DNA from: Escherichia coli | GTDB lineage: Bacteria; Pseudomonadota; Gammaproteobacteria; Enterobacterales; Enterobacteriaceae | Length of the DNA: 64,000 nt | Direction: 5' to 3' (one strand) | NCBI RefSeq assembly: GCF_022846255.1 | Contig: NZ_AP025682.1 | Shown here: in pieces, positions 1 to 64,000 of the stretch | Position numbering within the stretch: the first letter of the stretch is position 1 | Layout: each line of letters starts with the position of its first letter | The notes under the pieces: generated by a model | Database searches by the model: none | Told to the model about the DNA's origin: nothing | The model's input: the letters and a program-made list of their open reading frames with translations, nothing else | Program-made: the position numbers and the translations under genes

Positions 1-8330: not shown

Positions 8331-10364
8331 TTATTTCACCTGATGACCCGGTTTAGCACCAGCATCCGGACTTAGCAGGAAAATATCTTTCCCGCCAGGA
8401 CCGGCAGCCATCACCATGCCTTCGGAGATACCGAAGCGCATTTTACGTGGTGCCAGGTTAGCCACCATAATGGTGTGACGACCAATTAGTGCCTGCGGAT
8501 CCGGGTAAGCAGAACGAATGCCGGAGAAGACATTGCGTTTTTCACCGCCGAGATCCAGCGTCAGGCGCAGCAGTTTGTCAGAACCTTCAACAAACTCTGC
8601 GTTTTCGATCAGCGCCACGCGCAGGTCAACTTTGGCGAAGTCGTCAAAGGTGATGGTTTCCTGAATCGGATCATCTGCCAGTGGGCCAGTAACTGGCGCG
8701 GCAGCTGCTTTCACTTCTTCTTTAGACGCTTCCACCAGTGCTTCAACCTGCTTCATATCGATGCGGTTATACAGCGCTTTGAACGGATTCACTTTGTGGC
8801 CCAGCAGCGGTTGCTGGATACCATCCCAGGTCAGTTCTGTATTGAGGAATGCTTCTGCGCGCTCGGTCAGTTTCGGCAGTACCGGCTTCAGGTAAGTCAT
8901 CAGCACGCGGAACAGGTTTATGCCCATTGAGCAAATTGCCTGCAGGTCGGCATCGCGGCCTTCCTGTTTTGCCACCACCCACGGAGCCTGTTCATCGACA
9001 TAGCGGTTAGCCAGATCAGCCAGCGCCATGATTTCGCGTACTGCTTTACCAAATTCGCGGCTTTCCCACGCCTCACCAATCACTTCAGCGGCATCAGTGA
9101 AGGTTTTGTACAACTGCGGGTCAGCCAGTTCGCTTGCCAGCACGCCGTCAAAACGCTTGTTGATAAAGCCCGCATTACGAGAGGCCAGGTTAACCACTTT
9201 GTTAACGATATCGGCATTCACGCGCTGAACGAAATCTTCCAGGTTGAGATCGATATCATCAATGCGCGAAGAGAGTTTCGCAGTGTAGTAGTAACGCAGG
9301 CTGTCGGCGTCAAAATGATTCAGCCAGGTGCTGGCCTTAATAAAGGTACCGCGAGACTTAGACATCTTCGCGCCGTTCACCGTCACATAGCCATGAACAA
9401 ACAGGTTGGTCGGCTTGCGGAAGTTGCTGCCTTCCAGCATTGCTGGCCAGAACAGGCTGTGGAAGTAAACAATATCTTTACCGATGAAGTGGTACAGCTC
9501 GGCGGTGGAGTCTTTCTTCCAGTATTCATCGAAGCTTACGCTGTCGCCGCGCTTGTCGCACAGATTCTTGAAAGAACCCATATAGCCAATCGGCGCATCC
9601 AGCCAGACGTAGAAATATTTACCCGGCGCGTTCGGAATTTCAAAACCGAAGTACGGCGCGTCGCGGGAGATATCCCATTGTTGCAGGCCAGATTCAAACC
9701 ACTCCTGCATTTTGTTTGCCACCTGCTCCTGCAACGCACCGCTGCGGGTCCATGCCTGCAGCATTTCGCTGAAAGAGGGCAGATCAAAGAAGAAGTGTTC
9801 AGAATCACGCATTACCGGGGTAGCGCCAGAAACCACCGATTTCGGCTCGATCAGTTCAGTCGGGCTGTAGGTCGCGCCGCAGACTTCGCAGTTATCGCCG
9901 TATTGATCCGGGGATTTACATTTCGGGCAGGTGCCTTTTACAAAACGGTCCGGCAGGAACATGCCTTTTTCCGGATCGTACAGCTGAGAGATGGTGCGGT
10001 TTTTAATAAAACCGTTTTCTTTCAGGCGAGAGTAGATAAGTTCTGACAACTGGCGGTTCTCTTCGCTGTGCGTCGAGTGATAGTTGTCATAGCTGATGTT
10101 AAAGCCTGCGAAATCAGTCTGATGCTCCTGACTCATTTCGCCAATCATCTGCTCCGGAGTGATACCAAGCTGCTGAGCTTTCAACATGATTGGTGTACCG
10201 TGGGCATCGTCGGCGCAGATGAAGTTGACCTCGTGGCCGCGCATTCGCTGGTAACGGACCCAGACATCAGCCTGGATGTGCTCCAGCATATGGCCGAGGT
10301 GGATTGAGCCGTTAGCGTACGGCAGTGCGCACGTCACCAGAATTTTCTTCGCGACTTGAGTCAT
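8331..10364 (-). CDS. metG: methionyl-tRNA synthetase
   Basis: Translation begins [31 protein letters not shown] (class I HIGH motif) and contains KMSKS; 677 aa from the second in-frame ATG. Confidence 0.97.
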
Positions 10365-10495
10365 AGTAGGCATTACTTCTTAATAGTGAAAAGGGGTTAG
10401 ATAGTACCAAATGGGAAAATGTTAAGTAAGTACTTCTCTATATTCTTCAGGTAAACTATCAACTGATGGTTTATCTATACAAAAAAGGAGTCGGG

Positions 10496-11605
10496 ATGAA
10501 CGAACAATCCCAGGCCAAATCACCAGAAGCCTTGCGCGCAATGGTCGCCGGGACACTGGCCAATTTTCAGCACCCAACCCTGAAGCATAACCTCACAACG
10601 CTGAAAGCGTTGCACCATGTCGCCTGGATGGACGACACGCTGCATGTGGAACTGGTTATGCCATTCGTCTGGCATAGCGCGTTCGAAGAGTTAAAAGAGC
10701 AATGTAGCGCCGAACTGCTGCGCATCACCGGAGCGAAAGCTATCGACTGGAAACTGTCGCATAACATAGCCACTCTGAAACGCGTGAAGAATCAGCCGGG
10801 AATTAACGGCGTGAAGAACATTATCGCGGTCAGTTCCGGTAAAGGTGGCGTGGGTAAATCCTCCACGGCGGTAAACCTGGCGTTGGCACTGGCGGCGGAA
10901 GGGGCGAAAGTCGGCATTCTGGACGCCGATATCTACGGCCCATCAATCCCTACCATGCTGGGCGCAGAAAATCAGCGTCCAACTTCGCCGGACGGTACCC
11001 ATATGGCACCGATTATGTCTCATGGCCTGGCAACTAATTCAATTGGTTATCTGGTGACAGACGACAATGCGATGGTGTGGCGTGGCCCAATGGCGAGCAA
11101 GGCGTTAATGCAAATGTTGCAGGAAACCTTGTGGCCGGATCTCGACTATCTGGTGCTTGATATGCCGCCAGGTACCGGTGACATTCAATTGACATTGGCA
11201 CAAAACATTCCAGTAACCGGTGCAGTCGTGGTCACCACCCCGCAGGACATCGCGTTGATCGATGCGAAAAAAGGCATTGTGATGTTCGAGAAAGTCGAAG
11301 TTCCGGTGCTCGGTATTGTCGAGAACATGAGTGTGCATATTTGCAGTAACTGTGGTCACCATGAACCGATTTTCGGTACCGGTGGTGCAGAGAAACTGGC
11401 CGAGAAATACCACACGCAGCTGCTGGGGCAGATGCCGTTACACATCTCCTTACGTGAGGATCTCGATAAAGGCACGCCAACGGTTATCAGCCGTCCTGAG
11501 AGCGAATTTACCGCTATCTACCGCCAGCTGGCTGACCGCGTTGCAGCTCAGCTCTACTGGCAGGGTGAAGTCATTCCAGGCGAGATTTCCTTCCGCGCGG
11601 TCTGA
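10496..11605 (+). CDS. mrp: Fe-S cluster carrier ATPase Mrp/ApbC
   Basis: MNEQSQAKSPEALRAMVAG...; P-loop SGKGGVGKS; CxxC near C-terminus; AAGGAG 7 nt upstream of ATG 10496. Confidence 0.95.
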   Translation: MNEQSQAKSPEALRAMVAGTLANFQHPTLKHNLTTLKALHHVAWMDDTLHVELVMPFVWHSAFEELKEQCSAELLRITGAKAIDWKLSHNIATLKRVKNQPGINGVKNIIAVSSGKGGVGKSSTAVNLALALAAEGAKVGILDADIYGPSIPTMLGAENQRPTSPDGTHMAPIMSHGLATNSIGYLVTDDNAMVWRGPMASKALMQMLQETLWPDLDYLVLDMPPGTGDIQLTLAQNIPVTGAVVVTTPQDIALIDAKKGIVMFEKVEVPVLGIVENMSVHICSNCGHHEPIFGTGGAEKLAEKYHTQLLGQMPLHISLREDLDKGTPTVISRPESEFTAIYRQLADRVAAQLYWQGEVIPGEISFRAV

Positions 11606-11867
11606 CGCGTATTAACCATTCTGGTTATTCTTCATACACCGCAGAGATGTTACATTGATGCGGTGTATTTGTTTTTGCAACATTAATGAACACTTATTTA
11701 ATGCTGCGAATATTCTGCGGACCTTCGTCCGAAACTCTACAAAGTCGATTGATCGTACCGGCGATGCTTCATTATCATCCTTCGTGGCTGTGTAGTGGAT
11801 GTACAGCTATAGTTTGTTATGCACTCATTCTTTCCAGGCATAACCTTTACTACAGGGATAACGTTCA

Positions 11868-12149
11868 ATGAATAAGTACTGGCTGTCAGGAATTATTTTT
11901 CTTGCCTATGGATTGGCTTCTCCCGCGTTCTCTTCAGAAACTGCCACATTAACGATTAATGGTAGGATCAGTCCCCCGACATGCAGTATGGCTATGGTTA
12001 ATGGTCAACCTCAACAGCATTGTGGTCAGTTAACGTATAATGTTGATACCCGTCATCAGGTTTCTTCGCCAGTTAAAGGTGTAACGACGGAAGTGATTGC
12101 TGCAGATAGCGATAGCAAACGTCGAATCGTGTTAAATCGCTACGATTAA
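11868..12149 (+). CDS. yehE: small secreted protein YehE (93 aa, signal peptide)
   Basis: ORF track; N-terminal signal peptide; position upstream of the yeh chaperone-usher genes. Confidence 0.75.
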   Translation: MNKYWLSGIIFLAYGLASPAFSSETATLTINGRISPPTCSMAMVNGQPQQHCGQLTYNVDTRHQVSSPVKGVTTEVIAADSDSKRRIVLNRYD

Positions 12150-12440
12150 TTTGCCACCCTGGTTTAATTGGATTTAGAAAGCTTAAATCATTTACGTGAA
12201 TGATTTAAGCTTTTTTATTGATATTAATAATACCATTTATAGAAATCTACATTAATTAATAGATTTGATAAATATTTAATGTGCTTAAGTATTTGTTGTG
12301 TTTATATTGCAATGGTTAATTTGCTTTAAATCAATAAAACAATGTGTTTACATTGCGGCAACTTTTTGGGTGTGAGAAATTTGTTTCCAAGAGATACAGA
12401 CTCTTAACAACCAAAAATAGATTTTATTAAGGAGCATATT

Positions 12441-12983
12441 ATGAAACGTTCAATTATTGCTGCCGCTGTTTTTTCTTCTTTTTTTATGAGCGCTGGGGTA
12501 TTTGCCGCAGACGTTGATACCGGAACATTAACCATTAAAGGGAATATTGCAGAATCTCCGTGTAAATTCGAAGCAGGTGGCGATTCAGTAAGTATTAATA
12601 TGCCAACTGTACCAACTACGGTCTTTGAAGGTAAAGCTAAATACTCGACCTATGATGGTGCAGTCGGTGTAACCAGCAGCATGTTAAAAATTAGCTGTCC
12701 GAAAGAAGTTGCTGGTGTAAAACTCTCGTTGATTACCAACGATAAAATAACCGGAAACGATAAGGCGATAGCCAGTAGCAACGATACCGTGGGGTATTAT
12801 CTCTATTTAGGTGATAACAGCGATGTCCTGGATGTTTCTGCACCTTTCAACATCGAGAGTTATAAAACAGCGGACGGTCAATATGCTATTCCGTTTAAAG
12901 CAAAATACCTGAAGCTGACAGATAATTCAGTGCAATCAGGTGATGTGTTATCTTCTCTGGTTATGCGTGTGGCGCAGGATTAA
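12441..12983 (+). CDS. yehD: fimbrial major subunit-like protein YehD
   Basis: Signal peptide, conserved Cys pair, typical pilin size (180 aa); first gene of the chaperone-usher cluster. Confidence 0.85.
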   Translation: MKRSIIAAAVFSSFFMSAGVFAADVDTGTLTIKGNIAESPCKFEAGGDSVSINMPTVPTTVFEGKAKYSTYDGAVGVTSSMLKISCPKEVAGVKLSLITNDKITGNDKAIASSNDTVGYYLYLGDNSDVLDVSAPFNIESYKTADGQYAIPFKAKYLKLTDNSVQSGDVLSSLVMRVAQD

Positions 12984-13063
12984 TAAATAAAATTATAAAT
13001 TTTCCCAGGTAATAAACATGGCCGCTATCCCCATGGCGGCCTTTTAATTTAAGAGGCATTAAG

Positions 13064-13738
13064 ATGAAAGGATTATTTGCTTTACTCATTTCTTCTATGG
13101 TCCTTCCTGCACATGCCGGTATTGTTATCTACGGGACGCGTATTATTTACCCGGCAGAAAATAAAGAAGTGATGGTGCAGTTGATGAATCAGGGAAACCG
13201 TTCTTCGCTGCTGCAGGCGTGGATTGATGATGGCGATACGTCGTTACCACCAGAAAAAATTCAGGTTCCTTTCATGTTAACGCCACCAGTGGCAAAAATA
13301 GGGGCAAATTCCGGGCAGCAAGTAAAAATTAAAATTATGCCGAATAAACTACCCACTAATAAAGAGAGTATTTTTTATCTGAATGTTCTGGATATTCCAC
13401 CAAATAGTCCAGAACAAGAAGGTAAGAATGCACTGAAGTTTGCGATGCAAAACAGAATTAAGTTGTTTTACCGGCCAGCGGGTATTGCTCCGGTAAATAA
13501 AGTGACCTTTAAAAAGTTACTGGTAAATCGCAGTGGCAATGGATTGGTGATAAAAAATGACTCAGCTAATTGGGTGACGATTTCGGATGTCAAAGCTAAT
13601 AATGTTAAAGTCAATTATGAAACTATTATGATTGCCCCCTTAGAAAGTCAGAGTGTTAATGTCAAAAGTAATAATGCAAATAACTGGCATCTGACCATTA
13701 TCGATGACCATGGCAATTATATTAGTGACAAAATTTAA
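13064..13738 (+). CDS. yehC: periplasmic fimbrial chaperone YehC (PapD-like)
   Basis: 224 aa with signal peptide; GTRIIYP / NRIKLFYRP chaperone signature motifs. Confidence 0.9.
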   Translation: MKGLFALLISSMVLPAHAGIVIYGTRIIYPAENKEVMVQLMNQGNRSSLLQAWIDDGDTSLPPEKIQVPFMLTPPVAKIGANSGQQVKIKIMPNKLPTNKESIFYLNVLDIPPNSPEQEGKNALKFAMQNRIKLFYRPAGIAPVNKVTFKKLLVNRSGNGLVIKNDSANWVTISDVKANNVKVNYETIMIAPLESQSVNVKSNNANNWHLTIIDDHGNYISDKI

Positions 13739-13753
13739 TTGCAGGAGCTGCCT

Positions 13754-16234
13754 ATGTTGAGAATGACCCCACTTGCATCAGCAATCGTAGCGTTATTGAT
13801 CGGCATTGAAGCTTATGCAGCTGAAGAAACCTTTGATACCCATTTCATGATAGGTGGAATGAAAGACCAGCAGGTTTCAAATATTCGTCTTGAAGATAAT
13901 CAGCCCTTGCCGGGGCAGTATGACATCGATATTTATGTCAATAAGCAATGGCGTGGGAAATATGAGATCTTTGTTAAAGACAACCCGCAAGAAACATGTT
14001 TATCAAGGGAAATGATCAAGCGGTTAGGCATTAATACCGATAGCTTTGCCAGCGGTAAGCAATGTTTAACATTTAAGCAACTTATTCAGGGCGGGAGCTA
14101 TACCTGGGATATCGGAGTTTTTCGTCTCGATTTCAGTGTCCCGCAGGCCTGGGTGGAAGAGCTGGAAAGTGGCTATGTTCCACCGGAAAACTGGGAGCGG
14201 GGTATTAATGCGTTTTATACCTCTTATTATGTGAGTCAGTATTACAGCGATTATAAAGCGTCCGGTAATAGCAAGAGTACATATGTACGTTTTAACAGCG
14301 GGTTAAATTTATTGGGGTGGCAACTGCATTCTGATGCCAGTTTCAGTAAAACAAATAACAATCCAGGGGGGTGGAAAAGCAATACCCTGTATCTGGAACG
14401 TGGATTTGCCCAACTTCTCGGCACGCTTCGTGTGGGTGATATGTACACATCAAGCGATATTTTTGATTCTGTTCGCTTCAGCGGTGTGCGGTTGTTTCGT
14501 GATATGCAGATGTTGCCTAACTCGAAACAAAATTTTACGCCACGGGTGCAGGGGATTGCTCAGAGTAACGCGCTGGTAACTATTGAACAGAATGGTTTTG
14601 TGGTTTATCAGAAAGAGGTTCCTCCTGGCCCGTTTGCGATTACAGATTTGCAGTTGGCCGGAGGTGGAGCAGATCTTGATATCAGCGTGAAAGAGGCGGA
14701 CGGTTCGGTAACCACCTATCTGGTGCCTTATGCAGCGGTACCAAATATGCTGCAACCCGGCGTGTCGAAATATGATTTTGCGGCGGGTCGTAGCCATATT
14801 GAAGGGGCGAGCAAACAAAGTGATTTTGTCCAGGCGGGTCATCAGTATGGTTTTAATAACTTATTAACGCTGTATGGTGGCTCGATGGTCGCGAATAATT
14901 ATTACGCGTTCACTTTGGGGACTGGCTGGAATACACGCATTGGTGCCATTTCCGTCGATGCCACGAAGTCGCATAGTAAACAAGACAACGGCGATGTGTT
15001 TGACGGGCAAAGTTATCAAATTGCCTACAACAAATTTGTGAGCCAAACGTCGACACGTTTTGGTCTGGCGGCCTGGCGTTATTCGTCGCGTGATTATCGG
15101 ACATTTAATGATCACGTATGGGCAAACAATAAAGATAATTATCGCCGTGATGAAAACGATATCTATGACATTGCCGATTATTACCAGAACGATTTTGGCC
15201 GTAAAAATAGCTTCTCTGCCAATATGAGTCAGTCATTGCCAGAAGGCTGGGGTTCTGTGTCCTTAAGTACGTTATGGCGAGATTACTGGGGGCGTAGCGG
15301 CAGCAGTAAGGATTATCAGTTGAGTTATTCCAACAACCTGCGAAGGATAAGCTATACCCTCGCGGCAAGCCATGCTTATGACGAGAATCATCATGAAGAG
15401 AAACGTTTTAATATTTTTATATCGATTCCCTTTGATTGGGGTGATGACGTTACGACGCCTCGTCGGCAAATATATATGTCTAACTCAACGACGTTTGATG
15501 ATCAGGGGGTTGCCTCAAATAATACGGGATTATCAGGAACCGTTGGAAGCCGGGATCAGTTTAACTATGGGGTCAACCTGAGTTATCAGTATCAGGGAAA
15601 TGAAACGACAGCTGGGGCGAATTTAACCTGGAACGCGCCGGTTGCGACAGTGAATGGCAGTTATAGTCAGTCGAGTGCTTATCGACAGGCTGGAGCCAGT
15701 GTTTCAGGGGGCATTGTCGCCTGGTCGGGTGGCGTTAATCTGGCAAACCGTCTTTCTGAAACGTTTGCTGTGATGAATGCGCCAGGAATTAAAGATGCTT
15801 ATGTCAATGGGCAAAAATATCGCACAACAAACCGTAATGGAGTGGTGGTATACGACGGAATGACACCTTATCGGGAAAATTACCTGATGTTGGATGTGTC
15901 ACAAAGCGATAGCGAAGCAGAATTACGTGGCAACCGGAAAATTGCCGCCCCTTATCGCGGCGCGGTTGTACTGGTTAATTTTGATACCGATCAGCGCAAG
16001 CCATGGTTTATAAAAGCATTAAGAGCGGATGGGCAACCATTAACGTTTGGTTATGAAGTCAATGATATCCATGGTCATAATATTGGTGTTGTCGGCCAGG
16101 GAAGCCAGTTATTTATTCGCACCAATGAAGTACCGCCATCGGTTAATGTGGCAATTGATAAGCAACAAGGGCTTTCATGCACAATCACCTTCGGTAAAGA
16201 GATTGATGAAAGTAAAAATTATATTTGCCAGTAA
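13754..16234 (+). CDS. yehB: fimbrial outer-membrane usher YehB
   Basis: About 826 aa, signal peptide MLRMTPLASAIVALLIGIEAYA, usher-size beta-barrel protein between chaperone and adhesin genes. Confidence 0.9.
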   Translation: MLRMTPLASAIVALLIGIEAYAAEETFDTHFMIGGMKDQQVSNIRLEDNQPLPGQYDIDIYVNKQWRGKYEIFVKDNPQETCLSREMIKRLGINTDSFASGKQCLTFKQLIQGGSYTWDIGVFRLDFSVPQAWVEELESGYVPPENWERGINAFYTSYYVSQYYSDYKASGNSKSTYVRFNSGLNLLGWQLHSDASFSKTNNNPGGWKSNTLYLERGFAQLLGTLRVGDMYTSSDIFDSVRFSGVRLFRDMQMLPNSKQNFTPRVQGIAQSNALVTIEQNGFVVYQKEVPPGPFAITDLQLAGGGADLDISVKEADGSVTTYLVPYAAVPNMLQPGVSKYDFAAGRSHIEGASKQSDFVQAGHQYGFNNLLTLYGGSMVANNYYAFTLGTGWNTRIGAISVDATKSHSKQDNGDVFDGQSYQIAYNKFVSQTSTRFGLAAWRYSSRDYRTFNDHVWANNKDNYRRDENDIYDIADYYQNDFGRKNSFSANMSQSLPEGWGSVSLSTLWRDYWGRSGSSKDYQLSYSNNLRRISYTLAASHAYDENHHEEKRFNIFISIPFDWGDDVTTPRRQIYMSNSTTFDDQGVASNNTGLSGTVGSRDQFNYGVNLSYQYQGNETTAGANLTWNAPVATVNGSYSQSSAYRQAGASVSGGIVAWSGGVNLANRLSETFAVMNAPGIKDAYVNGQKYRTTNRNGVVVYDGMTPYRENYLMLDVSQSDSEAELRGNRKIAAPYRGAVVLVNFDTDQRKPWFIKALRADGQPLTFGYEVNDIHGHNIGVVGQGSQLFIRTNEVPPSVNVAIDKQQGLSCTITFGKEIDESKNYICQ

Positions 16235-16249
16235 TAGTCAGGTGGTTCT

Positions 16250-17284
16250 ATGGAAATTCGCATAATGCTATTTATAGTAATGATGATGGTTATGCCTGTG
16301 AGCTATGCGGCATGTTATAGTGAGTTATCTGTTCAGCACAATTTGGTTGTTCAGGGGGATTTTGCACTTACTCAAACACAAATGGCGACCTATGAGCATA
16401 ATTTTAATGATTCGTCATGCGTGAGTACAAATACTATCACACCTATGAGCCCGTCGGATATTATTGTTGGACTTTATAACGATACCATTAAATTAAATTT
16501 ACATTTTGAATGGACCAATAAAAACAACATTACGTTGTCAAATAATCAGACCAGTTTCACCAGTGGTTATTCGGTGACGGTGACACCTGCGGCCAGTAAT
16601 GCAAAAGTGAATGTTTCTGCGGGGGGCGGGGGTTCAGTGATGATTAATGGAGTTGCGACATTATCCAGTGCTTCATCATCGACACGCGGGAGTGCCGCAG
16701 TACAATTTCTACTGTGTTTATTAGGTGGTAAGTCATGGGATGCATGTGTAAATAGCTACAGAAATGCATTGGCACAAAATGCAGGTGTCTATTCCTTTAA
16801 TCTGACATTGTCATACAACCCGATAACCACAACCTGCAAACCGGACGATTTATTAATTACGTTAGAGAGTATTCCCGTTTCACAATTACCAGCCACAGGT
16901 AACAAAACAACAATAAATAGTAAAAAAGGGGATATTATTCTGCGTTGTAAAAATTTATTAGGTCAACAAAATCAAACATCACGGAAAATGCAGGTGTATT
17001 TATCAAGTTCTGATTTGTTAGCCGGCAGTAACACGATCCTGAAAGGTGCAGAAGATAATGGAGTCGGATTTATGCTTGAAAGCAATAGTTCGCCAGTCAC
17101 ATTTTTAAATATCACTGATAACAGCAAAGGGTACACAAATTTAAAAGAAATTGCGGCGAAGTCAAAAATTACAGATACAACGGTCTCAATTCCAGTAACT
17201 GCCAGTTACTATGTTTATGATAAAAATAAAGTAAAATCTGGTGCAATACAGGCAACCGCATTAATCAACGTGAAATACGACTAA
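16250..17284 (+). CDS. yehA: fimbrial adhesin-like protein YehA
   Basis: 344 aa, signal peptide, last gene of the yeh cluster. Confidence 0.8.
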   Translation: MEIRIMLFIVMMMVMPVSYAACYSELSVQHNLVVQGDFALTQTQMATYEHNFNDSSCVSTNTITPMSPSDIIVGLYNDTIKLNLHFEWTNKNNITLSNNQTSFTSGYSVTVTPAASNAKVNVSAGGGGSVMINGVATLSSASSSTRGSAAVQFLLCLLGGKSWDACVNSYRNALAQNAGVYSFNLTLSYNPITTTCKPDDLLITLESIPVSQLPATGNKTTINSKKGDIILRCKNLLGQQNQTSRKMQVYLSSSDLLAGSNTILKGAEDNGVGFMLESNSSPVTFLNITDNSKGYTNLKEIAAKSKITDTTVSIPVTASYYVYDKNKVKSGAIQATALINVKYD

Positions 17285-17340
17285 TAACAAGCAAGACGAG
17301 CAAGTGGCTAATAATAAAAAATAACAAGGTGTCTGCATTT

Positions 17341-17367
17341 CCCCCTCATGATGAGGGGGCTTTTTTT
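17341..17367 (+). terminator. intrinsic terminator after yehA (CCCCCTCATGATGAGGGGG + T7)
   Basis: Perfect GC hairpin followed by TTTTTTT; the rcnB stop codon (17366-17368, minus) lies within the T-tract. Confidence 0.6.
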
Positions 17368-17704
17368 AGCGATGATAAAAAATCTCACCGTCGTAGGCTT
17401 TAATGATTTTACCGTCGGTGTCGCTGATCAACACGTACGCGCCACCCATATAGGTCCAGTGCGTCCCGGCATCAGGCGCGGGCAGGTTACGTAACTGCCA
17501 CTGCTTAATGTTGTACTCATCGGTACGGTACATTTCTGGTACGGTGTCACCTGGTTTGAAATGCTTAAAGTCAGCAATGAAACTGCTTAACTCATACTTA
17601 GAAATTCCCGAGGTATTGGTCGAACCCGCGGTGGCTGGTGCGGCCCAGGCGGCACTGGTAACCAGCAAAAGCGCACCCAGCAACATCTTATTTTTAATGG
17701 TCAT
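17366..17704 (-). CDS. rcnB: periplasmic Ni/Co homeostasis protein RcnB
   Basis: 112-aa product starting MTIKNKMLLGALLLVTSAAWA (signal peptide); the longer 172-aa ORF in the track is an upstream extension. Confidence 0.9.
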   Translation of the reverse strand: MTIKNKMLLGALLLVTSAAWAAPATAGSTNTSGISKYELSSFIADFKHFKPGDTVPEMYRTDEYNIKQWQLRNLPAPDAGTHWTYMGGAYVLISDTDGKIIKAYDGEIFYHR

Positions 17705-17922
17705 AAACTCTCCACTTTGGGGATCTGTAATATCAGTCGCATATCTTTCCTGCCATACAATATAACTGACAAGCGATATTTTGTTAGTGATCCCATGATT
17801 TCGTAAAAAGTGTAAATGAAAGGATGCCCTAAAAGCATCCTTAGCGAGCAGAGAGTCAGCGGAAATAGCTGATTTAAGAATCATCCTGGGCTGAAGATAA
17901 CATGCAAGCCTAAAGGATTGAG

Positions 17923-18747
17923 TTATCGCATTATGCCCATGAAGCCATGTACGCCCATATACACACCAACTAAGCCAATCAACAGACTGGAAAAATAGGG
18001 AGCGCGTTTAGCGAGAGTGTTAAATCCGCTCCAGCGTTTTGCGACCTGCTGAACGCTGATTGCTGCGCCAACGCCTACGGTGACAAGCGTTAACGCCAGG
18101 CCGAGGCTGAAACTGACGACCAGTGTTGCGCCCAGTGTCAGGGCTTTCAACTGAATGCAAATCAACAGCACGGTAATTGCTGCCGGGCAGGGGATAAGGC
18201 CACCGGTTAAGCCAAATAGCAAAATTTGCCAGTTGGTGACCTCTCTACCATCAAAGCGTCGTTTAATGTCATTGGCATGGGCTCGTGCATGGGCATCCTG
18301 ATACTCGCCATGTTCGTGATGGTGATGATGTCCATGGTCGTGGTGATCTTCGTGATCGTGGTGATGATGCTCATGATCATGCTCGTGCATATTCTCCAGC
18401 CAGTTGCGTTCGCCGCGCCAGGTACGCCAGAACATCCAGAACGCGGTGCTAATAATGATCACTGCGGAAATCAACTGGAGCCACGGTTCTGCTGATTGAG
18501 CAGTAAAGCGTTTGCTGATCACCATCCCGCCAAAGGCAATTAACCAGACCACTGCGGTATGCGAAATAGTTGCTGCCAGTCCGAGCATCACCGCCTGTTT
18601 AATGGTGCCTTTGATGGCGATGATAAACGCCGCCATCATCGCTTTTGAGTGCCCCGGTTCCAGGCCATGAAGCGCACCAAGTAAGATGGCGCTGGGGATG
18701 AAGAACCAGGCGTTTCCTTGCTGAAGAAGTGTTGTAAATTCGGTCAT
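17923..18747 (-). CDS. rcnA: nickel/cobalt efflux transporter RcnA
   Basis: 274 aa membrane protein with a His-rich loop (HEHDHEHHHHDHEDHHDHGHHHHHEH). Confidence 0.95.
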   Translation of the reverse strand: MTEFTTLLQQGNAWFFIPSAILLGALHGLEPGHSKAMMAAFIIAIKGTIKQAVMLGLAATISHTAVVWLIAFGGMVISKRFTAQSAEPWLQLISAVIIISTAFWMFWRTWRGERNWLENMHEHDHEHHHHDHEDHHDHGHHHHHEHGEYQDAHARAHANDIKRRFDGREVTNWQILLFGLTGGLIPCPAAITVLLICIQLKALTLGATLVVSFSLGLALTLVTVGVGAAISVQQVAKRWSGFNTLAKRAPYFSSLLIGLVGVYMGVHGFMGIMR

Positions 18748-18784
18748 GATAATAATTCTTAGTATTAATTCGGCAATCTGATTC

Positions 18785-18819
18785 TACTCCCCCCCAGTAC
18801 CTGATACTACCCCCCAGTA
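18785..18819. promoter_or_regulatory. two RcnR operator sites (TACT-G6/C7-N-AGTA type) in the rcnR-rcnA intergenic region
   Basis: TACTCCCCCCCAGTA (18785-18799) and TACTACCCCCCAGTA (18805-18819), matching the published RcnR G-tract operator pattern. Confidence 0.7.
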
Positions 18820-18867
18820 GATTAATAGTGCTATGATTTTTCATATTCTTGTTAACCAGGTGTTGCC

Positions 18868-19140
18868 ATGTCTCATACAATCCGTGATAAACAGAAACTG
18901 AAAGCGCGTGCCAGTAAGATTCAGGGCCAGGTCGTGGCGCTCAAGAAAATGCTCGACGAGCCGCACGAATGCGCTGCAGTTTTACAACAGATTGCTGCTA
19001 TCCGTGGCGCGGTGAACGGTCTGATGCGGGAAGTGATTAAAGGTCATCTGACGGAACACATCGTTCACCAGGGGGATGAGCTAAAACGTGAAGAAGATCT
19101 GGATGTCGTTCTGAAGGTGCTGGATTCATATATCAAATAA
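18868..19140 (+). CDS. rcnR: Ni/Co-responsive repressor RcnR (CsoR/RcnR family)
   Basis: 90 aa, [29 protein letters not shown]; divergent from rcnA. Confidence 0.95.
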
Positions 19141-19229
19141 TTTATTAACGCGATTGTAAAACTGCCGTTTTTCCTCGTTTACAACGCGTGCGCTGGACAT
19201 TACCATCCTCCTTTGCGATTTATCATCGC

Positions 19230-19360
19230 AACCAAACGACTCGGGGTGCCCTTCTGCGTGAAGGCTGAGAAATACCCGTATCACCTGATCTGGATAATGC
19301 CAGCGTAGGGAAGTCACGGACCACCAGGTCATTGCTTCTTCACGTTATGGCAGGAGCAAA
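19230..19360 (+). promoter_or_regulatory. TPP (thiamine pyrophosphate) riboswitch in the thiM leader
   Basis: CGACTCGGGGTGCCCTTCTGCGTGAAGGCTGAGAAATACCCGTATCACCTGATCTGGATAATGCCAGCGTAGGGAAGTCACGG matches the thiM aptamer (thi-box CUGAGA ... ACCUGAUCUGGAUAAUGCCAGCGUAGGGAA); the AGGAG SD just before the ATG is sequestered by the expression platform. Confidence 0.9.
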
Positions 19361-19362
19361 CT

Positions 19363-20151
19363 ATGCAAGTCGACCTGCTGAGTTCAGCGCAATCTGCGCA
19401 CGCGTTACACCTTTTTCACCAACATTCCCCTCTTGTGCACTGTATGACCAACGATGTGGTGCAAACCTTTACTGCCAATACCTTGCTGGCGCTCGGTGCA
19501 TCGCCAGCGATGGTTATCGAAACCGAAGAAGCCAGTCAGTTTGCGGCTATCGCCAGTGCGTTGCTGATTAACGTTGGCACACTGACGCAGCCACGAGCGC
19601 AAGCGATGAGTGCTGCCGTTGAGCAAGCAACACGATCACAAACGCCCTGGACGCTTGATCCGGTTGCGGTTGGTGCGCTCGATTATCGCCGCCGTTTTTG
19701 TGTGGAACTTCTGTCCCATAAGCCAACCGCCATACGTGGTAATGCTTCGGAAATCATGGCATTAGCTGGCGTTGCTAATGGTGGACGGGGAGTGGATACC
19801 ACTGATGCCGCAGCTAACGCGATACCCGCTGCACAAACACTGGCACGGGAAACTGGCGCAATCGTCGTGGTCACTGGCGAGGTGGATTATGTTACCGATG
19901 GACATCGTATCATTGGCATTCACGGTGGCGATCCGTTAATGACCAAAGTGGTAGGAACTGGCTGTGCACTATCGGCGGTTGTCGCTGCCTGTTGTGCGCT
20001 ACCAGGCGATACGCTGGAAAATATCGCATCTGCCTGTCACTGGATGAAACAAGCCGGAGAACGCGCAGTCGCCAGAAGCGAGGGGCCAGGTAGTTTTGTT
20101 CCACATTTCCTTGATGCGCTCTGGCAATTGGCGCAGGAGGTGCAGGCATGA
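19363..20151 (+). CDS. thiM: hydroxyethylthiazole kinase
   Basis: 262 aa; downstream of the TPP riboswitch; 4-bp overlap with thiD. Confidence 0.95.
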
Positions 20152-20948
20152 AACGAATTAACGCTCTGACGATTGCCGGTACTGATCCGAGTGGTGGTGC
20201 GGGGATTCAGGCCGATCTTAAAACCTTCTCGGCACTTGGCGCTTATGGTTGCTCAGTGATTACTGCACTAGTGGCGCAAAATACCCGTGGCGTACAGTCG
20301 GTGTATCGCATTGAGCTTGATTTTGTCGCCGCCCAGCTCGATTCGGTGTTCAGCGATGTGCGAATCGACACCACTAAAATCGGTATGTTGGCGGAAACCG
20401 ATATTGTTGAAGCGGTGGCAGAACGGTTGCAACGTTATCAGATCCAAAACGTGGTACTCGACACCGTTATGCTGGCAAAAAGCGGCGACCCGCTGCTTTC
20501 ACCTTCGGCAGTTGCCACGCTACGCAGTCGATTATTGCCACAGGTTTCATTAATAACGCCAAACTTGCCCGAAGCAGCCGCCTTGCTCGACGCGCCACAC
20601 GCGCGCACCGAACAGGAAATGCTGGAACAAGGGCGATCGCTGTTGGCGATGGGCTGTGGCGCAGTGCTAATGAAAGGTGGTCATCTGGATGATGAGCAAA
20701 GCCCGGACTGGCTGTTTACCCGCGAGGGTGAACAACGGTTTACCGCACAGCGCATTATGACCAAAAACACTCACGGCACTGGTTGTACGCTCTCTGCGGC
20801 GTTGGCTGCACTGCGCCCGCGCCATACAAACTGGGCTGACACCGTACAGGAGGCAAAAAGCTGGCTTTCATCGGCGTTAGCCCAGGCCGACACGCTGGAA
20901 GTTGGTCACGGTATTGGTCCGGTTCACCACTTCCACGCCTGGTGGTGA
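20148..20948 (+). CDS. thiD: hydroxymethylpyrimidine / phosphomethylpyrimidine kinase
   Basis: 266 aa, [34 protein letters not shown] (PfkB-like ThiD signature). Confidence 0.95.
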
Positions 20949-21003
20949 GCACCGTACTATAGCTGCTTTGGTTATTGTCAGCCTTTGGCACTGACATTCA
21001 GGG

Positions 21004-21834
21004 ATGAAACCAATGCAGCTAAGAATCACCAGTCGAAAAAAACTCATCGCTTTATTATGCGCTCTTGGGCTAATATCCATCGTTGCGATTCATCCGCGTC
21101 AGACGGTGAATTTTTTCTATTCGACAGCAGTTCAGATTAAAGACTACATCCACTTCTACGGTTATCGCCCGGTTAAATCTTTCGCTATTCGCATTCCTGC
21201 CAGTTACACCATTCACGGAATAGATGTTTCGCGCTGGCAGGAACGGATCGACTGGCAGCGGGTGGCAAAAATGCGCGATAACGGTATTCGCTTACAATTT
21301 GCCTTTATTAAGGCGACGGAAGGCGAAAAGCTGGTGGACCCCTATTTTTCGCGTAACTGGCAACTAAGCCGCGAAAATGGCCTGCTGCGCGGGGCGTATC
21401 ATTATTTTTCCCCGTCGGTATCCGCTTCAGTTCAGGCGCGATTATTTCTGCAAACGGTGGATTTCTCACAAGGCGATTTCCCTGCGGTACTGGACGTAGA
21501 AGAGCGAGGAAAATTATCGGCAAAAGAATTACGCAAGCGGGTAAGTCAGTGGCTAAAAATGGTCGAAAAACGTACGGGAAAAAAGCCAATTATTTACTCA
21601 GGAGCCGTTTTTTATCACACCAATCTGGCGGGCTATTTCAATGAATATCCGTGGTGGGTGGCTCACTATTATCAACGTCGCCCGGACAATGACGGCATGG
21701 CCTGGCGCTTCTGGCAGCATTCCGACCGTGGGCAGGTCGATGGCATTAATGGTCCGGTGGATTTTAATGTGTTTAATGGCACAGAGGAGGAGTTGAGGGA
21801 TTCGTTGATGGGATTAAAGAAACGCCTTAAATAA
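21004..21834 (+). CDS. yegX: GH25-family muramidase-like protein YegX with N-terminal membrane anchor
   Basis: N-terminal hydrophobic segment LIALLCALGLISIVAI; GIDVSRWQ / FAFIKATEG motifs typical of GH25 lysozymes; start could be 21004 or 21013. Confidence 0.85.
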   Translation: MKPMQLRITSRKKLIALLCALGLISIVAIHPRQTVNFFYSTAVQIKDYIHFYGYRPVKSFAIRIPASYTIHGIDVSRWQERIDWQRVAKMRDNGIRLQFAFIKATEGEKLVDPYFSRNWQLSRENGLLRGAYHYFSPSVSASVQARLFLQTVDFSQGDFPAVLDVEERGKLSAKELRKRVSQWLKMVEKRTGKKPIIYSGAVFYHTNLAGYFNEYPWWVAHYYQRRPDNDGMAWRFWQHSDRGQVDGINGPVDFNVFNGTEEELRDSLMGLKKRLK

Positions 21835-21881
21835 GAAGCAGTGATATACTCCTACCAGACTCCCCGGCAGGAAAAAGACAA

Positions 21882-22628
21882 ATGGAACAAGCGCATACCC
21901 AGCTGATTGCCCAACTGAACGAGCGTATTTTAGCGGCGGATAACACGCCGCTTTATATTAAGTTTGCCGAAACGGTAAAAAATGCCGTGCGCAACGGGGT
22001 GCTGGAGCATGGCAATATTTTGCCCGGTGAGCGTGATTTAAGTCAGTTAACCGGCGTTTCGCGCATTACGGTGCGCAAGGCGATGCAGGCGCTGGAAGAA
22101 GAGGGCGTGGTGACGCGTTCGCGTGGTTACGGCACGCAGATCAACAACATCTTCGAATACTCGTTGAAAGAAGCGCGAGGTTTTTCTCAGCAGGTGGTAT
22201 TGCGCGGGAAAAAGCCCGATACGCTATGGGTTAACAAGCGTGTCGTGAAATGTCCCGAAGAAGTCGCGCAGCAGCTGGCGGTCGAAGCAGGAAGTAATGT
22301 CTTTTTGCTTAAGCGTATTCGCTATGTCGATGAAGAGGCGGTATCGATTGAGGAATCGTGGGTTCCGGCGCATTTAATTCATGATGTTGATGCCATCGGA
22401 ATTTCTCTTTATGACTACTTCCGCAGCCAGCACATTTACCCACAACGTACGCGTTCCCGCGTTAGCGCCCGGATGCCGGATGCCGAGTTTCAGTCACATA
22501 TTCAGTTAGATAGCAAAGTACCGGTGCTGGTGATCAAGCAAGTGGCGCTTGACCAACAGCAACGGCCTATTGAGTACAGCATCAGCCACTGTCGCAGCGA
22601 TCTATACGTTTTTGTGTGCGAGGAGTAG
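21882..22628 (+). CDS. yegW: GntR/HutC-family transcriptional regulator YegW
   Basis: 248 aa; N-terminal GntR HTH (LPGERDLSQLTGVSRITVRKAMQALEEEGVV) plus UTRA-like C-terminus. Confidence 0.9.
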   Translation: MEQAHTQLIAQLNERILAADNTPLYIKFAETVKNAVRNGVLEHGNILPGERDLSQLTGVSRITVRKAMQALEEEGVVTRSRGYGTQINNIFEYSLKEARGFSQQVVLRGKKPDTLWVNKRVVKCPEEVAQQLAVEAGSNVFLLKRIRYVDEEAVSIEESWVPAHLIHDVDAIGISLYDYFRSQHIYPQRTRSRVSARMPDAEFQSHIQLDSKVPVLVIKQVALDQQQRPIEYSISHCRSDLYVFVCEE

Positions 22629-23567
22629 TTCCTCGCGCGTTGGCGCACAATCACCGCCCCGATGCCCGACAACCCACGACGCCACTGCATTGCCCAGTAA
22701 TACGGCATCCGCCAGTGGCAGACCAGAGGCCAGCCCGGCAAGTACGCCGCCGGCATGACTGTCGCCCGCCCCAATGGTGTCTACAACTTGCGTTGGAAAT
22801 GCCGGAATGCAGCCAGAAGCGTCGTTGCTGAAATACCATGCGCCCTCTTTATCGAGACGAACGATCAACGGCGCGGCAAATTTCTCCTGCCATTGCTTGC
22901 CTAGTGTTGTTATCTCTGCGGATAGAGCAAAACGTTCGGCGGCAATCTCAGCCTCCTGACGATTGAGTGATACTAAAGGTCGACAGGCCATGATCCGCGC
23001 CAGTAATGCATCCTGGATATCGCCAATACGTGGGCCAAAATCGATAAACGGCGTCACGTCTTGCAGCTTTTCCAGCCATTCCACTAACAATTCGCCGCAG
23101 GGCGAGGCCAGTTGATAACCGGAAAAATAGAGCAGGCTGCCAGGTGCAACGGTTAATCGCGCCAACCATTGGCGATTCCACTGATTTTCCACACCGCTGA
23201 ATGACATAAAAGTGCGTTCGCCATCAGGCTCAACCAGCGCCAGACACCAGCCGTTATCATCTTCGGCGTTATCGATCAGGCTGATTAAGTCCTCTTTTGC
23301 CATCCGGTTGCGAATAATCTCCGCCCACACCCCCTGACCGAGCGGCAAGGCATTACCCGCTTCGATGCCGAGGCGCTTTAATGCCACGGCAATATTCAGT
23401 GCACAGCCGCCAACGTTAACGCTCTGCTGTTTCAGTTCGATATCGCACCCACGCCAGGGGAGGGCATAAGCGTCGGCGATCACATCAATGACCGCCGCGC
23501 CGACGACCATCACCGGCTGACGCGTGGTTAATTCAGGCAGCAGCGTGTGTAATCGAGCGCTGCTCAT
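22602..23567 (-). CDS. yegV: PfkB-family sugar/nucleoside kinase YegV
   Basis: 321 aa; C-terminal DTIGAGDSHAGG PfkB signature; 4-bp overlap with yegU. Confidence 0.9.
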   Translation of the reverse strand: MSSARLHTLLPELTTRQPVMVVGAAVIDVIADAYALPWRGCDIELKQQSVNVGGCALNIAVALKRLGIEAGNALPLGQGVWAEIIRNRMAKEDLISLIDNAEDDNGWCLALVEPDGERTFMSFSGVENQWNRQWLARLTVAPGSLLYFSGYQLASPCGELLVEWLEKLQDVTPFIDFGPRIGDIQDALLARIMACRPLVSLNRQEAEIAAERFALSAEITTLGKQWQEKFAAPLIVRLDKEGAWYFSNDASGCIPAFPTQVVDTIGAGDSHAGGVLAGLASGLPLADAVLLGNAVASWVVGHRGGDCAPTREELLLAHKNV

Positions 23568-24568
23568 ACCGCCTCCCGTTGTTGGCGATACTTCGCCAGC
23601 GCTGTGGCATAGCGGTTGAAATCAAGCTGATTTACTGCATCCAGTTCCGCCTTTAACGCAGGATCGATAGCGTTAACGCCATGCAACGCGCCACAAATTG
23701 CCGTCGCCATAGCACCGATGGTGTCTGTGTCGCCGCCAAGGTTAGCGCAAAGGACGGCGCAACGGTTCGGATCGGTTTGTGCCAGTTCAACCAGCGCAAT
23801 GGCACACGGCACGGACTCAATGGTGCTGGTGCCTGCGCCAACGACCTGATAAAGCTGTTCGCTGGCGGATTCGGTGCCGTCGGCATTGCGCACTATTTTC
23901 AGCGCAATCTCCAGACGTGCCGCCAGTGAGGCGCTGAAGGTAGTGATGCGTTTTTGTTGAGCATGTCGCGCAATTGAGGGCAGTGAATCAACAATCGCTG
24001 ACCAGCTTTCTCCGTCAATGGCACGAGAAATCGCCCATGCGATGACTACCGCCCCCGCAACCGCCAGATCGGATTTATGGGTCGGGCTGGAGGCCAGCGC
24101 CACATCATCAATAAAAGAGTCAATATCGCGCGCCGGAAGCAAACAACCTAATGGCGAGACGCGCATCGCTGCGCCGTTGGTCACGCCGTTATTTTCCAGT
24201 TCAGCAACGGGTTTACCGTCGCGAATGGCGTTAAGCGCAATCTTCGAGGTCGGACCTAGTACGTTTTTGTTAAAGGCGTCGAAACGCAGCGCCCAGTCGA
24301 GAATATTACGCCCAATCAGATCCGGATCGATCTTGCCTTCACGTTCCAGTAACGCATCCGCCAGACACAGCGCCATCGAGGTATCGTCGGTGAATTCGGC
24401 GCGGTTAAAATAACAGGCTGCGTTATTCTCCTTTGGCCCAGGCAGAAAACGGTCAATCCAGCCAAAGTGTGCTTTAACGCGGCTGCGTGGCCAAAGCTCG
24501 GAGGGCATCCCCATCGCATCCCCTAACGCCTGCCCATAAAGAGCACCGAGAATACGTTCTGTTTTCAT
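23564..24568 (-). CDS. yegU: ADP-ribosylglycohydrolase-family protein YegU
   Basis: 334 aa; GALYGQALGDAMGMP N-terminus and GGDTDTIGAMA C-terminal motif of the ADP-ribosylglycohydrolase fold. Confidence 0.9.
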   Translation of the reverse strand: MKTERILGALYGQALGDAMGMPSELWPRSRVKAHFGWIDRFLPGPKENNAACYFNRAEFTDDTSMALCLADALLEREGKIDPDLIGRNILDWALRFDAFNKNVLGPTSKIALNAIRDGKPVAELENNGVTNGAAMRVSPLGCLLPARDIDSFIDDVALASSPTHKSDLAVAGAVVIAWAISRAIDGESWSAIVDSLPSIARHAQQKRITTFSASLAARLEIALKIVRNADGTESASEQLYQVVGAGTSTIESVPCAIALVELAQTDPNRCAVLCANLGGDTDTIGAMATAICGALHGVNAIDPALKAELDAVNQLDFNRYATALAKYRQQREAV

Positions 24569-25842
24569 TTAACTTCCCCTTGTGTCAACGCAATATCGCG
24601 ATCATCGACCTTGATAGCCGTAATTTCGTTGTCGGATTCGCGGAAAAAAATCATGAACAGCACGGCGATAATGGCAATCATCACCGCGCCGAAAGTCCAC
24701 ATCCCGGCCCAGTTGAAAGTCAGTCCGTTTACCGGTTCCTGATAAGCGAACATCTTTTCCATCATCACACCGCCAAGACGATAGCCGAGCAAACTGCCGA
24801 AGCCCTGGCAGCAGAGCGTGATCAGCCCCTGCGCAGCGGTACGCATATGCACGGGGGCTTTTTTATCGACATAGATGTAAGCGGTAACGTAGTAAAAATC
24901 GTAACTTACGCCGTGCAGCAAAATGCCGAGGAACAGTAACGCGTAGGTGAAATATTCATCCGCACTACCGTAAATAAAGAAGCCATAGCGGATCGCAGCG
25001 GTGACCAGACCAAGCAACAATACCTTTTTGATACCAAAGCGTTTGGTAAAAAACGGCAATGCCAGCATAAAGAAGATTTCAGAGAACTGGCCGAGCGTCA
25101 TCCAGCCAGTGGCGTTTTTCATGCCAACTTCGGTCAGATAACCGTTGGCAAAGATGTAATAGAACGCCAGTGGCATCGCAAACAGGAATGAACAGAAGAA
25201 AAAGACGAGGAAGTTCTTATCGCGCAGCAGGATCAGCGCATCCAGGCCGAGCATGACTTTAATATCCATTTTGCCGGTGCTTTTTGGTGGCGTGTCGGGC
25301 AGGAAAAACGCAAACACACCAAGCAGAGCAGAACTTCCGGCGGTAATCAGCAGCGGGATGTTAGTCGGAGAGATATCGGCATAACCCAGCATTTGCGGCA
25401 AAAATCCACATGCCAGACCGGAGGCAATCCAGCCGATAGTGCCCATCACACGAATGCGTGGGAAATCACGCTCCACATCCGGCACGTTGGCAAAAGCGAT
25501 ACTGTTAGTCAGCGCAATGGTCGGCATATAGGTTAGCGAGTAGGCCAGCAGTAACGGGAAGAACCCGGCAAAAGTGGTTTGTTGCGCGGCGAAATACATC
25601 AGCACCGCACCAGCGAACATCAATACCGCCAGCACTTTCTGCGCCGAGAAAAAGCGGTCAGTGATGGAGCCAACCAGAATCGGCGACAGGATCGCCGCAA
25701 TGGCGGTACAGGCATACGACCAGCCAATTTCTCCGGCACTAAAACCGCTTTTACTTAACCACAACCACAATGGCACAAACCACGCGCCCCAGATAAACCA
25801 TTCAACAAACATCATGAACGACAGCTTTGCTGTTGTTTTCAT
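24565..25842 (-). CDS. yegT: nucleoside:H+ symporter-family (MFS) transporter YegT
   Basis: 425 aa, polytopic membrane protein; first gene of yegT-yegU-yegV with 4-bp overlaps. Confidence 0.9.
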   Translation of the reverse strand: MKTTAKLSFMMFVEWFIWGAWFVPLWLWLSKSGFSAGEIGWSYACTAIAAILSPILVGSITDRFFSAQKVLAVLMFAGAVLMYFAAQQTTFAGFFPLLLAYSLTYMPTIALTNSIAFANVPDVERDFPRIRVMGTIGWIASGLACGFLPQMLGYADISPTNIPLLITAGSSALLGVFAFFLPDTPPKSTGKMDIKVMLGLDALILLRDKNFLVFFFCSFLFAMPLAFYYIFANGYLTEVGMKNATGWMTLGQFSEIFFMLALPFFTKRFGIKKVLLLGLVTAAIRYGFFIYGSADEYFTYALLFLGILLHGVSYDFYYVTAYIYVDKKAPVHMRTAAQGLITLCCQGFGSLLGYRLGGVMMEKMFAYQEPVNGLTFNWAGMWTFGAVMIAIIAVLFMIFFRESDNEITAIKVDDRDIALTQGEVK

Positions 25843-26098
25843 CTTTTAATTCCTTCATGACAGGTAATGTAAGGTACGCGATGACAATACCACTTAGTAA
25901 TACCTTTTAAATACCTTTGCGGTGAAAACTTGACCGCGGTAACATTTTTTCTGATGAATCGAGCCAACAGAAAACGCTGAAAAAACATCCAAAAGATGGA
26001 AAAACTCGCCCGTAACGACCAGGATTATGATTGCCCGCAAAAGGCGGGCCAGGACAATCCATAGCCGATATCCAATCGGAATTTACGGGAGCATAGTA

Positions 26099-27151
26099 AT
26101 GACAGATATTGCGCAGTTGCTTGGCAAAGACGCCGACAACCTTTTACAGCACCGTTGTATGACTATTCCTTCTGACCAGCTTTATCTCCCCGGACATGAC
26201 TACGTAGACCGCGTGATGATTGACAATAATCGCCCGCCAGCGGTGTTACGTAATATGCAGACGTTGTACAACACCGGGCGTCTGGCTGGCACAGGATATC
26301 TTTCTATTCTGCCGGTTGACCAGGGCGTTGAGCACTCTGCCGGAGCTTCATTTGCCGCTAACCCGCTCTACTTTGACCCGAAAAACATTGTTGAACTGGC
26401 GATCGAAGCGGGCTGTAACTGTGTGGCGTCAACTTACGGCGTGCTGGCATCGGTATCGCGGCGTTACGCGCATCGCATTCCATTCCTCGTCAAACTTAAT
26501 CACAACGAGACGCTAAGTTACCCGAATACCTACGATCAAACGCTGTATGCCAGCGTGGAGCAGGCGTTCAATATGGGCGCGGTGGCGGTTGGTGCGACTA
26601 TCTATTTTGGCTCGGAAGAGTCACGTCGCCAGATTGAAGAAATTTCTGCGGCTTTTGAACGTGCGCACGAGCTGGGCATGGTGACAGTGCTGTGGGCCTA
26701 TTTGCGTAACTCCGCCTTTAAGAAAGATGGCGTTGATTACCATGTTTCCGCCGACCTGACTGGTCAGGCGAACCATCTGGCGGCAACCATAGGTGCAGAT
26801 ATCGTCAAACAAAAAATGGCGGAAAATAACGGCGGCTATAAAGCGATTAATTACGGTTATACCGACGATCGAGTCTACAGCAAACTGACCAGTGAAAACC
26901 CGATTGACCTGGTGCGTTATCAGTTAGCTAACTGCTATATGGGCCGGGCCGGGTTGATAAACTCCGGCGGTGCTGCAGGCGGTGAAACTGACCTCAGCGA
27001 TGCAGTGCGTACTGCGGTTATCAACAAACGCGCAGGCGGAATGGGGCTGATTCTTGGACGTAAGGCGTTCAAGAAATCGATGGCTGACGGCGTGAAACTG
27101 ATTAACGCCGTGCAGGACGTTTATCTCGATAGCAAAATTACTATCGCCTGA
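26099..27151 (+). CDS. fbaB: class I fructose-bisphosphate aldolase
   Basis: 350 aa from [24 protein letters not shown]; the 374-aa ORF in the track is an upstream extension. Confidence 0.93.
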
Positions 27152-27180
27152 TGCGCTTCATACGAACAGCACTACCCCGT

Positions 27181-27214
27181 AGGCCGGAAAAGGCGTTAAC
27201 GCCACATCCGGCAT
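27181..27214. repeat. REP element
   Basis: GCCGGAAAAGGCGTTAACGCCACATCCGGC palindromic unit downstream of fbaB. Confidence 0.5.
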
Positions 27215-27235
27215 AAAACCACGCGTACTTTGTTA

Positions 27236-27263
27236 CGGCTTCCCCCGGGAGGCCGTTTTTTTT
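27236..27263 (+). terminator. intrinsic terminator after fbaB
   Basis: CGGCTTCCCCCGGGAGGCCG hairpin followed by T8. Confidence 0.55.
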
Positions 27264-27325
27264 GCCTTTCATTCCTCGAACAATTTTCACATTATCGTTT
27301 TTGTGATCGTTATCTCGACATTTAA

Positions 27326-29525
<2,200 letters not shown>

Positions 29526-29534
29526 GGACGGTAT

Positions 29535-29987
29535 ATGACTAACCTGTTTGTTCGTAGCGGAATTTCTTTTGTCGATCGTAGCGAAGTTTTAACCCATATC
29601 GGTAATGAGATGCTCGCGAAAGGTGTGGTTCATGATACCTGGCCACAGGCATTAATTACCAGAGAAGCAGAATTCCCTACCGGGATAATGCTTGAGCAGC
29701 ACGCCATTGCAATACCGCATTGTGAGGCGATTCATGCTAAGTCGTCAGCCATTTATCTGTTAAGGCCAACAAATAAAGTTCATTTTCAGCAAGCGGATGA
29801 TGATAACGACGTGGCGGTATCGTTGGTTATTGCGTTGATTGTGGAAAATCCGCAGCAGCAATTGAAACTTTTACGCTGTTTATTTGGCAAGTTACAACAG
29901 CCCGATATCGTCGAGACACTAATCACTCTTCCTGAAACCCAGTTAAAGGAATACTTCACAAAGTATGTTTTAGATTCAGACGAATAA
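29535..29987 (+). CDS. gatA: galactitol PTS EIIA component
   Basis: 150 aa; operon position. Confidence 0.95.
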   Translation: MTNLFVRSGISFVDRSEVLTHIGNEMLAKGVVHDTWPQALITREAEFPTGIMLEQHAIAIPHCEAIHAKSSAIYLLRPTNKVHFQQADDDNDVAVSLVIALIVENPQQQLKLLRCLFGKLQQPDIVETLITLPETQLKEYFTKYVLDSDE

Positions 29988-30017
29988 ATCCCTCTGTAAC
30001 AATAAAAAGGACTATTT

Positions 30018-30302
30018 ATGAAACGCAAGATTATTGTCGCTTGCGGAGGCGCGGTTGCGACCTCTACGATGGCGGCGGAAGAAATTAAAGAGTTGTGTCA
30101 GAGTCATAATATTCCTGTTGAATTAATCCAGTGTCGGGTTAATGAAATAGAAACCTATATGGATGGCGTGCATTTGATATGCACCACTGCCAGGGTGGAT
30201 CGTAGTTTTGGCAATATTCCGTTAGTTCACGGCATGCCTTTTGTTTCTGGTGTCGGTATCGAAGCATTACAAAATAAAATTCTGACTATCTTACAGGGGT
30301 GA
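30018..30302 (+). CDS. gatB: galactitol PTS EIIB component
   Basis: 94 aa, [16 protein letters not shown] (phospho-Cys motif). Confidence 0.95.
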
Positions 30303-30305
30303 CCT

Positions 30306-31661
30306 ATGTTTTCAGAAGTCATGCGTTATATTCTCGACCTCGGCCCTACGGTGATGCTGCCGATTGTCATCATTATTTTTTCTAAAATATTAGGCATGAA
30401 GGCAGGCGATTGCTTTAAAGCGGGTCTGCATATCGGGATTGGCTTTGTTGGCATTGGCCTTGTGATTGGCTTAATGCTGGATTCCATTGGCCCGGCGGCG
30501 AAAGCGATGGCGGAAAATTTCGACCTGAATCTGCATGTGGTCGATGTCGGCTGGCCGGGCTCTTCACCCATGACCTGGGCGTCGCAAATTGCGCTGGTGG
30601 CGATTCCGATTGCGATTCTGGTTAACGTGGCGATGTTACTGACCCGTATGACGCGGGTGGTAAATGTTGATATCTGGAATATCTGGCATATGACCTTCAC
30701 CGGCGCGTTGCTGCATCTGGCAACCGGTTCATGGATGATAGGGATGGCGGGTGTGGTTATTCACGCGGCGTTTGTTTATAAACTCGGCGACTGGTTTGCC
30801 CGCGATACCCGAAATTTCTTTGAGCTGGAAGGAATTGCTATTCCGCACGGTACATCGGCGTATCTGGGGCCGATAGCGGTGCTGGTGGATGCTATCATCG
30901 AGAAAATCCCAGGGGTTAACCGTATTAAATTTAGTGCCGACGATATCCAGCGCAAATTTGGTCCTTTTGGCGAGCCCGTCACCGTGGGTTTTGTGATGGG
31001 ACTGATTATCGGCATCCTCGCGGGTTACGATGTCAAAGGTGTATTGCAGCTGGCGGTAAAAACGGCGGCAGTTATGCTGCTGATGCCACGGGTGATTAAA
31101 CCCATCATGGATGGTTTAACGCCCATCGCTAAGCAGGCCCGTAGTCGTTTACAGGCGAAGTTCGGCGGTCAGGAGTTCCTGATTGGCCTTGATCCGGCGT
31201 TGCTGCTGGGACATACGGCGGTGGTATCGGCAAGCCTGATTTTTATTCCACTCACCATTTTAATTGCTGTTTGTGTGCCGGGTAATCAGGTGCTGCCGTT
31301 TGGCGACCTTGCCACCATCGGCTTCTTTGTGGTGATGGCGGTCGCGGTGCATCGTGGAAATCTGTTCCGCACCTTAATTTCGGGTGTCATCATTATGAGC
31401 ATCACCCTGTGGATCGCGACGCAAACTATTGGTTTGCACACCCAACTGGCGGCTAATGCGGGCGCGTTAAAAGCCGGGGGTATGGTGGCTTCAATGGATC
31501 AGGGCGGTTCTCCCATTACCTGGTTACTGATTCAGGTTTTCTCCCCGCAAAATATTCCCGGTTTCATTGTTATCGGCGCAATTTATCTTACCGGTATTTT
31601 CATGACCTGGCGTAGAGCGCGTGGCTTTATTAAACAAGAGAAAGCCGTTCTCGCAGAATAA
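30306..31661 (+). CDS. gatC: galactitol PTS EIIC permease
   Basis: 451 aa polytopic membrane protein. Confidence 0.95.
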   Translation: MFSEVMRYILDLGPTVMLPIVIIIFSKILGMKAGDCFKAGLHIGIGFVGIGLVIGLMLDSIGPAAKAMAENFDLNLHVVDVGWPGSSPMTWASQIALVAIPIAILVNVAMLLTRMTRVVNVDIWNIWHMTFTGALLHLATGSWMIGMAGVVIHAAFVYKLGDWFARDTRNFFELEGIAIPHGTSAYLGPIAVLVDAIIEKIPGVNRIKFSADDIQRKFGPFGEPVTVGFVMGLIIGILAGYDVKGVLQLAVKTAAVMLLMPRVIKPIMDGLTPIAKQARSRLQAKFGGQEFLIGLDPALLLGHTAVVSASLIFIPLTILIAVCVPGNQVLPFGDLATIGFFVVMAVAVHRGNLFRTLISGVIIMSITLWIATQTIGLHTQLAANAGALKAGGMVASMDQGGSPITWLLIQVFSPQNIPGFIVIGAIYLTGIFMTWRRARGFIKQEKAVLAE

Positions 31662-31708
31662 TTTTTACCTGAGGGGGAGGTTATCCCCCTTAACAATCAG
31701 GAGTTTTT

Positions 31709-32749
31709 ATGAAATCAGTGGTGAATGATACTGATGGTATCGTGCGCGTAGCAGAAAGCGTCATTCCTGAAATTAAACATCAGGATGAGGTGCGGGTAAA
31801 AATTGCCAGCTCGGGCTTATGTGGTTCCGATTTACCCAGGATATTTAAAAATGGTGCACATTATTATCCAATAACGTTAGGCCATGAATTTAGTGGCTAT
31901 ATTGATGCGGTGGGATCCGGTGTTGATGATTTACACCCCGGCGATGCGGTTGCCTGTGTGCCGTTATTACCCTGTTTTACTTGTCCAGAGTGTCTGAAAG
32001 GGTTTTATTCCCAGTGCGCAAAATATGATTTTATTGGCTCACGGCGTGATGGTGGATTTGCCGAATATATTGTCGTTAAGCGAAACAATGTCTTTGCACT
32101 ACCTGCGGATATGCCTATTGAGGATGGCGCTTTTATTGAACCGATTACTGTTGGCCTGCATGCGTTCCATTTAGCGCAAGGATGTGAGAATAAAAACGTT
32201 ATTATTATTGGTGCCGGAACCATTGGCCTGCTGGCAATTCAGTGCGCTGTCGCGTTGGGAGCAAAGAGTGTGACGGCTATCGACATTAGCTCAGAAAAAC
32301 TGGCACTGGCAAAATCTTTCGGTGCGATGCAAACATTTAACAGCCGTGAAATGAGCGCGCCGCAAATACAGGGCGTTTTACGCGATCTGCGCTTTAATCA
32401 GCTTATCCTCGAGACGGCTGGCGTCCCGCAAACCGTCGAACTGGCGGTAGAGATTGCCGGTCCTCATGCCCAACTGGCGCTGGTAGGCACGTTGCATCAG
32501 GATCTGCATTTAACATCGGCAACGTTTGGCAAAATATTGCGTAAAGAGCTGACGGTTATCGGCAGTTGGATGAACTACTCCAGCCCTTGGCCGGGGCAGG
32601 AGTGGGAAACGGCGAGCCGGTTGCTGACAGAACGTAAGTTAAGCCTGGAGCCATTAATCGCTCACCGTGGAAGCTTTGAAAGCTTCGCCCAGGCGGTGCG
32701 TGACATCGCTCGTAATGCCATGCCGGGCAAAGTGTTGCTCATTCCCTGA
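31709..32749 (+). CDS. gatD: galactitol-1-phosphate 5-dehydrogenase (Zn-dependent MDR)
   Basis: 346 aa; GHEFSG zinc-ADH motif and GAGTIG Rossmann motif. Confidence 0.95.
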   Translation: MKSVVNDTDGIVRVAESVIPEIKHQDEVRVKIASSGLCGSDLPRIFKNGAHYYPITLGHEFSGYIDAVGSGVDDLHPGDAVACVPLLPCFTCPECLKGFYSQCAKYDFIGSRRDGGFAEYIVVKRNNVFALPADMPIEDGAFIEPITVGLHAFHLAQGCENKNVIIIGAGTIGLLAIQCAVALGAKSVTAIDISSEKLALAKSFGAMQTFNSREMSAPQIQGVLRDLRFNQLILETAGVPQTVELAVEIAGPHAQLALVGTLHQDLHLTSATFGKILRKELTVIGSWMNYSSPWPGQEWETASRLLTERKLSLEPLIAHRGSFESFAQAVRDIARNAMPGKVLLIP

Positions 32750-32848
32750 AACCGCGGGCCAGCGTGATGCTGGCCCGGTATTGTGCAAAACAGATCATTC
32801 ACCAATGGTCCCCCTTCGTTTACACTAGCCACAATTGAATATGGGTAA

Positions 32849-33628
32849 ATGACGATGAATTCATTCGAGCGAAGGAATAAGATCATCCAATTAGTGAATG
32901 AACAGGGAACCGTGCTTGTTCAGGATCTGGCGGGAGTATTTGCTGCCTCGGAAGCGACAATCCGTGCCGATTTGCGCTTTCTCGAACAAAAAGGCGTGGT
33001 TACGCGCTTTCATGGCGGTGCGGCGAAAATAATGTCCGGTAATAGTGAAACCGAGACCCAGGAAGTCGGGTTTAAAGAGCGATTTCAGCTCGCCAGCGCG
33101 CCAAAAAACAGAATAGCGCAGGCGGCAGTCAAAATGATCCACGAAGGGATGACCGTTATTCTCGACAGCGGAAGTACGACAATGCTTATCGCCGAAGGAT
33201 TAATGACCGCCAAAAATATCACGGTGATTACCAACAGTCTCCCGGCAGCATTTGCCCTTTCCGAAAATAAAGACATTACTCTGGTCGTCTGCGGTGGGAC
33301 CGTCCGCCATAAAACACGCTCGATGCATGGCTCCATTGCTGAGCGTTCATTGCAGGATATTAATGCCGATTTAATGTTTGTCGGTGCTGATGGTATTGAT
33401 GCGGTTAATGGTATTACGACCTTTAATGAAGGCTATTCGATTAGCGGGGCGATGGTCACAGCCGCAAATAAAGTGATTGCCGTTCTCGATTCATCGAAAT
33501 TTAATCGTCGCGGTTTTAATCAGGTACTGCCAATCGAAAAAATTGACATTATTATTACCGATGATGCTGTGTCTGAGGTGGATAAACTGGCATTGCAGAA
33601 GACACGGGTAAAGTTAATTACGGTGTAG
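32849..33628 (+). CDS. gatR: DeoR-family repressor of the gat operon, intact
   Basis: 259 aa uninterrupted ORF with N-terminal DeoR HTH (RRNKIIQLVNEQGTVLVQDLAGVFAASEATIRADLRFLE); start may be 32855. Confidence 0.9.
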   Translation: MTMNSFERRNKIIQLVNEQGTVLVQDLAGVFAASEATIRADLRFLEQKGVVTRFHGGAAKIMSGNSETETQEVGFKERFQLASAPKNRIAQAAVKMIHEGMTVILDSGSTTMLIAEGLMTAKNITVITNSLPAAFALSENKDITLVVCGGTVRHKTRSMHGSIAERSLQDINADLMFVGADGIDAVNGITTFNEGYSISGAMVTAANKVIAVLDSSKFNRRGFNQVLPIEKIDIIITDDAVSEVDKLALQKTRVKLITV

Positions 33629-33641
33629 TATTGTTCTGTAT

Positions 33642-33671
33642 GCCGGATAAGGTGTTTACACCGCATCCGGC
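33642..33671. repeat. REP element
   Basis: GCCGGATAAGGTGTTTACACCGCATCCGGC between convergent gatR and yegS. Confidence 0.5.
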
Positions 33672-33709
33672 ATTACGGATTCTCCCTGGTTCAACAGAGA
33701 ATAGTTTGA

Positions 33710-34609
33710 TTAACGCAATAATGGACAATCTGGTGGTAATCGACAACGCAACGCCGCCGGAAGTATTTCAATATGGAAGTTTTGCCCACTCAACGGTTCG
33801 CCATCAAGATTAAAAGTGATTTCGTGTGGGGCTTGTATATCAAACCACGACGAAGCGCCTTCGATAATATTCGGGTTATCTTCGTCAGATTTTAATGTTG
33901 ATACGAGAGCCGGAAGAATTTCATCGCCGGTAAAAATGCGCAGTTGCAGCAAGCCATCGTTAATTAACGCGTTCGGGCACAATTGCTGACCGCCACCGGC
34001 CTGACGCCCGTTACCAATACCAATGACCAGGGCGTCACCTTGCCAGTGAAAGTTTTCACCGCGGATTTCACAACGGTCCGGTTGCAGAGTATCCATGCGC
34101 ATTAAGCCATGAATGATGTAAGAGACGCCACCCAGCGCGGCTTTTAATTTTTCCGGCGTTTCTGTGGTAATACGCGTCCCAAATCCGCCTGTCGCCATAT
34201 TAATAAAACAGGTTTGTTTGTTGACCTGCGCCATATCTATCGCAATGGCGTTACCGGCAATTGCCAGTTTCAGCGCCTTATCCAGTGCCTCAGGAATCCC
34301 TACACTGGTGGCAAAATCATTGGCGGTTCCTAATGGCAAAATTCCCAGCGCGGGTATGTCATCCCCCTCACACTGAATCAACGCCGTAGAAACTTCATTA
34401 ATGGTGCCATCGCCACCACCGGCAATCACCGTTGCGACGCCCAACTTCCGGGCCTCCTCTACATATCGTGCGGCATCGCCTTTCTCCCAGGTGACCCGCA
34501 CATGGATCGTCATTCCTTCCTCACGCAACAGCATAATTGCTTCGCGCAAGGGTAAATTGTCAGTACTTTTGCCATTAAGAATCAGTAAGCTGGCGGGAAA
34601 TTCTGCCAT
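33710..34609 (-). CDS. yegS: lipid kinase YegS (DAG-kinase-like fold)
   Basis: 299 aa, [15 protein letters not shown]...; GGDGT motif. Confidence 0.93.
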
Positions 34610-35023
34610 GATCGTATGTGCCTTTATGATTGGTCTGTAGATAGTGTAGAGCAGAAAAGAAAAGGTAGAGTCAGAACAGGATGAAAGTCGGAGGATAAAA
34701 AGTCAGTTCAAGTATGGAAGATTCAGTGGTTACCACCAGGAGCTTGCAATGGGGACAGCGAATACTAACGGCAGCCACCGATAAATTTCAAAAAAGAGCA
34801 TATACCTAATATTCAACTAAACAGTGGCATCTTCAATATACTATTAAAAATATATTAACCCCCCCATGGGGTTACCCGGAAGGGCATCCGTGTATGTAAT
34901 TCCTACTTATGTAGGAAATGTTGTACAGAACATTTATTATAATCCTATTCAAATATAATAATCATGCCATTATTATATTTAAACACCAGAGCGTGTCGTT
35001 GGTATTTAATGGGGGAAGGTAAG

Positions 35024-35341
35024 ATGAAAAAGATAGCTGCTATATCATTAATTAGTGTTTTTCTTATGTCTGGTTGTGCTGTGCATAATGATGAGACAAG
35101 TATCGGTAAATTTGGCCTTGCATATAAAAGTAATATTCAGCGTAAACTCGATAACCAATACTACACCGAAGCCGAAGCTTCTTTAGCCAGGGGCAGAATT
35201 TCTGGTGCAGAAAATATAGTAAAAAATGATGCAGCTCATTTCTGTGTTACTCAGGGAAAAAAAATGCAGATAGTTGACCTGAAGACAGAAGGTGCAGGAT
35301 TACATGGCGTCGCTCGTCTGACATTCAAATGTGGAGAGTGA
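35024..35341 (+). CDS. yegR: small lipoprotein YegR
   Basis: 105 aa from MKKIAAISLISVFLMSGC (lipobox LMSGC); SD GGAAGG upstream; the 125-aa track ORF is an extension. Confidence 0.8.
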   Translation: MKKIAAISLISVFLMSGCAVHNDETSIGKFGLAYKSNIQRKLDNQYYTEAEASLARGRISGAENIVKNDAAHFCVTQGKKMQIVDLKTEGAGLHGVARLTFKCGE

Positions 35342-35498
35342 GAATATTTTTTGGTAAGCGTCAAACATGCGCGTTCTGGCTGTGCGTAACCGGAACCTGT
35401 GCGAGCACGATGCCAATAAGTGAAAGGCATCGTGCTATGAGGGGAGATTCTATCGATGTGGTCAATGGAAGACGGTTACCAGGATACGGCTTATGCAT

Positions 35499-35585
35499 AA
35501 AAAATAAGCCCGTGTAAGGGAGATTACACAGGCTAAGGAGGTGGTTCCTGGTACAGCTAGCATTTTATGGGTTATGTTTTTCAGC
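35499..35585 (-). ncRNA. cyaR: CyaR (RyeE) Hfq-dependent sRNA
   Basis: Minus strand reads GCTGAAAAACATAACCCATAAAATGCTAGCTGTACCAGGAACCACCTCCTTAGCCTGTGTAATCTCCCTTACACGGGCTTATTTTTT, matching CyaR including the terminator hairpin and U-tract. Confidence 0.85.
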
Positions 35586-35669
35586 GAAACGGATGATAAC
35601 CTTAATAAATGCAGCTGTATGTGATCGGTTTCTAAGAATTTTCCATCCGGGAAAAATAATCGAAATTAA

Positions 35670-37031
35670 TCACTTACCGTGGGGGTTACGCGTGGTTTCC
35701 CCGGAGAAATTACGCATCAGCAGCGCGTAATTTAGCTCAAGATCCTGCGGCACCGGGATCCACACAGTATAACCATCGCCCGGTGCGACCGGCATTGCTT
35801 CGCCTTTGGCGTTTTCCATATGCTCAAGGGTAAAGTTAATGTTCCCTTGCGGCGTCATCAGCTCAAGGCTGTCGCCAACGGAGAATTTATTTTTCACCGC
35901 TACCGCCGCGAGGTCGCCCTTGCGCTCACCGGTAAACTCACCAACAAACTGCTGGCGGTCAGAAACTGAATAACCGTATTCGTAGTTCTGATAATCGTCG
36001 TGAGTATGACGACGCAGGAAACCTTCGGTATAGCCACGATGCGCCAGACCTTCCAGAGTTTCCAGCAGGCTGGTATCGAACGGTTTGCCCGCAGCGGCAT
36101 CATCGATAGCTTTACGGTAAACCTGCGCGGTGCGTGCGCAATAGTAGAAAGATTTGGTACGACCTTCGATTTTCAGCGAATGCACGCCCATTTTGGTCAG
36201 GCGTTCTACATGGGCGATGGCGCGCAGATCTTTCGAGTTCATGATGTAAGTGCCGTGCTCATCTTCAAACGCGGTCATATACTCGCCCGGACGCTGGGCT
36301 TCTTCGATCATAAACACTTTGTCGGTTGGCGCGCCGATACCCAGCGTCGGCTCAACATTTTGCACCGGAATCGGCTCGTACTTGTGTACGATGTTGCCAA
36401 CGTCATCTTCTTTCCCTTCCTGGACGTTGTACTCCCAGCGGCAGGCGTTGGTGCAGGTACCCTGGTTCGGGTCGCGCTTGTTGATATAGCCAGAGAGCAG
36501 GCAGCGACCGGAGTAGGCCATGCACAGCGCGCCGTGAACGAAGATCTCGATCTCCATATCCGGCACCTGATTGCGGATCTCTTCAATCTCTTCCAGCGAC
36601 AGCTCGCGAGAGAGGATCACGCGGGTCAGTCCCATTTGCTGCCAGAATTTCACCGTCGCCCAGTTCACGGCGTTAGCCTGTACCGAGAGATGGATCGGCA
36701 TTTCAGGGAAGTGCTCGCGCACCAGCATAATCAGCCCCGGATCGGACATAATCAGCGCATCCGGCCCCATTTCCACCACCGGTTTCAGGTCACGGATAAA
36801 GGTTTTCAGCTTGGCGTTGTGCGGTGCAATGTTGACCACAACATAAAACTTTTTCCCCAGCGCGTGGGCTTCATTGATGCCGAGCTGAAGATTTTCGTGG
36901 TTGAATTCGTTGTTGCGCACACGCAGGGAGTAACGCGGCTGGCCCGCATAAACAGCATCTGCGCCATAAGCGAAAGCGTAACGCATATTTTTCAGCGTTC
37001 CCGCCGGGGAAAGGAGTTCCGGTTTAAACAT
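35670..37031 (-). CDS. yegQ: U32-family protein YegQ/TrhP (tRNA U34 hydroxylation)
   Basis: 453 aa, MFKPELLSPAGTLKNMRYAFAYGADAVYAG (U32 family). Confidence 0.93.
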   Translation of the reverse strand: MFKPELLSPAGTLKNMRYAFAYGADAVYAGQPRYSLRVRNNEFNHENLQLGINEAHALGKKFYVVVNIAPHNAKLKTFIRDLKPVVEMGPDALIMSDPGLIMLVREHFPEMPIHLSVQANAVNWATVKFWQQMGLTRVILSRELSLEEIEEIRNQVPDMEIEIFVHGALCMAYSGRCLLSGYINKRDPNQGTCTNACRWEYNVQEGKEDDVGNIVHKYEPIPVQNVEPTLGIGAPTDKVFMIEEAQRPGEYMTAFEDEHGTYIMNSKDLRAIAHVERLTKMGVHSLKIEGRTKSFYYCARTAQVYRKAIDDAAAGKPFDTSLLETLEGLAHRGYTEGFLRRHTHDDYQNYEYGYSVSDRQQFVGEFTGERKGDLAAVAVKNKFSVGDSLELMTPQGNINFTLEHMENAKGEAMPVAPGDGYTVWIPVPQDLELNYALLMRNFSGETTRNPHGK

Positions 37032-37133
37032 AATTCTCTCGTTCTGATGACAGGTCAGATCCGCTTCACCTGATGAAGCGGTTAGGGGAGTGCCCCCACT
37101 TTAAGGGCGGGCATTGTAGCGCAATCGGCGGGT

Positions 37134-37430
37134 TTAGCTCCAGTGTAAATGTCTGGAGGCGTCCTGGTTTTGGTTAAGGATACGAATGACGATAATTTCC
37201 TCTGGTGATTGCAGGAAATAAATTACGTGGCGTTCAAAAGGAAGAACAAAAATACCTTCGCCTAATTCAGGTCTGGGTGTACCTATATTATTGTTACTCA
37301 GAATCTGGAGAACGTCTGAAAGATGTTCCACATATCTGTCGGCTTGTGGTTCGCCGAAATGGTGATAGCTGTAATACCAGATGCCTTCTAAATCCTCATT
37401 GGCTTTTGGCATGAGTTTTATAGTACGCAC
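37134..37430 (-). CDS. ParE/RelE-superfamily toxin (type II TA)
   Basis: 98 aa; pattern A..DL..I..Y ... HVIYF ... IIVIRIL typical of ParE toxins; start 1 nt after the stop of the upstream RHH antitoxin gene. Confidence 0.75.
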   Translation of the reverse strand: MRTIKLMPKANEDLEGIWYYSYHHFGEPQADRYVEHLSDVLQILSNNNIGTPRPELGEGIFVLPFERHVIYFLQSPEEIIVIRILNQNQDASRHLHWS

Positions 37431-37431
37431 A

Positions 37432-37683
37432 TTATTTCCTTATCCCTGCTTTCACCTTCCGTAAAAACGCGTCCTTTTCCCACGGCTGAGCTTCACCACT
37501 ACTCAACCCTTCAGCGAGCATGTCACGTAACGCTTGCAGGCGAGACTCTGCTTGCTTTTCTCGAAGTAAGCGCAGCGACTCACGGATCACTTCGCTTTGG
37601 GTGCGATAGTCGCCGGATTCAATTAAGGACTCGATAAATTCACGCAACTCATCGCCGAGATCAACCGTCATCGTTCTGGCCAT
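37432..37683 (-). CDS. ParD-like (RHH/CopG, COG3609-type) antitoxin
   Basis: About 83 aa from MARTMTVDLGDELREFIESLIESGDYRTQSEVIRESLRLLREKQ (ribbon-helix-helix fold pattern); immediately upstream of the ParE-like gene. Confidence 0.75.
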   Translation of the reverse strand: MARTMTVDLGDELREFIESLIESGDYRTQSEVIRESLRLLREKQAESRLQALRDMLAEGLSSGEAQPWEKDAFLRKVKAGIRK

Positions 37684-37696
37684 TTTACGCCCGCCT

Positions 37697-37713
37697 GTAA
37701 GTAAAAATCTTAC
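37697..37713. promoter_or_regulatory. candidate autoregulatory operator palindrome of the TA promoter (GTAAG-N7-CTTAC)
   Basis: Inverted repeat 14 bp upstream of the antitoxin ATG; the operator assignment is inference. Confidence 0.3.
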
Positions 37714-37936
37714 ATCAGTGTATTTCATAAACCGGATAGCGTCACGAAAGTATTAGAAGATATTTTGGCATATGAACATGTTCAGGAAGATAAGTATGGG
37801 ATGGTAAACAAAGAAAGCACAACGAGTGCTTGTCAGTGCCCACTATTTTAATGGCGGAGGTTAATCTTAATTATCAATAACTAAGAGTTGTTTTGATATA
37901 AAGCCGGACGCCAACAACCCACGCCCGGCATCGTAA

Positions 37937-38269
37937 TTACGTATTGTCTTTTACCGTCTGACTTGTGCCATTGGCTTTAACGGAGGCAATTCCGGTTTCA
38001 CGAGATTGCGCGGTGGCGTACATCTGGCTGGAGCCGATAATTTGATGATTGGCGGCTTTCAGATTGAAATAGAATTTGCCGTTGCTTGCCGTTTTTTTCT
38101 CATAGCGTTCTTCTTGCGGGCTGTTGCTACGTACCGACGCGATGCCCTTTTCCGCAGAGGCTTTTGAGGTATACAGCTCGCTGGTGAGGATAGTCTCACC
38201 ATTGCCCGCTTTTAGCACAAACCGGAACTGATTATCACTGCTCTTACTGAGTTCAAACCAACCAGCCAT
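37937..38269 (-). CDS. yegP: YegP (UPF0339, tandem DUF1508 repeats)
   Basis: 110 aa from MAGWFELSKSSDNQFRFVLKAGNGETI; internal repeat (FVLKAGNGE.. / YFNLKAANHQ..). Confidence 0.85.
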   Translation of the reverse strand: MAGWFELSKSSDNQFRFVLKAGNGETILTSELYTSKASAEKGIASVRSNSPQEERYEKKTASNGKFYFNLKAANHQIIGSSQMYATAQSRETGIASVKANGTSQTVKDNT

Positions 38270-38448
38270 AATGACTCCTTGATTGAAATTGCGTATCGAA
38301 AACAGCATCTAAAGGTACTGTTTGCCAATTAAAGTATGAGCGATTTTCTGGTGCCTGCCAGGGCGGAGAGATAATGTCAGTTTGCTGACCATGCGTGGGA
38401 TAATGTTGCCGGATCTGGTCTGAAGGCCATCTCCGGCAGGTAAAAATG

Positions 38449-39171
38449 TTAAACGATGCGGCAGGCATCGGCTTCCCAGCGGTAACCGACGCCGTAAACG
38501 GCGCGGATAAATGACTGTTCGGCGTCGAGAGATTCCAGCTTGCGGCGCAGGTTTTTAATGTGGCTGTCGATGGTACGGTCAGTTACCACGCGGTAGTCGT
38601 CATAAAGATGGTTCAGCAACTGCTCGCGGGAGAACACTTTTCCTGGTTCATGAGAGAGCGTTTTCAGCAGACGAAATTCTGCAGGCGTCAGGTCAAGCAT
38701 TTTACCGCGCCATGAAGCCTGAAAACGACCTTCGTCGATAATCAACGGGCTTTCAGCATCCTGTTGCTGCAACTCACGCTGCGGTTTGCAACGGCGCAAA
38801 ATGGTTTTGACGCGCGCTACCACTTCCCGTGGGCTGTACGGTTTGCAGATGTAGTCATCTGCGCCAATCTCCAGCCCGAGCAGGCGGTCGATCTCTTCGA
38901 TTTTTGCTGTCACCATCACGATCGGAATGTCAGAAAAACGACGAATCTCCCGACACAACGTCAGGCCATCGGTGCCAGGGAGCATCAGATCCAACAGGAT
39001 CAGATCCGGTGGTGTCTGGCGCACATATGGCAGTACCTGATCGCCGTGGCTGATAAGCGTCGGCGCATAGCTCGCAGCACGCAGATAATCAATGAGTAAC
39101 TGTCCCAGCTTCGGTTCATCTTCCACGATCAAAATACGCGGTGTGTTTTCGTCGATTGGTAACTCGGTCAT
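38449..39171 (-). CDS. baeR: OmpR-family response regulator BaeR
   Basis: 240 aa; receiver domain (ILIVEDEPK ... [10 protein letters not shown]) plus winged-helix C-terminus; overlaps baeS. Confidence 0.95.
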
Positions 39172-40571
39172 ACTTCTCTCTGTAAATCCCGTTCCAGCGG
39201 TAACTCTACTGTAATGCTTACCCCGCCAAAAGGCGAATGGGCAGCAATAATGCGACCATTATGTGCTTCAACAATGTTCAGGCAAATCGCCAGCCCCAGC
39301 CCGGAACCGCCGCTGGCTCGGTTGCGGGAGCCTTCGGTGCGATAAAAACGTTCAAACAATTTTTGTAGCTGATCGTCACTGACGCCCGGCGCGCTGTCGG
39401 CAAAGGTCAGGCGCACCGTTTTGTCGTGCTGCTCGGCAGAGATTATCAGGCTACCGCCGCTGTCAGTGTAGCGCAGGCTGTTTTCCAGTAAGTTATTGAA
39501 TAACTGCATTAAACGGTCGCGATCGCCAAATACGGTAATACTGTCTGGCAGGGAAAATTGCAGTTTCAGGCCACGGCTGGCGAATCGTTCGCGAAATGCG
39601 CCGCCCGCCACTTCCAGCAGTGGGATCAAATCTACCGGTGCTTTTTGATAGGCGAGAGCGCCTTCATCAGACATCGACAACTGATGGAGATCGTCAACCA
39701 GTTTGGTCAGTGTACCGACCTCCGCCTGTAAAGACGCCACCGTCTCCGGCGTGAATTTACGCACGCCATCCTGAATGGCTTCCAGTTCACCGCGCAGCAC
39801 CGCTAATGGCGTACGCAGTTCGTGAGAAATATCGGCCATAAAATCGCGCCGCATTTGCTGGTTTTTCTCCAGCGTGCTGGCAAGCTGGTTGAAGTCTTGC
39901 GCCAGTTTGCCCAATTCATCTTCACTGGTGGGCGTCACGCGAGTAGTGAAATCGCCCGCTGCCAGTTTGTGTGTACCGTCCACCAGTCGTTTGACCGGAG
40001 CCAGCAAACCGCGCGCCAGTGGGAATGTCGCCAGCGCCGCTAACAAGGTAGATAAAGCGACAATCAGCCAACTGGTTTGCCTCTGTTGTCTGTCAAAATT
40101 GATATCGGTATTGCGGGTCAGTCGTTCAACAGGGGAGGCGATCACCGCACCCACTTCCGCCCCATTGACCATAATGGGCCGCCGTGTGCCGTCTGGTGGA
40201 ATCGGTGCTCGCGGGCCAACCAGCACTTTGTTGTTTTGATCAACCACCCAGAATTGCGTGCGCCAACCGTGTGGCGGCATACCGGGGCCGGGCTTATCTT
40301 CGTTGTTATCATGCTCCAGCGAACGTAGGATCTGAAATACAAAGCGATCGTTATTACGCAGGAAGCGCCAGTTCCCGTGCTGGGCGTACTGCTCACCAAG
40401 CGCATCGCCGAGCATTTGCAGCCGTTGTTCATTACCATGCTTGATGTAATCAATAAAGCCACGCTCAAAACTGATACGCACCGCCCAGTGCATACTGATC
40501 AGCAAGACAATGCAGGTGGCGAAAATCGCCAGAAACAGTTTGCCGGTAATACCGGGTCGCCAGAACTTCAT
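39168..40571 (-). CDS. baeS: envelope-stress sensor histidine kinase BaeS
   Basis: 467 aa; two TM segments, HAMP, H-box ISHELRTPL, HATPase_c. Confidence 0.95.
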
Positions 40572-41983
40572 TGCGCGCTCCTTTTTCGCCGCGAAATAGC
40601 GACATTTTGATGCGTATCGTTCGGCACTCTGGCAAAGATGAACGCCGGAAGGGCGATGATAAACGCCATGCTAAGCCAGGTGTACATAAAGACGGTTTGT
40701 GTGGTGCCGCTGTCGACGCTGACATGCTGTGAACCAAAAAGTCCCAGCAACAGCCCGGCGATAGTGACGCCGATACTCATCGACAATTGCATAATCATCG
40801 ACAGCAGGCTGTTTCCGCTGCTCGCCAGATTGTCCGGGAGATCTTTCAGCGTCAGGGTGTTCATGGAGGAGAAACGCGTTGAGTTGACCATTCCTTGTAA
40901 AAACAGGACGAACGGTAAAACGTAGTACCAGCCCAGCAGCGCGGTGGTCATAAACAACATGGTGACCAGCGACAGACCCAGCGTGGTCGCTACCAGTACC
41001 CGACGATAACCAAAGCGATTCACCACCTGTACCACAATTCGCTTCATTCCCATGCTGCCAAGCACCATCGGGATCATCATCAGTCCGGCATGAAAAGGCG
41101 AGAAACCGAGGCCAATTTGCAGGAAAACCGGCGTCATAAAGGGCAACATGCCGCTACCGATACGTCCGGCAAAGCTCCCCGCCAGGCCCAGTGAAAAGGT
41201 ACGAGTGCGGAACAGTTTCAGACTGAAAAGAGCGCGGTTGTTATTTCTGGCGTGCAGCAGATAAAGCACCAGTGCCACCACACCAACTGTGACCAGGCCA
41301 GCAATCGCCAGCGGCGATAAACCTGTACCTTTACTGCCGTCCAGCGCCAGGGTTAATACCGCCATGCCAACCGCCAGCAATAAAAAGCCGGAGAGATCAA
41401 AGCACCGCGTCTGCATGGTGTAGTTCGGCATTAACATCAGTGTGGCGATCGCGCCAATAATCCCCACCGGAATGTTGATCAAAAAGATCCAGTGCCACGA
41501 TGCGTACTCCACCAGCAGACCGCCGAGCGCCGGGCCAAGCAGCGGCCCGACCTGACCGGGCAGCGTGACAAAGGTCATCGCCGCCATATATTGCTCGCGC
41601 GGTACGATTTTCATCACCGTCAACCTACCGACCGGCACCATCATCGCGCCGCCAACGCCCTGTAACGCGCGTGCCAGCAACAGTTCGTTCAGCGTGCCGG
41701 AAAGCGCGCAAAACAGTGAACCGAGAGTAAACAGCACGATGGCGGTAAAGAAAATATTGCGCACGCCGACTTTGTCCGCCAGCCAGCCGCTGGCGGGCAG
41801 CATCACCGCCACGGTCAGTACATAAGAGACAATGACCATGTGCATATGCAACGGACTTTCCCCGAGGCTTTGCGCCATTGAGGGAAGCGCGGTGTTAACG
41901 ATGGTGGTGTCCAGCGACTGCATAAAGAAGCCGAAAGCCACAATCCACAATTGCCAGCGGGTGCTGTCGGGAAGATCTGTCAT
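40568..41983 (-). CDS. mdtD: MFS transporter MdtD
   Basis: 471 aa, 14-TM type MFS; operon position. Confidence 0.95.
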
Positions 41984-44900
41984 TTACTCGGTTACCGCTT
42001 GTTTAGGTTTACGCGAAAAACGCAGCCGCAGACGGTCGAAAAAGAGATACACCACCGGCGTGGTATACAGCGTCAGAAGCTGGCTCATGACCAGACCGCC
42101 GACAATGGTGATCCCCAATGGTTGGCGCAACTCCGAGCCGTCACCGCCCGACAATACCAGCGGTAGCGCACCAAACAGCGCCGCCAGGGTAGTCATCATA
42201 ATCGGGCGAAAACGCAGCAGACAGGCCTGGAAAATAGCTTCCTGCGGCGTCAGGTTACCGTGCCGTTGGGCTTCAAGCGCAAAATCGACCATCATAATGG
42301 CGTTTTTCTTCACGATGCCGATTAATAACATGATCCCTATCAGCGCAATTAGGCTGAACGGGGCATTGAACAGCTCCAGCGCCAACAGCGCTCCGACGCC
42401 CGCCGAGGGTAGGGTGGAGAGAATCGTCAGTGGATGCACATAACTCTCGTAAAGGATACCCAGTACGATATATACCGTGGCGATGGCGGCGATAATCAGG
42501 ATCACCTGTGAGTTCATCGTCTCCTGGAACACTTGCGCTGTTCCGGCAAAACTGCCGCGCACCGTCGAAGGCACACCAAGCTGGGTCATTGCGCGATCGA
42601 TCGCCGCACTGGCGTCCGAGAGCGATTTCCCGGTCGGCAGGTTGAACGAAATGGTCGAGGCCGCCGATAATCCCTGATGATTCACCGACAGTGGAGCGTT
42701 CGCCGGTTGCCATTTAGCGAAATACGACAGCGGGATCGCTTTTCCTTCGTTATTGATAACGAACATTTTTTCCAGTGCACTGATGTCCTGGGTATAGCGC
42801 GGATCCACTTCCATCACCACTTTGTACTGGTTCATCGGCTGGTAAATGGTCGAGATTTGCCGCTGACCGAAGGCGTTATTTAACAGGCTGTTGGCGGCTT
42901 GCACGTCAATTCCCAATCGCGCCATAGTGTCGCGATCGTAAATAAGGTTCATCTCCGCGCCATTATCTTCCTGATCGGAGTTAACATCAGCCAGCTCTGG
43001 CAATGTCGCCAGTTTTTTGCGGATTTTCGGCTCCCATTCGCGCAGTGCCGCCAGGTCGTCGGATAACAACGTGTACTGGTAACTGGCGTTAGCCTGACGT
43101 CCGCCAACGCGAATATCCTGTACCGCCATCAGGAACAGATTCGCTCCCGGTTCTTTCGCCAGTTTTTTACGCAAGCGATCGATAATCTGTTGGGCCGTTT
43201 CGCTCCGCTCGCCGCGTGGTTTAAGGGTGATAAACATCATTCCACTGTTCACCCGTGAACCGCCGGTAAAGCCGGTGACATTATCCACCGCCGGATCGTC
43301 ACGGATAATTTTCATGAAGTCCTGCAACTTACCGCGCATCGCCTGAAACGAAATACTCTGGTCAGCCTGTATCCCGCCCATCAGTACGCCGGTATCCTGC
43401 TCCGGGAAGAAGGTTTTCGGGATCGAGATATACAGCCAGATATTCAGCGCAATGGTGCCAAGCAGCACCACGCCCACCAGACGGGTATGATTGAGCACCC
43501 ATTTCAGCGACTTGCCATAGCCTTGTTGCAGGGCTACCAACATGCGACCAAAGCCACGCAGTCGCTTTTGCTCGCGCGGCTTGCTGGCTTTTAGCATCCA
43601 GCCGCACATCATCGGCGTTAACGTCAGGGAAACCAGCAGCGAAATACCAATGGCGACAGAAAGCGTCACGGCAAACTCGCGTAACAGGCGACCCGGCAAT
43701 CCGCCCATCAACAGCAGCGGCAGGAACACCGCCACCAGTGACAGACTCATCGACAGCACTGTAAAGCCGACTTCACGAGTACCTTGCAGCGCGGCCTGTA
43801 GCGGTTTCATCCCCGCCTCCAGATGACGGGCAATGTTTTCCAGCACCACGATGGCGTCATCCACCACAAAGCCAGTGGCGATGGTGAGCGCCATTAACGA
43901 AAGATTATTGAGACTGAAACCACACAGGTACATCGCCGCAAACGTACCAATCAGCGAAACCGGCACCGCAACGGCGGGAATAATGGTGGCGCGACCCGAA
44001 CGCAGGAACAAAAACACCACCAGAATCACCAGTGCAACTGAGATTACCAGCGTCTGCTCAACCTCTTCCAGCGACGCGCGGATAGTAGGGGAGCGATCCT
44101 GGGCAATTTGCAGATCAATTGCTGCCGGGATGGTGGATTGTAATTCCGGCAGACGGGCGCGGATGCTGTCTACCGTCTGGATAATATTGGCTTCCGGCAG
44201 CTTGCGGATCATCAGCAAAATAGCCGGTTTGGCGTTGGTCATCCCGGCGTTACGTACATCTTGTACAGAGTCGGTCACCGTCGCCACATCGCCCAGACGA
44301 ACCGCGCCGCCGTTGTTGTAATGAATAATCAGCGGCTGATATTCAGCGGCGGTTTTCAGTTCATCGTTAGTCTGGATCTGCCAGCGGTGAGTACCATCTT
44401 CCAGCGCCCCCTGCGGTTTACGCACGTTGGCATTGCTGATGGCGGTGCGTACGTCGTCCAGCGAGACGCCCTGATTAAACAGCGCCTGCGGATTCAGCCC
44501 GACGCGTACGGCGGGCAGCGAGCTGCCGCCAACATCGACATCACCGACACCGTCGATTTGCGAAATCGTCGGAGCCAGCTGTGTCGAGGCGAAATCGTAC
44601 AGTTCACCCTGCGAATAAGTATCGGATGTCAGCGTGAGGATCATAATTGGCGCATCCGACGGGTTCGCTTTGCGATAGGTCGGACGGCTGGGCATCCCGC
44701 TGGGTAGCAGACTTTGCGCGGCGTTGATCGCCGCCTGCACATCGCGCGCTGCGCCGTTGATATCCCGGTCAAAATCAAACTGCAAAATAATGCGCGTGCT
44801 GCCGAGCGAACTGCTGGAGGTCATTTCGCTGACTCCGGCAATGCGCCCAAGTGAGCGCTCCAGCGGCGTGGCAACGGAAGACGCCATTGTTTCTGGTGAC

Positions 44901-45061
44901 GCACCGGGCAGCGAGGCGCTGACCATGATCACCGGAAAATCGACCTGCGGCAGCGGGGCGACTGGCAGCATACGGAAACCCAGTATGCCGCACAGGGTAA
45001 TGGCGACCGACAGTAAAATCGTCGCCACCGGGCGGTAAATGAAGAGGGCAAAAAACTTCAC
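41984..45061 (-). CDS. mdtC: RND multidrug efflux pump subunit MdtC
   Basis: 1025 aa RND permease. Confidence 0.95.
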
Positions 45062-48000
45062 TTACGCCTCCTCTTCATGACGGGCAAAGCGGCTTTTGGT
45101 CCACAATGCCAGACGGTCGAACAGCAGATAAATCACCGGCGTGGTAAACAGCGTCAGCACCTGGCTGACAATCAGACCGCCGACCATGCCGATACCTAAC
45201 GGACGACGCAGTTCCGCGCCGACCCCGGTACTCAACATCAGCGGCAGCGCACCAAGCAGAGCCGCCAGAGTGGTCATCAGGATCGGACGAAAACGCAACA
45301 GACAAGCCTGGTAAATAGCTTCGCGCGGCGACATGCCTTGCTCGCGCTCAGCAGCCAGCGCGAAGTCGATCATCATGATGGCGTTCTTCTTCACGATACC
45401 GATCAGCAAAATAATGCCGATAATGGCAATCACATCCAGTTCGCTACCGGCAATCATTAACGCCAGCAGCGCGCCGACCCCTGCGGTGGGTAGCGTCGAG
45501 AGAATGGTGATCGGGTGAATAAAGCTCTCGTACAGAATGCCGAGCACGATATACATCGCCACCACCGCCGCGACAATCAGCCAGACAGTGCTGCCCAGCG
45601 CTGACTGGAAGGCGAGGGTGCTGCCCTGGAACTGCGTGGTGATATCCACCGGCAGATTCAGCGTCTTCTCTGTGTCCATAATCGCTTGCACCGCATCGCC
45701 CAGCGAATAGTTATCCGGCACGTTAAAGGAGATAGTCGTTACCGGGAACTGATCCAGATGGTTGATGGAAAGCGGCGCAAAACGCTGCTCAATTTTGGCA
45801 ATTGAGCTTAACGGCACCACGCCACCGTCGCTGCTGGTCAGGCGAATGGTATCCAGCGCCGCGAGGCCTGGGGTATTTTCGGTGTTGTGTTCCAGTACCA
45901 CGCGATACTGGTTAGCCTGAGTATAAATAGTGGAAATCAGTCGCTGACCAAACGCGTTGTACAGGGCGTTATCGACATCCGCCATGCTGATCCCTAGGCG
46001 GCTGGCGCTGTCCCTGTCGACATTGACATACGCCACCAGCCCTTTGTCCTGCCAGTCGCTGGAGACATCAGAAAGCTGTGGCAGCTGCTGGAGTTTTTCC
46101 ATCAACTGTGGCACCCAGGTACTGAGCGCATCCAGTGACGTGGCCTGCAAGGTAAACTGGTACTGGGTGCGGCTGACCTGAGTATCAATAGTCAGGTCCT
46201 GCGTTGGTTGCAGGAAGAGATCGACGCCCGGCACTTTATCTACCGCCGTTTGCAGACGGGCGATGACTTTTTGCACCCGGTCATCTCGTTCATCCAGTGG
46301 TTTGAGATTGATCTGTAAACGCGCACTGTTCAGCGACGGGTTAGTGCCATCAACGCCAACAAATGAGGTCAAACTTTGCACTGCCGGATCCTGCAAAATC
46401 ACGTCCGCGACCTGGCGTTGCCGCTGGGCCATATTCGCAAAGGAGCTGGATTGCGGTGCCTGCAAAGTGCCCTGAATAATGCCGTTGTCCTGCACCGGGA
46501 AGAAACCTTTCGGAATGAACACCCACAGCAGCACGCTAAGCAGCAGCGTGCTGAGCGCCACGCTTAAGGTCAGCCACGGATGATTCAGCACTTTCGCCAG
46601 CCCACGACCATAGGCGGCGATTATCCTGTCGAACATTTTCTCCGAGGCACGGGAGAAGCGGTTCTGTTTACGCAGCGACTCCTGGCTGAGCATCCGCGCG
46701 CACATCATCGGTGTCAGGGTCAGCGACACCACCGCCGAGATCAAAATCGCGACTGCCAGGGTAATAGCAAATTCGCGGAACAGTCGCCCGACGATATCGC
46801 CCATAAACAGCAGGGGGATCAACACCGCAATCAGCGAGAAGGTCAGCGAGATAATGGTAAAGCCGATTTCACCCGCGCCTTTGAGCGCCGCCGCCAACGG
46901 TTTTTCGCCTTTTTCGATATAGCGGGAAATATTTTCGATCACCACGATGGCGTCATCGACCACGAATCCGGTGGCGATAGTTAACGCCATCAGCGTCAGG
47001 TTATTGATTGAAAAATCGAGAAACACCATGACCGCAAAGGTGCCAATTAACGACAGCGGTACAGCAACACCGGGAATGATGGTCGCCGGAATATTGCGCA
47101 AAAACAGGTAGATAATCATGACTACCAGCGCGATAGCCATCATCAGCTCAAACTGGGTATCGTCGACCGATGCGCGGATATTGGTGGTACGGTCAGAAAG
47201 TACCGTCACCTTCACCGATTTCGGCAGACTCTCGGTGAGCTGTGGTAGCATCTGCCGGATGCTGTCGGCGGTGGAGATAATGTTAGCACCGGGCTGGCGC
47301 TGGACATTCATCACAATGGCCTGTTCTTTGTTCGCCCATGCGCCGAGCCAGCTGTTTTCTGCTCCTTGCTCTACAGTAGCGACATCGCCCAGACGAATTG
47401 GTGCGCCGTTCTGGTAGGCGATGATTAGCTGGCGATACTCTTCGGCGGATTGCATCTGGTCGTTAGCGGAAAGCGTGACCGCGCGGGAAGGGCCGTCGAG
47501 GCTACCTTTTGCCGAGTTAACGTTAGCGCCGGTAATAGCGGTGCGTACGGTTTCGCTGGTCAGGCCGAGGGCGGCAATCGCCTGAGCGTTAAGTTTGACG
47601 CGAACAGCCGGACGCTGGCCGCCGGAAAGTGTGACCAGCCCTACGCCGGAAATCTGCGAGATTTTCTGCGCGACGCGGGTTTCCACCATATCTTCCACCT
47701 GGGTCATCGGCATGGCGGTTGAGGTGACGGCGAGCGTCATGATCGGTGGATCTGCCGGGTTCACTTTGCTGTAAACCGGCGGGTTAGGCAGATCGCTCGG
47801 TAGCAGGTTAGTGGCAGCGTTAATCGCGGCCTGCACTTCCTGCTCGGCGACATCCAGCGGCAATGTTAGCTGGAACTGTAAAGTGATAACTGACGCACCG
47901 CCGGAACTTTGCGACGACATCTGTTTCAGGCCAGACATCTGCCCGAACTGGCGTTCGAGCGGCGCGGTAACGGCAGAGGTCATGACATCCGGGCTTGCAC

Positions 48001-48184
48001 CTGGATAAAGCGTGACCACCTGAATGGTTGGATAGTCCACTTCCGGCAGCGCCGAAACGGGCAGGGCGCGATAACCGATAATCCCGGCGAGTAAGATCGC
48101 CACCATCAGCAGCGTGGTGGCGACAGGACGCATAATAAACAGGCGCGACGGGCCGCCTGTGCTGCTCGGGGGTAACACCTGCAT
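45062..48184 (-). CDS. mdtB: RND multidrug efflux pump subunit MdtB
   Basis: 1040 aa RND permease, paralog of MdtC. Confidence 0.95.
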
Positions 48185-49431
48185 CAGGAGCGCGCTCCTT
48201 TTTTCGCGTATTCGCGGCTGGTGGCTTTATCTTCCGGGGTAGTGGCGCTCTGGGCTTCCACGACTTCCACTTTCGCCCCTTCGGTCAGGCGATCAATGCC
48301 GTCCGTCACTACGCGGTCGCCCGCAGAAATACCTGCACGGATCACCACTTTCTGACTGTCCTGAATGCCCGGTGTCACCAGATGTTTGCTGACTTTGTTT
48401 TCGCTATTCAGTACCCAGACAAAATGGCCTTCGTTGCCCATTTGCAGTGCGGCGGTGGGGATCACCACGGCGTTTTGTTCGGTATCGACTAACATGCGAG
48501 CGTTAACAAACTGATTAGGGAAAAGCGCATCATCCTGATTATTAAAGCGAGCTTTCACTTTAATCGTACCGGTAGTGGCATCGATTTGGTTATCGAGACT
48601 TAACAGCGTGCCTTCACTTAACTTCTTCGAGTTGGTGCGATCCCAGGCTTCTACCACCAGCGGTTTTCCGGCTTTTTGCGCCTGTACAACGGTGGCGATA
48701 TCGCTTTCCGGCAGAGTAAAGACCAGATCGATAGGATGCGTCTGGGTGATCACCACAATCCCGGTGGTGTCGCCACTGGAGATTTGGTTACCAACATCAA
48801 CCTGCTTGAGACCAACGCGACCATCAACTGGTGCGGTGATACGGCTCCAGTCGAGTTGCAGCTGTGCGCTGGCGACGCTTGCTTCATCAGCCTTAATGGT
48901 ACCTTCGGTTTCACTGACCAGCGCTTGTTGGGCATCCAGTTCCTGACGAGATACGAGATTGGTTTTTGCCAGTTGTTGATAACGCGCCAGGTCACGGCGG
49001 GCGTTGGCGAGCGTGGCTTTATCTTTTGCCAGTTGGCCCTGGGCTTGTGCTAATGCAACTTTGAACTGGCTTGGGTCAATTTCTGCCAGTAAATCGCCTG
49101 CTTTGACCTGCTGGCCTTCCTGGAAATGTAACGCCATCAGTTGACCGTCCACGCGGCTGCGCACCGTAACAGTATTAGCGGCGGTAATGGTGCCAAGCCC
49201 GGTGAGGTAACGCGGAACAGCCTGTTCTACTGCGGTCGCCGCCTGAACCGGAGCTAATGGGCCGGCACGCATACCACGGCGACCACCCGCTGGCGATTGC
49301 TGCGCTTGTTTCGTCGCCCCAGGGGCTGCACTCTGGGAGTCATTGCGGCCTTGCCAGAACCAGAATGCGGCGATGGCGGCGATAACCACCACGATTACGA
49401 TTACCCAACGGGATTTATAACTGCCTTTCAT
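48184..49431 (-). CDS. mdtA: RND membrane fusion protein MdtA
   Basis: 415 aa from [26 protein letters not shown]; the 464-aa track ORF is an upstream extension. Confidence 0.9.
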
Positions 49432-49475
49432 CGTTAAGAGTTTCTCTTCCTGAAACGTTTCGCGGAATGATACTA

Positions 49476-49493
49476 GTGTAGCCAGCCAATAAG
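49476..49493 (-). promoter_or_regulatory. candidate BaeR box upstream of mdtA
   Basis: Minus strand reads TTTTTCTCCCTTATTGGC, 17/18 match to the published BaeR consensus TTTTTCTCCATDATTGGC (recalled from memory). Confidence 0.4.
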
Positions 49494-49663
49494 GGAGAAA
49501 AATGGAGGAATTATGAAACACTGTCGGGAATCGTCTGAATGACGGGCACATTTGCGAGCACGCATCCAGTAATAACACATGAAACTATTTTATCTACGCG
49601 TTAGCGATAGACTGCTTGCATGGCGAAAGGAGATAAGCCGACGATTTCAGCGGGACGCTGAAA

Positions 49664-49805
49664 CGGAAAAGCCCCTCCCGAGGAAGGGGCCTTAAATAAG
49701 GAAAGGGTCATGATGAAGTGGATCATCATCGTGGTGCTCTTAGTGATTAGCTACCCAGCATACTAAGACTACCAGGGCGGGGGAAACCCCGCTCTACCCT
49801 CACTC
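49664..49805 (-). ncRNA. Sib-family antisense sRNA (antitoxin RNA); boundaries approximate
   Basis: Antisense to the ibs ORF; minus-strand terminator hairpin CCCCTTCC-TC-GGGAGGGG followed by CTTTTCC at about 49664-49690. The 5' end is estimated from the usual Sib length of about 140 nt. Confidence 0.45.
49710..49766 (+). CDS. Ibs-family type I toxin, 18 aa (MMKWIIIVVLLVISYPAY)
   Basis: Short hydrophobic ORF with SD AAGGAAAGGG; Ibs family signature MMK...LLVIS..AY. A or B assignment not attempted. Confidence 0.7.
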   Translation: MMKWIIIVVLLVISYPAY

Positions 49806-49991
49806 CTGAAAGTATGCCTTCACGGTCCAATTGTCAATCCGCAGACTTTGCAGTCTGCGATCCTGCCAGCAAATATTCTTTGCGAGTCGTTACGCAATAA
49901 TCACACTTGAAACTATTTTATCCGCAAGTCAGCGATAGACTGCATACAGGGCGAAAGGAGGTAAGCCGAAGATTTCAGCGGGACGCTGAAA

Positions 49992-50133
49992 CGGGAAAGC
50001 CCCTCCCGAGGAAGGGGCCTTAAATAAGGAAAGGGTCATGATGAAGCTACTCATCATCGTGGTGCTCTTAGTCATTAGCTGGCCAGCTTACTAAGACTAC
50101 CAGGGCGGGGGAAACCCCGCTCTACCCTCACTC
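49992..50133 (-). ncRNA. Sib-family antisense sRNA, second copy; boundaries approximate
   Basis: Same hairpin and terminator, offset by about 328 bp from copy 1. Confidence 0.45.
50038..50094 (+). CDS. Ibs-family type I toxin, 18 aa (MMKLLIIVVLLVISWPAY)
   Basis: Second copy within repeat unit 2; same SD and context. Confidence 0.7.
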   Translation: MMKLLIIVVLLVISWPAY

Positions 50134-50311
50134 CTGAAATTATGTCACTCCGCCCTTAGTGTCAATCGACGGCTCTCCGTTCTTGCGAGGCGAATAGCAA
50201 AATTTTCTGCGCCGCCGGGCCTAATTCTGAAAGTTTCTTCGTTTGCTCTTATTTCATTATTGCAATCGGTATGATACCGGACCTCAATAATTCTCTAAGA
50301 AAGGATTTCTT

Positions 50312-50971
50312 ATGAGCGAACAAATCACGTTTGCCACCAGCGATTTTGCCAGTAACCCGGAACCACGTTGCCCCTGCATTTTGCTGCTGGATGTTTCTGG
50401 CTCGATGAGCGGCAGACCCATTAATGAACTTAACGCCGGATTGGTTACCTTTCGCGATGAGCTGCTTGCCGACCCGCTGGCCTTAAAAAGAGTGGAACTC
50501 GGTATTGTGACGTTCGGCCCAGTGCATGTGGAACAACCCTTTACCAGCGCCGCTAATTTTTTCCCGCCCATCCTGTTTGCCCATGGGGATACACCAATGG
50601 GCGCCGCCATTACCAAAGCCCTGAATATGGTTGAGGAGCGCAAACGTGAGTATCGCGCCAATGGTATTTCCTATTATCGTCCGTGGATTTTCCTGATTAC
50701 CGATGGCGCACCAACCGATGAGTGGCAGGCTGCTGCCAACAAGGTGTTTCAGGGGGAAGAAGATAAGAAGTTTGCCTTCTTTTCCATCGGTGTTCAGGGG
50801 GCGGATATGAAGACGCTGGCCCAAATCAGCGTTCGTCAGCCTTTGCCATTGCAGGGATTACAATTCCGTGAACTGTTTAGCTGGTTATCCAGTTCGCTGC
50901 GTTCGGTTTCCCGCTCCACGCCGGGAACGGAAGTTGTGCTGGAAGCGCCAAAAGGCTGGACGTCAGTGTGA
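50312..50971 (+). CDS. yegL: vWA-domain protein YegL (TerY-like)
   Basis: 219 aa; MIDAS motif DVSGSMSG and downstream ITDGAPTD; 4-bp overlap with the next gene. Confidence 0.9.
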
Positions 50972-51729
50972 GCTGGCGTCTGGTCTATGCATCAACCGTT
51001 GGAACGTCGCACATCAGCGCGGACTTGCCTTGCCAGGATGCCTGCCAGATGCAGGTTGCCTGGTTAAATGACCAGCAGCCATTATTGTCGGTATTTGTCG
51101 CTGATGGCGCAGGCAGTGTCTCGCAGGGTGGCGAAGGTGCGATGCTCGCCGTCAATGAAGCGATGGCTTATATGTCGCAAAAAGTGCAGGGCGGGGAATT
51201 GGGGCTTAATGATGTCCTCGCAACGGACATTGTGCTGACCATTCGTCAGCGACTTTTTGCCGAGGCGGAAGCCAAAGAATTAGCGGTTCGCGATTTTGCC
51301 TGCACGTTTTTGGGATTGATTTCATCAGCTAATGGCACCTTGATTATGCAGATTGGCGATGGCGGCGTGGTGGTAGATTTGGGTCACGGTTTGCAACTGC
51401 CGCTCACGCCGATGGTGGGGGAATATGCCAATATGACGCACTTCATTACCGATGACGATGCTGTTTCCAGACTGGAAACTTACACCAGTACTGAGCGTGC
51501 GCATAAAGTTGCAGCATTTACGGATGGTATTCAGCGACTGGCGTTAAATATGCTGGATAATTCTCCGCATGTGCCTTTCTTTACCCCGTTTTTCAATGGA
51601 CTGGCGTCAGCAACGCAGGAACAACTCGATTTATTACCTGAATTGTTAAAGCAGTTTTTGTCCAGCCCGACGGTAAACGAGCGTACCGATGATGATAAAA
51701 CGTTGGCACTGGCGCTGTGGTTACCATGA
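50968..51729 (+). CDS. pphC: PP2C-like protein phosphatase PphC (YegK)
   Basis: 253 aa; conserved Asp-rich segments (VADGAGS, QIGDGG, FTDG) of PP2C-like phosphatases; overlaps yegI by 13 bp. Confidence 0.9.
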
Positions 51730-53666
51730 AACCCACTTTATATACTGCTACTGGTGAGTGCGTTACGCCTGGCCGTGAACTGGGCAAAGGCGGTGAAGGT
51801 GCGGTTTATGATATCGAGGAGTTTGCCGATAGCGTCGCCAAGATTTATCACACGCCGCCACCCGCCTTAAAACAGGACAAACTTGCCTTTATGGCTGCGA
51901 CAGCTGACGCGCAGTTGTTGAATTATGTCGCCTGGCCGCAGGCAACGCTTCACGGTGGACGAGGCGGAAAAGTTATCGGTTTTATGATGCCAAAAGTTTC
52001 TGGTAAAGAACCGATTCATATGATCTATAGCCCGGCACATCGTCGCCAGAGTTACCCTCATTGTGCGTGGGATTTTCTACTCTATGTTGCGCGCAATATT
52101 GCTTCATCTTTTGCTACTGTTCATGAGCACGGGCACGTCGTGGGTGACGTAAACCAGAACAGCTTTATGGTAGGTCGCGACAGCAAAGTGGTGTTGATTG
52201 ATAGCGACTCCTTTCAGATTAATGCCAATGGTACACTGCATTTATGCGAAGTCGGCGTGTCGCATTTTACGCCGCCAGAGCTGCAAACCATGCCATCATT
52301 TGTCGGCTTTGAACGCACAGAAAATCACGATAATTTTGGCCTTGCGTTGCTGATATTTCACATCTTGTTTGGTGGGCGGCATCCTTATTCCGGTGTACCG
52401 CTTATCTCTGATGCGGGTAATGCGCTGGAGACGGATATTGCCCATTTCCGTTATGCCTACGCGTCAGATAATCAGCGACGTGGTTTAAAACCGCCGCCAC
52501 GATCGATTCCGCTGTCGATGTTACCGGGCGATGTTGAAGCCATGTTTCAGCAGGCATTCACGGAAAGTGGCGTGGCAACCGGGCGTCCGACGGCAAAAGC
52601 GTGGGTAGCGGCACTTGATTTACTACGCCAACAGTTAAAGAAATGTACCGTTTCGGCAATGCATGTTTACCCCGCTCATTTGACTGACTGCCCGTGGTGT
52701 GCGCTGGATAATCAAGGCGTTATCTATTTTATTGATCTCGGCGAAGAGGTCATTACCACCGGCGGTGATTTTGTGCTGGCGAGAGTCTGGGCGATGGTGA
52801 TGGCGTCAGTAGCACCGCCAGCATTGCAATTACCATTACCCGATCATTTCCAACCGACTGGCAGGCCGCTTCCTTTAGGCCTGTTAAGGCGTGAATACAT
52901 CATTCTGATTGAGATCGCACTGTCAGCGTTATCGCTGCTGCTTTGCGGCCTTCAGACAGAACCACGTTATATTATTTTGGTTCCTGTGCTGTCGGCTATC
53001 TGGATTATTGGCAGCCTGACAAGCAAAGCGTACAAAGCAGAAATCCAGCAACGCCGTGAGGCGTTTAATCGTGCGAAAATGGACTATGACCATTTAGTCA
53101 GCCAGATCCAACAGTTGGGCGGGCTGGAAGGTTTTATCGCCAAACGGACGATGCTCGAAAAAATGAAGGACGAAATTCTTGGGTTACCGGAAGAAGAAAA
53201 GCGCGATCTGGCAGCACTTCAGGACACCGCAAGGGAACGGCAGAAGCAGAAGTTTCTGGAGGGATTTTTTATTGATGTTGCCTCTATTCCCGGCGTTGGC
53301 CCTGCGCGTAAAGCGGCGTTACGGTCCTTTGGTATTGAAACAGCAGCGGATGTTACCCGACGGAGCGTTAAGCAAGTGAAAGGTTTTGGTGATCATCTGA
53401 CCCAGGCGGTTATCGACTGGAAAGCGAGCTGTGAACGCCGTTTTTTGTTCAGGCCGAACGAAGCGGTAACGCCTGCAGACAGACAAGCGGTAATGGCAAA
53501 AATGGCCGCCAAACGACATCGGCTGGAATCGGCGCTGACTGTCGGTGCGACAGAGTTGCAGCGATTCCGCCTTCATGCTCCAGCACGGACCATGCCGTTG
53601 ATGGAACCGCTACGTCAGGCGGCAGAAAAACTGGCTCAGGCGCAGGCTGATTTAAGCCGTTGCTGA
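51717..53666 (+). CDS. yegI: atypical membrane-associated Ser/Thr protein kinase YegI
   Basis: 649 aa; Gly-rich loop GKGGEGAVY, Lys in VAKIYH, catalytic-loop-like HVVGDVNQNSF, LIDSDSF; two hydrophobic segments; C-terminal HhH-like IPGVGPARKAALRSFGIETAADV. Confidence 0.9.
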   Translation: MVTMKPTLYTATGECVTPGRELGKGGEGAVYDIEEFADSVAKIYHTPPPALKQDKLAFMAATADAQLLNYVAWPQATLHGGRGGKVIGFMMPKVSGKEPIHMIYSPAHRRQSYPHCAWDFLLYVARNIASSFATVHEHGHVVGDVNQNSFMVGRDSKVVLIDSDSFQINANGTLHLCEVGVSHFTPPELQTMPSFVGFERTENHDNFGLALLIFHILFGGRHPYSGVPLISDAGNALETDIAHFRYAYASDNQRRGLKPPPRSIPLSMLPGDVEAMFQQAFTESGVATGRPTAKAWVAALDLLRQQLKKCTVSAMHVYPAHLTDCPWCALDNQGVIYFIDLGEEVITTGGDFVLARVWAMVMASVAPPALQLPLPDHFQPTGRPLPLGLLRREYIILIEIALSALSLLLCGLQTEPRYIILVPVLSAIWIIGSLTSKAYKAEIQQRREAFNRAKMDYDHLVSQIQQLGGLEGFIAKRTMLEKMKDEILGLPEEEKRDLAALQDTARERQKQKFLEGFFIDVASIPGVGPARKAALRSFGIETAADVTRRSVKQVKGFGDHLTQAVIDWKASCERRFLFRPNEAVTPADRQAVMAKMAAKRHRLESALTVGATELQRFRLHAPARTMPLMEPLRQAAEKLAQAQADLSRC

Positions 53667-53678
53667 GCCAGTTTTCAA

Positions 53679-55031
53679 TTAACGAAACACCACTTCCGCC
53701 CAGCGTGCCAGCCCGGCGGTGACGGAGCCAAAGTCATCGCCACCTGCAATCGGAATGCCCGGCAACTGTTCTGTCAGCGCTTTTTTAATCAGCGGTGAAC
53801 GGGCGCTACCGCCGGTCAGATAGATAACATCCGGTTTTTCCTGGGCGTTATCCAGCGCCAGTTGCACCTGTTCCAGAATCCGCGCCAGTGGCTGGTTGAG
53901 GGCGCTTTCCAGCCCTTGCTGGCTAATCAGCGTAGCCAGTTCATCGCTGATAAACGGCAGTGAGGCGCGGGTTTCCGCTACGCTTGAAAGCGCAATTTTG
54001 CTCTCTTCTGCGCTACGTACCAGGCGATAGCTTAAACGCTGACGCCAGACTTTCTGTAACAGGGCCACTTTTTCCGGTTCGCGGGCATCGCGTACCAGAT
54101 CGTTAAGCAGACGACCGTTGGCACTACTGTAGAAATCACTTTGCGCAGGTACGTCGTTGATGGCAACCGCATTCCACCACGGCAGAATCGGCAGGGCGAT
54201 GCCTTTTTCGGTTTCGCCACCCATGCCCAGTAACGGCATCAGGTTCTTAAACGCCAGTGCGATATCCAGATCGTTACCACCAATACGGCAACCACTGTGA
54301 CCCAGCAGGCTGGCTTCACGATCGAGACGCGAACGCCACTGCGGCCCCATCAGCAGCAATGAACAGTCAGTCGTACCACCGCCGATATCCACCACCAGCA
54401 CCCGTTTTTCTTCCTGCAAGGTGGCTTCGTAATCCAGCCCAGCCGCCACCGGCTCGTACTGGAATACCACGTCCTTAAACCCGGCACGCTTCGCTGCGCG
54501 CTCCAGAATCCCTTGTGCCTGGGCGTTTGCTTCATCGCCGCCCAGCCCCTGGAAGTTGATCGGGCGACCAATCACCGCCTGGGTAATTGCCTCCGGCAAT
54601 TGCGCCTGCGCCTGCTGGCGAATGTGCAACATCATTGCGCAGACCAGATCCTCAAACAGCGCTACCTGCTGCGGTTTTAAGCCGCTGGCACCGAGGAACG
54701 ATTTTGGTGATTTCACAAACCACACTTCTTCTGGATCATCAATGTACTGTGCCAGTGAGGAAAGACCGAACTGCACGCTTTTCGCCGTAACATCGATATC
54801 TTCTTCGCGGTTATAACGAATCGCCCGACGCAGCAGCGCCTGCGTTTCATCGTCGTCTGCCGGAACATCATGATAGCGGTACAGCCATTCGCTTACCGCT
54901 TCACGCGTTGGCGCGCAAAGCATTGAAGGCAGCAGCGTGCTGTCGTTTTCCATTTTCAGTAATTGCGGCTTACCGTCGCGCATGACCGCCACTGAACAGT
55001 TTGCTGTACCGTAATCAAAACCAATAAACAC
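53679..55031 (-). CDS. yegD: Hsp70/actin-fold ATPase YegD
   Basis: 450 aa from a GTG start (VFIGFDYGTANCSVAV, DnaK-type phosphate-1 motif); the 471-aa track ORF is an extension. Confidence 0.88.
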   Translation of the reverse strand: MFIGFDYGTANCSVAVMRDGKPQLLKMENDSTLLPSMLCAPTREAVSEWLYRYHDVPADDDETQALLRRAIRYNREEDIDVTAKSVQFGLSSLAQYIDDPEEVWFVKSPKSFLGASGLKPQQVALFEDLVCAMMLHIRQQAQAQLPEAITQAVIGRPINFQGLGGDEANAQAQGILERAAKRAGFKDVVFQYEPVAAGLDYEATLQEEKRVLVVDIGGGTTDCSLLLMGPQWRSRLDREASLLGHSGCRIGGNDLDIALAFKNLMPLLGMGGETEKGIALPILPWWNAVAINDVPAQSDFYSSANGRLLNDLVRDAREPEKVALLQKVWRQRLSYRLVRSAEESKIALSSVAETRASLPFISDELATLISQQGLESALNQPLARILEQVQLALDNAQEKPDVIYLTGGSARSPLIKKALTEQLPGIPIAGGDDFGSVTAGLARWAEVVFR

Positions 55032-55164
55032 GAAATAATCCCCATGCCGGTGAAGAAGGGGCGAGACTTTAGCGAAATGTTGCCGTCGCGACAACCGGAA
55101 TATGAAAGCAAAGCGTAGCGTCTGAATAACGTTTATGCTGAAAGCGGATTAAAAAGGAGATGCG

Positions 55165-56013
55165 ATGTATACCCTGAACTGGCAGCCGCCATATGACTGG
55201 TCGTGGATGTTGGGATTTCTCGCCGCCCGTGCGGTGAGCGGTGTGGAAACGGTTGCGGACGATTATTATGCCCGTAGTCTGGCGATGGGCGAATATCGCG
55301 GCGTGGTGACTGCTATTCCGGATATAGCCAGCCATACTCTGCACATAAATTTAAGTGCAGGTTTAGAACCTGTTGCCGCTGAGTGTCTGGCGAAAATGAG
55401 CCGCCTGTTTGATTTGCAATGTAACCCGCAGATTGTTAACGGTGCGTTGGGCAAGTTAGGCGCGGCGCGGCCCGGATTGCGTTTACCCGGCAGTGTTGAT
55501 GCTTTTGAGCAGGGCGTGCGGGCGATTTTAGGCCAACTGGTGAGCGTGGCGATGGCGGCAAAATTGACCGCCAGAGTGGCACAGCTTTATGGCGAAAGGC
55601 TGGATGATTTTCCGGATTATGTCTGCTTCCCCACGCCTCAGCGGCTGGCAGCAGCAGATCCGCAGGCATTAAAAGCGTTAGGTATGCCGTTGAAACGGGC
55701 AGAGGCGCTGATTCATCTGGCAAATGCGGCGCTGGAGGGCACCTTACCAATGACAATACCGGGCGATGTGGAGCAGGCGATGAAAACGCTGCAAACTTTT
55801 CCGGGTATCGGGCGCTGGACGGCGAATTATTTCGCCTTGCGCGGCTGGCAGGCGAAAGATGTTTTCCTGCCGGATGATTATCTGATTAAACAGCGATTTC
55901 CGGGAATGACACCGGCACAAATCCGCCGTTATGCCGAACGCTGGAAGCCCTTGCGTTCTTATGCGCTGTTGCATATCTGGTATACGGAAGGCTGGCAACC
56001 AGACGAAGCATGA
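55165..56013 (+). CDS. alkA: DNA-3-methyladenine glycosylase II
   Basis: 282 aa, MYTLNWQPPYDWSWMLGFLAARAVSGVETV; HhH-GPD segment (FPGIGRWTANYFALRG). Confidence 0.95.
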   Translation: MYTLNWQPPYDWSWMLGFLAARAVSGVETVADDYYARSLAMGEYRGVVTAIPDIASHTLHINLSAGLEPVAAECLAKMSRLFDLQCNPQIVNGALGKLGAARPGLRLPGSVDAFEQGVRAILGQLVSVAMAAKLTARVAQLYGERLDDFPDYVCFPTPQRLAAADPQALKALGMPLKRAEALIHLANAALEGTLPMTIPGDVEQAMKTLQTFPGIGRWTANYFALRGWQAKDVFLPDDYLIKQRFPGMTPAQIRRYAERWKPLRSYALLHIWYTEGWQPDEA

Positions 56014-56020
56014 CGTTGGT

Positions 56021-56104
56021 CGCCGGATGCGGTGCGAGCGCCTTATCCGGCCTGGGGAATGAGCGATTTGTAGGCATGATAAGACGCGTTAGCGTCGCAT
56101 CAGG
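56021..56104. repeat. two REP elements
   Basis: GCCGGATGCGGTGCGAGCGCCTTATCCGGC and GCATGATAAGACGCGTTAGCGTCGCATCAGGC. Confidence 0.5.
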
Positions 56105-56121
56105 CAATGGGCAACGCTCCC

Positions 56122-59100
56122 TCAGTTAATCGCGAAATAACTGCTATTCACCAGCAAATCCAGTGGTTGGGCATCGGCAATCATATCGCCATAAATCAGA
56201 TCGACGCCGATGCCAGAAAGCGTATCCATCACCAGGGGTAAAACTACTGGCCCGGCGATGGTCTTCATCCCGAGCCGCTGAGCGTGCCCCTGAATGATCG
56301 TAATCAGCATCTCATCCATCAAATTTCCCTGCACATTGGCGCATAACTCACCATCAAGTAGCAGGTAATCTGCCATATTCGCTTTCAGCGAGTTGAAGAT
56401 TTGCAGATCGCGGCCCACCTGACTGAATACGATCCGACATCCCGCCAGCCGCAGTTTTTGCACGCTTTCTGCGTGATCTAAAATCGCGTCTGCCGGAATA
56501 ATCAGATGTAATAACCGTGGGGGTAGAGGGCTATTTTCCAGCTGCTCAATTAGTTCATTCACCAGCGTGGCGCTACTCAAACCGGCAACGGAAAGGGGGA
56601 GGGCGATACTTAAGCCTTTACTGGCAATCGCTTTTGCGGCCTGCTGGAAAAAATCGTGGAATACCCGTCGGTCAAGAGCATGGCTAAGTGCCGGATCGCT
56701 GAAGCTACGACGAAATGTTTGTTCATCAATAATCTCGCCTTCGCAACTCCAGAGCTTAAGTGAAATCAGCCACAAATTACGTGCTTCCGGGATCCGCGGC
56801 GAAGCGACACCGTGGGCGATCATCATCAACTGATTTTCTTTAATCATCCGCCACTGTTCATCAAGCGATATCGCCGCCCGTTCGCTATGTGTGGCAGCTT
56901 GCTGCGGTTCGTAAATCGTCACCCGGCCCCGTCCACCATTTTTGGAGGCATAACAGGCGATATCAGCCTGCGACATCACTTCAGCTGCCTGATGATTGTT
57001 GTCATCAATCAAGGTAATCCCGGCACTGGCACCTACCCGATGTACTCGTCCTTCCCAGATAAAGTGATAGTCATTAACGGCGCTGATAATGCGTGTAGCG
57101 ATAAAACGCGCACTTTCGACATTACAGTCTGGCAGCAGCAGACCAAATTCATCGCCACCGAGTCGCGCCAGCACGTCGCTGGAGCGCAGCATACTCAGCA
57201 TCAATGACGCCAGTTCGCGCAACAAAGCGTCGCCAGCGGCGTGCCCGGCGCTGTCATTCACCGCTTTAAAGCGATCAAGATCGATAAACACCAGTGCATG
57301 TCGCTGATGTGTACTGTTTACCGTTTGCAGCAGGATGCGTAGTTGCTTCTCAAAACTGGCGCGATTGGCGAGATGCGTCAGTGCATCATGGGAGGCGCTG
57401 TAGCTCAGCTGGCGCAGCATTTTACGTGATTCGGTGACGTCCTGAATCACCAGAACCGAGCCTATATTGCTGCCGTCCAGAGTACTTAACGGCGTAATAC
57501 TGTAATGCACGTCGTAGCTGCCGCCGCTTCGGCAGTGCAACACCACATCTTGTTCAATCGCGGAACGTGAGGTGTCGGCACTGTAAATGTTCTCCATTAA
57601 TGGTCCGTTGTCGCCAAAAGTAATATGCAACACCGTCAGGAGCGGAACACCTAACGCTTCTTCCTGCGTCCAGCCGCTCATCTTCTCCGCCACCGGATTC
57701 ATAAAGGTAATTTTCATTGCCATATCAATACAGACCACGGCTTCGCCGATGGAATCAAGCGTAATGTGCAGGCGCTCTTTTTCCTGAAACAATGCCTCGT
57801 TAAGCTGTTTCACTTCGGTCATATCCATATTAATGCCGAGCAGGCGTTCGACTTCGCCTTCTTTATTCAGTACCCGGTTGGCGAGGGCGCGGATATGGCG
57901 AATGCCGTCTTTCACGGTAATGCGAAATTCCAGTTTAAAGGGAGAGCGTGATTGCAATGAATCGCGAATCACTTTTTCGGCGTGCTGGCGATCTTCCGGC
58001 AGTACGCACTCGTACCACACCTGCCAGTTCGGTTTGATATGCGGAGGAATTTCATACAGCTCGAACATCCGCTTATCCCAGCTAAAAATATTCGGCTTTA
58101 GCTCCCACTCCCAGATGCCAATCCCGCCCGCTTCGTTAGCCAGCGTGATGCGCTCCATCAGTTGCTGGTTCACCTGTTCGGTGCGTTTTAGCTCGTTAAT
58201 GTCTTCAATCTGAGCGATAAAATAGAGCGGCGTACCATCGGTGTGGCGCACCAGTGAGACGGCAAGCAACGCCCAGACAACATCGCCATTGCGGTTGTAG
58301 TAGCGTTTTTCCATTGAATAGGTGTTTATTTCACCGCTGATCAGCTTTTCAACCTGTTGCAGATCTTTATTGAGATCCTCCGGCCAGGTCAGTTGCTGAA
58401 AGGTGAGTCCGCGCAGCTCTTCCTGACTGTAACCGAGAAACTGGCAGAGTGCTTTGTTGGATTGCAGCCATTGTCCCTCGGTGCCCACTAATGCCATGCC
58501 GATGGCGGAATATTCCATGGCATTACGAAAACGGGTTTCGCTTTCGGAAATGTGTTTGCGTTCCGCACGAAAGGCATACATCACCATGGTCATGATGTTG
58601 GCGGGCAGCAGGATCAGCAAAAACGGTAGCCACGGCATATGGCTCATCAGGTATGTACGCGGCGTAGCAAGCAGGGAGGGATCCGCGGCCATCATCAGTG
58701 ACACCATCATCACCGTGGTAAGGAAGATCAAAAAGGCTTCCATTCGTGGCAGGCGCACGGCGCTCCACATCAACAGCACAATAATGAAAGTAAAAGGCCA
58801 CGGCAGATACAGCATCGAAAGCCAGCTTAACGTCAGTGTGATGGCTAACGTGAGCAGCGACTCAAAAAGCAACCGTGGGTTGCGATGGCGCAGCAGATAG
58901 TGTGGTTTAAATAACAATCCCAGCGGCACCAGTGCCAGTGCGCCGATGGATTCTGACAGTACCCATATCAAAAATGCCCTGAGAGGATCGTCTCCGGGCG
59001 TCAGCAGGACAACCAGAACACCCCCCAACAGAGGCGGAATAATGGCGCTGCCGAGTGCCAGACGCAGCCAGTCAGCCAGATTTTGCAAGGGGTTATACCA

Positions 59101-59439
59101 CGGCAGCAATTTACGTAGCAGCACTGCCCCGACCACGGCTTCAACAATATTGATGGTCGTCCAGGTCATGTTCAGCGAGCTGGTGGAAAAAAGCAGGATG
59201 GATGCGGCGATATTTCCCAGCGAGCAGCTCAGCGCAATTCCCGGCCACATGCGCCCGGCATGGCGATAAAACGCCACCATCATGATGGACGTCGGGAACC
59301 ACAGTGGGGCGAGTTGGGTGCCAAACTGCGAAAGCTCAAGTGAGAAAAGGGTGAAGATAAACGAGACTAAACCTAAACTGACCAGGTGAAGCAGCGGGTG
59401 GGGCAGGGCAATTAATACATGCTGTGATTGTTTGCTCAT
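56122..59439 (-). CDS. dgcE: diguanylate cyclase DgcE (YegE): MASE1 - PAS x3 - GGDEF - degenerate EAL
   Basis: 1105 aa; N-terminal polytopic domain, PAS repeats, RLGGDEF motif (ARLGGDEFGLL), C-terminal EAL-like domain. Confidence 0.95.
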   Translation of the reverse strand: MSKQSQHVLIALPHPLLHLVSLGLVSFIFTLFSLELSQFGTQLAPLWFPTSIMMVAFYRHAGRMWPGIALSCSLGNIAASILLFSTSSLNMTWTTINIVEAVVGAVLLRKLLPWYNPLQNLADWLRLALGSAIIPPLLGGVLVVLLTPGDDPLRAFLIWVLSESIGALALVPLGLLFKPHYLLRHRNPRLLFESLLTLAITLTLSWLSMLYLPWPFTFIIVLLMWSAVRLPRMEAFLIFLTTVMMVSLMMAADPSLLATPRTYLMSHMPWLPFLLILLPANIMTMVMYAFRAERKHISESETRFRNAMEYSAIGMALVGTEGQWLQSNKALCQFLGYSQEELRGLTFQQLTWPEDLNKDLQQVEKLISGEINTYSMEKRYYNRNGDVVWALLAVSLVRHTDGTPLYFIAQIEDINELKRTEQVNQQLMERITLANEAGGIGIWEWELKPNIFSWDKRMFELYEIPPHIKPNWQVWYECVLPEDRQHAEKVIRDSLQSRSPFKLEFRITVKDGIRHIRALANRVLNKEGEVERLLGINMDMTEVKQLNEALFQEKERLHITLDSIGEAVVCIDMAMKITFMNPVAEKMSGWTQEEALGVPLLTVLHITFGDNGPLMENIYSADTSRSAIEQDVVLHCRSGGSYDVHYSITPLSTLDGSNIGSVLVIQDVTESRKMLRQLSYSASHDALTHLANRASFEKQLRILLQTVNSTHQRHALVFIDLDRFKAVNDSAGHAAGDALLRELASLMLSMLRSSDVLARLGGDEFGLLLPDCNVESARFIATRIISAVNDYHFIWEGRVHRVGASAGITLIDDNNHQAAEVMSQADIACYASKNGGRGRVTIYEPQQAATHSERAAISLDEQWRMIKENQLMMIAHGVASPRIPEARNLWLISLKLWSCEGEIIDEQTFRRSFSDPALSHALDRRVFHDFFQQAAKAIASKGLSIALPLSVAGLSSATLVNELIEQLENSPLPPRLLHLIIPADAILDHAESVQKLRLAGCRIVFSQVGRDLQIFNSLKANMADYLLLDGELCANVQGNLMDEMLITIIQGHAQRLGMKTIAGPVVLPLVMDTLSGIGVDLIYGDMIADAQPLDLLVNSSYFAIN

Positions 59440-59756
59440 TACCGCTTTATCCGCAAGGCCAGGTCGCCAGTATTCGTTTCTGTGTTTATGCTAGTACAAA
59501 AGTTTTACATTTTATATGCGAATTGCTCATAAAGTGACGTAAAGGCGGATAATTTGCGCAACTGCGTATAACATTTTTTACCTTGTATAAAACTGATCAA
59601 CGTAATTTGCCACCGGGAATTCTTCGTCAACAATTAACTCTGAGCGCGCGGCAACGCTATTCGACTGGTATCAGGCGGATGAAATCCCTATAATTGCCGC
59701 GTTTGGCGCTTCGTCGCCCCCTTCCTAACATCCAGGTTAATCAGGTCGCTAAATAT

Positions 59757-60398
59757 ATGACTGATCAGTCTCATCAGTGCGTCATTATCGGTATCGCTGG
59801 CGCATCGGCTTCCGGCAAGAGTCTTATTGCCAGTACCCTTTATCGTGAATTACGTGAGCAAGTCGGTGATGAACACATCGGCGTAATTCCCGAAGACTGC
59901 TATTACAAAGATCAAAGCCATCTGTCGATGGAAGAACGCGTTAAGACCAACTACGACCATCCCAGCGCGATGGATCACAGCCTGCTGCTTGAGCATTTAC
60001 AAGCGTTGAAACGCGGCTCGGCAATTGACCTGCCGGTTTACAGCTATGTTGAACATACGCGTATGAAAGAAACGGTGACGGTTGAGCCGAAGAAGGTCAT
60101 CATTCTCGAAGGCATTTTGTTGCTGACGGATGCGCGTTTGCGTGACGAACTTAACTTCTCCATTTTCGTTGATACCCCGCTGGATATCTGCCTGATGCGC
60201 CGCATCAAGCGTGACGTTAACGAGCGTGGGCGTTCAATGGATTCAGTGATGGCGCAATATCAAAAAACCGTGCGTCCGATGTTCCTGCAATTCATTGAGC
60301 CTTCTAAACAATATGCGGACATTATCGTGCCGCGCGGCGGGAAAAACCGCATCGCCATCGATATATTGAAAGCGAAAATAAGTCAGTTCTTTGAATAA
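59757..60398 (+). CDS. udk: uridine/cytidine kinase
   Basis: 213 aa from [23 protein letters not shown] (P-loop). Confidence 0.95.
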
Positions 60399-60489
60399 GC
60401 TTGATAAATTGTGTACCGTTCAGTGATAACCTGGTATGCCCTTGACGTAATTGGCGTTAAGGGAGTGATGCGCGAAAGGAGAAAATGCC

Positions 60490-61071
60490 ATGCGTCTGTG
60501 TGACCGAGATATTGAAGCCTGGCTTGATGAAGGCCGTTTGTCGATCAACCCACGTCCGCCAGTGGAGCGTATTAACGGCGCGACGGTGGATGTGCGCCTG
60601 GGCAATAAATTTCGTACCTTCCGTGGTCACACGGCTGCGTTTATCGATCTGAGCGGTCCCAAAGATGAAGTGAGCGCCGCGCTTGACCGCGTGATGAGCG
60701 ATGAGATCGTACTCGATGAAAGCGAGGCGTTTTATCTTCACCCAGGAGAGCTGGCGCTGGCGGTGACGCTGGAGTCGGTGACGCTGCCAGCCGATCTGGT
60801 GGGATGGCTGGACGGTCGTTCCTCACTGGCGCGTCTGGGGCTTATGGTGCACGTCACCGCGCACCGTATCGATCCGGGCTGGTCTGGCTGTATTGTGCTG
60901 GAGTTCTACAACTCCGGTAAGCTGCCGCTGGCGCTGCGTCCGGGCATGTTAATTGGTGCGCTGAGCTTTGAGCCGCTTTCCGGCCCGGCGGCGCGACCTT
61001 ACAACCGCCGTGAAGATGCGAAATATCGCAACCAGCAGGGCGCGGTAGCCAGTCGAATCGATAAAGACTAA
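60490..61071 (+). CDS. dcd: dCTP deaminase
   Basis: 193 aa, [23 protein letters not shown]. Confidence 0.95.
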
Positions 61072-61092
61072 TTCAGGCCCATTGAGGATACC

Positions 61093-62946
61093 ATGAGACG
61101 ATTTCTGACGACGCTGATGATACTCCTGGTCGTGCTGGTGGCCGGGTTATCTGCGTTAGTGTTGCTGGTGAATCCGAATGATTTCCGCGACTATATGGTC
61201 AAGCAAGTTGCTGCACGTAGCGGTTATCAATTGCAGCTCGACGGGCCACTGCGTTGGCACGTCTGGCCGCAGCTTAGTATCCTCTCCGGGCGAATGTCTC
61301 TCACTGCCCAGGGCGCGAGCCAGCCACTGGTTCGCGCAGACAACATGCGTCTGGACGTGGCGCTTTTACCACTGCTGAGTCATCAACTGAGCGTTAAGCA
61401 GGTGATGCTAAAAGGGGCAGTGATCCAACTGACGCCGCAGACGGAAGCGGTGCGCAGTGAAGACGCTCCGGTTGCACCGCGCGACAATACCTTGCCGGAT
61501 CTGTCAGACGATCGCGGATGGTCGTTTGATATATCCAGTCTTAAGGTGGCGGACAGCGTGCTGGTGTTCCAGCATGAAGATGACGAGCAGGTGACAATCC
61601 GCAATATCCGCCTGCAAATGGAACAAGATCCCCAACATCGTGGCTCATTTGAGTTTTCCGGGCGGGTTAATCGCGATCAGCGCGATCTCACGATATCCCT
61701 TAACGGTACGGTGGATGCTTCTGATTATCCGCATGATTTAACGGCGGCTATTGAACAAATTAACTGGCAGTTGCAGGGTGCCGATTTACCAAAACAAGGT
61801 ATTCAGGGGCAGGGGAGTTTCCAGGTCCAGTGGCAGGAGTCACATAAACGCCTTTCATTTAACCAAATTAGTTTGACCGCCAATGACAGTACGCTGAGCG
61901 GGCAAGCACAGGTCACGTTGACAGAGAAACCGGAATGGCAGCTGAGACTGCAATTCCCGCAACTGAATCTTGACAACCTCATCCCCCTTAATGAAACAGC
62001 GAATGGTGAGAACGGTGCCGCGCAGCAAGGGCAGAGCCAATCAACGTTGCCGCGCCCGGTCATTTCTTCGCGTATTGATGAACCGGCCTATCAGGGACTG
62101 CAAGGCTTTACGGCTGATATTTTGTTGCAGGCCAGTAACGTGCGCTGGCGCGGAATGAATTTTACAGATGTTGCCACGCAAATGACCAACAAGTCGGGTT
62201 TGCTGGAAATTACTCAACTGCAGGGCAAACTTAACGGTGGACAGGTTTCACTGCCGGGCACGCTGGACGCGACATCAATAAATCCGCGGATAAACTTCCA
62301 GCCACGGCTGGAAAACGTTGAGATTGGCACCATTCTGAAGGCGTTTAACTATCCGATTTCGTTGACCGGAGAGATGTCACTGGCTGGTGATTTCTCCGGT
62401 GCTGACATAGATGCCGACGCATTCCGCCACAACTGGCAAGGACAGGCACATGTCGAAATGACCGACACACGCATGGAAGGGATGAACTTCCAGCAGATGA
62501 TTCAGCAAGCGGTAGAACGTAATGGTGGTGATGTGAAGGCCGCTGAAAACTTCGATAACGTGACGCGTCTTGACCGCTTTACCACCGATTTGACGTTGAA
62601 GGATGGCGTCGTGACGTTAAACGACATGCAAGGTCAATCGCCAGTGCTGGCGCTGACAGGGGAAGGCATGTTGAATCTGGCAGATCAAACCTGTGACACC
62701 CAGTTTGATATTCGGGTCGTGGGTGGCTGGAACGGGGAAAGCAAACTGATTGATTTCCTCAAAGAAACGCCAGTACCGCTGCGGGTTTATGGCAACTGGC
62801 AGCAACTTAATTACAGCCTGCAAGTGGATCAGTTACTGCGTAAACATCTACAGGATGAAGCAAAACGCCGTCTTAACGACTGGGCCGAGCGGAATAAAGA
62901 TTCCCGCAATGGCAAAGATGTGAAGAAGTTGCTGGAGAAGATGTAG
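61093..62946 (+). CDS. asmA: AsmA (outer-membrane assembly / lipid transport, AsmA-like family)
   Basis: 617 aa with N-terminal TM anchor MRRFLTTLMILLVVLVAGLSALVLLV. Confidence 0.95.
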   Translation: MRRFLTTLMILLVVLVAGLSALVLLVNPNDFRDYMVKQVAARSGYQLQLDGPLRWHVWPQLSILSGRMSLTAQGASQPLVRADNMRLDVALLPLLSHQLSVKQVMLKGAVIQLTPQTEAVRSEDAPVAPRDNTLPDLSDDRGWSFDISSLKVADSVLVFQHEDDEQVTIRNIRLQMEQDPQHRGSFEFSGRVNRDQRDLTISLNGTVDASDYPHDLTAAIEQINWQLQGADLPKQGIQGQGSFQVQWQESHKRLSFNQISLTANDSTLSGQAQVTLTEKPEWQLRLQFPQLNLDNLIPLNETANGENGAAQQGQSQSTLPRPVISSRIDEPAYQGLQGFTADILLQASNVRWRGMNFTDVATQMTNKSGLLEITQLQGKLNGGQVSLPGTLDATSINPRINFQPRLENVEIGTILKAFNYPISLTGEMSLAGDFSGADIDADAFRHNWQGQAHVEMTDTRMEGMNFQQMIQQAVERNGGDVKAAENFDNVTRLDRFTTDLTLKDGVVTLNDMQGQSPVLALTGEGMLNLADQTCDTQFDIRVVGGWNGESKLIDFLKETPVPLRVYGNWQQLNYSLQVDQLLRKHLQDEAKRRLNDWAERNKDSRNGKDVKKLLEKM

Positions 62947-62965
62947 GTTACCAGGTGACCTGTCC

Positions 62966-63008
62966 TGTAGGCCTGATAAGACGCGTAAAGCGTCGCATCA
63001 GGCCTACA
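62966..63008. repeat. REP-type palindromic element
   Basis: TGTAGGCCTGATAAGACGCGTAAAGCGTCGCATCAGGCCTACA. Confidence 0.5.
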
Positions 63009-63013
63009 TGCCA

Positions 63014-64000
63014 TCACACCTCGTACTCCATCTCGCCATCCTTATGCAGCGGAATAATCTGTACCTTCTGCACGCGATGGCTTTCCACCTGCAACGTTTT
63101 AAGCAAATAATTCCCCACCTGAACTTCTTCGCCAGGTTTTGGAATACGTTGCAAATATTCCATCAATAGCCCGGCAATGGTGTGATATTCACGTTTTTCA
63201 TCCAGCGGCAACGGCACATATTGCACCAGATCTTCCAGCGGCATATGACCATTCGCCGTCCAGGAACCGTCCGCATTCTTCTGAATATCATGGCGGGCGT
63301 CGATCTCTTCCACTTCGTTCGGTAAGTTACCGGCAATGGTTTCAGTGACGTCACTTAATGTCACAATCCCTTCCACCGAGCCAAACTCATCCACCACAAA
63401 AGCAAAGTGTGTGCGGGCATTACGGAACTGCTCCAGGGCAGGTAACAACGGCAAGGTTTCCGGGAACACCAGCGGCTGACGAATCAACACCCGCAGGTTG
63501 AGCGGTTCGCCGCGCAGTGACTGTTGTAACAGGTCGATAACGTGAACAACACCGAGCAAATCTTCTGCGTCATCGCCATCAGTAACAACAAGCCGCGTAT
63601 GCTGATTTCGCTCCAGTAACTGGCGGATCTCGTCTTCCGGCGCGTTGAGATCGATATGCTCAATATCGTGGCGCGACGTCATAATGCTGCTGACGGTACG
63701 CTGGTTAAGATTAAGTACCCGCTCAATCATCCGCCGTTCCTGCGGATTAAAGATCTGCTGGTTACCATGATCCACCAGCATGGACGCGGTTTCGGCGTCC
63801 AGTTCCGCATCTTCTTTTTGCCCGCTAAGCAGGCGCATTACCGCTTCGGTAGTCCGCTGGCGCAGTGTCTGGTTAGCGGAAAGAAAACGTCGCCGGTTAA
63901 AGATAGCCAACTGATTGAGTGCCTCGATCATCACCGAGAAACCAATGGCAGCGTACAGGTAGCCTTTCGGAATGACGAAGCCGAAACCTTCCGCCACCAG
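63014..64000 (-). CDS. yegH: YegH, C-terminal part only (CBS pair plus CorC/HlyC transporter-associated domain); the gene continues beyond the window
   Basis: Open frame runs to the window edge; the leading Met in the track ORF is internal. CBS-like and CorC_HlyC-like C-terminus; position next to asmA. Confidence 0.85.
   Translation of the reverse strand: MVAEGFGFVIPKGYLYAAIGFSVMIEALNQLAIFNRRRFLSANQTLRQRTTEAVMRLLSGQKEDAELDAETASMLVDHGNQQIFNPQERRMIERVLNLNQRTVSSIMTSRHDIEHIDLNAPEDEIRQLLERNQHTRLVVTDGDDAEDLLGVVHVIDLLQQSLRGEPLNLRVLIRQPLVFPETLPLLPALEQFRNARTHFAFVVDEFGSVEGIVTLSDVTETIAGNLPNEVEEIDARHDIQKNADGSWTANGHMPLEDLVQYVPLPLDEKREYHTIAGLLMEYLQRIPKPGEEVQVGNYLLKTLQVESHRVQKVQIIPLHKDGEMEYEV

Follow-up and report, generated by a model that had tools for sequence, protein, structure and literature searches.

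We identify, with high confidence, positions 11868–17284 of the window (the whole 64-kb stretch of DNA analyzed here) as the Yeh pilus locus on the E. coli chromosome. Yeh is a classical chaperone–usher system that belongs to the gamma-4 clade and is orthologous to Salmonella Stc. We found no evidence contradicting this identification, and the locus itself is already known and nearly universal in Escherichia coli.

Gene content and intactness

The locus contains five genes:

11868–12149, + strand: yehE, a 93-aa secreted DUF2574 protein
12441–12983, + strand: yehD, the major pilin, 180 aa, Pfam Fimbrial
13064–13738, + strand: yehC, a periplasmic PapD-like chaperone, 224 aa, PapD_N and PapD_C
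13754–16234, + strand: yehB, the outer-membrane usher, 826 aa, PapC_N, Usher and PapC_C
16250–17284, + strand: yehA, a two-domain tip adhesin, 344 aa

Each of the five reading frames is intact, with no frameshifts or stops found in the four core genes; for yehB, the mechanical ORF call begins at an in-frame TTG at 13739, where RefSeq has ATG. The cluster lies between apbC (mrp) and rcnB, the position of loci of the Yeh/Stc type, which Wurpel 2013 defines by usher phylogeny together with locus position, and the best-matching E. coli genome carries the same five genes between the same flanks in its RefSeq annotation. A preliminary description of this DNA had listed a complete set consisting of a PapD-like chaperone, an usher, two pilin-like subunits and a small secreted protein, with which both the reading frames and the Pfam matches agree. 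That description also depended on the subunits carrying signal peptides, and by heuristic inspection all five proteins have a Sec-type one, in which a positive N-region precedes a hydrophobic core and an AXA-type site. Ribosome-binding sites and cysteine pairs likewise support the identification.

Pilus assembly machinery

YehD combines the Fimbrial domain with the features expected of a pilin subunit, namely a signal-peptide site between VFA and AD, a donor-strand-like N-terminus (TGTLTIKGNI) and two cysteines suited to a disulfide, Cys41 and Cys86, which are invariant in 13 orthologues. The C-terminal domain of YehA also matches Fimbrial (E = 2e-21). YehC has both chaperone domains (PapD_N, E = 4e-41; PapD_C, E = 4e-9), its best NCBIfam match is StcB, and its closest solved structures are CupB2, YadV, PapD and FimC (about 1e-25 for PapD and FimC). 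Arg8 of the mature protein (in GIVIYGTR) and Lys115 (in an IKLFYRP motif) are invariant in 15 orthologues; we take them, on the basis of motif and not of structural superposition, to be the equivalents of PapD Arg8 and Lys112, the anchors of the subunit C-terminal carboxylate. YehB matches Usher at E = 2e-193, along with PapC_N and PapC_C (Pfam), and aligns over residues 22–813 to the FimD structure (E = 6e-110) and to PapC at E = 1e-54. Its full-length match to NCBIfam NF011763 (1743 bits against a cut-off of 933) places it in the Yeh usher group, whose assignment to the gamma-4 clade we take from published work (PMC12778044). Identity of this usher is 90–95% to other Escherichia species and 62–83% to Citrobacter and Salmonella.

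In enterohemorrhagic E. coli (EHEC), the four core genes are cotranscribed from their native promoter (PMC11287998), and the K-12 and UTI89 alleles form a surface fiber under plasmid or constitutive expression (PMC5797941; PMC12778044; PMC11287998). By extension from this literature, pilus assembly in the present strain would begin with export of YehD, as major pilin, and YehA, as tip adhesin, via the Sec system. Once periplasmic, the subunits would be capped by the PapD-like chaperone YehC through donor-strand complementation; donor-strand exchange at the usher YehB would then join them into a fiber tipped by YehA.

A scan found two hairpins, one in the yehD–yehC spacer and one after yehA:

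13020–13041, + strand: GC-rich stem-loop between yehD and yehC, a GGCCGCCAT.. stem, then TTTTAATTT
17341–17359, + strand: terminator-like hairpin between the convergent yehA and rcnB, CCCCCTCATGATGAGGGGG followed by a T-run

The first belongs to a consistent pattern, as a GC-rich hairpin of 8 to 14 bp occupies this spacer in 17/17 loci (the window and 16 related ones), with a sequence that differs from lineage to lineage. By analogy with fimbrial operons elsewhere, we infer that it may act as a partial terminator or an mRNA stabilizer, and it would probably raise the ratio of pilin to assembly proteins. The second lies 57 nt past the yehA stop, just beyond the rcnB stop on the opposite strand.

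The YehA adhesin and its naming

The receptor-binding domain of YehA spans residues 21–193 (nucleotides 16310–16828) and its pilin domain residues 184–344 (Pfam Fimbrial); the whole protein matches NCBIfam NF011788 with 675 bits against a cut-off of 395. Residues 21–193 are identical at 173/173 positions (100%) to PDB 9N4G, an entry deposited as “YehD protein”, and the predicted cleavage between SYA and ACYS coincides with the N-terminus of the crystallized mature protein. The 9N4G domain is a beta-sandwich that bears an alpha-helical flap. Its reported ligands are pectic galactan/pectin and hyaluronic acid, and the pilus that carries it aids gut colonization (PMC12778044). Thus, where the preliminary description had regarded the specificity of the adhesin as unknown, the structure and a ligand of the Yeh adhesin were published in 2026, for a domain identical to that of the window. 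By this identity, YehA of the window would be a pectin-binding adhesin of the flap fold, both fold and binding being those reported in the study cited, and its receptor-binding domain would grip pectin-type plant polysaccharide in the gut contents.

The nomenclature holds a trap. The K-12 names yehD-C-B-A (b2111–b2108), which we follow, correspond to yehA-B-C-D of the Hultgren laboratory (PMC12778044), so the published “YehD adhesin” is YehA of the window, and Hultgren yehA is yehD of the window.

At the allele level, the best identity of the window locus to any complete RefSeq genome is 98.4%, and identity to that best genome is mosaic. The last ~300 nt of yehA, encoding the C-terminal part of the pilin domain, together with the yehA–rcnB spacer, represent a minority allele, with an identity of at least 99% in only 10 of 5426 genomes.

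Base composition

The preliminary description had called the cluster markedly AT-rich compared with its flanks, and a window scan bears this out. GC content is 41.4% in the cluster against 51.6% in the remaining window, and the minimum among 474 other 5.4-kb windows is 47.3%. The yeh genes have a third-codon-position GC of 0.35–0.44, compared to 0.57–0.61 in flanking genes, and the yehE–yehD spacer falls to 25.8%.

One reading of these values is that the low GC is no foreign relic but is upheld by selection or by a mutational bias characteristic of genes for surface organelles, for example for control by H-NS. It is consistent with the fact that three genera are AT-rich at the same locus (spacers at 24–31% GC, genes at 36–51%), and that this AT-richness persists although synonymous sites are saturated between the genera; the length of the spacer is conserved as well. 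However, an ancient acquisition followed by slow amelioration fits the same data and is inseparable from this reading. Moreover, yehB is near genome-average GC in Citrobacter and Salmonella (0.47–0.51, within an overall range across relatives of 0.44–0.54), which suggests partial amelioration. We therefore consider maintained low GC plausible but somewhat short of probable.

Transcription units and the yehE–yehD spacer

Four features bear on how the cluster is transcribed:

11749–11778, + strand: sigma-70-like promoter candidate for yehE, TTGATC, an 18-nt spacer and TATCAT, from a consensus scan
12150–12440, no strand: AT-rich yehE–yehD spacer, the putative regulatory region of yehDCBA, 25.8% GC
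12176–12221, + strand: predicted intrinsic terminator of yehE, a 15 to 18-bp stem, a 4 to 6-nt loop and a T-run, from a scan and covariation
12289–12440, + strand: conserved promoter-proximal block and yehD 5′ leader, core 12323–12362, from identity across genera

Most likely yehE forms a transcription unit of its own: a conserved promoter-like site precedes it, a covarying terminator follows it, and in one lineage it is oriented divergently from the operon. Escherichia, Citrobacter and Salmonella all keep the −35 element of the candidate promoter (ATTGATC); in the latter two genera its −10 is TACAAT. Downstream of the gene, the predicted terminator has the stem-loop, U-run and compensatory changes of a Rho-independent terminator: across 15 sequences, 91.6% of cells in its 15-pair stem are paired and 7/15 pairs have changed on both sides. 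The values observed for this stem and for a 5-pair helix tested alongside it were reached in 0/500 shuffles.

The gene order, with yehE adjacent to yehD on the same strand in E. coli, could also be read as a single operon of five genes, yehEDCBA, with its one promoter in front of yehE, and a 2024 preprint does use the wording “yehEDCBA operon” (bioRxiv 10.1101/2024.06.20.599902). We consider this unlikely. The hairpin with its T-run and seven compensatory pairs lies directly 3′ of yehE, next comes a spacer of 291 bp in which a block just 5′ of yehD is conserved separately, and in three related loci (L003–L005) the operon and the yehE homologue diverge. Complementation and RT-PCR in EHEC took the four genes Z3276–Z3279 as the locus (PMC11287998), a SlyA array lists yehDCBA (PMC5797941), and a K-12 ChIP-seq peak of sigma-S RNA polymerase was assigned to yehE alone (PMC4447067). 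The place of yehE as first gene of a yehEDCBA cluster, as initially described, is probably not that of a first operon gene. The initial account had likewise put AT-rich DNA at 12150–12440 upstream of the cluster; the AT-richness stands, but this DNA is the spacer between yehE and yehD, upstream of yehDCBA and not of the whole cluster.

Transcription of yehDCBA would start within this spacer of 26% GC. The most AT-rich stretch of the 64 kb lies here, in that every 291-bp window with a GC of 30% or less starts within 12051–12221, and in syntenic loci of three genera the spacer has a length of 275–299 bp and a GC of 24–31%. Near-matches to the H-NS motif number about 10 per kb in the spacer compared to 1.3 per kb elsewhere, an enrichment that follows from its AT-richness.

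Silencing of Yeh by H-NS has been on record since 2010. In K-12, yehDCBA appears in two H-NS regulon data sets, has been called cryptic and is 3.6-fold up on SlyA overproduction (PMC5797941); a 357-bp “promoter island” bound by H-NS corresponds to the yehD/yehE spacer (PMC3661553), and a 2024 preprint describes the locus as a protein-occupancy domain of the static, silenced kind (bioRxiv 10.1101/2024.06.20.599902). The initially proposed link to H-NS silencing is thus backed by publications on K-12, and for the present strain we infer it from them. In laboratory K-12, H-NS coats and silences the spacer, and SlyA lifts the silencing.

The promoter-proximal block contains TTGCTTTAAATCAATAAAACA (12321–12341), GTTTACATTGCGG and an AAGGAG ribosome-binding site. 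Its identity to the named Citrobacter and Salmonella loci is 71–78% over 12289–12440, and that of the core, averaged over nine non-Escherichia loci, is 82–92%, whereas the YehD protein itself is mostly only 30–40% identical in non-Escherichia loci. In L003, which is not syntenic, the 21-bp core is identical at 21/21 positions and lies at an equal distance from the yehD ATG. It is possible that the block at 12321–12362, together with an invariant ATCATT-N6-AATGAT palindrome, provides candidate sites for a dedicated activator yet to be identified. CRP-like and Fur-like readings of the conserved motifs were dropped as unsupported. No site in the spacer passed a sigma-70 consensus scan, and a −10/−35 pair could not be assigned there by eye with confidence. 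A putative hairpin in the yehD 5′ leader (AAGAG...CTCTT, 12391–12407), in which only 2/5 pairs change on both sides, is not claimed, and an Rfam scan returned nothing within the cluster, its matches being the TPP riboswitch at thiM and a sub-threshold Hrs1 at the yehA/rcnB terminator.

The YehE protein

YehE matches Pfam DUF2574 (PF10836) over residues 1–93 of 93, with 172.3 bits against a cut-off of 27.5; its signal-peptide site lies between AFS and SE and would leave a mature protein of 71 aa. Profile comparison alone connects it to the pilin: its N-terminal 43 residues are homologous to YehD residues 1–45, donor strand included (hhalign 96.8%), whereas BLASTP of YehE against YehD is not significant. 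At the sequence level, the N-terminus of YehE appears to derive from a pilin, but the protein as a whole is no pilin, because it has no Fimbrial (PF00419) match at E ≤ 0.01, only residues 1–43 align to YehD, and the mature protein is too short for a pilin fold. Ordinary pilin-sized proteins (150–350 aa) are absent among the 32 matches of its library search, a sequence search of the Protein Data Bank gave nothing at E up to 10, and no NCBIfam family was matched. A C-terminal likeness between the YehE and YehA families (IVLNRYD and INVKYD) is without statistical support, since hhalign gives 13.8% and aligns the signal peptide only.

In the loci examined, yehE always adjoins a yeh-type operon, and its dN/dS is 0.14–0.26. 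Its product would be a small periplasmic protein, separately transcribed and co-inherited with the operon. We offer as a speculative and rather doubtful proposal that it is a functional accessory of the Yeh/Stc pilus, a pilin-derived mini-protein that retains two parts of the major pilin, its signal peptide and its donor-strand extension. Its strand could insert into the groove of YehD or YehA, and so cap, terminate or anchor the fiber, or else titrate periplasmic subunits. If so, the “minimal” four-gene Yeh operon would gain a fifth, separately regulated component, possibly a sigma-S-dependent one. AlphaFold2 modeling of YehE alone, from a 12-sequence alignment, gave a mean pLDDT of 53, with residues 1–35 below 50; a YehC-(GGGGS)6-YehE fusion, built with YehE as a possible chaperone substrate and modeled from a 15-species paired alignment, gave a mean of 54.8, with even the YehC N-domain at ~40.

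Age and conservation of the locus

The composition of the cluster is foreign-like, yet any transfer predates Escherichia, Citrobacter and Salmonella. The preliminary description had taken the cluster to be horizontally acquired. A recently acquired genomic island or xenogeneic insert would account for a GC 10 points under that of the flanks and for a third-position GC of 0.35–0.44 against about 0.6, and a table in the SlyA paper marks the operon as overlapping a predicted genomic island (PMC5797941). However, the distribution is not patchy, as the locus is found in 5423/5426 complete E. coli genomes (5222 of these cover at least 80% of it). Nor is the location variable: the slot between metG-apbC and rcnB is kept, with identical flanks, in E. 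albertii, E. whittamii, cryptic Escherichia clades, six Citrobacter genomes and S. enterica arizonae, a taxonomic range of related loci that is a lower bound. The annotation has no integrase or insertion sequence adjoining the cluster, the 64-kb window contains no tRNA, and no direct repeats above chance flank the cluster. Recent insertion is thus very improbable and has largely been refuted already; with the locus core in E. coli, syntenic in Citrobacter and Salmonella and free of mobility signatures, any acquisition was ancient. This agrees with Wurpel 2013, where Yeh is core-associated and ancestral to Escherichia and Salmonella (PMC3559732).

All five yeh genes are under purifying selection. 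Against Escherichia relatives, dN/dS is 0.03–0.26 across the five genes and 0.03–0.15 when only the four core ones are counted. When yehD and yehA are compared with their Salmonella and Citrobacter counterparts it reaches 0.29–0.36, at distances where dS is near saturation. That the locus is a decaying, non-functional remnant, with “cryptic” meaning dead, is scarcely credible: it could explain weak expression in laboratory K-12 (PMC5797941), relatives with only a partial YehC match (L015, L020) or a replaced or interrupted yehA (L010), and intact copies in 92% rather than 100% of strains (Wurpel, PMC3559732), but not the five intact frames, the low core-gene dN/dS, an operon that yields functional fimbriae once expressed (PMC5797941), native-promoter expression in EHEC (PMC11287998) or the colonization phenotype in UTI89 (PMC12778044).

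Comparison with related pili

The Yeh pilus of K-12 and UTI89 shares its genes, their order, flanks and domain architecture with the window and shows only allelic differences; the UTI89 receptor-binding domain is 100% identical. Stc of Salmonella enterica (stcABCD), treated as the Yeh counterpart in the literature (PMC12778044; PMC3559732), has the chromosomal slot, the four-gene layout and an upstream yehE homologue in common with Yeh. Identity to the window proteins in S. arizonae is 81% for the usher and 71% for the chaperone, but only 34% for the major pilin, and tblastn found no match to the YehA adhesin. Given this divergent pilin and unmatched adhesin, receptor specificity probably differs between Stc and Yeh.

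The E. coli Yhl (Yeh-like) pilus is a sister gamma-4 system whose adhesin shares the alpha-helical flap. However, its receptor-binding sequence is 14% identical to that of Yeh, it binds colonic mucosa and not luminal fiber, and it is restricted to phylogroup E (PMC12778044). Type 1 (Fim) and P (Pap) pili share the class of assembly machinery, but the Yeh operon is minimal, lacks adaptor and terminator pilins, and has neither an invertible switch nor PapI/PapB-type regulators next to it. The Yeh adhesin also has a helical flap, which FimH and PapG do not have (PMC12778044).

Our results mostly confirm the textbook annotation, with Yeh as one of the core chaperone–usher pili of E. coli. Their practical value lies in three corrections, which concern the naming of the adhesin, the age of the locus and the structure of its transcription units.

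Identity of the locus

The Yeh locus (window 11868-17284, + strand) was correctly recognized in the preliminary description as a five-gene chaperone-usher cluster, and it is already well characterized. Five same-strand ORFs lie where that description placed them, and their Pfam domains agree.

Genes of the Yeh locus (window coordinates, strand, Pfam domains of the listed ORF)
yehE: 11868-12149, +, DUF2574 over its full length (172 bits)
yehD, major pilin: 12441-12983, +, Fimbrial
yehC, chaperone: 13064-13738, +, PapD_N and PapD_C
yehB, usher: 13739 or 13754 (two starts) to 16234, +, PapC_N, Usher (E = 2e-193) and PapC_C
yehA, tip adhesin: 16250-17284, +, Fimbrial at residues 184-344

RefSeq annotates the best-matching genome in the order apbC, yehE, yehD, yehC, yehB, yehA, rcnB (-), rcnA (-), rcnR, TPP riboswitch, and thiM. 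The YehB usher exceeds the cut-off of a curated NCBIfam subfamily model (1743 bits versus 933), as the YehA adhesin does that of NF011788 (675 bits versus 395), and the best NCBIfam chaperone model for YehC is Salmonella StcB. Solved homologues include FimD and PapC for YehB, and CupB2, YadV, PapD, and FimC for YehC. Mature YehC carries Arg8 and the Lys of IKLFYRP, both invariant in 15 orthologues, which we take to be the PapD residues holding the subunit C-terminus. Sec-type signal peptides are found in five of five proteins by a simple check (N-region, hydrophobic core, AXA site), so the objection that the subunits might lack them falls away; for YehA, the predicted cleavage (SYA|ACYS) gives the exact start residue of the crystallized mature domain. 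YehD (12441-12980) scores 115 bits against the NCBIfam equivalog “fimbrial protein YehD,” below the cut-off of 136; the shortfall reflects the fast evolution of the major subunit, the source of the model evidently being a divergent pilin of the Salmonella or Citrobacter type.

Two observations concern neighboring genes. The TPP riboswitch upstream of thiM (19232-19328; Rfam RF00059, 71 bits, E = 8e-13) is expected and present in the RefSeq annotation. For rcnB (17366-17884), the mechanical ORF, opened at an upstream ATG, has 172 aa versus 112 aa in RefSeq (17366-17704), with the RcnB Pfam domain at its C-terminus, and is probably a mere over-extension.

The adhesin and its ligand

The adhesin can no longer be said to have an unknown specificity, as the receptor-binding domain has a deposited structure and its binding to pectin is published (PMC12778044). 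Residues 21-193 of YehA are identical at 173 of 173 positions to PDB 9N4G, deposited under the name “YehD protein”; since the Hultgren laboratory lettering runs from A (major pilin) to D (adhesin) (PMC12778044), K-12 YehA is Hultgren YehD. According to the same study, the domain folds into a beta-sandwich that carries a hinged flap of two helices, binds pectic galactan/pectin as well as hyaluronic acid, and stains the fibrous luminal contents of mouse colon, and yeh deletion in fim-negative UTI89 causes a 1.6 to 3.9-fold colonization defect (PMC12778044). The receptor-binding allele of the window is the common one: 4620 of 5426 complete E. coli genomes have it at 95% identity or more, and about 778 (~14%) of the 5426 give no megablast match to the domain. 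Such allele variation probably explains why the adhesin was counted in only about half of genomes (PMC12778044) while the operon is near-universal. Elsewhere, two cryptic-clade genomes, Escherichia sp. MOD1-EC7003 and Escherichia sp. E1V33, give only part-length YehA matches of 44-45% identity, and in E. coli E69 a gap of ~1.1 kb separates the YehA match from the end of yehB; the adhesin head appears swapped or interrupted in some lineages.

Composition, silencing, and origin

The cluster is AT-rich, as had been proposed: its GC content of 41.4% clearly differs from the 51.6% of the rest of the window, where the lowest of 474 other 5.4-kb windows reaches 47.3%. At third codon positions, the yeh genes have a GC of 0.35-0.44, compared with 0.57-0.61 for metG, apbC, rcnB, and rcnA. 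The AT-richness assigned to 12150-12440 holds too (291 bp, 25.8% GC), and all 291-bp windows of at most 30% GC in the 64 kb start within 12051-12221; its placement upstream of the cluster does not hold, as it is the spacer between yehE and yehD.

Silencing of yehDCBA by H-NS is supported by the K-12 literature. The genes are listed in two H-NS regulon data sets, SlyA overproduction raises them 3.6-fold, and they have been called cryptic, yet functional when placed under a constitutive promoter (PMC5797941, citing Korea et al. 2010 for the last point). Among the H-NS-bound “promoter islands” of K-12 is the yehD/yehE spacer, at 357 bp (PMC3661553), and the locus forms a protein-occupancy domain that is silenced and static (bioRxiv 10.1101/2024.06.20.599902). 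Owing to its base composition, the spacer has ~8 times the density of near-matches to the H-NS nucleation motif seen elsewhere. “Cryptic” is a relative term, since in EHEC the four genes are one transcription unit with a native promoter and affect LEE expression (PMC11287998).

The description of the cluster as horizontally acquired is misleading as it stands. A megablast query of 11600-17400 matched 5423 of 5426 complete E. coli genomes, 5222 of them over at least 80% of the query, with a top identity of 98.4%. The slot is conserved as metG (-), apbC, yehE, the four fimbrial genes, and rcnB (-), and recurs in E. albertii, E. whittamii, cryptic Escherichia lineages, six Citrobacter genomes, and S. 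enterica subsp. arizonae. The window holds no tRNA, no repeats above chance flank the locus, and the RefSeq annotation of the best-matching genome has no mobility genes nearby. This agrees with Wurpel et al. 2013, who regarded the locus as core-associated and ancestral to Escherichia and Salmonella, with an identical position in Citrobacter (PMC3559732).

Protein identity to the window at non-Escherichia loci (named genomes and metagenome contigs)
MetG and ApbC (flanks): 95-98%
RcnB (flank): 72-80%
YehB: 62-83%
YehC: 57-76%
YehE: 36-54%
YehD: 30-64%
YehA: 34% or less, or undetectable

The low GC is itself conserved, the spacer having 24-31% GC and 275-299 bp in every syntenic lineage. Either acquisition of the locus preceded the separation of the genera and hardly any amelioration has followed, or its AT-richness has been maintained. 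A yeh-type operon (YehD 60%, YehB 73% identical) also occupies a different site in the lineage L003-L005 (metagenome and genome contigs, 2660-8273), between an FHIPEP flagellar-export gene/NlpC_P60 gene and a mechanosensitive-channel gene, with a (CTGCTT)n run after its yehE that breaks off into Ns. YehC matches are part-length in Citrobacter sp. Res13 and C. koseri NCTC10786, as is YehB in the latter, and these copies may be pseudogenized in those strains.

Against complete RefSeq E. coli genomes (best 98.4%), the differences at the locus are mosaic.

Identity to the genome best matching the Yeh locus
metG (8331-10373): 95.8%
apbC: 99.9%, a sharp rise after metG
yehB: 99.8%
Last ~300 nt of yehA and spacer to rcnB (16985-17365): about 88-90%

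Of 5426 complete E. coli genomes, only 10 carry the yehA 3' allele at 99% identity or more and 5251 match it at 90-95%; the segment 16985-17365 looks like a recombination patch ending inside the adhesin's pilin domain. We regard the differences as ordinary recombination mosaicism. The best match of metG anywhere is 99.1%, and metG-like DNA occurs on 219 plasmid records of the E. coli collection.

Transcription units

A hairpin and T-run lie directly 3' of yehE (12176-12221). In an alignment of 15 sequences from three genera, 91.6% of cells in the tested 15-pair stem are paired, both partners have changed in seven of the 15 pairs, single positions showing as many as five pair types, and pairing falls to 35-52% when partner columns are slid; the observed values were never attained in 500 column shuffles, for this stem or for a 5-pair helix tested alongside. 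To judge from this alignment, the hairpin is a genuine conserved terminator of yehE. The only good site of a promoter scan upstream of yehE is TTGATC, an 18-nt spacer, and TATCAT (11749-11778), with the -35 conserved in all genera and the -10 reading TACAAT in Citrobacter and Salmonella. A K-12 sigma-S RNA polymerase ChIP-seq peak has been assigned to yehE (PMC4447067), and in L003-L005 the fimbrial genes and the yehE homologue are arranged divergently. These findings together point to separate transcription units for yehE and yehDCBA, with read-through from yehE into yehDCBA possible; the preliminary description mis-stated the role of yehE in the operon. This structure is new from the present analysis, and modest.

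A GC-rich stem-loop also lies 3' of yehD (13020-13041), and the yehD-yehC spacer holds such a hairpin in 17 of 17 loci including the window, with a different sequence in each. We infer by analogy to fimbrial operons elsewhere that it would attenuate transcription or stabilize the pilin message. Right after the apbC stop codon, a palindrome with 17-nt arms (ATACACCGCAGAGATGT / ACATTGATGCGGTGTAT; 11634-11668) precedes a T-rich run and is probably the apbC terminator; its sequence itself, beyond its structure, is conserved in Escherichia, Citrobacter, and Salmonella, which is unusual for a terminator.

YehE and the conserved block before yehD

The YehE family is tiny, comprising 32 clusters (E <=0.001) among 1.84 billion representative proteins, almost all of ~90 aa. 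Escherichia, Shigella, Citrobacter, and Salmonella were the only genera in which it turned up. A four-gene yeh-type operon adjoins every homologue whose neighborhood was read, and a dN/dS of 0.14-0.26 indicates purifying selection. Conserved features are the signal peptide, the motif TATLTINGR-x3-PTC, a second cysteine, GVTTE, and an invariant C-terminus, R-x-I-V-L-N-R-Y-D. YehE has no Pfam Fimbrial domain, no solved relative by Protein Data Bank sequence search, and no NCBIfam model. In profile-profile comparison, its residues 1-43 align with YehD 1-45 (96.8% probability, E = 2e-10) across the signal peptide, donor-strand extension, and first cysteine; this goes beyond signal-peptide bias, as the YehA family reaches just 13.8% in the same test. 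Our reading is that the N-terminus is pilin-derived. YehE itself is not a pilin, its 71 mature residues being too short. That it donates its N-terminal strand to a Yeh subunit, acting as cap, terminator, or titrator, is a speculative idea that we consider improbable. Predicted structures are of low confidence (pLDDT 53 for YehE alone, 55 for a YehC-YehE fusion).

Within the yehE hairpin, the inner ATCATT-N6-AATGAT (12188-12205) keeps the same sequence across genera, while the outer stem covaries. A similar palindrome, ATCAT-N7-ATGAT, lies upstream of yehD in L003 (~7745-7761, minus strand) without a preceding yehE. Because it is kept there, where the divergent yehE needs no terminator, the palindrome may double as a DNA site for protein binding.

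In the 152 bp 5' of the yehD ATG (12289-12440), the named Citrobacter and Salmonella loci share 71-78% identity with the window, and a core at 12323-12362 averages 82-92% over nine non-Escherichia loci; YehD protein at non-Escherichia loci is mostly only 30-40% identical. Within the block, the 21-mer TTGCTTTAAATCAATAAAACA (12321-12341) is identical at 21 of 21 positions in the non-syntenic L003, at equal distance from the ATG. This conserved block is new from the present analysis.

Follow-up and report, generated by a model that had tools for sequence, protein, structure and literature searches.

The classical symmetric bidirectional terminator has an A-run upstream and a U-run downstream of its stem, and both of its strands give a hairpin with a U-tract. 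For pairs of convergent genes, terminators that overlap or act in both directions were reportedly described by Ju, Li and Liu in 2019. It may be noted that intrinsic release usually takes place 7-9 nt after the terminator stem. Another kind of transcript end was described by Dar and Sorek in 2018 (PMC6061677), who found that the steady-state 3′ ends of many E. coli mRNAs, of the Rho-dependent class, are precise and come right after stable stem-loops that are not followed by uridines; in their model transcription ends diffusely at points further downstream, and PNPase or RNase II shortens the RNA back to the stem, which protects what lies before it. For convergent genes, bidirectional or overlapping terminators that use a single hairpin in an overlap zone have also been described (Wang et al., bioRxiv 2022). 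A particular case is found in the tables of the TRS study (Nat Commun 2023;14:7843, PMC10687069, Supplementary Data 2-4), where a single hairpin gives GAUCCCCCCGCUCGGGGGGAUUUUUUU in the satP sense and AAAAAAAUCCCCCCGAGCGGGGGGAUCUCAAA in the mog sense. Primary 3′ termini are given there for both genes, and the U-less mog side also ends at the stem.

Here we analysed the junction of the convergent genes yehA and rcnB in a window of E. coli DNA, by which we mean the whole stretch of 64,000 nt that was studied. Both of the well-described classes apply to this junction, as a single hairpin common to the convergent pair has the form of an intrinsic terminator on one strand and of a U-less 3′-end stem-loop on the other. 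As in the case of the convergent terminators, the hairpin lies in an overlap zone of ~30 nt. With its U7 side and its U-less side it is an exact analogue of satP/mog as the latter is entered in the TRS tables, except that satP and mog are both expressed with both ends observed, whereas for yehA/rcnB only the end on the U-less side is given. We consider it likely that this one hairpin serves two convergent units, as a terminator in the yehA sense and as a 3′-terminal stem-loop in the rcnB sense, with trimming as the preferred route to the rcnB end. In kind it is an ordinary terminator hairpin, shared by the genes of a convergent pair, and existing data cover it.

Genes and hairpin at the junction

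The names yehA and rcnB, which the first-pass annotation had given from the sequence, are borne out by the RefSeq annotation and by Pfam (RcnB, Fimbrial), and RefSeq annotates both genes at this place in thousands of E. coli genomes. The mechanical list of open reading frames has a 172-aa ORF that corresponds to rcnB plus an upstream extension. No further gene is present on the + strand between yehA and rcnB. The hairpin is 6 nt away from the rcnB stop codon and 56 nt away from the yehA stop codon (Table 1), and in the rcnB sense its stem starts at the tenth base counted from the U of UAA.

Table 1. Coordinates of the junction features and of other elements observed in the window.
Feature	Position in window	Strand	Basis	Remark
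rcnB CDS, 112 aa + stop, 339 nt	17366..17704	-	RefSeq, Pfam RcnB	last gene of the rcnA-rcnB unit
rcnB stop codon TAA (+ strand TTA)	17366..17368	-		the final two T's of T7 belong to it
yehA CDS, 344 aa, fimbrial adhesin-like	16250..17284	+	RefSeq, Pfam Fimbrial	last gene of yehDCBA
yehA 3′ untranslated stretch, 56 nt	17285..17340	+		AT-rich, up to the hairpin
Palindrome CCCCCTCATGATGAGGGGG	17341..17359	.	scan, folding, stem-core conservation	stem-loop on both strands
C spacer + T7 + A	17360..17368	+		C at 17360, T7 at 17361-17367, A at 17368; U-tract of the predicted yehA-sense intrinsic terminator
rcnB mRNA 3′ terminus equivalent, RNA ends ...GAGGGGGAAA(U)-3′	17337..17338	-	PMC10687069, coordinate transfer	
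U6 run in rcnB-sense RNA	17316..17321	-	folding, coordinates	19-24 nt past the hairpin, in a U-rich stretch
yehB (usher), intact 831-aa ORF	13739-16234	+		
Strict-scan site	8298-8321	-	strict scan	
Strict-scan site	725-746	+	strict scan	
TPP riboswitch	19232-19328	+	RF00059, 71 bits	upstream of thiM
CyaR/RyeE small RNA gene	35502-35587	-	RF00112, 100.7 bits	
Tandem Sib antitoxin RNA genes (two)	49695-49837, 50023-50165	-	RF00113, 137-141 bits	
Identical GCCCCTCCCGAGGAAGGGG hairpins	49671-49689, 49999-50017	+		adjoin the two Sib genes

As read from the sequence, the palindrome is perfect over its 19 nt (9+1+9), and on the + strand the C, the T7 and the A follow directly 3′ of it. A loop of 1 nt is sterically impossible. 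Since pairing over 9 bp would need such a loop, the physical stem has 8 bp and not 9, and both RNA folding and a consensus terminator scan gave 8 bp with a loop of 3 nt, where 6 of the 8 pairs are G-C. The tail given by the consensus terminator scan is CTTTTTTTAG. The same stem forms on either strand (local fold z = -2.2 and -2.4), with a fold energy of -14.4 to -14.7 kcal/mol in the yehA sense and -15.2 kcal/mol in the rcnB sense. The two senses are separated by what comes after the stem, which is CUUUUUUUA for yehA (7 U in 9 nt, after a one-base C spacer) and AAAUGCAGA for rcnB (1 U in 9 nt). With this rcnB-sense tail and with GCATTT as the upstream flank on the + strand, the hairpin is not a symmetric bidirectional terminator of the classical form. 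Folding of the rcnB-sense RNA also showed that a weak A-U second stem and the U6 run come after the hairpin.

These results change some details of the first-pass annotation, which had described a perfect 9-bp GC stem plus T7 with the rcnB stop codon inside the T-tract. The T7 is as described, but the stem is of 8 bp with a 3-nt loop and is not all GC, and the T7 does not sit directly on the stem because the one C intervenes. Two of the three bases of the stop codon do lie in the T-tract and the third base does not. Also, the terminator had been said to overlap the last codon of rcnB; the last sense codon (Arg, 17369-17371) lies outside, and it is the stop codon that shares two bases. The further remark that the minus-strand U-tract is poor agrees with the single U in 9 nt after the stem.

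A strict scan for perfect stems (7 bp or longer, with 5 or more GC pairs) that have a loop of 3-8 nt and 6 or more T in 8 gave 3 sites on both strands of the 64-kb window as against 0.27 +/- 0.51 in 30 dinucleotide shuffles. Of the other two sites, the one on the minus strand (8321-8298) fits a metG primary 3′ terminus listed in published data (K-12 2196372/3, ~window 8291). On using a loose terminator scan for the local 5 kb, 3 sites were found where 4.9 are expected from shuffles, which is no excess. Rfam was searched with a permissive scan of 15-20 kb and a gathering-threshold scan of the whole window, and no family was found at the hairpin. The sole match there was sub-threshold, to Hrs1 (23.6 bits vs a cut-off of 56.4, E = 0.24); it is of the type usual for terminator-like hairpins and was regarded as chance. 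No second copy of CCCCCTC-N5-GAGGGGG is present in the window. The idea of a repeated element was dropped, as the 2-mismatch matches at 49671 and 49999 belong to Sib/Ibs loci; the hairpins at these places are presumably part of the Ibs/Sib toxin-antitoxin repeats (Table 1). A full-text literature search found no paper for the hairpin sequence itself.

Conservation in Escherichia and neighbours of rcnB in other genera

With a 301-nt query the junction was detected in 5356 of the 5426 complete E. coli genomes, and with an 86-nt query in 5338 of them; 2686 of these 5338 matches are at least 99% identical. To the window we aligned six full-junction E. coli representatives taken from different identity bands. 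In all six the stem core CCCCCTC/GAGGGGG and the T7 are unchanged and it is the loop that varies: the window and the K-12-like strains have ATGAT, O157 and FJ_Ec_21 have TCTCC, and CB7453 has TCTTC. In some other E. coli lineages the stem is of 7 bp with a 5-nt loop. All E. coli variants fold with -13.9 to -18.5 kcal/mol and have 7 U after the stem in the yehA sense and 1 U in the rcnB sense. In E. albertii the stem and the T7 are kept with a different loop, and the U7 abuts the stem. Covariation across genera carries no meaning here because the stems are not homologous, and within Escherichia the stem core is invariant.

Some individual genomes may be mentioned separately. In strain CB7453 a C is inserted after the T7 (equivalent of window 17367/17368), by which the rcnB stop codon changes from TAA to TGA while the protein end and the T7 are unaltered. 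In strain 3CM a T-to-G change at the equivalent of window 17340 adds a closing G-C pair, and the resulting 9-bp stem (-18.5 kcal/mol) abuts the U7; this variant is a stronger version of the yehA/rcnB terminator. In strain 1506 an IS1 with an adjacent deletion (788-1503 of its locus) has taken away the whole yeh cluster, from apbC as far as the T-run. With TTTTTAGCG directly next to the IS1 end, rcnB is intact and its 3′ hairpin is lost, which makes the strain a natural mutant for the role of the hairpin. In DETEC-S792, the most similar complete genome (99.7% over the junction), yehB is annotated as a frameshifted pseudogene (1-535 of its locus).

For comparison with other genera, 28 loci were fetched through the RcnB protein. 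On dividing them by the gene that follows rcnB, a convergent fimbrial gene is found in Escherichia, Salmonella and most Citrobacter; convergent apbC is found in Citrobacter R56, Pseudocitrobacter, Klebsiella indica, Kluyvera, Leclercia and one Enterobacter MAG; and a co-directional GNAT acetyltransferase gene is found in most Enterobacter, Pluralibacter and relatives. At 2-22 nt past the rcnB stop, 15 of 16 convergent loci carry a strong hairpin (z <= -2.4) and most co-directional loci carry none, and an A7-8 run is seen beside the rcnB stop in 5 of 9 convergent-fimbrial loci vs 0 of 7 apbC loci, these counts being small and not phylogenetically independent. They fit a picture in which rcnB retains a 3′ hairpin wherever it is the last gene of a unit, and the T-run is retained where an opposing fimbrial operon needs stopping. 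As a minor evolutionary point, the rcnB-side hairpin recurs in different genera with unrelated stems, and the T-run recurs only where a fimbrial gene converges.

In the co-directional class the GNAT ORF starts right after the rcnB stop or overlaps it (2834-3259 on the + strand of locus L015, with equivalents in L017 and L022-L033). This ORF is of 141 aa in L015 and L017 and is Pfam-confirmed for L015. Most loci of the class (Pluralibacter, Enterobacter and relatives) are without a significant hairpin; L015 and L017 fold strongly (z ~-2.5).

Among the convergent loci, Salmonella diarizonae has the identical TAAAAAAAG after rcnB and then an unrelated 11-bp stem (CACGTACTTTC/GAAAGTACGTG), and this stem is also present, with other loops, in Citrobacter FP75 and MGH106. 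S. diarizonae and Citrobacter FP75 have the same layout as E. coli, in that an A7-8 run contains or adjoins the rcnB stop codon. In Citrobacter Cu233 the element is symmetric (AAAA-stem-TTTTTT). Cu233, like Leclercia and Kluyvera, has a U-run on the side of rcnB. The yeh operon corresponds to the Stc cluster, which occupies the same locus in Salmonella and Citrobacter (PMC3559732). The cluster (window ~11600-17400) is absent between rcnB and apbC in Leclercia, Kluyvera, Pseudocitrobacter, Klebsiella indica and Citrobacter R56. These absences and its low GC content (0.34-0.47, with 0.50-0.55 in the flanks) are consistent with an old insertion of yeh between rcnB and apbC.

On this basis the hairpin may be ancestrally a 3′-end element of rcnB, to which the T-run was added once the yeh/stc cluster came to lie opposite, so that the role for yehA would be secondary. 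We put this forward tentatively, as a possibility that falls somewhat short of an even chance. Hairpins after rcnB are found also in those genera that have apbC and not a fimbrial gene as neighbour, the GC contrast of the yeh cluster with its flanks points the same way, and so does the position of the hairpin close to rcnB and away from yehA. Citrobacter R56, which has neither yehA nor the A-run, even carries the E. coli-type CCCCCTC/GAGGGGG stem with a flank that aligns in part, but R56 may simply have lost the yeh cluster. Also, the TAAAAAAAG next to rcnB is common to Salmonella and E. coli while the stems differ, which suits a stem that evolved with the fimbrial side, and the sample behind the comparison is small with loci that are phylogenetically linked.

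Transcript ends in the two directions

In the yehA sense, the features by which intrinsic terminators are recognised are all found: the stem is GC rich and within the range of ~5-14 bp, the loop is within 3-8 nt, the U-tract of 7-8 nt expected directly after the stem is represented by 7 U after the one-base spacer, and the element is downstream of the last gene of its unit on the same strand. By its sequence it would thus be a canonical Rho-independent terminator of yehDCBA, as the first-pass annotation had proposed, with termination in the yehA direction being predicted. The 8-bp stem, the short loop, the U7 and the energy in the normal range are like those of canonical E. coli terminators. 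Unlike these, it has its U-run set off from the stem by one C, a slight departure from the ideal, and the run extends into the stop codon of the gene opposite. Since release is usual 7-9 nt past the stem, the yehA 3′ ends are predicted at ~17366-17368, on the rcnB stop codon. After transcribing the stem-loop, the C and the U7, the polymerase would release the transcript inside or at this stop codon, and therefore yeh transcription would not run antisense into rcnB. In those datasets of the TRS tables that the analysis covered, the rows run thiM, rcnB, mrp, and no yehA terminus is entered between the thiM and mrp rows (PMC10687069). The chaperone-usher operon yehDCBA is repressed by H-NS and stays cryptic, with poor expression in laboratory culture (PMC5797941), and this silencing under laboratory conditions would explain why no yehA 3′ end is reported. 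In those tables the experimentally documented 3′ end is that of rcnB, on the strand with the poor U-tract, and the role of the hairpin for yehA is a prediction.

For rcnB, the same tables give a ‘Primary’ 3′ terminus in E. coli K-12 MG1655, with the dominant position at 2187326 or 2187327 on the + strand, a peak at 2187323-2187334 and adjusted p = 2e-37, 8e-55 and 3e-56 in three LB libraries. The fold reported at this terminus is ...UAAAAAAAGCCCCCUCAUCAUGAGGGGGAAAUG with -16.1 kcal/mol. As rcnB ends at 2187298 in K-12 MG1655, coordinate transfer places the terminus 3-4 nt beyond the stem; the transfer uses strain 3FA (K-12 coordinates), which is identical to the window over the aligned 141-nt junction (17260-17400). 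That the hairpin might end rcnB transcription as well had been suggested in the first-pass annotation together with a check, namely whether transcript 3′ ends map elsewhere. For rcnB the published Primary terminus maps at the hairpin, which supports the suggestion. It may be noted that a steady-state 3′ end alone is not proof that RNA polymerase terminates there in the rcnB direction. A premature 5′UTR terminus of thiM is also given in the TRS tables. Regarding other sources, the supplementary files examined from Adams et al. 2021 (PMC7815308) have no entries for rcnB or yehA, the SMRT-Cappable-seq and terminator-prediction supplements have nothing on the junction, and a full-text literature search for rcnB with terminator gave nothing relevant. 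A paper on RpoN/NtrC SELEX merely lists a site between rcnA and rcnB.

The rcnB end is precise and immediately past a stable stem-loop without uridines, as in the class described in PMC6061677. By analogy with this class, read-through followed by trimming is the most likely route to it. In the rcnB direction the palindrome would form the 3′-terminal stem-loop of the rcnA-rcnB messenger, and most polymerases would pass this hairpin, which has no U-tract. They would then stop diffusely in the AT/U-rich region antisense to yehA, via Rho or at weak U-rich sites, and 3′-to-5′ exonucleases would trim the tail back to the hairpin, which would protect the messenger. A minority of polymerases may terminate directly at the hairpin. 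Trimming is favoured because the end lies 3-4 nt from the stem, because a U-rich stretch with the U6 run is found 19-24 nt further on, and because AT-rich antisense yehA lies downstream. Possibly the U6 run acts as a downstream site of pausing or termination before the 3′ trimming. A point that may count against trimming, though it says little about a rut site, is the C/G ratio downstream in the rcnB sense: in the first 240 nt the ratio lies at 0.9-1.2 and shows no clear C-over-G (rut-like) bias, while at 240-400 nt it reaches 1.4-1.75. In the lack of a clear bias just downstream rcnB differs from the PMC6061677 class. It also differs in having an A-run before the stem, which that class is typically without and which here is the U-tract of the other strand. 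An Hfq sRNA derived from the rcnB 3′UTR was considered and dropped, since that strand has no U-tail and Rfam gives no support.

The rcnB end could also be produced directly, if the hairpin were a true bidirectional intrinsic terminator that with its weak AAAU tail releases the rcnB RNA at 17337-17338 without Rho and without trimming. The mapped end immediately past the stem would agree with this, the hairpin is as stable in the rcnB sense as in the yehA sense, and the weak second A-U stem and the U6 run follow it. But there is only 1 U in 9 nt after the stem, and the end at 3-4 nt is closer to the stem than the typical 7-9 nt. Also, a ribosome terminating 6 nt from the stem would probably cover the stem base, and steady-state ends past U-less stems are generally explained by trimming (PMC6061677). 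We find direct release rather unlikely but still a serious alternative, and prefer read-through and trimming.

A head-on collision, in which the rcnB and yehA polymerases pause at the hairpin, meet and get released, is suggested by the geometry, as convergent genes that have one stem-loop where their transcripts overlap, and no U-tract on one side of it, are the class studied by SEnd-seq and single-molecule methods in bioRxiv 10.1101/2022.10.23.513370. That model needs traffic from two sides and works best for highly expressed pairs. Yet yehDCBA is silent in LB (PMC5797941) and it was in LB cultures that the rcnB end was mapped according to the TRS tables (PMC10687069), which also sets this locus apart from the convergent-terminator class. 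rcnB itself is weakly expressed in LB. With the yeh side silent, collision is very unlikely to account for the LB data.

Even less should be expected of a regulatory reading, in which induction of rcnAB by Ni/Co would send polymerases through the hairpin and antisense into the H-NS-silenced yehA, while ribosomes terminating at the stop codon would melt the stem base and so tune the read-through. It is drawn from the missing U-tract on the rcnB side and from the stop codon being 6 nt from the stem, has no support beyond this geometry, and as a whole is highly improbable; if true, metal stress would modulate the Yeh fimbrial operon by transcriptional interference or by antisense RNA.

Lastly, a chance palindrome without any role in transcription, for which only the lack of excess in the loose scan speaks, can practically be set aside, given the excess in the strict scan, the position exactly between convergent stop codons, the conservation across E. 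coli with variation only in the loop, the different stems at the same position in other genera, and the in vivo 3′ end listed in the TRS tables, which in effect already refutes it.

If both ends hold, the stretch common to the two transcripts would be only ~30 nt (17337-17367), and neither RNA would reach antisense into the coding sequence of the other gene. The 3′ boundaries of the two units are thereby fixed, with rcnAB ending at ~17337 and yehDCBA predicted to end at ~17366-17368, which is of little importance beyond annotation. The junction is a small, clean case of the rule known from the literature that a palindrome can work on one strand as a terminator with its U-tract and on the other as a 3′-end stem-loop that has none.

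Follow-up and report, generated by a model that had tools for sequence, protein, structure and literature searches.

The window analyzed here, a 64-kb stretch of Escherichia coli DNA, carries an rcnA coding sequence accompanied by the other genes and sites of the rcn locus, and the features of interest are collected in Table 1. The initial annotation had named the gene rcnA, and the family searches supported this name. The protein matched the Pfam NicO family (PF03824) over residues 13-273 with an E-value of 1.4e-69 and 235.1 bits (cut-off 27.7), and the NCBIfam model NF007454 (PRK10019, 'nickel/cobalt efflux transporter') over residues 1-274 with 558.6 bits (cut-off 195). When the window gene was compared by megablast with complete E. 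coli genomes, it was matched in 5365 of 5426, and 61 were without a match. These matches were nearly always single-copy, chromosomal and annotated as rcnA, with a top identity of 99.9% to a RefSeq rcnA. It is thus virtually certain that the window protein is RcnA. One O157-type copy was found on a record labelled plasmid, at least one genome had two rcnA-matching places, and the gene was disrupted by an IS3-family element or reduced to its first 111 nt, next to yehA, among the matches H180 (strain 81EVA) and H60 (strain ZF31).

Table 1. Features of the rcn locus, positions being those of the window
Feature	Position	Strand	Basis or remarks
rcnA coding sequence, 274 residues plus stop, NicO-family Ni(II)/Co(II) efflux protein	17923-18747	-	ORF, Pfam, NCBIfam
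rcnB (yohN), periplasmic accessory protein, 112 residues, downstream of rcnA	17366-17704	-	Pfam RcnB 7.3e-19
rcnR, Ni/Co-responsive repressor, 90 residues, divergent from and upstream of rcnA	18868-19140	+	Pfam Trns_repr_metal 3.5e-21; NCBIfam equivalog RcnR 197.3 bits, cut-off 138
Two RcnR operator sites, rcnA-rcnR intergenic region	18785-18799 and 18805-18819	-	Exact TACT-G6-N-AGTA matches; shuffles expect 0
Whole central hydrophilic loop of RcnA, residues 110-172, between two three-helix halves; predicted cytoplasmic	18232-18420	-	Hydropathy segmentation
His-rich tract HEHDHEHHHHDHEDHHDHGHHHHHEH, residues 121-146 of RcnA	18310-18387	-	Of its 26 residues, 17 are His and 8 Asp/Glu
Conserved motif EYQDAHARAHA, residues 148-158, C-terminal end of the loop, where a short helix begins	18274-18306	-	Alignment and model
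VNTR-19 (TR7 / O157-19) forward-primer site	18430-18465	-	1 mismatch in the window; 0 in O157:H7 SS17
VNTR-19 reverse-primer site	18184-18212	+	3 mismatches in the window; 1 in O157:H7 SS17

The sequence TACT-G6-N-AGTA is the consensus of the RcnR operator (PMC7055735). Since rcnA, rcnR, the two operators and rcnB are all in place, the window holds an intact rcnR-rcnAB system, and the annotated gene order at rcnA/rcnB in O157:H7 SS17 is the same. In E. coli K-12, the gene occupying this locus is the same, and its product RcnA (YohM) was described by Rodrigue et al. 2005, as referenced in PMC5183578 and PMC7055735; it is from this orthologue that Ni(II)/Co(II) efflux and resistance are known, through the citing papers PMC5183578, PMC7055735 and PMC3391293. 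The K-12 and window genes were 98% identical, for DNA and protein alike, both proteins have 274 residues with a 27-residue His tract, and the K-12 neighbors (rcnR, the operators and rcnB) match those of the window. Within the tract, the K-12-type allele (L009) differed from the window by the three substitutions E122G, H125Y and D134H, with a few more elsewhere in the protein.

Around this locus, a TPP riboswitch (Rfam RF00059, 71.2 bits) was detected at 19232-19328 (+), between rcnR and a thiM ORF starting at 19363. On the other side, a yehA-like fimbrial ORF at 16250-17284 (+) is convergent with rcnB, and a GC-rich hairpin and, after it, a T run were located at 17341-17359 (+), between the end of this ORF and that of rcnB (17366, -); by its sequence, the hairpin looks like an intrinsic terminator for both convergent genes. 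Elsewhere in the window we found two tandem SIB antitoxin RNAs (RF00113) at 49695-49837 (-) and 50023-50165 (-), with 137 and 141 bits, and the CyaR sRNA (RF00112) at 35502-35587 (-), with 100.7 bits.

The His-rich tract and the central loop of RcnA

The sequence HEHDHEHHHHDHEDHHDHGHHHHHEH occurs exactly once in the window. Its His content is 17 of 26 residues, against 6 of 248 in the rest of the protein (binomial probability of about 1e-22), and the next most His-rich stop-free stretch of 26 residues, searched in all six frames of the 64-kb window, contained 9 His. The enrichment of the tract is therefore far beyond chance, as expected from the initial annotation, which had pointed to an extreme His-rich loop in RcnA. 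The interval it had assigned to the loop, 18226-18400, contained the tract but was wider, spanning residues 116-174 and thus nearly all of the central loop. The coding DNA of the tract is an imperfect mixture of the His codons CAY (CAT/CAC) with the Asp/Glu codons GAY/GAR (GAT/GAC/GAA/GAG). Tandem Repeats Finder reported periods of 9-21 nt with 73-90% match for the window tract, and a search for perfect arrays of any 3-18 nt unit found none above two copies, and no GACCAC unit.

Hydropathy segmentation divided RcnA into N-terminal and C-terminal hydrophobic blocks, parted by the central loop; of its 63 residues, 7 are Lys/Arg, 15 are Asp/Glu and 19 are His. Two helices on, the loop at residues 237-248 contains 4 Lys/Arg, and those on the opposite side contain none. 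From this Lys/Arg distribution and the positive-inside rule, the central loop is predicted to be cytoplasmic, and with it the His tract, flanked by Lys/Arg-rich segments; the same side has been predicted for the loop of homologues (PMC11247825). An AlphaFold2 model of RcnA was built on 33 diverse homologues, with a mean pLDDT of 81.7 and a pTM of 0.73. It shows a long helix to residue 120, coil from 121 to 151 and a short helix at 152-166, after which the second membrane half follows. Block-mean pLDDT values were 52-66 for residues 121-150, and in this model the His tract is predicted to be a disordered linker joining the two three-helix halves. In the motif EYQDAHARAHA, 10 of the 11 residues were invariant among 10 aligned E. 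coli alleles, and A158 was nearly so.

A search of PDB sequences with RcnA found no homologue of solved structure. The best PDB matches, to sirohydrochlorin cobaltochelatase (E of about 1e-4), spanned query residues 53-148, including the His tract, and many weaker ones aligned the tract with a chain terminus; these are most likely His-run or tag matches, uninformative on fold. When the AlphaFold2 model was compared with the PDB by Foldseek, nothing was found at E < 1, ZIP and ZnT entries included, and there is thus no structural support from this search for homology to other metal transporters. Transporters of the CDF (ZnT/CzcD-type) and ZIP families have disordered His-rich cytosolic loops between transmembrane helices, which are thought to capture or sense metal, and the length of these loops likewise varies among homologues. 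Their folds and families are nonetheless unrelated to RcnA.

To place the loop within its family, a HMMER scan of 1.84 billion cluster representatives was used, and it yielded 5,100 RcnA relatives; loop statistics were taken from the 72 of the best 150 that had both protein halves, the loop being defined as the equivalent of E. coli residues 120-159. Loop length among these 72 representatives was 6-242 residues (median 47.5). The median His count was 12, with at least 5 in 93% and at least 10 in 75%; the window RcnA has 19 His in residues 120-159. The motif DAHxxAHA recurred in most of the 72. Judged from these sequences, the His-richness observed here is a nearly universal hallmark of the family, while loop length and sequence appear free to vary. 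Conservation was also found in the membrane parts: among 33 homologues with 34-78% identity, H27, L29, E30, P31, G32, H33 and K35 (HGLEPGHSK segment), as well as H63, were conserved in at least 90%, whereas P186 and C187 (LIPCP segment) were invariant. The RcnA of cable bacteria belongs to the same family and has the same central His-rich loop, predicted to be cytoplasmic; there it has 100-123 residues with 33-53 His, whereas E. coli is given as having 67 residues with 17 His (PMC11247825).

In some RcnA homologues, a conserved insert of about 100 residues was observed within the His-rich loop, flanked by His runs (P0121, P0124, P0125, P0129, P0131, P0134, P0138, P0145, P0154, P0164, P0166, P0173 and P0246). 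Across the matched stretches, homologue P0121 shares 73% identity with E. coli RcnA. The insert is not of low complexity, and contains motifs such as IDTGHG..ELSVFEDGVPPRWRL ... GYLES..IPEPHEF ... HGGHVHSYD. A Pfam scan of the insert gave no family; from its sequence, it may be a folded metal-binding domain.

Length variation of the loop in E. coli and its use in typing

We next considered the loop across E. coli genomes, in a census made of two evenly spaced samples of 60 rows each plus identity bands. In the evenly spaced sample of the 5,365 matches, rcnA measured 825 bp in 51 of 59 full-length genes, the others being 804, 822, 822, 840, 849, 852, 858 and 870 bp long, and in the sample for the loop amplicon (282-bp query), 52 of 59 had the modal length. 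Over this amplicon, 668 of 5,363 genomes (12.5%) fell below 95% identity, which at a query of 282 bp implies multi-codon indels. The alignment of 10 E. coli alleles, comprising length variants and the K-12 type (267-289 residues), placed every gap column within the His tract, and the membrane parts were nearly invariant. The variation in loop length among strains that the initial annotation had anticipated is therefore real, and all of it lies within the loop. At the protein level, the best 120 clusters were from E. coli/Shigella wherever the source was named; the 116 that were parsed contained 43 distinct loops of 20-53 residues, with 27 residues in 71 clusters. The window allele has this modal 27-residue loop in a 274-residue protein, a length common to about 86% of genomes. 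The alleles with 44 and 53 residues showed apparent duplications of blocks of 9 to 18 residues.

Some individual alleles had further peculiarities. The long-loop alleles L006 (E-1246) and L007 (C21) stop one codon early (...GIM instead of ...GIMR), with an annotated CDS 3 nt below the aligned span. In strain FDN-24 (L010), the gene is annotated as a frameshift pseudogene with a 1-nt deletion within the His tract, possibly a sequencing error. This deletion was the sole exception among length differences that were otherwise all multiples of 3 nt, and a phase-variable contingency locus, switched on and off by slippage, was rejected on these grounds.

The O157:H7-type alleles are different, having a perfect (GACCAC)n array that encodes (Asp-His)n, and an additional Asp-Asn-Glu. 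Searched at E <= 1e-100, the O157 allele matched 255 genomes, and in a 60-row sample of these the amplicon lengths differed by exact multiples of 6 nt. Upon direct inspection, n was 6 (EDL933), 7 (SS17), 8 (86-24), 9, 10 and 11, with identical flanks. Copy number thus differs even among closely similar O157-type alleles. Unlike this perfect 6-bp array with n = 6-11, the window tract is not a true tandem array. Since the window allele has no perfect array, its sequence suggests that it is comparatively stable, and hypervariability would reside mainly in other alleles, above all those of the O157 type.

Both the His-rich loop and its length polymorphism are, like the gene itself, already known and ordinary for rcnA. 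The PulseNet MLVA typing locus VNTR-19 of E. coli O157:H7 is the same rcnA stretch as the window loop, as found by mapping the primers printed, together with a range of product sizes, in PMC8461963. Each primer mapped uniquely, and the pair flanks the loop, with an in-silico amplicon of 282 bp in the window and 315 bp in SS17, the latter within the printed range. The locus is also listed as TR7 (O157-19), with a 6-bp repeat unit (PMC3768571). In Salmonella, the loci STTR5 (Typhimurium) and SENTR5/SE-5 (Enteritidis) in yohM are known from the literature as a strain-variable 6-bp repeat, CACGAC, encoding (His-Asp)n in the orthologous loop (PMC5183578, PMC3391293). The Salmonella arrays are longer than those of E. 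coli, and STTR5 alleles with 8-14 repeats predominate (PMC5183578). In Klebsiella pneumoniae, MLVA locus 27 is a hexanucleotide repeat in a putative rcnA with 0-19 copies, and its unit is CATGGT, which encodes a dipeptide other than that of E. coli (PMC3948817). Outbreaks of E. coli O157:H7, Salmonella and Klebsiella are routinely typed by means of this loop polymorphism.

A candidate metal-capture loop with tolerated length changes

The accepted view is that this segment is a low-complexity loop binding metal, and the mechanism is described as not settled: RcnA might export metal or chelate it through the loop (PMC11247825). We consider it highly probable, as the overall explanation, that the window encodes RcnA with a polymorphic metal-capture loop in which slippage is tolerated. 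The imidazole and carboxylate side chains of the loop would bind cytoplasmic Ni/Co, so that metal becomes locally concentrated where the transporter opens to the cytoplasm, and the loop would then hand the ions to the conserved His, Glu and Cys of the membrane part (H27, E30, H33, H63 and C187). This would resemble the function proposed for His-rich cytosolic loops in CDF and ZIP transporters, and a cytoplasmic capture role is somewhat favored. For the polymorphism itself, the pattern of the alleles points very strongly to in-frame changes driven by slippage. Short CAY/GAY repeats of similar sequence encode the tract, so that replication slippage and unequal recombination would add or remove whole codons, with the highest mutability wherever a perfect (GACCAC)n array exists. 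The in-frame changes would be tolerated because function is expected to rest on the composition of the loop rather than on its exact sequence, and slippage together with this tolerance would account for a loop length that is polymorphic in E. coli, from 20 to 53 residues.

Other origins and placements of the signal were weighed against this reading. A plus-strand ORF of 89 residues at 18226-18495 does exist mechanically, starting at the very coordinate where the initial annotation began the loop, and the PDB sequence matches to the tract were mostly tagged constructs, so that the signal might be thought to belong to that ORF or to be a His-tag-like artefact of cloning or assembly. Yet the NicO match (1.4e-69) covers the minus-strand frame end to end, and 5365 genomes carry this same gene natively on the chromosome, which goes against an artefact. 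The antisense ORF is rich in Met, Val and Ile, as a mere reverse reading of the CAY/GAY (His/Asp) codons, and nothing supports its status as a gene; it was rejected as the source of the signal, and the chance that either version holds is negligible. It is also very improbable that the loop lies on the periplasmic side, in which case it would pass metal to, or take it up from, the periplasmic partner RcnB. Although rcnB lies directly downstream of rcnA and its product is described as periplasmic, the positive-inside rule assigns the loop to the cytoplasm (7 Lys/Arg border it, 4 are found on the next loop of the same side and none across), and PMC11247825 predicts the cytoplasmic side for homologues.

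With the loop placed in the cytoplasm, its function and the meaning of its length can be read in other ways. The second-ranked reading, which we consider unlikely, is that the loop is mainly a cytoplasmic Ni/Co sponge that gives tolerance by sequestration, its length setting the buffering capacity. The growth of the loop to 100-123 residues in cable bacteria, and to as many as 242 in other homologues, would suit such a role; however, the nearly invariant H27, E30, H33, K35, H63, P186 and C187 of the six-helix core, conserved among homologues with 34-78% identity, fit a transport path and not an anchor, one membrane protein with a few bound ions would provide little buffering, and both the published name and the annotation are those of an efflux protein. 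Ranked third, and more doubtful, is the proposal that the length variation is adaptive, with repeat copy number tuning Ni/Co efflux or sensing to the niche, for instance in cattle-associated O157. Copy number does vary inside the O157-type group (n = 6-11), the clustering of Salmonella STTR5 alleles in the mid-range suggests functional constraint (PMC5183578), and metals have been speculated to impose selection on the STTR5-type repeat (PMC3391293). On the other hand, purifying selection against extreme lengths would by itself also be expected to produce that mid-range bias, one length is common to about 86% of the E. coli genomes, which come from a wide range of hosts and lineages, and the changes are all in frame with no on/off switching, the single frameshift being a 1-base deletion in one assembly.

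Returning to the metal-capture loop with tolerated slippage, its variability in E. coli is very uneven, with a common 27-residue allele that has no perfect repeat set against the shifting alleles with perfect arrays. As a long shot, the length of the RcnA loop may even be a selectable tuning knob, in which in-frame slippage would produce a heritable Ni/Co efflux capacity or set-point on which lineages are selected. If true, the VNTR-19 / STTR5 typing marker would be a functional polymorphism of metal homeostasis and not neutral noise. The natural series of alleles with 20-53 residues offers ready-made variants for probing the role of the His tract, be it a metal funnel, a sponge or a sensor.

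Follow-up and report, generated by a model that had tools for sequence, protein, structure and literature searches.

Within the 64-kb stretch of Escherichia coli DNA that was analysed (referred to throughout as the window), the divergent genes rcnA and rcnR are separated by an intergenic gap of 120 bp (18748..18867). The rcnR gene (18868..19140, plus strand) encodes a Ni(II)/Co(II)-responsive repressor of the CsoR/RcnR family, matching NCBIfam NF011613 and Pfam PF02583, and its repressed target rcnA (17923..18747, minus strand) encodes a Ni/Co efflux permease containing a histidine-rich loop, matching NCBIfam NF007454 and Pfam NicO. Downstream of rcnA lies the periplasmic accessory gene rcnB (17366..17704, minus strand; Pfam RcnB PF11776, 68 bits; RefSeq annotation). 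A first-pass annotation of this DNA had placed a pair of RcnR operator sites between divergent rcnR and rcnA genes, and both gene calls are confirmed: RcnR scores 197 bits against the NCBIfam RcnR equivalog model NF011613 (cut-off 138), RcnA scores 559 bits against the nickel/cobalt efflux transporter subfamily model NF007454, and RefSeq names both genes in the same way in matching E. coli genomes. In addition, the translation of rcnR carries His3, Cys35, His60 and His64, which make up the H-C-H-H metal-ligand motif, a signature that sets RcnR apart from FrmR and CsoR (PMC11672702).

In the case of rcnB, an open reading frame of 172 amino acids (17366..17884, minus strand) can be drawn from an upstream ATG, as against the 112-amino-acid RefSeq product (17366..17704). 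The Pfam RcnB domain falls inside the RefSeq-annotated part, and the longer frame is probably an artefact of start-codon choice. The RcnA protein is identical to K-12 RcnA at 269 of 274 residues, the differences being at positions 36, 122, 125, 134 and 215, and three of these (G122E, Y125H and H134D) sit in the histidine-rich loop. The length of rcnA in RefSeq is 810 bp in strain WW2 and 852 bp in O157 NE 1092-2, as compared with 825 bp here, and the histidine-rich loop appears to be a variable region of the protein.

On the other side of the locus, rcnR is followed by a TPP riboswitch upstream of thiM (19232..19328, plus strand; Rfam RF00059, 71 bits), and then by thiM-thiD. The thiMD start reported for K-12 at 2185450 (PMC6131387) corresponds to window position 19214, 8 nucleotides past a TTTACA-17-TACCAT promoter match at 19178..19206. 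K-12 long-read data also include a transcript described as 'novel' that runs from the rcnR start through rcnR-thiM-thiD (PMC6131387; window 18845..~20948), and no terminator-like hairpin was found after rcnR in the intergenic region 19141..19362. Together, the transcript and the lack of such a hairpin are suggestive of read-through, whereby a Ni/Co-responsive promoter may extend transcription through the TPP riboswitch into the thiamine salvage genes. Elsewhere in the window are two tandem Sib antitoxin sRNA genes (49695..49837 and 50023..50165, minus strand; Rfam RF00113, 137 and 141 bits) and the CyaR sRNA gene (35502..35587, minus strand; Rfam RF00112, 101 bits), which are ordinary E. coli features.

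The tandem operator and its counterpart in K-12

The rcnA-rcnR intergenic region holds two exact matches to the pattern TACT-G6-N-AGTA, spanning 35 bp (18785..18819) as the first-pass annotation had proposed. Both G-tracts belong to the strand that is sense for rcnA, the minus strand; this adds to the earlier description, which gave no strand. Read on this strand, the order is TACTGGGGGGTAGTA (site A, rcnR-proximal, 18805..18819), the spacer TCAGG (18800..18804), and TACTGGGGGGGAGTA (site B, rcnA-proximal, 18785..18799). On the plus strand, the same element reads TACTCCCCCCCAGTA-CCTGA-TACTACCCCCCAGTA, with the C-tracts on that strand. In site B the variable base N is a G, making the tract effectively G7. 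The spacer is 5 bp by direct reading, rather than the 6 bp given in the first-pass annotation, and the centres of the two sites are thus 20 bp apart.

Over 136 bp across the rcnA-rcnR intergenic region, the sequence is identical at 136 of 136 positions to that of E. coli K-12 MG1655 (NC_000913.3, 2185789..2185924), and the match to the published operator that had been claimed from the pattern is borne out accordingly. With window positions converted by the relation K12 = 2204664 - window position, site B corresponds to K-12 2185865..2185879 and site A to K-12 2185845..2185859, both identical. The RcnR protein is likewise identical to K-12 RcnR (90 of 90 residues). The two loci therefore share the same element, repressor, gene order and orientation, with no difference in the operator, and differ in the neighbouring RcnA at the 5 of 274 residues noted above.

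Since both the intergenic region and RcnR are identical to those of K-12, the published K-12 biochemistry applies directly. PMC3902906 describes the tandem RcnR operator as two type-1 TACT-G6-N-AGTA sites and gives a tetramer-to-site stoichiometry of 1:1 for RcnR, with minor-groove contacts at TACT/AGTA and a G-tract of A-form character. Binding by apo-RcnR and release by Ni(II) or Co(II) are reported in PMC7055735, PMC7105576 and PMC3902906 for the identical K-12 sequence, and repression of both rcnA and rcnR from the shared operator is credited to Blaha et al. 2011 (Biochimie 93:434). The operator is also portable: Co(II)/Ni(II) frees it from RcnR, and when it is placed downstream of a foreign promoter it confers cobalt-inducible expression (PMC7105576). 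At the Salmonella rcnA operator-promoter, the affinity of Zn(II)-RcnR is lower than that of apo-RcnR by a factor of at least 90 (Osman et al., PMC5709419). The element at 18785..18819 is thus the known and characterised RcnR operator, to which published work assigns RcnR as the binder, and gel-shift and footprinting studies of this very sequence have already appeared. Iwig and Chivers are also said to have found, in 2009, that the flanking DNA wraps around RcnR.

RcnR is closely related to FrmR, and the high similarity of the two has been described (PMC11672702). Given that the protein adjacent to the operator also matches the FrmR model, at 76.5 bits, the chief binder could in principle be the paralogue FrmR or some other CsoR-family protein in place of RcnR. 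That score, however, is below the FrmR cut-off of 133 bits, whereas the same regulator exceeds the RcnR cut-off (197 versus 138 bits), and its ligand set is the H-C-H-H of RcnR and not the P-C-H-x of FrmR (motif: PMC11672702). The assignment of the operator to RcnR in published work, and the position of the tandem beside rcnR and/or rcnA in every one of the 78 species considered below, also weigh against a different chief binder, and we regard it as highly improbable.

The type-2 operators of CsoR, for instance that of Streptomyces lividans CsoR (PMC3902906), serve repressors of the same fold family. Common to both kinds of site are G/C-tract pseudopalindromes with AT-rich, GTA-containing arms, and a proposed recognition of (A-form) DNA shape. 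The CsoR type-2 sites, however, have two short G/C tracts 2-4 bases apart, with arms about 11 bp apart and two tetramers per site (PMC3902906), whereas the sites here have a single unbroken tract of G6-7, arms 7 bp apart and, reportedly, one tetramer per site. Sites A and B thus fall outside the definition of a CsoR type-2 operator.

Divergent promoters and a proposed mechanism of repression

For rcnR, the transcription start site can be placed at 18845 (an A on the plus strand, 23 nucleotides before the ATG) by mapping over the K-12 position 2185819, a SMRT-Cappable-seq start on the reverse strand of NC_000913.3 for the transcript b2105|b2104|b2103 (PMC6131387, supplementary file 4). A promoter scan identified an extended -10 element, TGcTATGAT (18829..18837, plus strand), 8 nucleotides upstream of the mapped K-12 start, and the two bases of its TG are 85% and 68% conserved across species. 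Relative to 18845, site A occupies -40..-26 and site B -60..-46. Such a placement agrees with autorepression in which the -35 region of the rcnR promoter is blocked.

A second hexamer, TAGATT (18818..18823), was considered as the main rcnR -10 in this strain and rejected, as the start at 18845 fits the extended -10 element at 18829..18837. TAGATT mirrors the TAGAAT on the rcnA side (see below) and matches the AGTA-GAA consensus seen across species; it could represent a secondary rcnR promoter, or one that is used in other species.

The candidate rcnA -10 element is TAGAAT (18781..18786, minus strand), a 5/6 match to TATAAT that overlaps the outer AGTA arm of site B. Across 77 loci, the four bases past site B are conserved at frequencies of 0.79 (G), 0.69 (A), 0.84 (A) and 1.00 (T), and positions further out are unconserved. 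We infer that TAGAAT is the likely rcnA -10, composed of the TA of the AGTA arm and the conserved GAAT. In this arrangement a weak rcnA -35 region would fall in site A, in agreement with the description of native PrcnA as weak (PMC7105576), and the rcnA start would be predicted about 7 nucleotides past TAGAAT, near 18774 (K-12 2185890). Among the entries listed in the SMRT-Cappable-seq tables of PMC6131387 there is no start for rcnA (b2106), which is what one would expect of a gene under repression; nor does the rcnA-rcnR locus appear in the Cappable-seq supplement of PMC4782308. A generic scan offered another rcnA promoter, TTGCCG-16-TATTAT (18776..18749), that was rejected, given that its -10 ends 2 nucleotides before the ATG, its start would lie inside the coding sequence, and its positions are unconserved across species.

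Taken together, these observations favour an account in which the divergent rcnA(-rcnB) and rcnR promoters share 18785..18819 as their operator, bound by apo-RcnR and freed by Ni(II)/Co(II), and we place the probability of this account as a whole at roughly 97%. Metal-free RcnR, a tetramer, would bind with one tetramer on each 15-bp TACT-G6-N-AGTA site, touching the inverted TACT/AGTA arms and recognising the unbroken G/C tract by its unusual, A-form-like shape. In this account, RcnR binding and its stoichiometry, the minor-groove contacts, release by metal and autoregulation come from the literature. The present analysis supplies the existence of the sites, their departure from chance expectation, their identity with K-12, their conservation across genera and their position relative to the mapped rcnR start.

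From the centre-to-centre distance of 20 bp, we infer that both sites point to about the same side of the helix. On the DNA, RcnR would cover the rcnR -35 region and, given the assignment of TAGAAT, probably the rcnA -10 as well. RcnR lying over elements of both promoters would block RNA polymerase at each of them, with the result that the exporter genes and rcnR itself are repressed. When RcnR acquires Ni(II) or Co(II), its affinity for DNA would be lowered and the promoters freed, allowing transcription of rcnAB and rcnR. Nothing in the data contradicts this account.

Conservation of the sites across species

Homopolymer tracts as such are not rare, the window holding six other G/C runs of at least six bases. 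Nothing speaks in favour of the view that the two motifs are functionless chance pseudo-palindromes in AT-rich intergenic DNA. Sites A and B are the sole matches to the pattern in the 64-kb window, even when up to two mismatches are allowed, a threshold at which shuffled sequence would yield 0.19 matches. From base composition, the expectation per window is 4.9e-4 exact single sites, and 5.9e-11 same-strand tandem pairs within 30 bp.

A survey of one genome per species for the exact tandem, allowing gaps of 1-30 bp, recovered it in 78 species-representative genomes. In all 78 loci the tandem is adjoined by RcnR and/or RcnA (tblastn), and in most loci where one of the two is missing, the fetched locus stops short of it. 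Within the Enterobacterales, the genera represented are Escherichia, Citrobacter, Salmonella, Enterobacter, Klebsiella, Raoultella, Kosakonia, Rahnella, Hafnia, Serratia, Tatumella, Erwinia, Cedecea, Buttiauxella and Yokenella, and outside of these the tandem is found in Vibrio, Shewanella and Chromobacterium. The orientation is constant, the G6-T site always being the one nearer to rcnR and the G7 site the one nearer to rcnA; N is T at site A in every locus, and the G6/G7 tract lengths do not change from genus to genus. The spacer sequence, by comparison, varies freely, and the flanks are unconserved past a few bases. Recurrence of the exact tandem beside rcnR and/or rcnA in 78 species, despite variable spacers and flanks, refutes a chance origin, which we consider vanishingly improbable. 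In sequence comparison, this is the clean phylogenetic footprint that a protein-binding site leaves.

Individual loci illustrate the same pattern. In Salmonella enterica subsp. diarizonae, both sites and the 5-bp gap are present beside an RcnR that is 94% identical, whereas the spacer is TTACA in place of TCAGG and the flanks have diverged. The Salmonella rcnA operator-promoter for which binding data exist (PMC5709419) pairs an orthologous repressor with an orthologous tandem site. On an IncHI2 plasmid that encodes an RcnR of 92% identity, both sites and the 5-bp gap are kept while the surrounding DNA has diverged. In Ralstonia, where the homologue is 62% identical, one site is clear and the second degenerate.

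Of the 78 loci, 61 have a 5-bp gap between the sites and 16 a 6-bp gap (L015, L017, L043, L048, L049, L051-L053, L055, L062, L064, L067, L075, L081, L085 and L080). The 6-bp form accompanies a distinct RcnR lineage of only 58-64% identity, found in Enterobacter, Klebsiella, Lelliottia and Chromobacterium. Escherichia sp. MOD1-EC7003 (L080) departs from this rule, its RcnR being 100% identical and yet the gap 6 bp; on the strength of this locus, a one-base change in the phasing of the sites seems to be tolerated by RcnR. The remaining locus, from Vibrio diabolicus, has a gap of 24 bp that encloses a third, slightly imperfect site.

In three Shewanella loci (L008, L030 and L031), the tandem lies between an rcnR of 67-68% identity and a gene without similarity to RcnA. 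In L008, from an uncultured Shewanella sp. and the one locus of the three that was inspected, this gene (631..1137) encodes a predicted membrane protein of 116 amino acids for which no significant Pfam family was found, GlpM appearing below threshold only, and the outer arm of the operator is fused to TATGAT. The L008 gene may be a different effector under RcnR control.

Within E. coli, the rcnA-rcnR region is single-copy in 5,361 of 5,426 complete genomes, and a 45-bp core is preserved exactly in no fewer than 4819 of the 5426. This constancy bears on whether the G-tracts could act, not as a protein operator, but as a slippage-prone, phase-variable switch, or as a G-quadruplex or i-motif. Length variants of the site B tract do occur, rarely, for instance G8 in PE15 and G6 in RM10809-3 and O111 8E. 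However, the annotation of rcnA as frameshifted in PE15 suggests a homopolymer sequencing error there, and some of the rare G6/G8 variants may be errors of this kind. An exact core in so many genomes indicates that the tracts are stable, contradicting phase variation, and their fixed length across genera is as expected of a protein site that is read by shape. An intramolecular G-quadruplex, for its part, is defined by at least four G-tracts on one strand within a short span, whereas the intergenic region has two only, and the element falls outside that definition. Such a switch or DNA structure is accordingly very unlikely, and an operator for RcnR remains the preferred reading.

Three-site alleles and the meaning of the operator

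The window carries the standard two-site allele, but three-site alleles of the operator, of two independent kinds, occur in at least 6 of the 5,426 complete E. coli genomes. Alleles of the form A-A-B, arising from a 20-bp duplication, are evident by alignment in O157:H7 NE 1092-2, EC26 and O111:H8 8E, and in N39 and N47 the same form is deduced from identical BLAST scores only. An A-B-B allele with a 23-bp tandem duplication is present in the wastewater-sludge strain WW2 (L003, NZ_CP081881.1). Besides L003, three-site alleles of this set are represented by the loci L086 (NZ_CP038328.1), L087 (NZ_CP077465.1) and L088 (NZ_CP060880.1). The Vibrio diabolicus genome described above also carries three sites. 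A synthetic one-site query aimed at E. coli alleles with a 20-bp deletion matched the standard alleles, which each aligned as two segments and shared the best score.

The operator is a 20-bp direct repeat and is thus prone to slipped-strand duplication. The differing lineages and types of duplication suggest recurrent slippage on this repeat. Operator copy number might serve as a natural tuning knob for metal efflux, acting through the strength of repression or the threshold of induction by Ni/Co, a tentative idea that we consider rather less than likely. If true, it would concern genomes other than this one, and it presupposes that the three-site alleles are real and alter function.

As a discovery, the element at 18785..18819 carries little weight, being an operator that is already known, from the most thoroughly studied of bacteria, and is identical to that of the reference strain, and the three-site alleles, the only mildly new item, are located outside the window. 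What the analysis does illustrate is that a real operator is recognisable from raw sequence alone. The phylogenetic footprint also summarises the architecture of the element, namely fixed sites in a fixed orientation, a gap of 5 or 6 bp, and an outer arm that runs into a -10-like hexamer. Such a conserved architecture could guide the design of biosensors built on RcnR and its operator.

Follow-up and report, generated by a model that had tools for sequence, protein, structure and literature searches.

The window analysed here is a stretch of 64,000 nucleotides of Escherichia coli DNA, whose plus strand carries, in this order, thiD (20148-20948), yegX, and yegW (21882-22628). The ORF list places a frame of 276 codons between the two outer genes, running from an ATG at 21004 to a stop codon at 21832-21834. 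This frame is yegX (b2102), an already annotated core gene of E. coli; the gene and its assignment to glycoside hydrolase family 25 (GH25) are both in databases and hence known. The original prediction had called the gene yegX and placed it next to thiD, and both points agree with the syntenic RefSeq and K-12 annotation and with the position of thiD directly upstream. Its interval of 21004-21834 corresponds to a real open reading frame, but the start does not hold, as RefSeq and K-12 use the second ATG, at 21013. The resulting coding sequence (21013-21834) specifies 273 amino acids plus the stop codon, whereas translation from the alternative ATG, 9 nt further upstream, would yield 276 amino acids. 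The lone Shine-Dalgarno-like sequence, AGGGA (21000-21004), abuts and overlaps the first ATG and lies 8 nt ahead of the second. In K-12, the same gene (NP_416605.2, "putative glycosyl hydrolase YegX") occupies the identical position between thiD and yegW (ggaR), and the two copies share approximately 98% nucleotide identity, with about six amino acid differences before residue 260.

Upstream of yegX, thiM (19363-20151) and thiD, which together span 19363-20948, encode the thiamine-salvage kinases. The thiM leader contains a TPP riboswitch aptamer at 19232-19328, which we propose as the upstream control of the transcript reaching yegX. The aptamer scored 71.2 bits with Rfam RF00059 (gathering score 54.3; E = 1e-12) and is also annotated in the syntenic RefSeq record. 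On the other side, yegW encodes GgaR, a GntR-type repressor of yegTUV and a neighbour with no functional tie to yegX; in ChIP-chip, GgaR had one target only, the fbaB/yegT spacer (PMC10819704).

The yegX gene was present between thiD and yegW in 5424 of 5426 complete E. coli genomes, and was also found in E. albertii, E. whittamii, E. fergusonii, and Salmonella enterica subsp. indica and salamae. Its dN/dS ratio was 0.06-0.13. These data support yegX as a chromosomal, species-core gene under purifying selection, and it was probably inherited vertically as a core gene of the genus Escherichia. The contig scan with a single protein query requires exact peptide words and did not detect the orthologues of Salmonella and E. 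fergusonii, which were found otherwise, so its silence on other enterobacteria cannot be taken as evidence that yegX is absent from them. Of 36 papers containing the string yegX, most do so by accident, in DOIs or protein motifs; 11 concern E. coli, with no study dedicated to the gene and no enzymatic, localisation, or transcript-mapping data among them. Weak hits in two drug screens of the Keio collection were the sole yegX phenotypes found.

As originally predicted, YegX belongs to the GH25 enzymes. The protein matched the complete Pfam profile PF01183, Glyco_hydro_25 (positions 1-180 of 180; E = 7.9e-55; 186.4 bits against a cut-off of 27), which is far above chance, and the catalytic domain covers residues 70-245 of the 273-residue protein (21220-21747, plus strand). 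The catalytic residues are present and invariant in 33 homologues. They comprise Asp71 of the GIDVS motif (codon 21223-21225), the N-terminal active-site aspartate; Asp161-Val-Glu163 (21493-21501), the GH25 DXE catalytic motif; and Asp250 in VDFNVF (21760-21762), the C-terminal active-site aspartate. Asp71 aligned with the corresponding Asp of 2wag and 4kru, and Asp161-Val-Glu163 aligned with the D-I-E of 4kru, the structure in which D101 and E103 have been named as catalytic (PMC7954357). Sequence searches of the PDB matched 2wag (best, 1e-33), 4kru, and 1jfx. The AlphaFold model of YegX, which is a prediction and not a solved structure, had a pLDDT of 88, and GH25 enzymes made up the whole of its top 20 matches in a Foldseek search against the PDB, where the highest target-normalised TM-score was 0.84; the closest structures scored 0.80-0.84 at an rmsd of 2.2-2.6 Å. 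No NCBIfam model matched YegX, and there is therefore no finer curated subfamily name for it. Judged by its alignments and its modelled fold, YegX is a GH25-family (Chalaropsis-type) protein with intact catalytic residues. Because the set of Asp71, Asp161-x-Glu163, and Asp250 is intact, hydrolysis of the MurNAc-beta-1,4-GlcNAc bond in the glycan strands of peptidoglycan is the most likely activity predicted. Such an enzyme would be a true lysozyme, in contrast to the lytic transglycosylases that dominate the glycan-cleaving repertoire of E. coli.

Solved GH25 muramidases include BaGH25c of Bacillus anthracis (2wag), cellosyl of Streptomyces (1jfx), Psm of the Clostridium perfringens phage phiSM101 (4kru/4krt), and Cpl-1 (2ixv). 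The four solved enzymes closest to YegX share 29-34% identity with it in the catalytic domain, with TM-scores of 0.80-0.84. The solved muramidases are either secreted or are endolysins with wall-binding modules (SH3, choline-binding repeats), and most of them belong to Gram-positive systems. In contrast, YegX combines an N-terminal membrane anchor with a family-specific linker, has no wall-binding module, and is encoded in a Gram-negative core genome.

The N-terminal hydrophobic anchor claimed in the original prediction was recovered as one strongly hydrophobic helix, LIALLCALGLISIVAI (residues 11-26; 21043-21090, plus strand), which follows the basic tail MQLRITSRKK. The helix has a mean Kyte-Doolittle value of 2.99 and a Gly/Ala/Ser/Thr content of 31%, and the AlphaFold model shows a helix at residues 8-26. 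According to the alignment, the basic tail and the single hydrophobic helix are kept throughout the YegX family. The family-specific linker that follows (21094-21198, plus strand) contains, in the alignments and the model, a helix at residues 28-48, two short strands, and the motif Y..VKSF(A/G)IRIP. The helix is a predicted signal-anchor, and from this arrangement we infer a topology with the N-terminus inside and the catalytic domain in the periplasm. YegX would then be a bitopic inner-membrane protein consisting of a short basic cytoplasmic tail, the signal-anchor helix, a linker of approximately 40 residues, and a periplasmic GH25 barrel. Since the tether is short, the enzyme would be expected to encounter strands close to the inner membrane, either nascent or released, and not the mature sacculus. 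A similar placement is known for MltG (YceG), the inner-membrane-anchored glycan-strand terminase of E. coli, which has a single N-terminal transmembrane helix and a periplasmic glycan-cleaving domain near the inner membrane. Unlike YegX, MltG has a different fold and is a lytic transglycosylase that forms 1,6-anhydro-MurNAc; the two proteins have no sequence relationship, and the analogy is one of placement only.

The closest relatives of YegX outside the enterobacteria are chromosomal genes of Bacteroidota with the same anchor-linker-GH25 layout. Proteins from Solitalea, Pedobacter, Anseongella, Pontibacter, and Chitinophagales show this three-part architecture, with the junction Y..VKSFGIRIP..Y.VHGIDVS and 44-56% identity to YegX over 80-97% of the length. 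Their genes lie in non-phage contexts among unrelated neighbours. They differ from YegX in having longer, more basic cytoplasmic tails and no thiMD neighbourhood. As these homologues are likewise uncharacterised, they add no functional information.

The distance between thiD and the yegX start codon is 64 nt (20949-21012). RNA folding predicted a long-range helix in which the 5' arm TAGCTGCTTTGG (20960-20971) pairs with the 3' arm CCAATGCAGCTA (21010-21021). The start codon of yegX (21013-21015) is part of the 3' arm, and the two arms enclose an inner hairpin (20976-20996) as well as the AGGGA sequence. The predicted fold had an energy of -30.7 kcal/mol (z = -2.7), and 0 of 200 shuffled sequences were as stable. 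Compensatory changes were seen at 2 pairs of the inner hairpin among 8 Escherichia lineages. Both arms of the start-codon helix were invariant in all 8 sequences, so covariation is not assessable there, and promoter or coding constraints account for the conservation of the arms equally well. A terminator scan of 20949-21012 gave no terminator-like site between thiD and yegX. Across 19100-22800, the counts of terminator and promoter sites were not above those of shuffled sequence, and the terminator-like sites, which fell only inside yegX or yegW, were treated as chance. By the operon criteria of a common strand, a 64-nt spacer, and a spacer free of terminator-like sites, yegX groups with thiD. 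E. fergusonii keeps thiD and yegX adjacent, and Salmonella preserves a relic of this arrangement.

The literature and RefSeq describe the operon as thiMD only. The thiM riboswitch reduces the mRNA of the whole downstream operon via Rho (PMC5499598), and the Northern blots in that study used probes for thiM and thiD only. Published RNA-seq data from three EHEC strains (PMC6729007) include yegX, with log2 fold changes of -3.75, -6.42, and -3.80; the values for thiD in the same strains were -3.74, -5.56, and -4.09. The drop in yegX was thus 13- to 86-fold across the three strains, tracking thiD and thiM. The thiM gene was also significantly changed, and yegW, yegV, and rcnR were missing from the lists of significant genes. 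These values come from one study that compared a complex plant (lettuce) medium with M9, and the contrast is therefore not a pure thiamine shift; the supplements of a ground-beef EHEC study held no thi or yegX data. Given that the spacer has no terminator-like site and that yegX tracks thiD and thiM while yegW is unchanged, yegX behaves as a third thiMD gene. The description of yegX as a stand-alone gene is consequently doubtful: it looks like the distal gene of the TPP-riboswitch thiMD operon, a co-transcription that we infer from the spacer and the RNA-seq data. The yegX mRNA would most likely arise from the thiM promoter by read-through, and little YegX would be made in rich, thiamine-replete media, with induction in minimal medium that lacks thiamine.

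In Salmonella, yegX lies upstream of the intact riboswitch, behind a degenerate leader relic only, so thiamine control is not conserved there. A second riboswitch upstream of Salmonella yegX was considered and rejected. Rfam reported nothing in this region (7350-8050 of locus L003), even at E <= 1, and the alignment showed no more than a degenerate copy of the leader's 3' half (from thiM), joined to a remnant of the 3' end of thiD.

Two alternatives concern how yegX is transcribed and how YegX is processed. With the enzyme unchanged, yegX may form a transcription unit of its own, driven by a promoter in the spacer, its fall together with the thi genes being coincidental or indirect. A constitutive sigma-70 (RpoD) promoter has been listed between thiD and yegX by genomic SELEX (PMC3946193), which means that yegX may also have its own promoter, and a conserved TACTAT at 20955-20960 is a possible -10 element; the description of thiMD as a two-gene operon in databases and in the riboswitch literature points the same way. 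However, the consensus scan gave no promoter-like site in the spacer, and inspection of the sequence shows that the candidate -35 is a poor one. The absence of a terminator-like site after thiD and the fold changes, in which yegX mirrors thiD strain by strain in all three strains with yegW unchanged, also argue against an independent unit, which we regard as rather unlikely. To the same degree we doubt that the YegX helix is a cleavable Sec signal peptide and the mature enzyme a soluble, untethered periplasmic lysozyme. The segment does have a basic n-region, a hydrophobic core, and, in E. coli, I-V-A directly ahead of His27-Pro28 as a possible cleavage motif, and E. fergusonii has V-I-A at the matching place. 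The motif nevertheless varies, being F-V-A in Salmonella, and no such site occurs in the Bacteroidota homologues. The 16-residue hydrophobic core moreover reaches the putative site without a polar c-region, and many relatives carry Lys/Arg-rich N-tails of 30-45 residues, which are typical of type II signal anchors. We therefore favour the anchored form.

Three further alternatives concern what kind of protein YegX is. GH25-like proteins without lysozyme activity exist, and one of them, Rv2525c, was among the weaker fold matches, so the GH25 fold of YegX could serve a non-peptidoglycan substrate or be catalytically silent. This is improbable, as YegX has lost none of the four acidic residues of the active site, matches the complete Pfam profile, and resembles the proven muramidases (2wag, cellosyl, and Psm; identity 29-34%, TM-scores 0.80-0.84) far more closely than Rv2525c (12-14% and 0.55-0.61). 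GH25 is also common as an endolysin domain, and yegX might be a domesticated or remnant endolysin from a decayed prophage, possibly of the signal-arrest-release (SAR) type. PHROGs endolysin families matched the catalytic part of YegX, relatives are encoded in 189 phage records, approximately 13 kb downstream there is a small P2 remnant (ogr region; about 35180-36911), and the G+C content of yegX is 47.7%, compared with 55% in thiM and thiD. Yet the best phage match in tblastn was 45.5% identical and covered residues 54-261 only, most matches came from phages of Gram-positive hosts, and a coverage of 80% or more of the protein was reached by only 1 of the 189 records, whose identity was 31%. 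The anchor and linker are shared with the chromosomal Bacteroidota genes and not with phage proteins. In a heuristic comparison, the YegX helix (Kyte-Doolittle 2.5-3.0; Gly/Ala/Ser/Thr 25-38%) is strongly hydrophobic next to two SAR domains (about 1.9-2.0 and 55-65%). The original prediction had placed the gene outside a prophage, with no holin, terminase, or integrase nearby, and this agrees with what we found: the syntenic RefSeq records list none of the three within 8-12 kb, yegX has rcnRAB, thiMD, yegW, and yegVUT as its neighbours, and neither phage DNA nor a lysis-cassette gene was detected within approximately 12 kb on either side. A megablast search of 8600-33500 against 50,697 phage records returned only host genes carried in phage records. 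Together with the core status of yegX in the genus and its purifying selection, these results support the conclusion that yegX is not phage-derived, and an endolysin origin is very improbable. A defensive function, which had also been suggested, found no backing: YegX had no family match in PADLOC-DB at E <= 0.01, and the match of yegW was at chance level only. YegX might trigger lysis in abortive infection or act as an antibacterial effector in competition, and a lysozyme of the cell's own could in principle drive altruistic lysis, but the neighbours serve thiamine salvage, nickel efflux, and nucleoside or sugar functions and include neither an immunity gene nor a secretion system or toxin marker, and yegX is core and syntenic, outside any variable island. 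The defence reading was accordingly dropped, and we consider it extremely improbable. A putative housekeeping role for YegX is plausible.

Our joint explanation is that yegX is a vertically inherited core gene for a membrane-anchored periplasmic GH25 lysozyme, its mRNA arising by read-through from thiM; we assign this a probability of about 0.7. A more specific version, in which YegX is the only true hydrolytic GH25 lysozyme of E. coli and yegX is the third thiMD gene, translationally coupled to thiD via the helix that buries the start codon (20960-20971/21010-21021) and induced specifically by thiamine limitation, is tentative, and we rate its chance as somewhat below even.

YegX is among the remaining uncharacterised core gene products of E. 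coli, a predicted lysozyme in which no catalytic feature is missing. Eight lytic transglycosylases plus DigH (YddW) are counted in current work on glycan-strand cleavage in E. coli, and the recent literature found on these glycan-cleaving enzymes did not overlap with the E. coli literature that mentions yegX. DigH is, as predicted for YegX, a hydrolytic enzyme for peptidoglycan glycan strands and not a lytic transglycosylase (PMC12288456). It belongs to a different protein family, acts on denuded glycans, is described as accumulating at midcell in dividing cells, and has been shown to function in cell separation. An active YegX would mean that the current set of E. coli enzymes cutting the glycan backbone is incomplete. 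Induction of YegX under thiamine limitation, if it occurs, could explain why cell-wall studies in rich media overlooked it. Should yegX be under the thiM riboswitch, its phenotype would have to be sought in thiamine-free minimal medium and not in LB, and the riboswitch would control a gene unrelated to the pathway of its ligand through operon position alone.

The yegX copy in this window also differs from that of K-12 at its 3' end. A single base pair, at about 21796, is deleted in this window alone, so that the C-terminal tail (21793-21831, plus strand) is out of its usual frame and the last 12 codons are changed; in the DNA alignment, the protein ends in ...EELRDSLMGLKKRLK here and in ...EELQAFVDGIKETP in K-12. 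The segment 21760-21860 without the extra base matched 0 of 5419 E. coli genomes. According to the protein alignment, the deletion falls beyond the last conserved column of the family.

An uninterrupted ORF of 276 codons lies on the plus strand at 21004-21834, and its DNA is that of the E. coli gene yegX (b2102). A 1.2-kb query centred on the gene matched 5424 of 5426 complete E. coli genomes, where yegX is almost always single-copy and chromosomal; RefSeq labels the matches 'yegX: glycoside hydrolase family 25 protein', with thiD on one side and yegW on the other. The window runs yehA, rcnB, rcnA, rcnR, TPP riboswitch, thiM, thiD, yegX, and yegW, followed by yegV-yegU-yegT in convergent orientation, an order collinear with that of K-12 MG1655. 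The original prediction of a GH25 ORF beside thiD, with an anchor and no prophage, was confirmed; neither the gene nor its family assignment is new, so novelty is low. RefSeq and K-12 start yegX at the second ATG (21013), giving 273 aa in the window, and AGGGA (21000-21004), the only Shine-Dalgarno-like element, overlaps the first ATG and lies 8 nt before the second. YegX residues were therefore counted from 21013. The nearest E. coli relative for this region, strain LR-28 (L001 4255-6218), carries three additional small genes in the interval from rcnR to the thiM riboswitch; they encode an outer membrane protein, a hypothetical protein, and an HTH-like protein and are missing in the window (19141-19231) and K-12. 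Hypothetical genes at this variable spot also appear in an EHEC pan-genome table.

YegX matched the full Pfam profile PF01183 (Glyco_hydro_25; E = 7.9e-55, 186 bits, cut-off 27), as the original prediction had anticipated, and no NCBIfam model was applicable. The nearest solved structures by sequence were GH25 muramidases: 2wag of B. anthracis (E = 1e-33), 4kru/4krt from a C. perfringens phage, and 1jfx, the Streptomyces cellosyl. An AlphaFold model built on 33 homologues had a mean pLDDT of 88, and all of its top 20 Foldseek matches in the PDB were GH25 enzymes (closest target-normalised TM-scores 0.80-0.84). The GH25 DXE motif is D161-V-E163 in YegX and aligns with D-I-E of 4kru, whose catalytic pair has been named as D101 and E103 (PMC7954357). 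D71 and D250 are likewise kept, and each of these four residues is invariant across the 33-sequence alignment. The proposed family membership was therefore largely right, with both the profile match and the catalytic residues present.

The N-terminus consists of a basic decapeptide, MQLRITSRKK, and a 16-residue hydrophobic core (mean Kyte-Doolittle 2.99). In the model, helices at 8-26 and 28-48 are followed by two short strands ahead of the barrel, which carry a conserved Y..VKSF(A/G)IRIP motif. Because many relatives have a lysine/arginine-rich tail of 30-45 residues ahead of the helix, and no conserved signal-peptidase motif was seen among them, we read the helix as a putative type II signal anchor that would leave the catalytic domain in the periplasm; the predicted anchor thus largely holds. 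The same helix may instead be a cleavable signal peptide, with an I-V-A site before His27. On the reading we favour, YegX would be a membrane-tethered periplasmic muramidase hydrolysing MurNAc-GlcNAc bonds, and its short tether suggests action on strands near the inner membrane.

The description of yegX as a stand-alone gene is probably wrong. The spacer between the thiD stop and the yegX start is just 64 nt long and contains no terminator-like site. [quoted passage not shown] Through the thiM riboswitch, mRNA is lowered across the entire operon downstream: once TPP has blocked translation of thiM, Rho terminates transcription at +231 to +262 (PMC5499598). Only thiM and thiD are assigned to the operon in that study and in the databases. 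Most simply, yegX would be a distal gene of the thiMD transcript, repressed by thiamine through its position, with the caveat that co-regulation comes from one study in a complex medium (PMC6729007). YegX would then be expressed mainly when thiamine is scarce. A genomic SELEX survey records a constitutive sigma-70 promoter between thiD and yegX (PMC3946193), so yegX may have transcription of its own.

The spacer RNA was predicted to fold at -30.7 kcal/mol (z = -2.7; 0 of 200 shuffles as stable), pairing TAGCTGC-U-UUGG (20960-20971) with CCAA-U-GCAGCUA (21010-21021) and burying the AUG at 21013. The 5' arm starts 12 nt past the thiD stop codon, where a terminating ribosome could open the helix over the yegX start, which suggests, as a hypothesis only, that yegX is translationally coupled to thiD. 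Neither arm varies among eight Escherichia lineages, although synonymous coding sites are near saturation between the most distant of these; with no variation in the arms, covariation cannot test the helix. The inner hairpin (20976-20996) shows compensatory changes in two pairs. An equally good explanation of the arm conservation would be a candidate promoter -10 element (TACTAT, 20955-20960) combined with constraint on the coding sequence.

Syntenic RefSeq genomes have no annotated holin, spanin, terminase, or integrase within 8-12 kb of yegX, and all that megablast of 8600-33500 matched among 50,697 phage records was host genes present in phage or phage-plasmid entries. The best phage protein match to YegX was 45.5% identical over residues 54-261 only, and most matches were to phages of Gram-positive hosts, indicating that the predicted non-phage origin was largely right. 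The suggested defensive role was unsupported, and no PADLOC model matched YegX. The nearest phage-like DNA, a P2 ogr remnant at ~35180-36911, lies ~13 kb downstream, past the yeg, fbaB, and gat genes; this P2-type remnant is a 97% match to 'Phage TP' ogr and a putative protease. A P2-like record, vB_EcoM-720R8, ends in the adjoining gatR/yegS/yegR region, suggesting a P2 attachment site nearby. Separately, metG-mrp(apbC) at 8600-11600 shares ~90% identity across 3 kb with several Escherichia phage records of ~108 kb (PhiR41_1, Cyrano, and CMS-2020a). Their annotations include a methionyl-tRNA synthetase and a MinD-like protein, so large phages or phage-plasmids carry host-like metG and mrp.

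The literature yielded no study devoted to YegX genetics and none on its biochemistry or localisation; the sole phenotypes were weak hits in two Keio collection screens, with boric acid and epetraborole. The neighbouring regulator GgaR (YegW) binds only the fbaB/yegT spacer (PMC10819704). Recent papers retrieved on how E. coli cleaves glycan strands concern lytic transglycosylases and DigH, and none was among the few papers mentioning yegX. The remaining interest is that a core, intact lysozyme-type enzyme is apparently under riboswitch-linked control.

Other Escherichia lineages, including E. albertii and E. whittamii, have orthologues in the same position; in E. fergusonii yegX again follows thiM-thiD, with different downstream genes. 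Some S. enterica isolates, including subsp. indica and subsp. salamae, have an orthologue at 68% identity. In these Salmonella lineages (contig L003 7600-9135, Logan ERR304822) it lies between rcnB and thiM, with intact riboswitch-thiM-thiD downstream and no rcnA or rcnR at this locus, and is preceded by the 3' half of the thiM leader in degenerate form, joined to a thiD 3'-end relic. This relic marks the thiD-yegX junction as ancestral and rearranged later, and the Salmonella layout means that function does not require the linkage. Pairwise dN/dS was 0.06-0.13 over codons 1-258 from E. coli through Salmonella, and YegX is under purifying selection. The G+C content of the gene (47.7% versus 55% for thiM and thiD) is slightly unusual and would fit an acquisition long ago. 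Compared with K-12 and LR-28, yegX in the window lacks one base near 21796 (TTG-AGGG here, TTGCAGGC there), so the last 12 codons (21793-21831) are in another frame, past the last conserved family residue. None of 5419 complete E. coli genomes matched 21760-21860 without the extra base; the deletion is either a private allele or an assembly error. Shortened or frameshifted products of 185-241 aa occur in Shigella flexneri, S. sonnei, and a minority of E. coli records (P0012, P0021, and others), which in Shigella fits gene decay.

The closest relatives outside enterobacteria are chromosomal Bacteroidota genes (among them those of Solitalea, Pedobacter, Anseongella, Pontibacter, and Chitinophagales) with the full anchor-linker-GH25 layout of YegX and 44-56% identity, adjoining unrelated genes with no phage context. 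An M20 peptidase gene lies directly upstream of a GH25 gene in two distant loci (L016 533-5861 of Solitalea lacus and L004 6461-8855 of another bacterium), possibly a weak functional link to peptide trimming. Solitalea has two GH25 paralogues within 3 kb. Finally, a 275-bp contig of a 'Bacillus sanguinis' assembly (L015) codes for a peptide 94% identical to residues 1-64 of E. coli YegX and is almost certainly E. coli contamination.

Follow-up and report, generated by a model that had tools for sequence, protein, structure and literature searches.

The yegTUV-yegW locus of Escherichia coli as a candidate repressor-controlled module for the import and cleavage of a noncanonical riboside

Escherichia coli has a dedicated route for pseudouridine, consisting of an importer, PsuT (YeiM), a PfkB-family kinase, PsuK (YeiC), and a metal-dependent glycosidase, PsuG (YeiN). 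PsuK phosphorylates the 5'-OH of the intact noncanonical nucleoside, and PsuG cleaves the resulting 5'-phosphate into ribose 5-phosphate and the base. Salmonella harbors a further cluster, STM4065-4066-4067, which to our knowledge is not present in E. coli K-12 and whose regulator we take to be the GntR protein STM4068. In that operon, which encodes a permease, a PfkB kinase, and an ARH-family protein, the kinase phosphorylates intact aminoimidazole riboside (PMC3161100); it is a precedent for the association of an ARH-family protein with a riboside-phosphorylating PfkB kinase.

The closest described system is GgaR-yegTUV of E. coli K-12 (PMC10819704; 8ZOJ, PMC11979927), which is the same locus as the one studied here, with identical genes, gene order, repressor, mRNA, and binding regions. 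GgaR (YegW) was identified as a single-target repressor of yegTUV (Saito 2024, PMC10819704), and yegTUV was found to be transcribed as one 3.3-kb mRNA, the level of which rises ~30-fold on yegW deletion (PMC10819704). A dedicated regulator and the co-expression of the three genes, both anticipated in the preliminary description of this DNA, had thus already been demonstrated by experiment. The locus is not new: earlier publications cover the operon, the repressor, and these same function predictions, and a YegT structure is available (8ZOJ). The K-12 papers favor a reading based on ADP-glucose and glycogen, which is absent from the preliminary description, and contain no operator motif, enzymatic function, or comparative context. 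In the literature on the locus, we found no paper giving YegU or YegV an activity.

In the window (the whole 64-kb stretch of E. coli DNA that was analyzed), the locus consists of the following genes and control region:

21882-22628, + strand: yegW (ggaR), 248 aa, repressor of the GntR/HutC type, composed of a winged-helix DNA-binding domain and a UTRA domain for effector binding
22602-23567, - strand: yegV, 321 aa, PfkB-family kinase
23564-24568, - strand: yegU, 334 aa, ARH-fold (ADP-ribosylglycohydrolase family) metal-dependent glycohydrolase
24565-25842, - strand: yegT, 425 aa, nucleoside:H+ symporter-family (NHS) MFS importer
25843-26098, no strand: yegT-fbaB divergent control region, which holds the yegTUV promoter

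All four open reading frames lie exactly where they had been placed, and all four domain assignments were borne out by HMM searches. The predicted translational coupling is likewise consistent with the junctions, both of which are real 4-bp ATGA overlaps with a Shine-Dalgarno-like sequence 5' of them (yegT/yegU, ...GGGGAAGTTAAATGAAA; yegU/yegV, ...GGGAGGCGGTATGAGC). yegW is indeed convergent with yegV, and their 3' ends share 27 nt (22602-22628), an overlap not mentioned in the preliminary description. Of 5,426 complete E. coli genomes, 5,424 match the 4.6-kb stretch comprising the locus and its flanks (21500-26100), and their annotations name the genes yegT, yegU, yegV, and yegW; yegTUV-yegW is a core E. 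coli locus.

We propose, with a probability of about one-half, that yegTUV and yegW form a repressor-controlled module that imports and cleaves a noncanonical riboside, with the kinase acting before the glycohydrolase. YegT would import the riboside by proton symport, YegV would trap it by phosphorylating the 5'-OH of the intact molecule, and YegU, a two-metal ARH-fold glycohydrolase, would act on the phosphate ester, hydrolyzing the bond between C1' and the aglycone to yield the free aglycone and ribose 5-phosphate, which would enter the pentose phosphate pathway. YegW (GgaR) would repress the operon by binding a GGTAT-repeat array that covers the promoter, together with another site in the yegT coding sequence. 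Its release would be brought about by a ligand carrying a phosphate, for which the product of YegV is the most plausible candidate. We infer what each enzyme does and in which order, what kind of ligand acts as inducer, and which class of substrate is used; the kinase-first logic draws on residue patterns, PnuC co-localization, and the substrate chemistry of ARH enzymes.

YegT belongs to the NHS family (653 bits against NCBIfam TIGR00889, with a cut-off of 446; 1.5e-183 over its full length against Pfam PF03825, Nuc_H_symport) and matches PDB 8ZOJ across all 425 residues. The GXXXD protonation motif of TM10, described in the YegT structure paper (PMC11979927), is present as G311 and D315. In the same study, isothermal titration calorimetry revealed no significant binding of the canonical nucleosides (U, A, C, and G) to YegT, and the base-contact residues of NupG were not conserved in it (PMC11979927).

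The association of these protein families extends well beyond E. coli. We compared 78 species-representative loci encoding a YegU relative, counting neighbors within 3 genes, with genes taken as home-made six-frame open reading frames labeled by phmmer and HMMs. A PfkB kinase was found near the YegU relative at 63 loci, an importer at 56, and a GntR/UTRA regulator at 48, with all three present at 41 of the 78 loci; no further enzyme recurred in this set. The importers belonged to the NHS (25 loci), NCS1 (16 loci), or PnuC (15 loci) family, and the four PnuC-family importers that were scored against TIGR01528 reached 96 to 150 bits (cut-off, 42). ECF or ABC importers adjoin fused hydrolase-kinase genes at two loci, and of the 12 long YegU relatives, 11 fuse an ARH to a PfkB domain, with both domain orders represented. 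NHS, NCS1, and PnuC all contain riboside carriers, and the module swaps its importer among these families. The maintenance of the module across phyla, the swapped importers, and the hydrolase-kinase fusions fit the idea of riboside uptake and processing, and to this extent the ribosyl-compound pathway proposed in the preliminary description agrees with comparative genomics.

The order of steps in that proposal, cleavage followed by phosphorylation of ribose, is a different matter. In such a scheme, YegT imports the riboside, YegU splits it into free ribose and the base, and YegV, as a second ribokinase, converts the ribose to ribose 5-phosphate. This would be the simplest reading, resembling both the route through Rih nucleoside hydrolases and RbsK and the Bacteroides Rus loci, in which ribokinases occur with nucleoside-cleaving enzymes that include ADP-ribosylglycohydrolases; ribokinase is also the best-scoring full-length NCBIfam and PDB relative of YegV, and the gene fusions suit either order. 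YegV is clearly a PfkB protein (1.1e-55 against Pfam PF00294), with the GG motif (G53-G54) and the GAGD motif (G266-A267-G268-D269), but its ribokinase scores are far below the cut-offs (82.6 versus 299.65 bits for TIGR02152; 59.9 versus 341 bits for NF008353), and E. coli already possesses RbsK. Against a ribokinase reference sequence verified with 1GQT, YegV keeps the ribofuranose and catalytic residues (D28, N58, N202, E205, and D269 of GAGD), whereas the positions of ribokinase Lys43, Asn14, and Glu143 are occupied by C55, V26, and A154. Ribokinases strictly conserve Lys43 and Glu143, which occupy the nucleobase pocket (PMC7797080) and enclose free ribose; the lysine is essential in human ribokinase, whose activity is abolished by K54A or K54N (PMC12621476). 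All 63 module-linked PfkB proteins have Asp28 (which binds ribose O2' and O3'), Asn58, and Asp269, the catalytic residue of GAGD, whereas none has Lys at the Lys43 position (Cys in 53, Ser in 4, Gly in 1, and a gap in 5). The Asn14 position is hydrophobic in 60 of 63, and Glu occupies the Glu143 position in 19 of 63, where the alignment is less certain. Assignment of YegV to the RbsK subfamily was considered and rejected, with scores under the equivalog cut-offs and neither the K43 nor the E143 position kept.

Since YegV lacks Lys43 yet retains the ribofuranose and catalytic residues, these residue patterns suggest that it is not a ribokinase and probably phosphorylates the 5'-OH of an intact riboside. 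Pnu-type transporters, being facilitators, need a co-localized kinase that traps the transported molecule by phosphorylating it (PMC5749112), although hydrolysis, too, might suffice to draw a substrate through a facilitator. The PnuC-type importers of the module would normally need a kinase working on the imported molecule itself. Together with the absence of Lys43 from all 63 proteins, kinase trapping in the same module makes cleavage before phosphorylation the less likely order, and we regard it as rather unlikely. The word "salvage" used in the preliminary description is likewise not established, as the output may be simply ribose 5-phosphate.

YegU, the putative second enzyme of the kinase-first route, matches Pfam PF03747 (ADP_ribosyl_GH) at 1.6e-66. 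Its predicted structure (pLDDT, 97.4) matches the folds of MJ1187 (TM score, 0.81) and of ARH3 and DraG (0.73 to 0.78). YegU retains the residues of the metal and catalytic motifs (D17, E24, T60-D61-D62, and D280-D282-T283), with E24, the Glu flap, aligning with Glu41 of hARH3, and these residues are mostly invariant or nearly so across 38 relatives. ARH enzymes hold the cis 2'',3''-diol of a ribose bearing a 5''-phosphate ester (PMC7050489), and YegU is predicted to cleave a ribosyl-aglycone bond. ARH1 and ARH3 prefer alpha-1'' linkages, in contrast to the beta configuration of ordinary nucleosides, and are thus not a safe basis for predicting the chemistry of YegU.

The same intact metal center and Glu flap could mean that YegU is a true de-ADP-ribosylating enzyme, acting on a protein or small molecule like DraG, ARH1/3, or Tri1, and is functionally unrelated to its neighbors. 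YegU does match the DraG and Tri1 models, but its scores of 79 bits for DraG (equivalog cut-off, 337) and 69 bits for Tri1 (equivalog cut-off, 490) fall far short. PADLOC defense-system models gave no match to YegT, YegU, YegV, YegW, or YegX, and no ADP-ribosyltransferase partner was found in the locus. Since YegU stays linked across phyla with an importer and with a PfkB kinase, to which it is often fused, we consider an unrelated function of this kind highly improbable.

YegW contains a GntR domain (residues 29 to 87; 1.4e-15) and a UTRA domain (residues 108 to 242; 2e-36) in Pfam searches, a pair that places it in the HutC subfamily, and its best PDB relative is NagR/YvoA (6e-23). The phosphate-binding residues of NagR (T90, R133, R135, S165, I166, and Y167) correspond to S102, R145, R147, S175, L176, and Y177 of YegW, and in 45 module-linked regulators, these ligands are kept, in the same order, in 44, 43, 34, 45, 45, and 42 proteins, although they may be widespread across HutC regulators in general. 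A pocket that looks phosphate binding argues against hydrolysis before phosphorylation.

Two putative binding sites for YegW were recognized on the yegT strand:

25873-25918, - strand: predicted primary GgaR operator, 30 to 75 nt upstream of the yegT ATG
25020-25035, - strand: predicted secondary operator for GgaR within the yegT ORF (nt 808 to 823), GGTATCAAAAAGGTAT

The primary site consists of three direct GGTAT(T) repeats (25915-25911, 25904-25900, and 25891-25887) followed by GTACC (25877-25873). It falls within the 190 bp upstream of yegT bound by GgaR (PMC10819704); the ChIP peak and gel shift for GgaR map to the yegT-fbaB spacer, and fbaB expression is not changed by GgaR (PMC10819704). 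The motif GGTAT-N6-GGTAT occurs only twice in the whole 64-kb window (0.08 expected), and the second match is the secondary site, which lies within probe-5 of the published GgaR study (yegT ORF nt 571 to 869), a segment weakly bound by GgaR in vitro and in ChIP (PMC10819704). Of 25 loci in Enterobacterales, Vibrio, and Gilliamella, 23 have at least two GGTAT repeats with 11-nt spacing ahead of the NHS gene, while the flanking sequence has diverged. The exact secondary-site motif is present in 9 of 22 NHS genes, including those of Vibrio, Budvicia, and Pectobacterium, although the peptide encoded at the site, FGIKKVL, is conserved in its own right. GGTAT-N6-GGTAT coincides exactly with both published GgaR sites and is a candidate operator motif. 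A consensus scan of 25843-26098 revealed no strong sigma-70 match.

The published model of GgaR is that sensing of ADP-glucose controls glycogen and that YegTUV move or act on ADP-glucose or feed glycogen synthesis. ADP-glucose, at 10 to 100 uM, is the sole effector reported for GgaR, freeing it from DNA in gel shifts in which ADP and glucose did not (PMC10819704), but the effector test covered just these three compounds. Deletion of yegW leads to 2 to 3 times more glycogen and poor growth on M9 glucose, yegTUV mRNA increases ~3-fold with 1% glucose in a GgaR-dependent manner, and the yegV deletion is among the listed low-glycogen mutants (PMC10819704). Neither the reported effector nor the phenotypes in glycogen, biofilm, starvation survival, and growth (PMC10819704) are predicted by the riboside model. 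The effects on glycogen and growth could, however, arise indirectly from the production, at ~30-fold higher levels, of a membrane transporter together with two enzymes active on nucleotides or ribosides. No Yeg protein has been reported to be active on ADP-glucose, on which a kinase would have no obvious job. PnuT does not transport phosphorylated forms of its substrate (PMC5749112), and a nucleotide sugar would be an unlikely cargo for the PnuC-family importers of the module. The adenine clamp of ARH3 (Phe143/Tyr149) also does not appear to be kept in YegU, where N126 and V129 align with it; the clamp loop aligns with a gap, and adenine binding differs between ARH classes (PMC7050489), so this is a weak hint that YegU has no adenine site. 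On balance, a role of YegTUV in ADP-glucose or glycogen metabolism seems quite improbable to us.

In the kinase-first riboside model, YegT, YegV, and YegU would follow the same logic as PsuT, PsuK, and PsuG. The likeness is one of mechanism, not of family membership: PsuG has an indigoidine synthase A-like fold, not present in yegTUV, and cleaves a C-glycoside, and YegV matches the pseudouridine kinase model at only E = 5.6e-4 and 19 bits. The Salmonella riboside kinase belongs to a PfkB lineage other than that of YegV, and 1TYY, presumably its structure, was not among the PDB sequence matches of YegV at E <= 1e-5. YegU shares its fold (TM scores, 0.73 to 0.81), binuclear-metal ligands, and Glu flap with human ARH1/ARH3, DraG, Tri1, and MJ1187. 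Known ARH members act on ADP-ribosyl-protein, poly(ADP-ribose), O-acetyl-ADP-ribose, or alpha-NAD+, whereas YegU appears to lack the adenine-stacking residues of ARH3 and sits in an operon for transport and phosphorylation. For MJ1187, its closest solved relative, the PDB label is just hypothetical protein/ribosylglycohydrolase, and we found no assigned function.

RbsK with RihA-C and the Bacteroides Rus loci, some of which hold ADP-ribosylglycohydrolases, also obtain ribose phosphate from ribosyl compounds with a PfkB kinase and a hydrolase of the glycosidic bond, but they use a true ribokinase after hydrolysis, whereas YegV lacks ribokinase-defining residues. In Clostridia, a PnuC-family facilitator adjoins the kinase of the YegU/YegV module, an arrangement typical of metabolic trapping as in PnuC-NadR and PnuT-thiamine kinase; E. 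coli yegTUV has a proton symporter instead, and the proposed pathway goes on to cleavage rather than cofactor synthesis. YegW resembles NagR and DasR of the HutC subfamily in having two domains and a UTRA pocket in which the phosphate-coordinating residues are conserved, but its predicted operator is built of direct GGTAT repeats with 11- to 13-nt spacing, in contrast to the palindromic dre site. To the K-12 work on this locus, our analysis adds a proposed operator and a model in which a riboside kinase would act ahead of a glycohydrolase.

The four ORFs of the interval 21882-25842 lie exactly where the preliminary description had placed them:

21882-22628, plus strand: yegW ORF, 248 aa
23567-22602, minus strand: yegV ORF, 321 aa
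24568-23564, minus strand: yegU ORF, 334 aa
25842-24565, minus strand: yegT ORF, 425 aa

The 4-bp overlaps it reported are real (ATGA at both the yegT/yegU and the yegU/yegV junctions), with a Shine-Dalgarno-like run ahead of each (GGGGAAG and GGGAGG, respectively), and yegW is convergent with yegV as claimed, their 3' ends overlapping by 27 nt; the yegV-yegW pair is counted among overlapping-transcript "excludons" in the literature. The locus with its flanks (21500-26100, 4.6 kb) matched 5,424 of 5,426 complete E. coli genomes, with a top identity of 98.7%, and the genes annotated in those genomes are yegT, yegU, yegV, yegW, and yegX; at that top identity, the collection does not include the source strain. 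Promoter and terminator consensus scans of the locus gave no signal exceeding shuffle expectation. The neighbors are thiM-thiD and yegX (a GH25 enzyme) on one side and fbaB and gatY on the other, and one riboswitch lies nearby:

19232-19328, plus strand: TPP riboswitch (RF00059, 71 bits), upstream of thiM-thiD

The thiMD, yegX, and yegW genes are all on the plus strand, with gaps of only 55 and 47 nt between them. On the other side, the mechanically called fbaB ORF begins at 26027 with a 24-residue extension, the true start being likely MTDIAQLL at 26099, and an imperfect 17-nt inverted repeat occupies 26022-26060.

The preliminary description had staked its interpretation on HMM confirmation of its domain assignments, and HMM searches bear these out. 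YegU carries the Pfam domain ADP_ribosyl_GH (1.6e-66), YegV carries PfkB (1.1e-55), YegT carries Nuc_H_symport (1.5e-183), and YegW, with GntR plus UTRA, belongs to the HutC subfamily. YegT also scored 653 bits against a cutoff of 446 on a curated NCBIfam nucleoside-permease model, while YegU, YegV, and YegW exceeded no curated NCBIfam equivalog cutoff; YegV reached 82 bits on the ribokinase model, where 300 are required, and YegU reached 79 bits on the DraG model, where 337 are required. AlphaFold modeled YegU with very high confidence (pLDDT 97.4), and the model superposes on MJ1187 (TM 0.81), a Thermus ARH-related protein, DraG, and ARH3. PDB searches by sequence and with Foldseek found no solved YegU relative with a known small-molecule function; as candidates for a characterized close structural relative, the PDB gave only MJ1187, for which we found no assigned function, and the ARH3/DraG/Tri1 classes. 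A defense-system role was also considered and set aside, as a PADLOC search of the locus proteins gave no matches.

The cluster, its regulator, and the question of its function are already known from Saito et al. 2024, the YegT structure, and the excludon literature. In ChIP-chip experiments, the fbaB/yegT spacer was the single genomic target of GgaR (YegW), which also has a weaker second site within the yegT ORF (nt 571 to 869); yegTUV forms one 3.3-kb mRNA that is undetectable in the wild type and rises ~30-fold in a yegW deletion, which leaves fbaB expression unaffected (PMC10819704). That study gives the same three predicted functions as the preliminary description and leaves the enzymatic functions for study (PMC10819704). 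Whole-word literature searches found no functional studies beyond those of GgaR, the YegT structure, and the excludon, and searches on yegU, yegV, GgaR, and ARH-PfkB pairings found no activity assignment. By itself, then, the first-stage finding restates a known open question; added here are a cross-phylum module with swapped importers and fusions, an argument that its kinase is not a ribokinase, a putative phosphate-type effector pocket, a predicted GGTAT operator, and a sharper testable hypothesis.

A search of 1.84 billion representative proteins recovered 6,959 YegU relatives. An initial close-homologue search had returned Enterobacteriaceae only, the other phyla being reached through the representative search and a genome scan. 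Eleven of the 12 longest relatives (about 600 to 760 aa) are ARH-PfkB fusions, and both domain orders occur. The alignment-driven genome scan, with one genome per species, yielded 79 loci, 78 of them usable, which were annotated by six-frame ORFs and phmmer/HMM labels.

Partners within 3 genes of the YegU-type hydrolase, and importer families of the module
PfkB kinase: 63 of 78 loci
Importer of a recognized family: 56 of 78 loci
GntR/UTRA regulator: 48 of 78 loci
Kinase, importer, and regulator together: 41 of 78 loci
NHS importer: 25 loci, in Enterobacterales, Vibrio, and Gilliamella
NCS1 importer: 16 loci, including Aeromonas, Bacilli, Lactobacillales, Negativicutes, and Chloroflexi
PnuC-family importer: 15 loci, mainly in Lachnospiraceae and other Clostridia

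The module ranges over Enterobacterales, Vibrio, Aeromonas, Bacilli, Lactobacillales, Negativicutes, Lachnospiraceae, Actinobacteria, and Chloroflexi, and its importer family varies by lineage. The NCS1 identity was independently confirmed by Pfam calls, and the four PnuC-family proteins tested scored 96 to 150 bits on TIGR01528 (cutoff, 42); of two fusion genes, one adjoins an ECF module and the other an ABC importer. The two-enzyme core, the displacement of the importer among families that all contain riboside carriers, and the frequent fusion of the enzymes are strong evidence for a single short pathway that works on an imported ribosyl compound. Clustering of 390 neighboring ORFs revealed no further conserved pathway enzyme, giving only enterobacterial synteny (fbaB, thiD, and thiM).

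Individual loci show further variation. A fused PfkB-ARH gene lies beside an ECF transporter module (EcfT plus two ATPases) at 1424-5719 of locus L091, and a fused ARH-PfkB gene lies beside an ABC importer, a GntR/UTRA regulator, and a second ARH paralogue at 354-8247 of L092. Two Vibrio operons, L028 (10047-11324) and L029 (9893-11239), have an extra MFS gene between kinase and regulator; the L028 product passes the cutoff of the L-lactate MFS transporter model NF049980 with 430 bits, and the L029 copy was grouped with it through BLAST clustering only. In Lactobacillales, a TPP riboswitch lies near an ARH-NCS1-PfkB module in L010 (11315-11405), which also has TenA, and in L061 (16135-16235), echoing the enteric thiMD adjacency, probably by coincidence. 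A thiamine link drawn from these elements (thiMD by yegX-yegW in enterics, TenA and a TPP riboswitch in Lactobacillales) was rejected, being judged too weak and probably a coincidence. To look for clues to the ligand, 18 loci, 17 of which had been picked because no GntR regulator is close by, were scanned with Rfam; no riboswitch was found ahead of the hydrolase operons, and the only hits in the vicinity were unrelated TPP riboswitches.

In NagR, the phosphate of GlcNAc-6-P is coordinated by T90, R133, R135, S165, I166, and Y167 (PMC4333415). All six positions are kept in YegW (S102, R145, R147, S175, L176, and Y177) and are largely conserved among 45 module-linked regulators, which suggests that the YegW inducer would be phosphate bearing and, most simply, the kinase product. 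The published model holds instead that the GgaR system senses ADP-glucose and is tied to glycogen: in gel shifts, ADP-glucose at 10 to 100 µM frees GgaR from DNA while ADP and glucose do not, and the yegW mutant, which grows poorly on M9 glucose, has 2 to 3 times more glycogen (PMC10819704). However, only these three compounds were tried as effectors, ADP-glucose action has not been demonstrated for any Yeg protein, and the kinase has no obvious role on ADP-glucose. A nucleotide sugar would also be an unexpected cargo for the PnuC-family importers of the module, because PnuT, the one Pnu-family carrier studied in vitro, does not transport phosphorylated substrate forms (PMC5749112), and the conservation of the module with riboside-type importers points away from ADP-glucose. 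Both phenotypes, in glycogen and in growth, could arise indirectly from the 30-fold derepression. We keep the ADP-glucose model as an improbable rival; the phosphate-type pocket predicted for YegW may explain why ADP-glucose has an effect in vitro.

The 64-kb window has exactly two copies of the motif GGTAT-N6-GGTAT (0.08 expected), with one copy in the yegT promoter array and the other within the yegT fragment that GgaR binds weakly:

25918-25873, minus strand: predicted GgaR operator array upstream of yegT, AAAGGTATTTAAAAGGTATTACTAAGTGGTATTGTCATCGCGTACC
25020-25035, minus strand: second GGTAT-N6-GGTAT copy, a predicted GgaR operator, at yegT ORF nt 808-823

Of 25 loci from Enterobacterales, Vibrio, and Gilliamella, 23 have at least two conserved GGTAT repeats with 11-nt spacing ahead of the importer gene, while the flanks diverge. 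Since Saito et al. defined no operator motif (PMC10819704), the GGTAT operator is a new, testable prediction. The intragenic copy is kept in 9 of 22 species, Vibrio included, which exceeds the synonymous-drift prediction, but the peptide encoded there, FGIKKVL, is itself invariant; looping, a roadblock, or mere codon constraint on FGIKKVL are candidate roles for this site. Three loci from Brenneria and Edwardsiella (L030, L034, and L036) retain a YegU-type gene with no adjacent kinase or NHS importer and look like decayed or rearranged modules; Edwardsiella retains the regulator, and Brenneria retains a GGTAT repeat upstream of the ARH gene (7784-7799).

As to the substrate, the solved structure of YegT (8ZOJ) was accompanied by isothermal titration calorimetry in which binding of uridine, adenosine, cytidine, and guanosine was not significant, and the base-contact residues of NupG are not conserved in YegT (PMC11979927). 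ARH1 and ARH3 are selective for the alpha-1'' linkage (PMC7050489). Together with the PnuC link, the YegT binding results and this selectivity suggest a non-canonical riboside. Pyridinium ribosides (e.g., nicotinamide riboside), imidazole ribosides, alpha-ribosides (e.g., cobamide lower-ligand ribosides), ribosyl-amino acids, and modified RNA nucleosides are speculative candidates.

The 63 module-linked kinases were aligned with E. coli ribokinase, the reference sequence having been checked as identical to 1GQT. Invariant or nearly so are D16, which binds ribose O2'/O3' (YegV D28), Asn46 (N58), the catalytic Asp of the GAGD motif (D255; YegV D269), and the NxxE motif. The Lys43 position never holds Lys (Cys in 53 kinases, Ser in 4, Gly in 1, and a gap in 5), the Asn14 position is hydrophobic in 60 of 63, and the Glu143 position is Ala in YegV and variable across the family. 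In ribokinases, Lys43 and Glu143 are strictly conserved and take up the room in which nucleoside kinases accommodate the base (PMC7797080), and the K54A and K54N substitutions abolish human ribokinase activity (PMC12621476). With Lys43 absent and Glu143 varied, YegV resembles a ribofuranosyl 5'-kinase that has space at C1', i.e., a putative riboside kinase. Pnu-family carriers, being facilitators, need a colocalized kinase to trap what they transport (PMC5749112). In every characterized ARH substrate, the ribose that is cleaved at its C1'' bond is esterified with phosphate at the 5'' position, and its cis 2'',3''-diol is held by the two ARH metals (PMC7050489). YegU retains the metal ligands and also the Glu flap, in which E24 aligns with hARH3 Glu41. 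The ARH3 adenine clamp seems not to be kept (N126 for Phe143 and V129 for Tyr149), a weak point that comes from a gapped loop alignment.

Because of the YegV residues, the trapping kinases of Pnu carriers, and the 5''-phosphate ester of ARH substrates, we favor an order in which a riboside would be imported, phosphorylated intact at the 5' position, and then hydrolyzed to ribose 5-phosphate and the aglycone. The preliminary description, which missed the published work, had proposed uptake, N-glycosidic cleavage, and then phosphorylation; its general idea stands, but its order of steps is probably reversed. The boldest reading, to which we give a probability of roughly one in three, is that YegU-type proteins are a widespread, unrecognized ARH-fold class cleaving a PfkB-made riboside 5'-phosphate from a non-canonical (gut) riboside, with ADP-glucose a mere inducer mimic. 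The class would then act in small-molecule catabolism rather than in reversal of ADP-ribosylation, a dedicated PfkB riboside kinase would supply the 5'-phosphate, and the true inducer would be phosphorylated.

The yegT, yegU, and yegV genes are core to the species and among the E. coli K-12 genes still without an assigned function, and the hydrolase-kinase-importer module is common in gut Firmicutes. If true, a kinase-then-ARH-hydrolase pathway would be a new enzymatic role for the ARH fold and would name a nutrient or signal contested by gut bacteria, and the ADP-glucose/glycogen interpretation of GgaR would need re-reading.

The proposed order follows the same logic as pseudouridine catabolism, in which the kinase PsuK acts first and PsuG afterwards. 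We rejected orthology of YegV with the aminoimidazole riboside kinase of Salmonella, as 1TYY, which we take to be the structure of that enzyme, lies outside the YegV PDB hits at 1e-5, and for this reason we regard the Salmonella cluster as a parallel to the yeg module and not the same module. That cluster, STM4065-4066-4067, provides an experimental precedent for a kinase acting on an intact riboside: its PfkB kinase, of a lineage different from that of YegV, is encoded in the same operon as an ARH-family protein and phosphorylates intact aminoimidazole riboside (PMC3161100).

Follow-up and report, generated by a model that had tools for sequence, protein, structure and literature searches.

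An intact gatR gene, encoding a predicted repressor of the galactitol operon, downstream of gatYZABCD in Escherichia coli

Organization of the gat locus

The window, that is, the whole 64,000-nucleotide stretch of Escherichia coli DNA analysed here, contains the genes of galactitol metabolism in the order fbaB-gatYZABCD-gatR-yegS, which is the same in E. coli K-12, HS and 2014C-3075 (Table 1). All six gat structural genes are full length and free of internal stop codons. This includes gatC, an intact gene of 451 codons, whereas its counterpart in K-12 MG1655 is annotated as a pseudogene and is 2 nt longer; the MG1655 gatC thus represents a second K-12 lesion of the same operon that is absent from the window. 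The terminal gene of the cluster, gatR, is followed by yegS, which shares 98.0% nucleotide identity with the K-12 gene and whose position fixes the synteny of the gatR locus. The first-pass annotation had described gatR as lying upstream of yegS; the two genes are instead convergent.

Table 1. Coordinates of the gat locus features and of other elements in the window
Feature	Position	Strand	Basis
TPP riboswitch ahead of thiM	19232-19328	+	Present, as in HS annotation
gatY upstream control region	27258-27379	+	Promoter scan, inverted repeat, 10-strain comparison
gatYZABCD, presumed target operon	27380-32749	+	blastn against K-12 genes, translations
gatZ	28263-29525	+	
gatC	30306-31661	+	
gatD-gatR spacer, 105 bp	32750-32854	+	Three-way comparison
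gatR coding sequence	32855-33628	+	257 codons plus stop, RefSeq-style start; ORF, ungapped K-12 alignment, HS identity
HTH_DeoR, N-terminal DNA-binding domain	32870-33028	+	aa 6-58, Pfam PF08220
DeoRC, C-terminal sensor (effector-binding) domain	33101-33562	+	aa 83-236, Pfam PF00455
Empty IS3E target GAC	33151-33153	+	Codons 99/100; K-12 junctions compared with window, IS3E annotation
REP-like imperfect palindrome	33640-33673		gatR-yegS spacer, inverted repeat search
yegS (lipid kinase), convergent downstream neighbour	33710-34609	-	ORF; Pfam DAGK_cat and YegS_C
cyaR sRNA	35502-35587	-	Rfam, 100.7 bits
ParE toxin and ParD antitoxin genes	37134-37430 and 37432-37728	-	Pfam
SIB antitoxin RNAs, two	49695-49837 and 50023-50165	-	137 and 141 bits

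The spacer between gatD and gatR has the same sequence in the window, K-12 and HS. A repeat search revealed a perfect hairpin with a 9-bp stem (32755-32777) directly 3' of the gatD stop codon, and a consensus scan of this spacer detected no sigma-70-like or gatR-specific promoter. The 81-bp gatR-yegS spacer contains a REP-like repeat with 16-nt arms that are 88% complementary and 2 nt apart; the palindrome is probably a REP element, likely to serve as a transcript end or stabilizer.

No gene of the locus has diverged further from K-12 than gatZ (94.1% nucleotide identity, 16 of 420 amino acids changed), whereas its neighbours are 97-99% identical at the nucleotide level. Even so, the exact GatZ protein of the window is very common in public assemblies (indexed in 12666 collection blocks), which suggests that distinct gatZ allele classes circulate by recombination. 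None of six loci encoding this exact protein exceeds 98.5% nucleotide identity to the window.

An uninterrupted gatR frame with a vacant IS3E target site

In the open reading frame listing of the window, 32849-33628 (+) is a single frame of 259 codons that opens with ATG and is translated without an internal stop, exactly as reported at first pass. For the same frame RefSeq uses the next ATG, at 32855, and hence a product of 257 amino acids; both lengths occur among public GatR gene calls. The spacing of a GGG at 32843-32845 weakly favours the 32855 start over the 32849 start. The two products differ by two residues, and gatR is intact with either start.

In MG1655 (NC_000913.3), gatR (b4498) is an annotated pseudogene consisting of two pieces (b2087 and b2090) of 299 nt and 475 nt, separated by the 1258-bp mobile element IS3E (insE5/insF5). 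When these fragments were rejoined (774 nt) and compared with positions 32855-33628 of the window, the two sequences proved to be of equal length and aligned without gaps, with 18 mismatches among the 774 nt, all of them synonymous and at the third codon position, so that the encoded proteins are identical over 257 of 257 residues. Because the rejoined K-12 fragments align ungapped and with no amino acid difference, the window gene carries no frameshift, stop or insertion; the first-pass annotation had left its reading open to such a defect on careful alignment to the two K-12 fragments, and none was found over the 774 nt.

The insertion point itself leads to the same result. The first gatR/IS3E junction of K-12 reads ...GGGATGAC/TGATCCTACC... 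and the second IS3E/gatR junction reads ...GGGTAAGATCA/GAC/CGTTATTC..., the element being inserted after gatR nucleotide 299 and flanked by a duplicated 3-bp GAC. At the corresponding point the window reads CGAAGGGATGAC/CGTTATTCTCGA, with one GAC only and no IS3 end sequence. Given that the GAC is single, the window carries an empty IS3E site, and the absence of an insertion element, noted at first pass, is borne out by both the unoccupied target and the ungapped alignment. One passage of a published study (PMC5850726) names the K-12 gatR insertion 'IS1'; by RefSeq annotation and sequence, the element is IS3E.

Insertion elements are a classic cause of assembly collapse, and an open frame might in general result from a real mobile element or frameshift that has been collapsed or polished away. 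Nothing specific to this locus points in that direction, and an artefact of this kind is exceedingly improbable here, considering that the sequence is seamless across the K-12 insertion point, with neither a second GAC nor an IS3 end, that the same uninterrupted arrangement is found in 4756 complete genomes and that every difference from the K-12 gatR is a clean synonymous substitution.

The description of K-12 gatR as broken by an IS3 copy, also made at first pass, holds for K-12 of the MG1655/W3110 type, in which b4498 is split by IS3E, but not for the K-12 strain NCM3722, which is reported to lack a gatR disruption (PMC3045373). The same has been reported for the B strain REL606 (PMC3446290).

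Domain architecture and family assignment

The GatR protein of the window combines an N-terminal helix-turn-helix with a C-terminal DeoRC sensor/oligomerization domain, the architecture that defines the DeoR/GlpR family. Both Pfam matches are far above their cut-offs, namely, 60.5 bits against 21 for HTH_DeoR (E=1.3e-16) and 174.2 bits against 31.8 for DeoRC (E=2.5e-51), the latter covering profile positions 5-159 of 160; with E-values of this order, gatR is not a chance open reading frame. The closest solved structure by sequence is 7l6l, a DeoR C-terminal domain (E=1.9e-11). Beyond family membership, assignment to GatR is indicated by identity to the K-12 and HS proteins, location after gatYZABCD and an uninterrupted frame; the K-12 gene occupies the same gatD-gatR-yegS locus and has the same length. 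The initial assignment to the DeoR family is sustained by the two domains, and that to gatR by the position between gatD and yegS and the complete identity to the rejoined K-12 GatR.

AgaR and SrlR belong to the DeoR family as well and repress the N-acetylgalactosamine and the glucitol PTS operon, respectively. They follow the same regulatory logic as GatR, in which a PTS operon is controlled by a repressor that responds to a sugar phosphate. AgaR and SrlR (GutR) share with the window GatR the combination of HTH_DeoR and DeoRC and similarity over the full length, but differ from it in genomic context and in the operon that they regulate. These two are also its best NCBIfam matches (AgaR, 232.6 bits, E=3.9e-69; SrlR, 226.3 bits, E=4.4e-67), which might be taken to mean that the protein is a paralogue with an AgaR- or SrlR-like specificity rather than the galactitol repressor. 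However, both scores fall below the curated equivalog cut-offs of 260 bits for AgaR and 350 bits for SrlR, and identity with either was rejected on these grounds. Since the two scores remain under the cut-offs, the window GatR is a distinct paralogue, as expected for GatR. Together with the location of the gene between gatD and yegS and the identity of its product to the GatR of K-12 and HS, this makes a different specificity most improbable.

Selection on GatR

Whereas the GatR of the window shows no amino acid changes relative to K-12, gatY, gatZ, gatB and gatD have accumulated 6, 16, 5 and 6 changes, respectively. Because the 18 synonymous differences from the K-12 gatR are accompanied by no non-synonymous ones, GatR is under strong purifying selection in the lineage of the window, which argues for a GatR that is in use.

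In mouse-gut evolution experiments, gatR is repeatedly knocked out by IS elements. The absence of amino acid changes relative to K-12 and HS and the identity of the 105-bp spacer, in a window that diverges by at least 1.9% from every complete RefSeq E. coli genome, could be read as unusually strong long-term selection in nature set against short-term selection for loss, as in a recurrent 'contingency' knock-out locus, or as the signature of an additional constrained role of the protein. We consider this broader reading unlikely, and most of it has already been discussed in the literature.

The region upstream of gatY

A sigma-70-like site, TCGACA-18-CATTAT, was identified upstream of gatY at 27315-27344. 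Just upstream of it lies TGTGA-N6-TCTCG, which resembles a CRP half-consensus, and the predicted gatY -10 element is bracketed by an 11-nt inverted repeat, ATTTAAAAACA/TGTTTTGAAAT (27320-27330 and 27344-27354). The sigma-70-like hexamers, the TGTGA motif and the inverted repeat are all conserved across 10 strains and represent candidate leads to a GatR operator and a CRP site.

Relative to K-12 and HS, about seven positions are changed in the 125 bp preceding gatY, and these variants are mostly common to other natural E. coli isolates. The exception is position 27294, which lies just ahead of the TGTGA motif and 86 nt before the gatY start. This base is A in the window but G in each of the nine E. 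coli strains compared with it, so that the substitution is private in this small sample. Such changes, and the G to A substitution at 27294 in particular, might render the operon constitutive or non-inducible in cis even though gatR is intact. This is very unlikely, given that all variants but one are common to other natural E. coli, that the hexamers of the sigma-70-like site persist along with the TGTGA motif and the repeat bracketing the -10 element and that strong purifying selection on GatR (0 non-synonymous versus 18 synonymous changes) implies a working target.

Further upstream, the fbaB-gatY spacer (27152-27260) measures 228 bp in the window versus 307 bp in K-12 and HS. The 79 extra bases of the latter two strains lie in the distal part of the spacer, leaving the promoter-proximal part unaffected, and resemble one more palindromic unit of the REP/BIME type.

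Predicted regulation of the gat operon

The E. coli gat operon and its GatR are the subject of the 1996 paper by Nobelmann and Lengeler (cited in PMC9997739). The GatR of the window is 100% identical to that of E. coli HS (WP_001295426.1), a strain with the same gene order in which gatR differs from the window only by silent changes, although some SNPs distinguish the two in the gatY upstream region. When Sousa et al. put the HS gatR sequence in place of the MG1655 pseudogene, the gat operon became regulated again (PMC5850726). The same study states that the IS insertion in the MG1655 gatR results in constitutive gat expression, and a disrupted gatR has been suggested to underlie the higher gat expression of MG1655 in comparison with both NCM3722 (PMC3045373) and REL606 (PMC3446290), in agreement with the link between K-12 gatR disruption and constitutive expression drawn in the first-pass annotation. 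A related case is provided by Salmonella Typhimurium, for which PMC7972205, citing Nolle et al. 2017, describes GatR as a repressor of the gat promoters and deletion of its helix-turn-helix as abolishing repression. The Salmonella protein acts in the same pathway but belongs to another species and another gene cluster, which includes STM3254, and is likened to the window GatR by description.

The prediction that the gat operon of the window is repressible and inducible is well founded, because its GatR is identical to the HS allele that restores regulation, none of the genes gatYZABCD is broken and the gatY promoter region has kept its core. The window gatR is thus very probably an ordinary functional wild-type allele, its product being the member of the DeoR family that represses gatYZABCD, the PTS/catabolic operon for galactitol.

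Judging from what is known of the DeoR family and from the papers cited above, GatR would occupy its operator at the gatY promoter when galactitol is absent and thereby block transcription. The GatABC PTS would import galactitol with concomitant phosphorylation, and a sugar-phosphate effector, presumably derived from galactitol and acting on the DeoRC domain, would then cause GatR to leave the DNA, allowing the operon to be expressed, probably with the help of cAMP-CRP. The IS3E of K-12, at codon 99/100, spares the helix-turn-helix and cuts off the sensor domain; in MG1655-type K-12, loss of this domain to the 1258-bp element would therefore leave the operon constitutive.

Thus, the strain represented by the window appears to carry the ancestral, regulated galactitol system, with a gatC that is intact, in contrast to that of MG1655. 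At the gat locus, K-12 MG1655 is an atypical reference, and differences from K-12 often mirror lesions of laboratory strains. Regulated versus constitutive gat expression affects fitness in the mouse gut (PMC5850726), and for this reason the gatR genotype predicts behaviour in colonization experiments. Apart from correct annotation, the intact gatR is of little value and offers nothing new on mechanism or biology.

Intact gatR among E. coli genomes

We surveyed 5426 complete RefSeq E. coli genomes with a 1051-nt query comprising the end of gatD, gatR and the end of yegS. This stretch is matched in 5109 genomes and is held as one uninterrupted place in 4756, a coverage-based count to which frameshift and nonsense alleles are invisible. 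An 80-nt sequence spanning the K-12 gatR/IS3E junction is present as one piece in 349 genomes, the named matches being ER1709 and MG-phbCAB-3-5, both laboratory derivatives of K-12. XH1815, the third example inspected and likewise counted as a laboratory K-12 derivative, combines the K-12-type IS3 split with the same ogrK remnant as K-12. BL21(RP) displays a separate, strain-specific rearrangement. The K-12 lesion consequently explains nearly all split cases (349 of roughly 353), and the possibility that the split genomes comprise many independent gatR disruptions was rejected, as the K-12 junction is shared by that many of them.

The exact 257-residue GatR was found on at least 1000 public contigs, and no other GatR protein is as common in E. 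coli. An intact gatR is thus normal for the species, MG1655 being the exception, as was already known. Accordingly, the contrast with K-12 emphasized at first pass is valid with respect to MG1655-type strains, but an intact gatR is not a distinguishing feature of the window, considering the 4756 uninterrupted loci against 349 with the K-12 junction.

The wider window

No genome among the 5426 exceeds 98.1% identity over any of the window pieces used in the identity search (1-20000, 24000-46000 and 46000-64000; 18-22 kb each). Only 2-4 contigs, labelled E. coli, encode the exact DgcE protein of the window, and the gat locus contains only 12 differences private to the window in comparison with seven other strains. 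A 36-nt gatR haplotype of the window had no exact match among the GTDB species representatives. The low overall identity, the rare DgcE and the few private gat differences indicate that the window stems either from a rarely sampled lineage or from a mosaic of common alleles.

Several elements outside the gat locus were also observed. Between trhP/yegQ and yegP lie the genes of a ParE toxin (Pfam, E=6.9e-14) and a ParD antitoxin (E=7.2e-19); the pair is present in strain 2014C-3075, whereas the annotations of K-12 MG1655 and HS show no such genes there. The cyaR sRNA lies directly between yegR and trhP (35342-35669), whereas in K-12 cyaR is followed by the cryptic P2-like remnant PR-X (ogrK, yegZ), which is absent here. 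The two SIB antitoxin RNAs and the TPP riboswitch are ordinary elements expected from the HS annotation, which includes ibs toxins and a TPP riboswitch.
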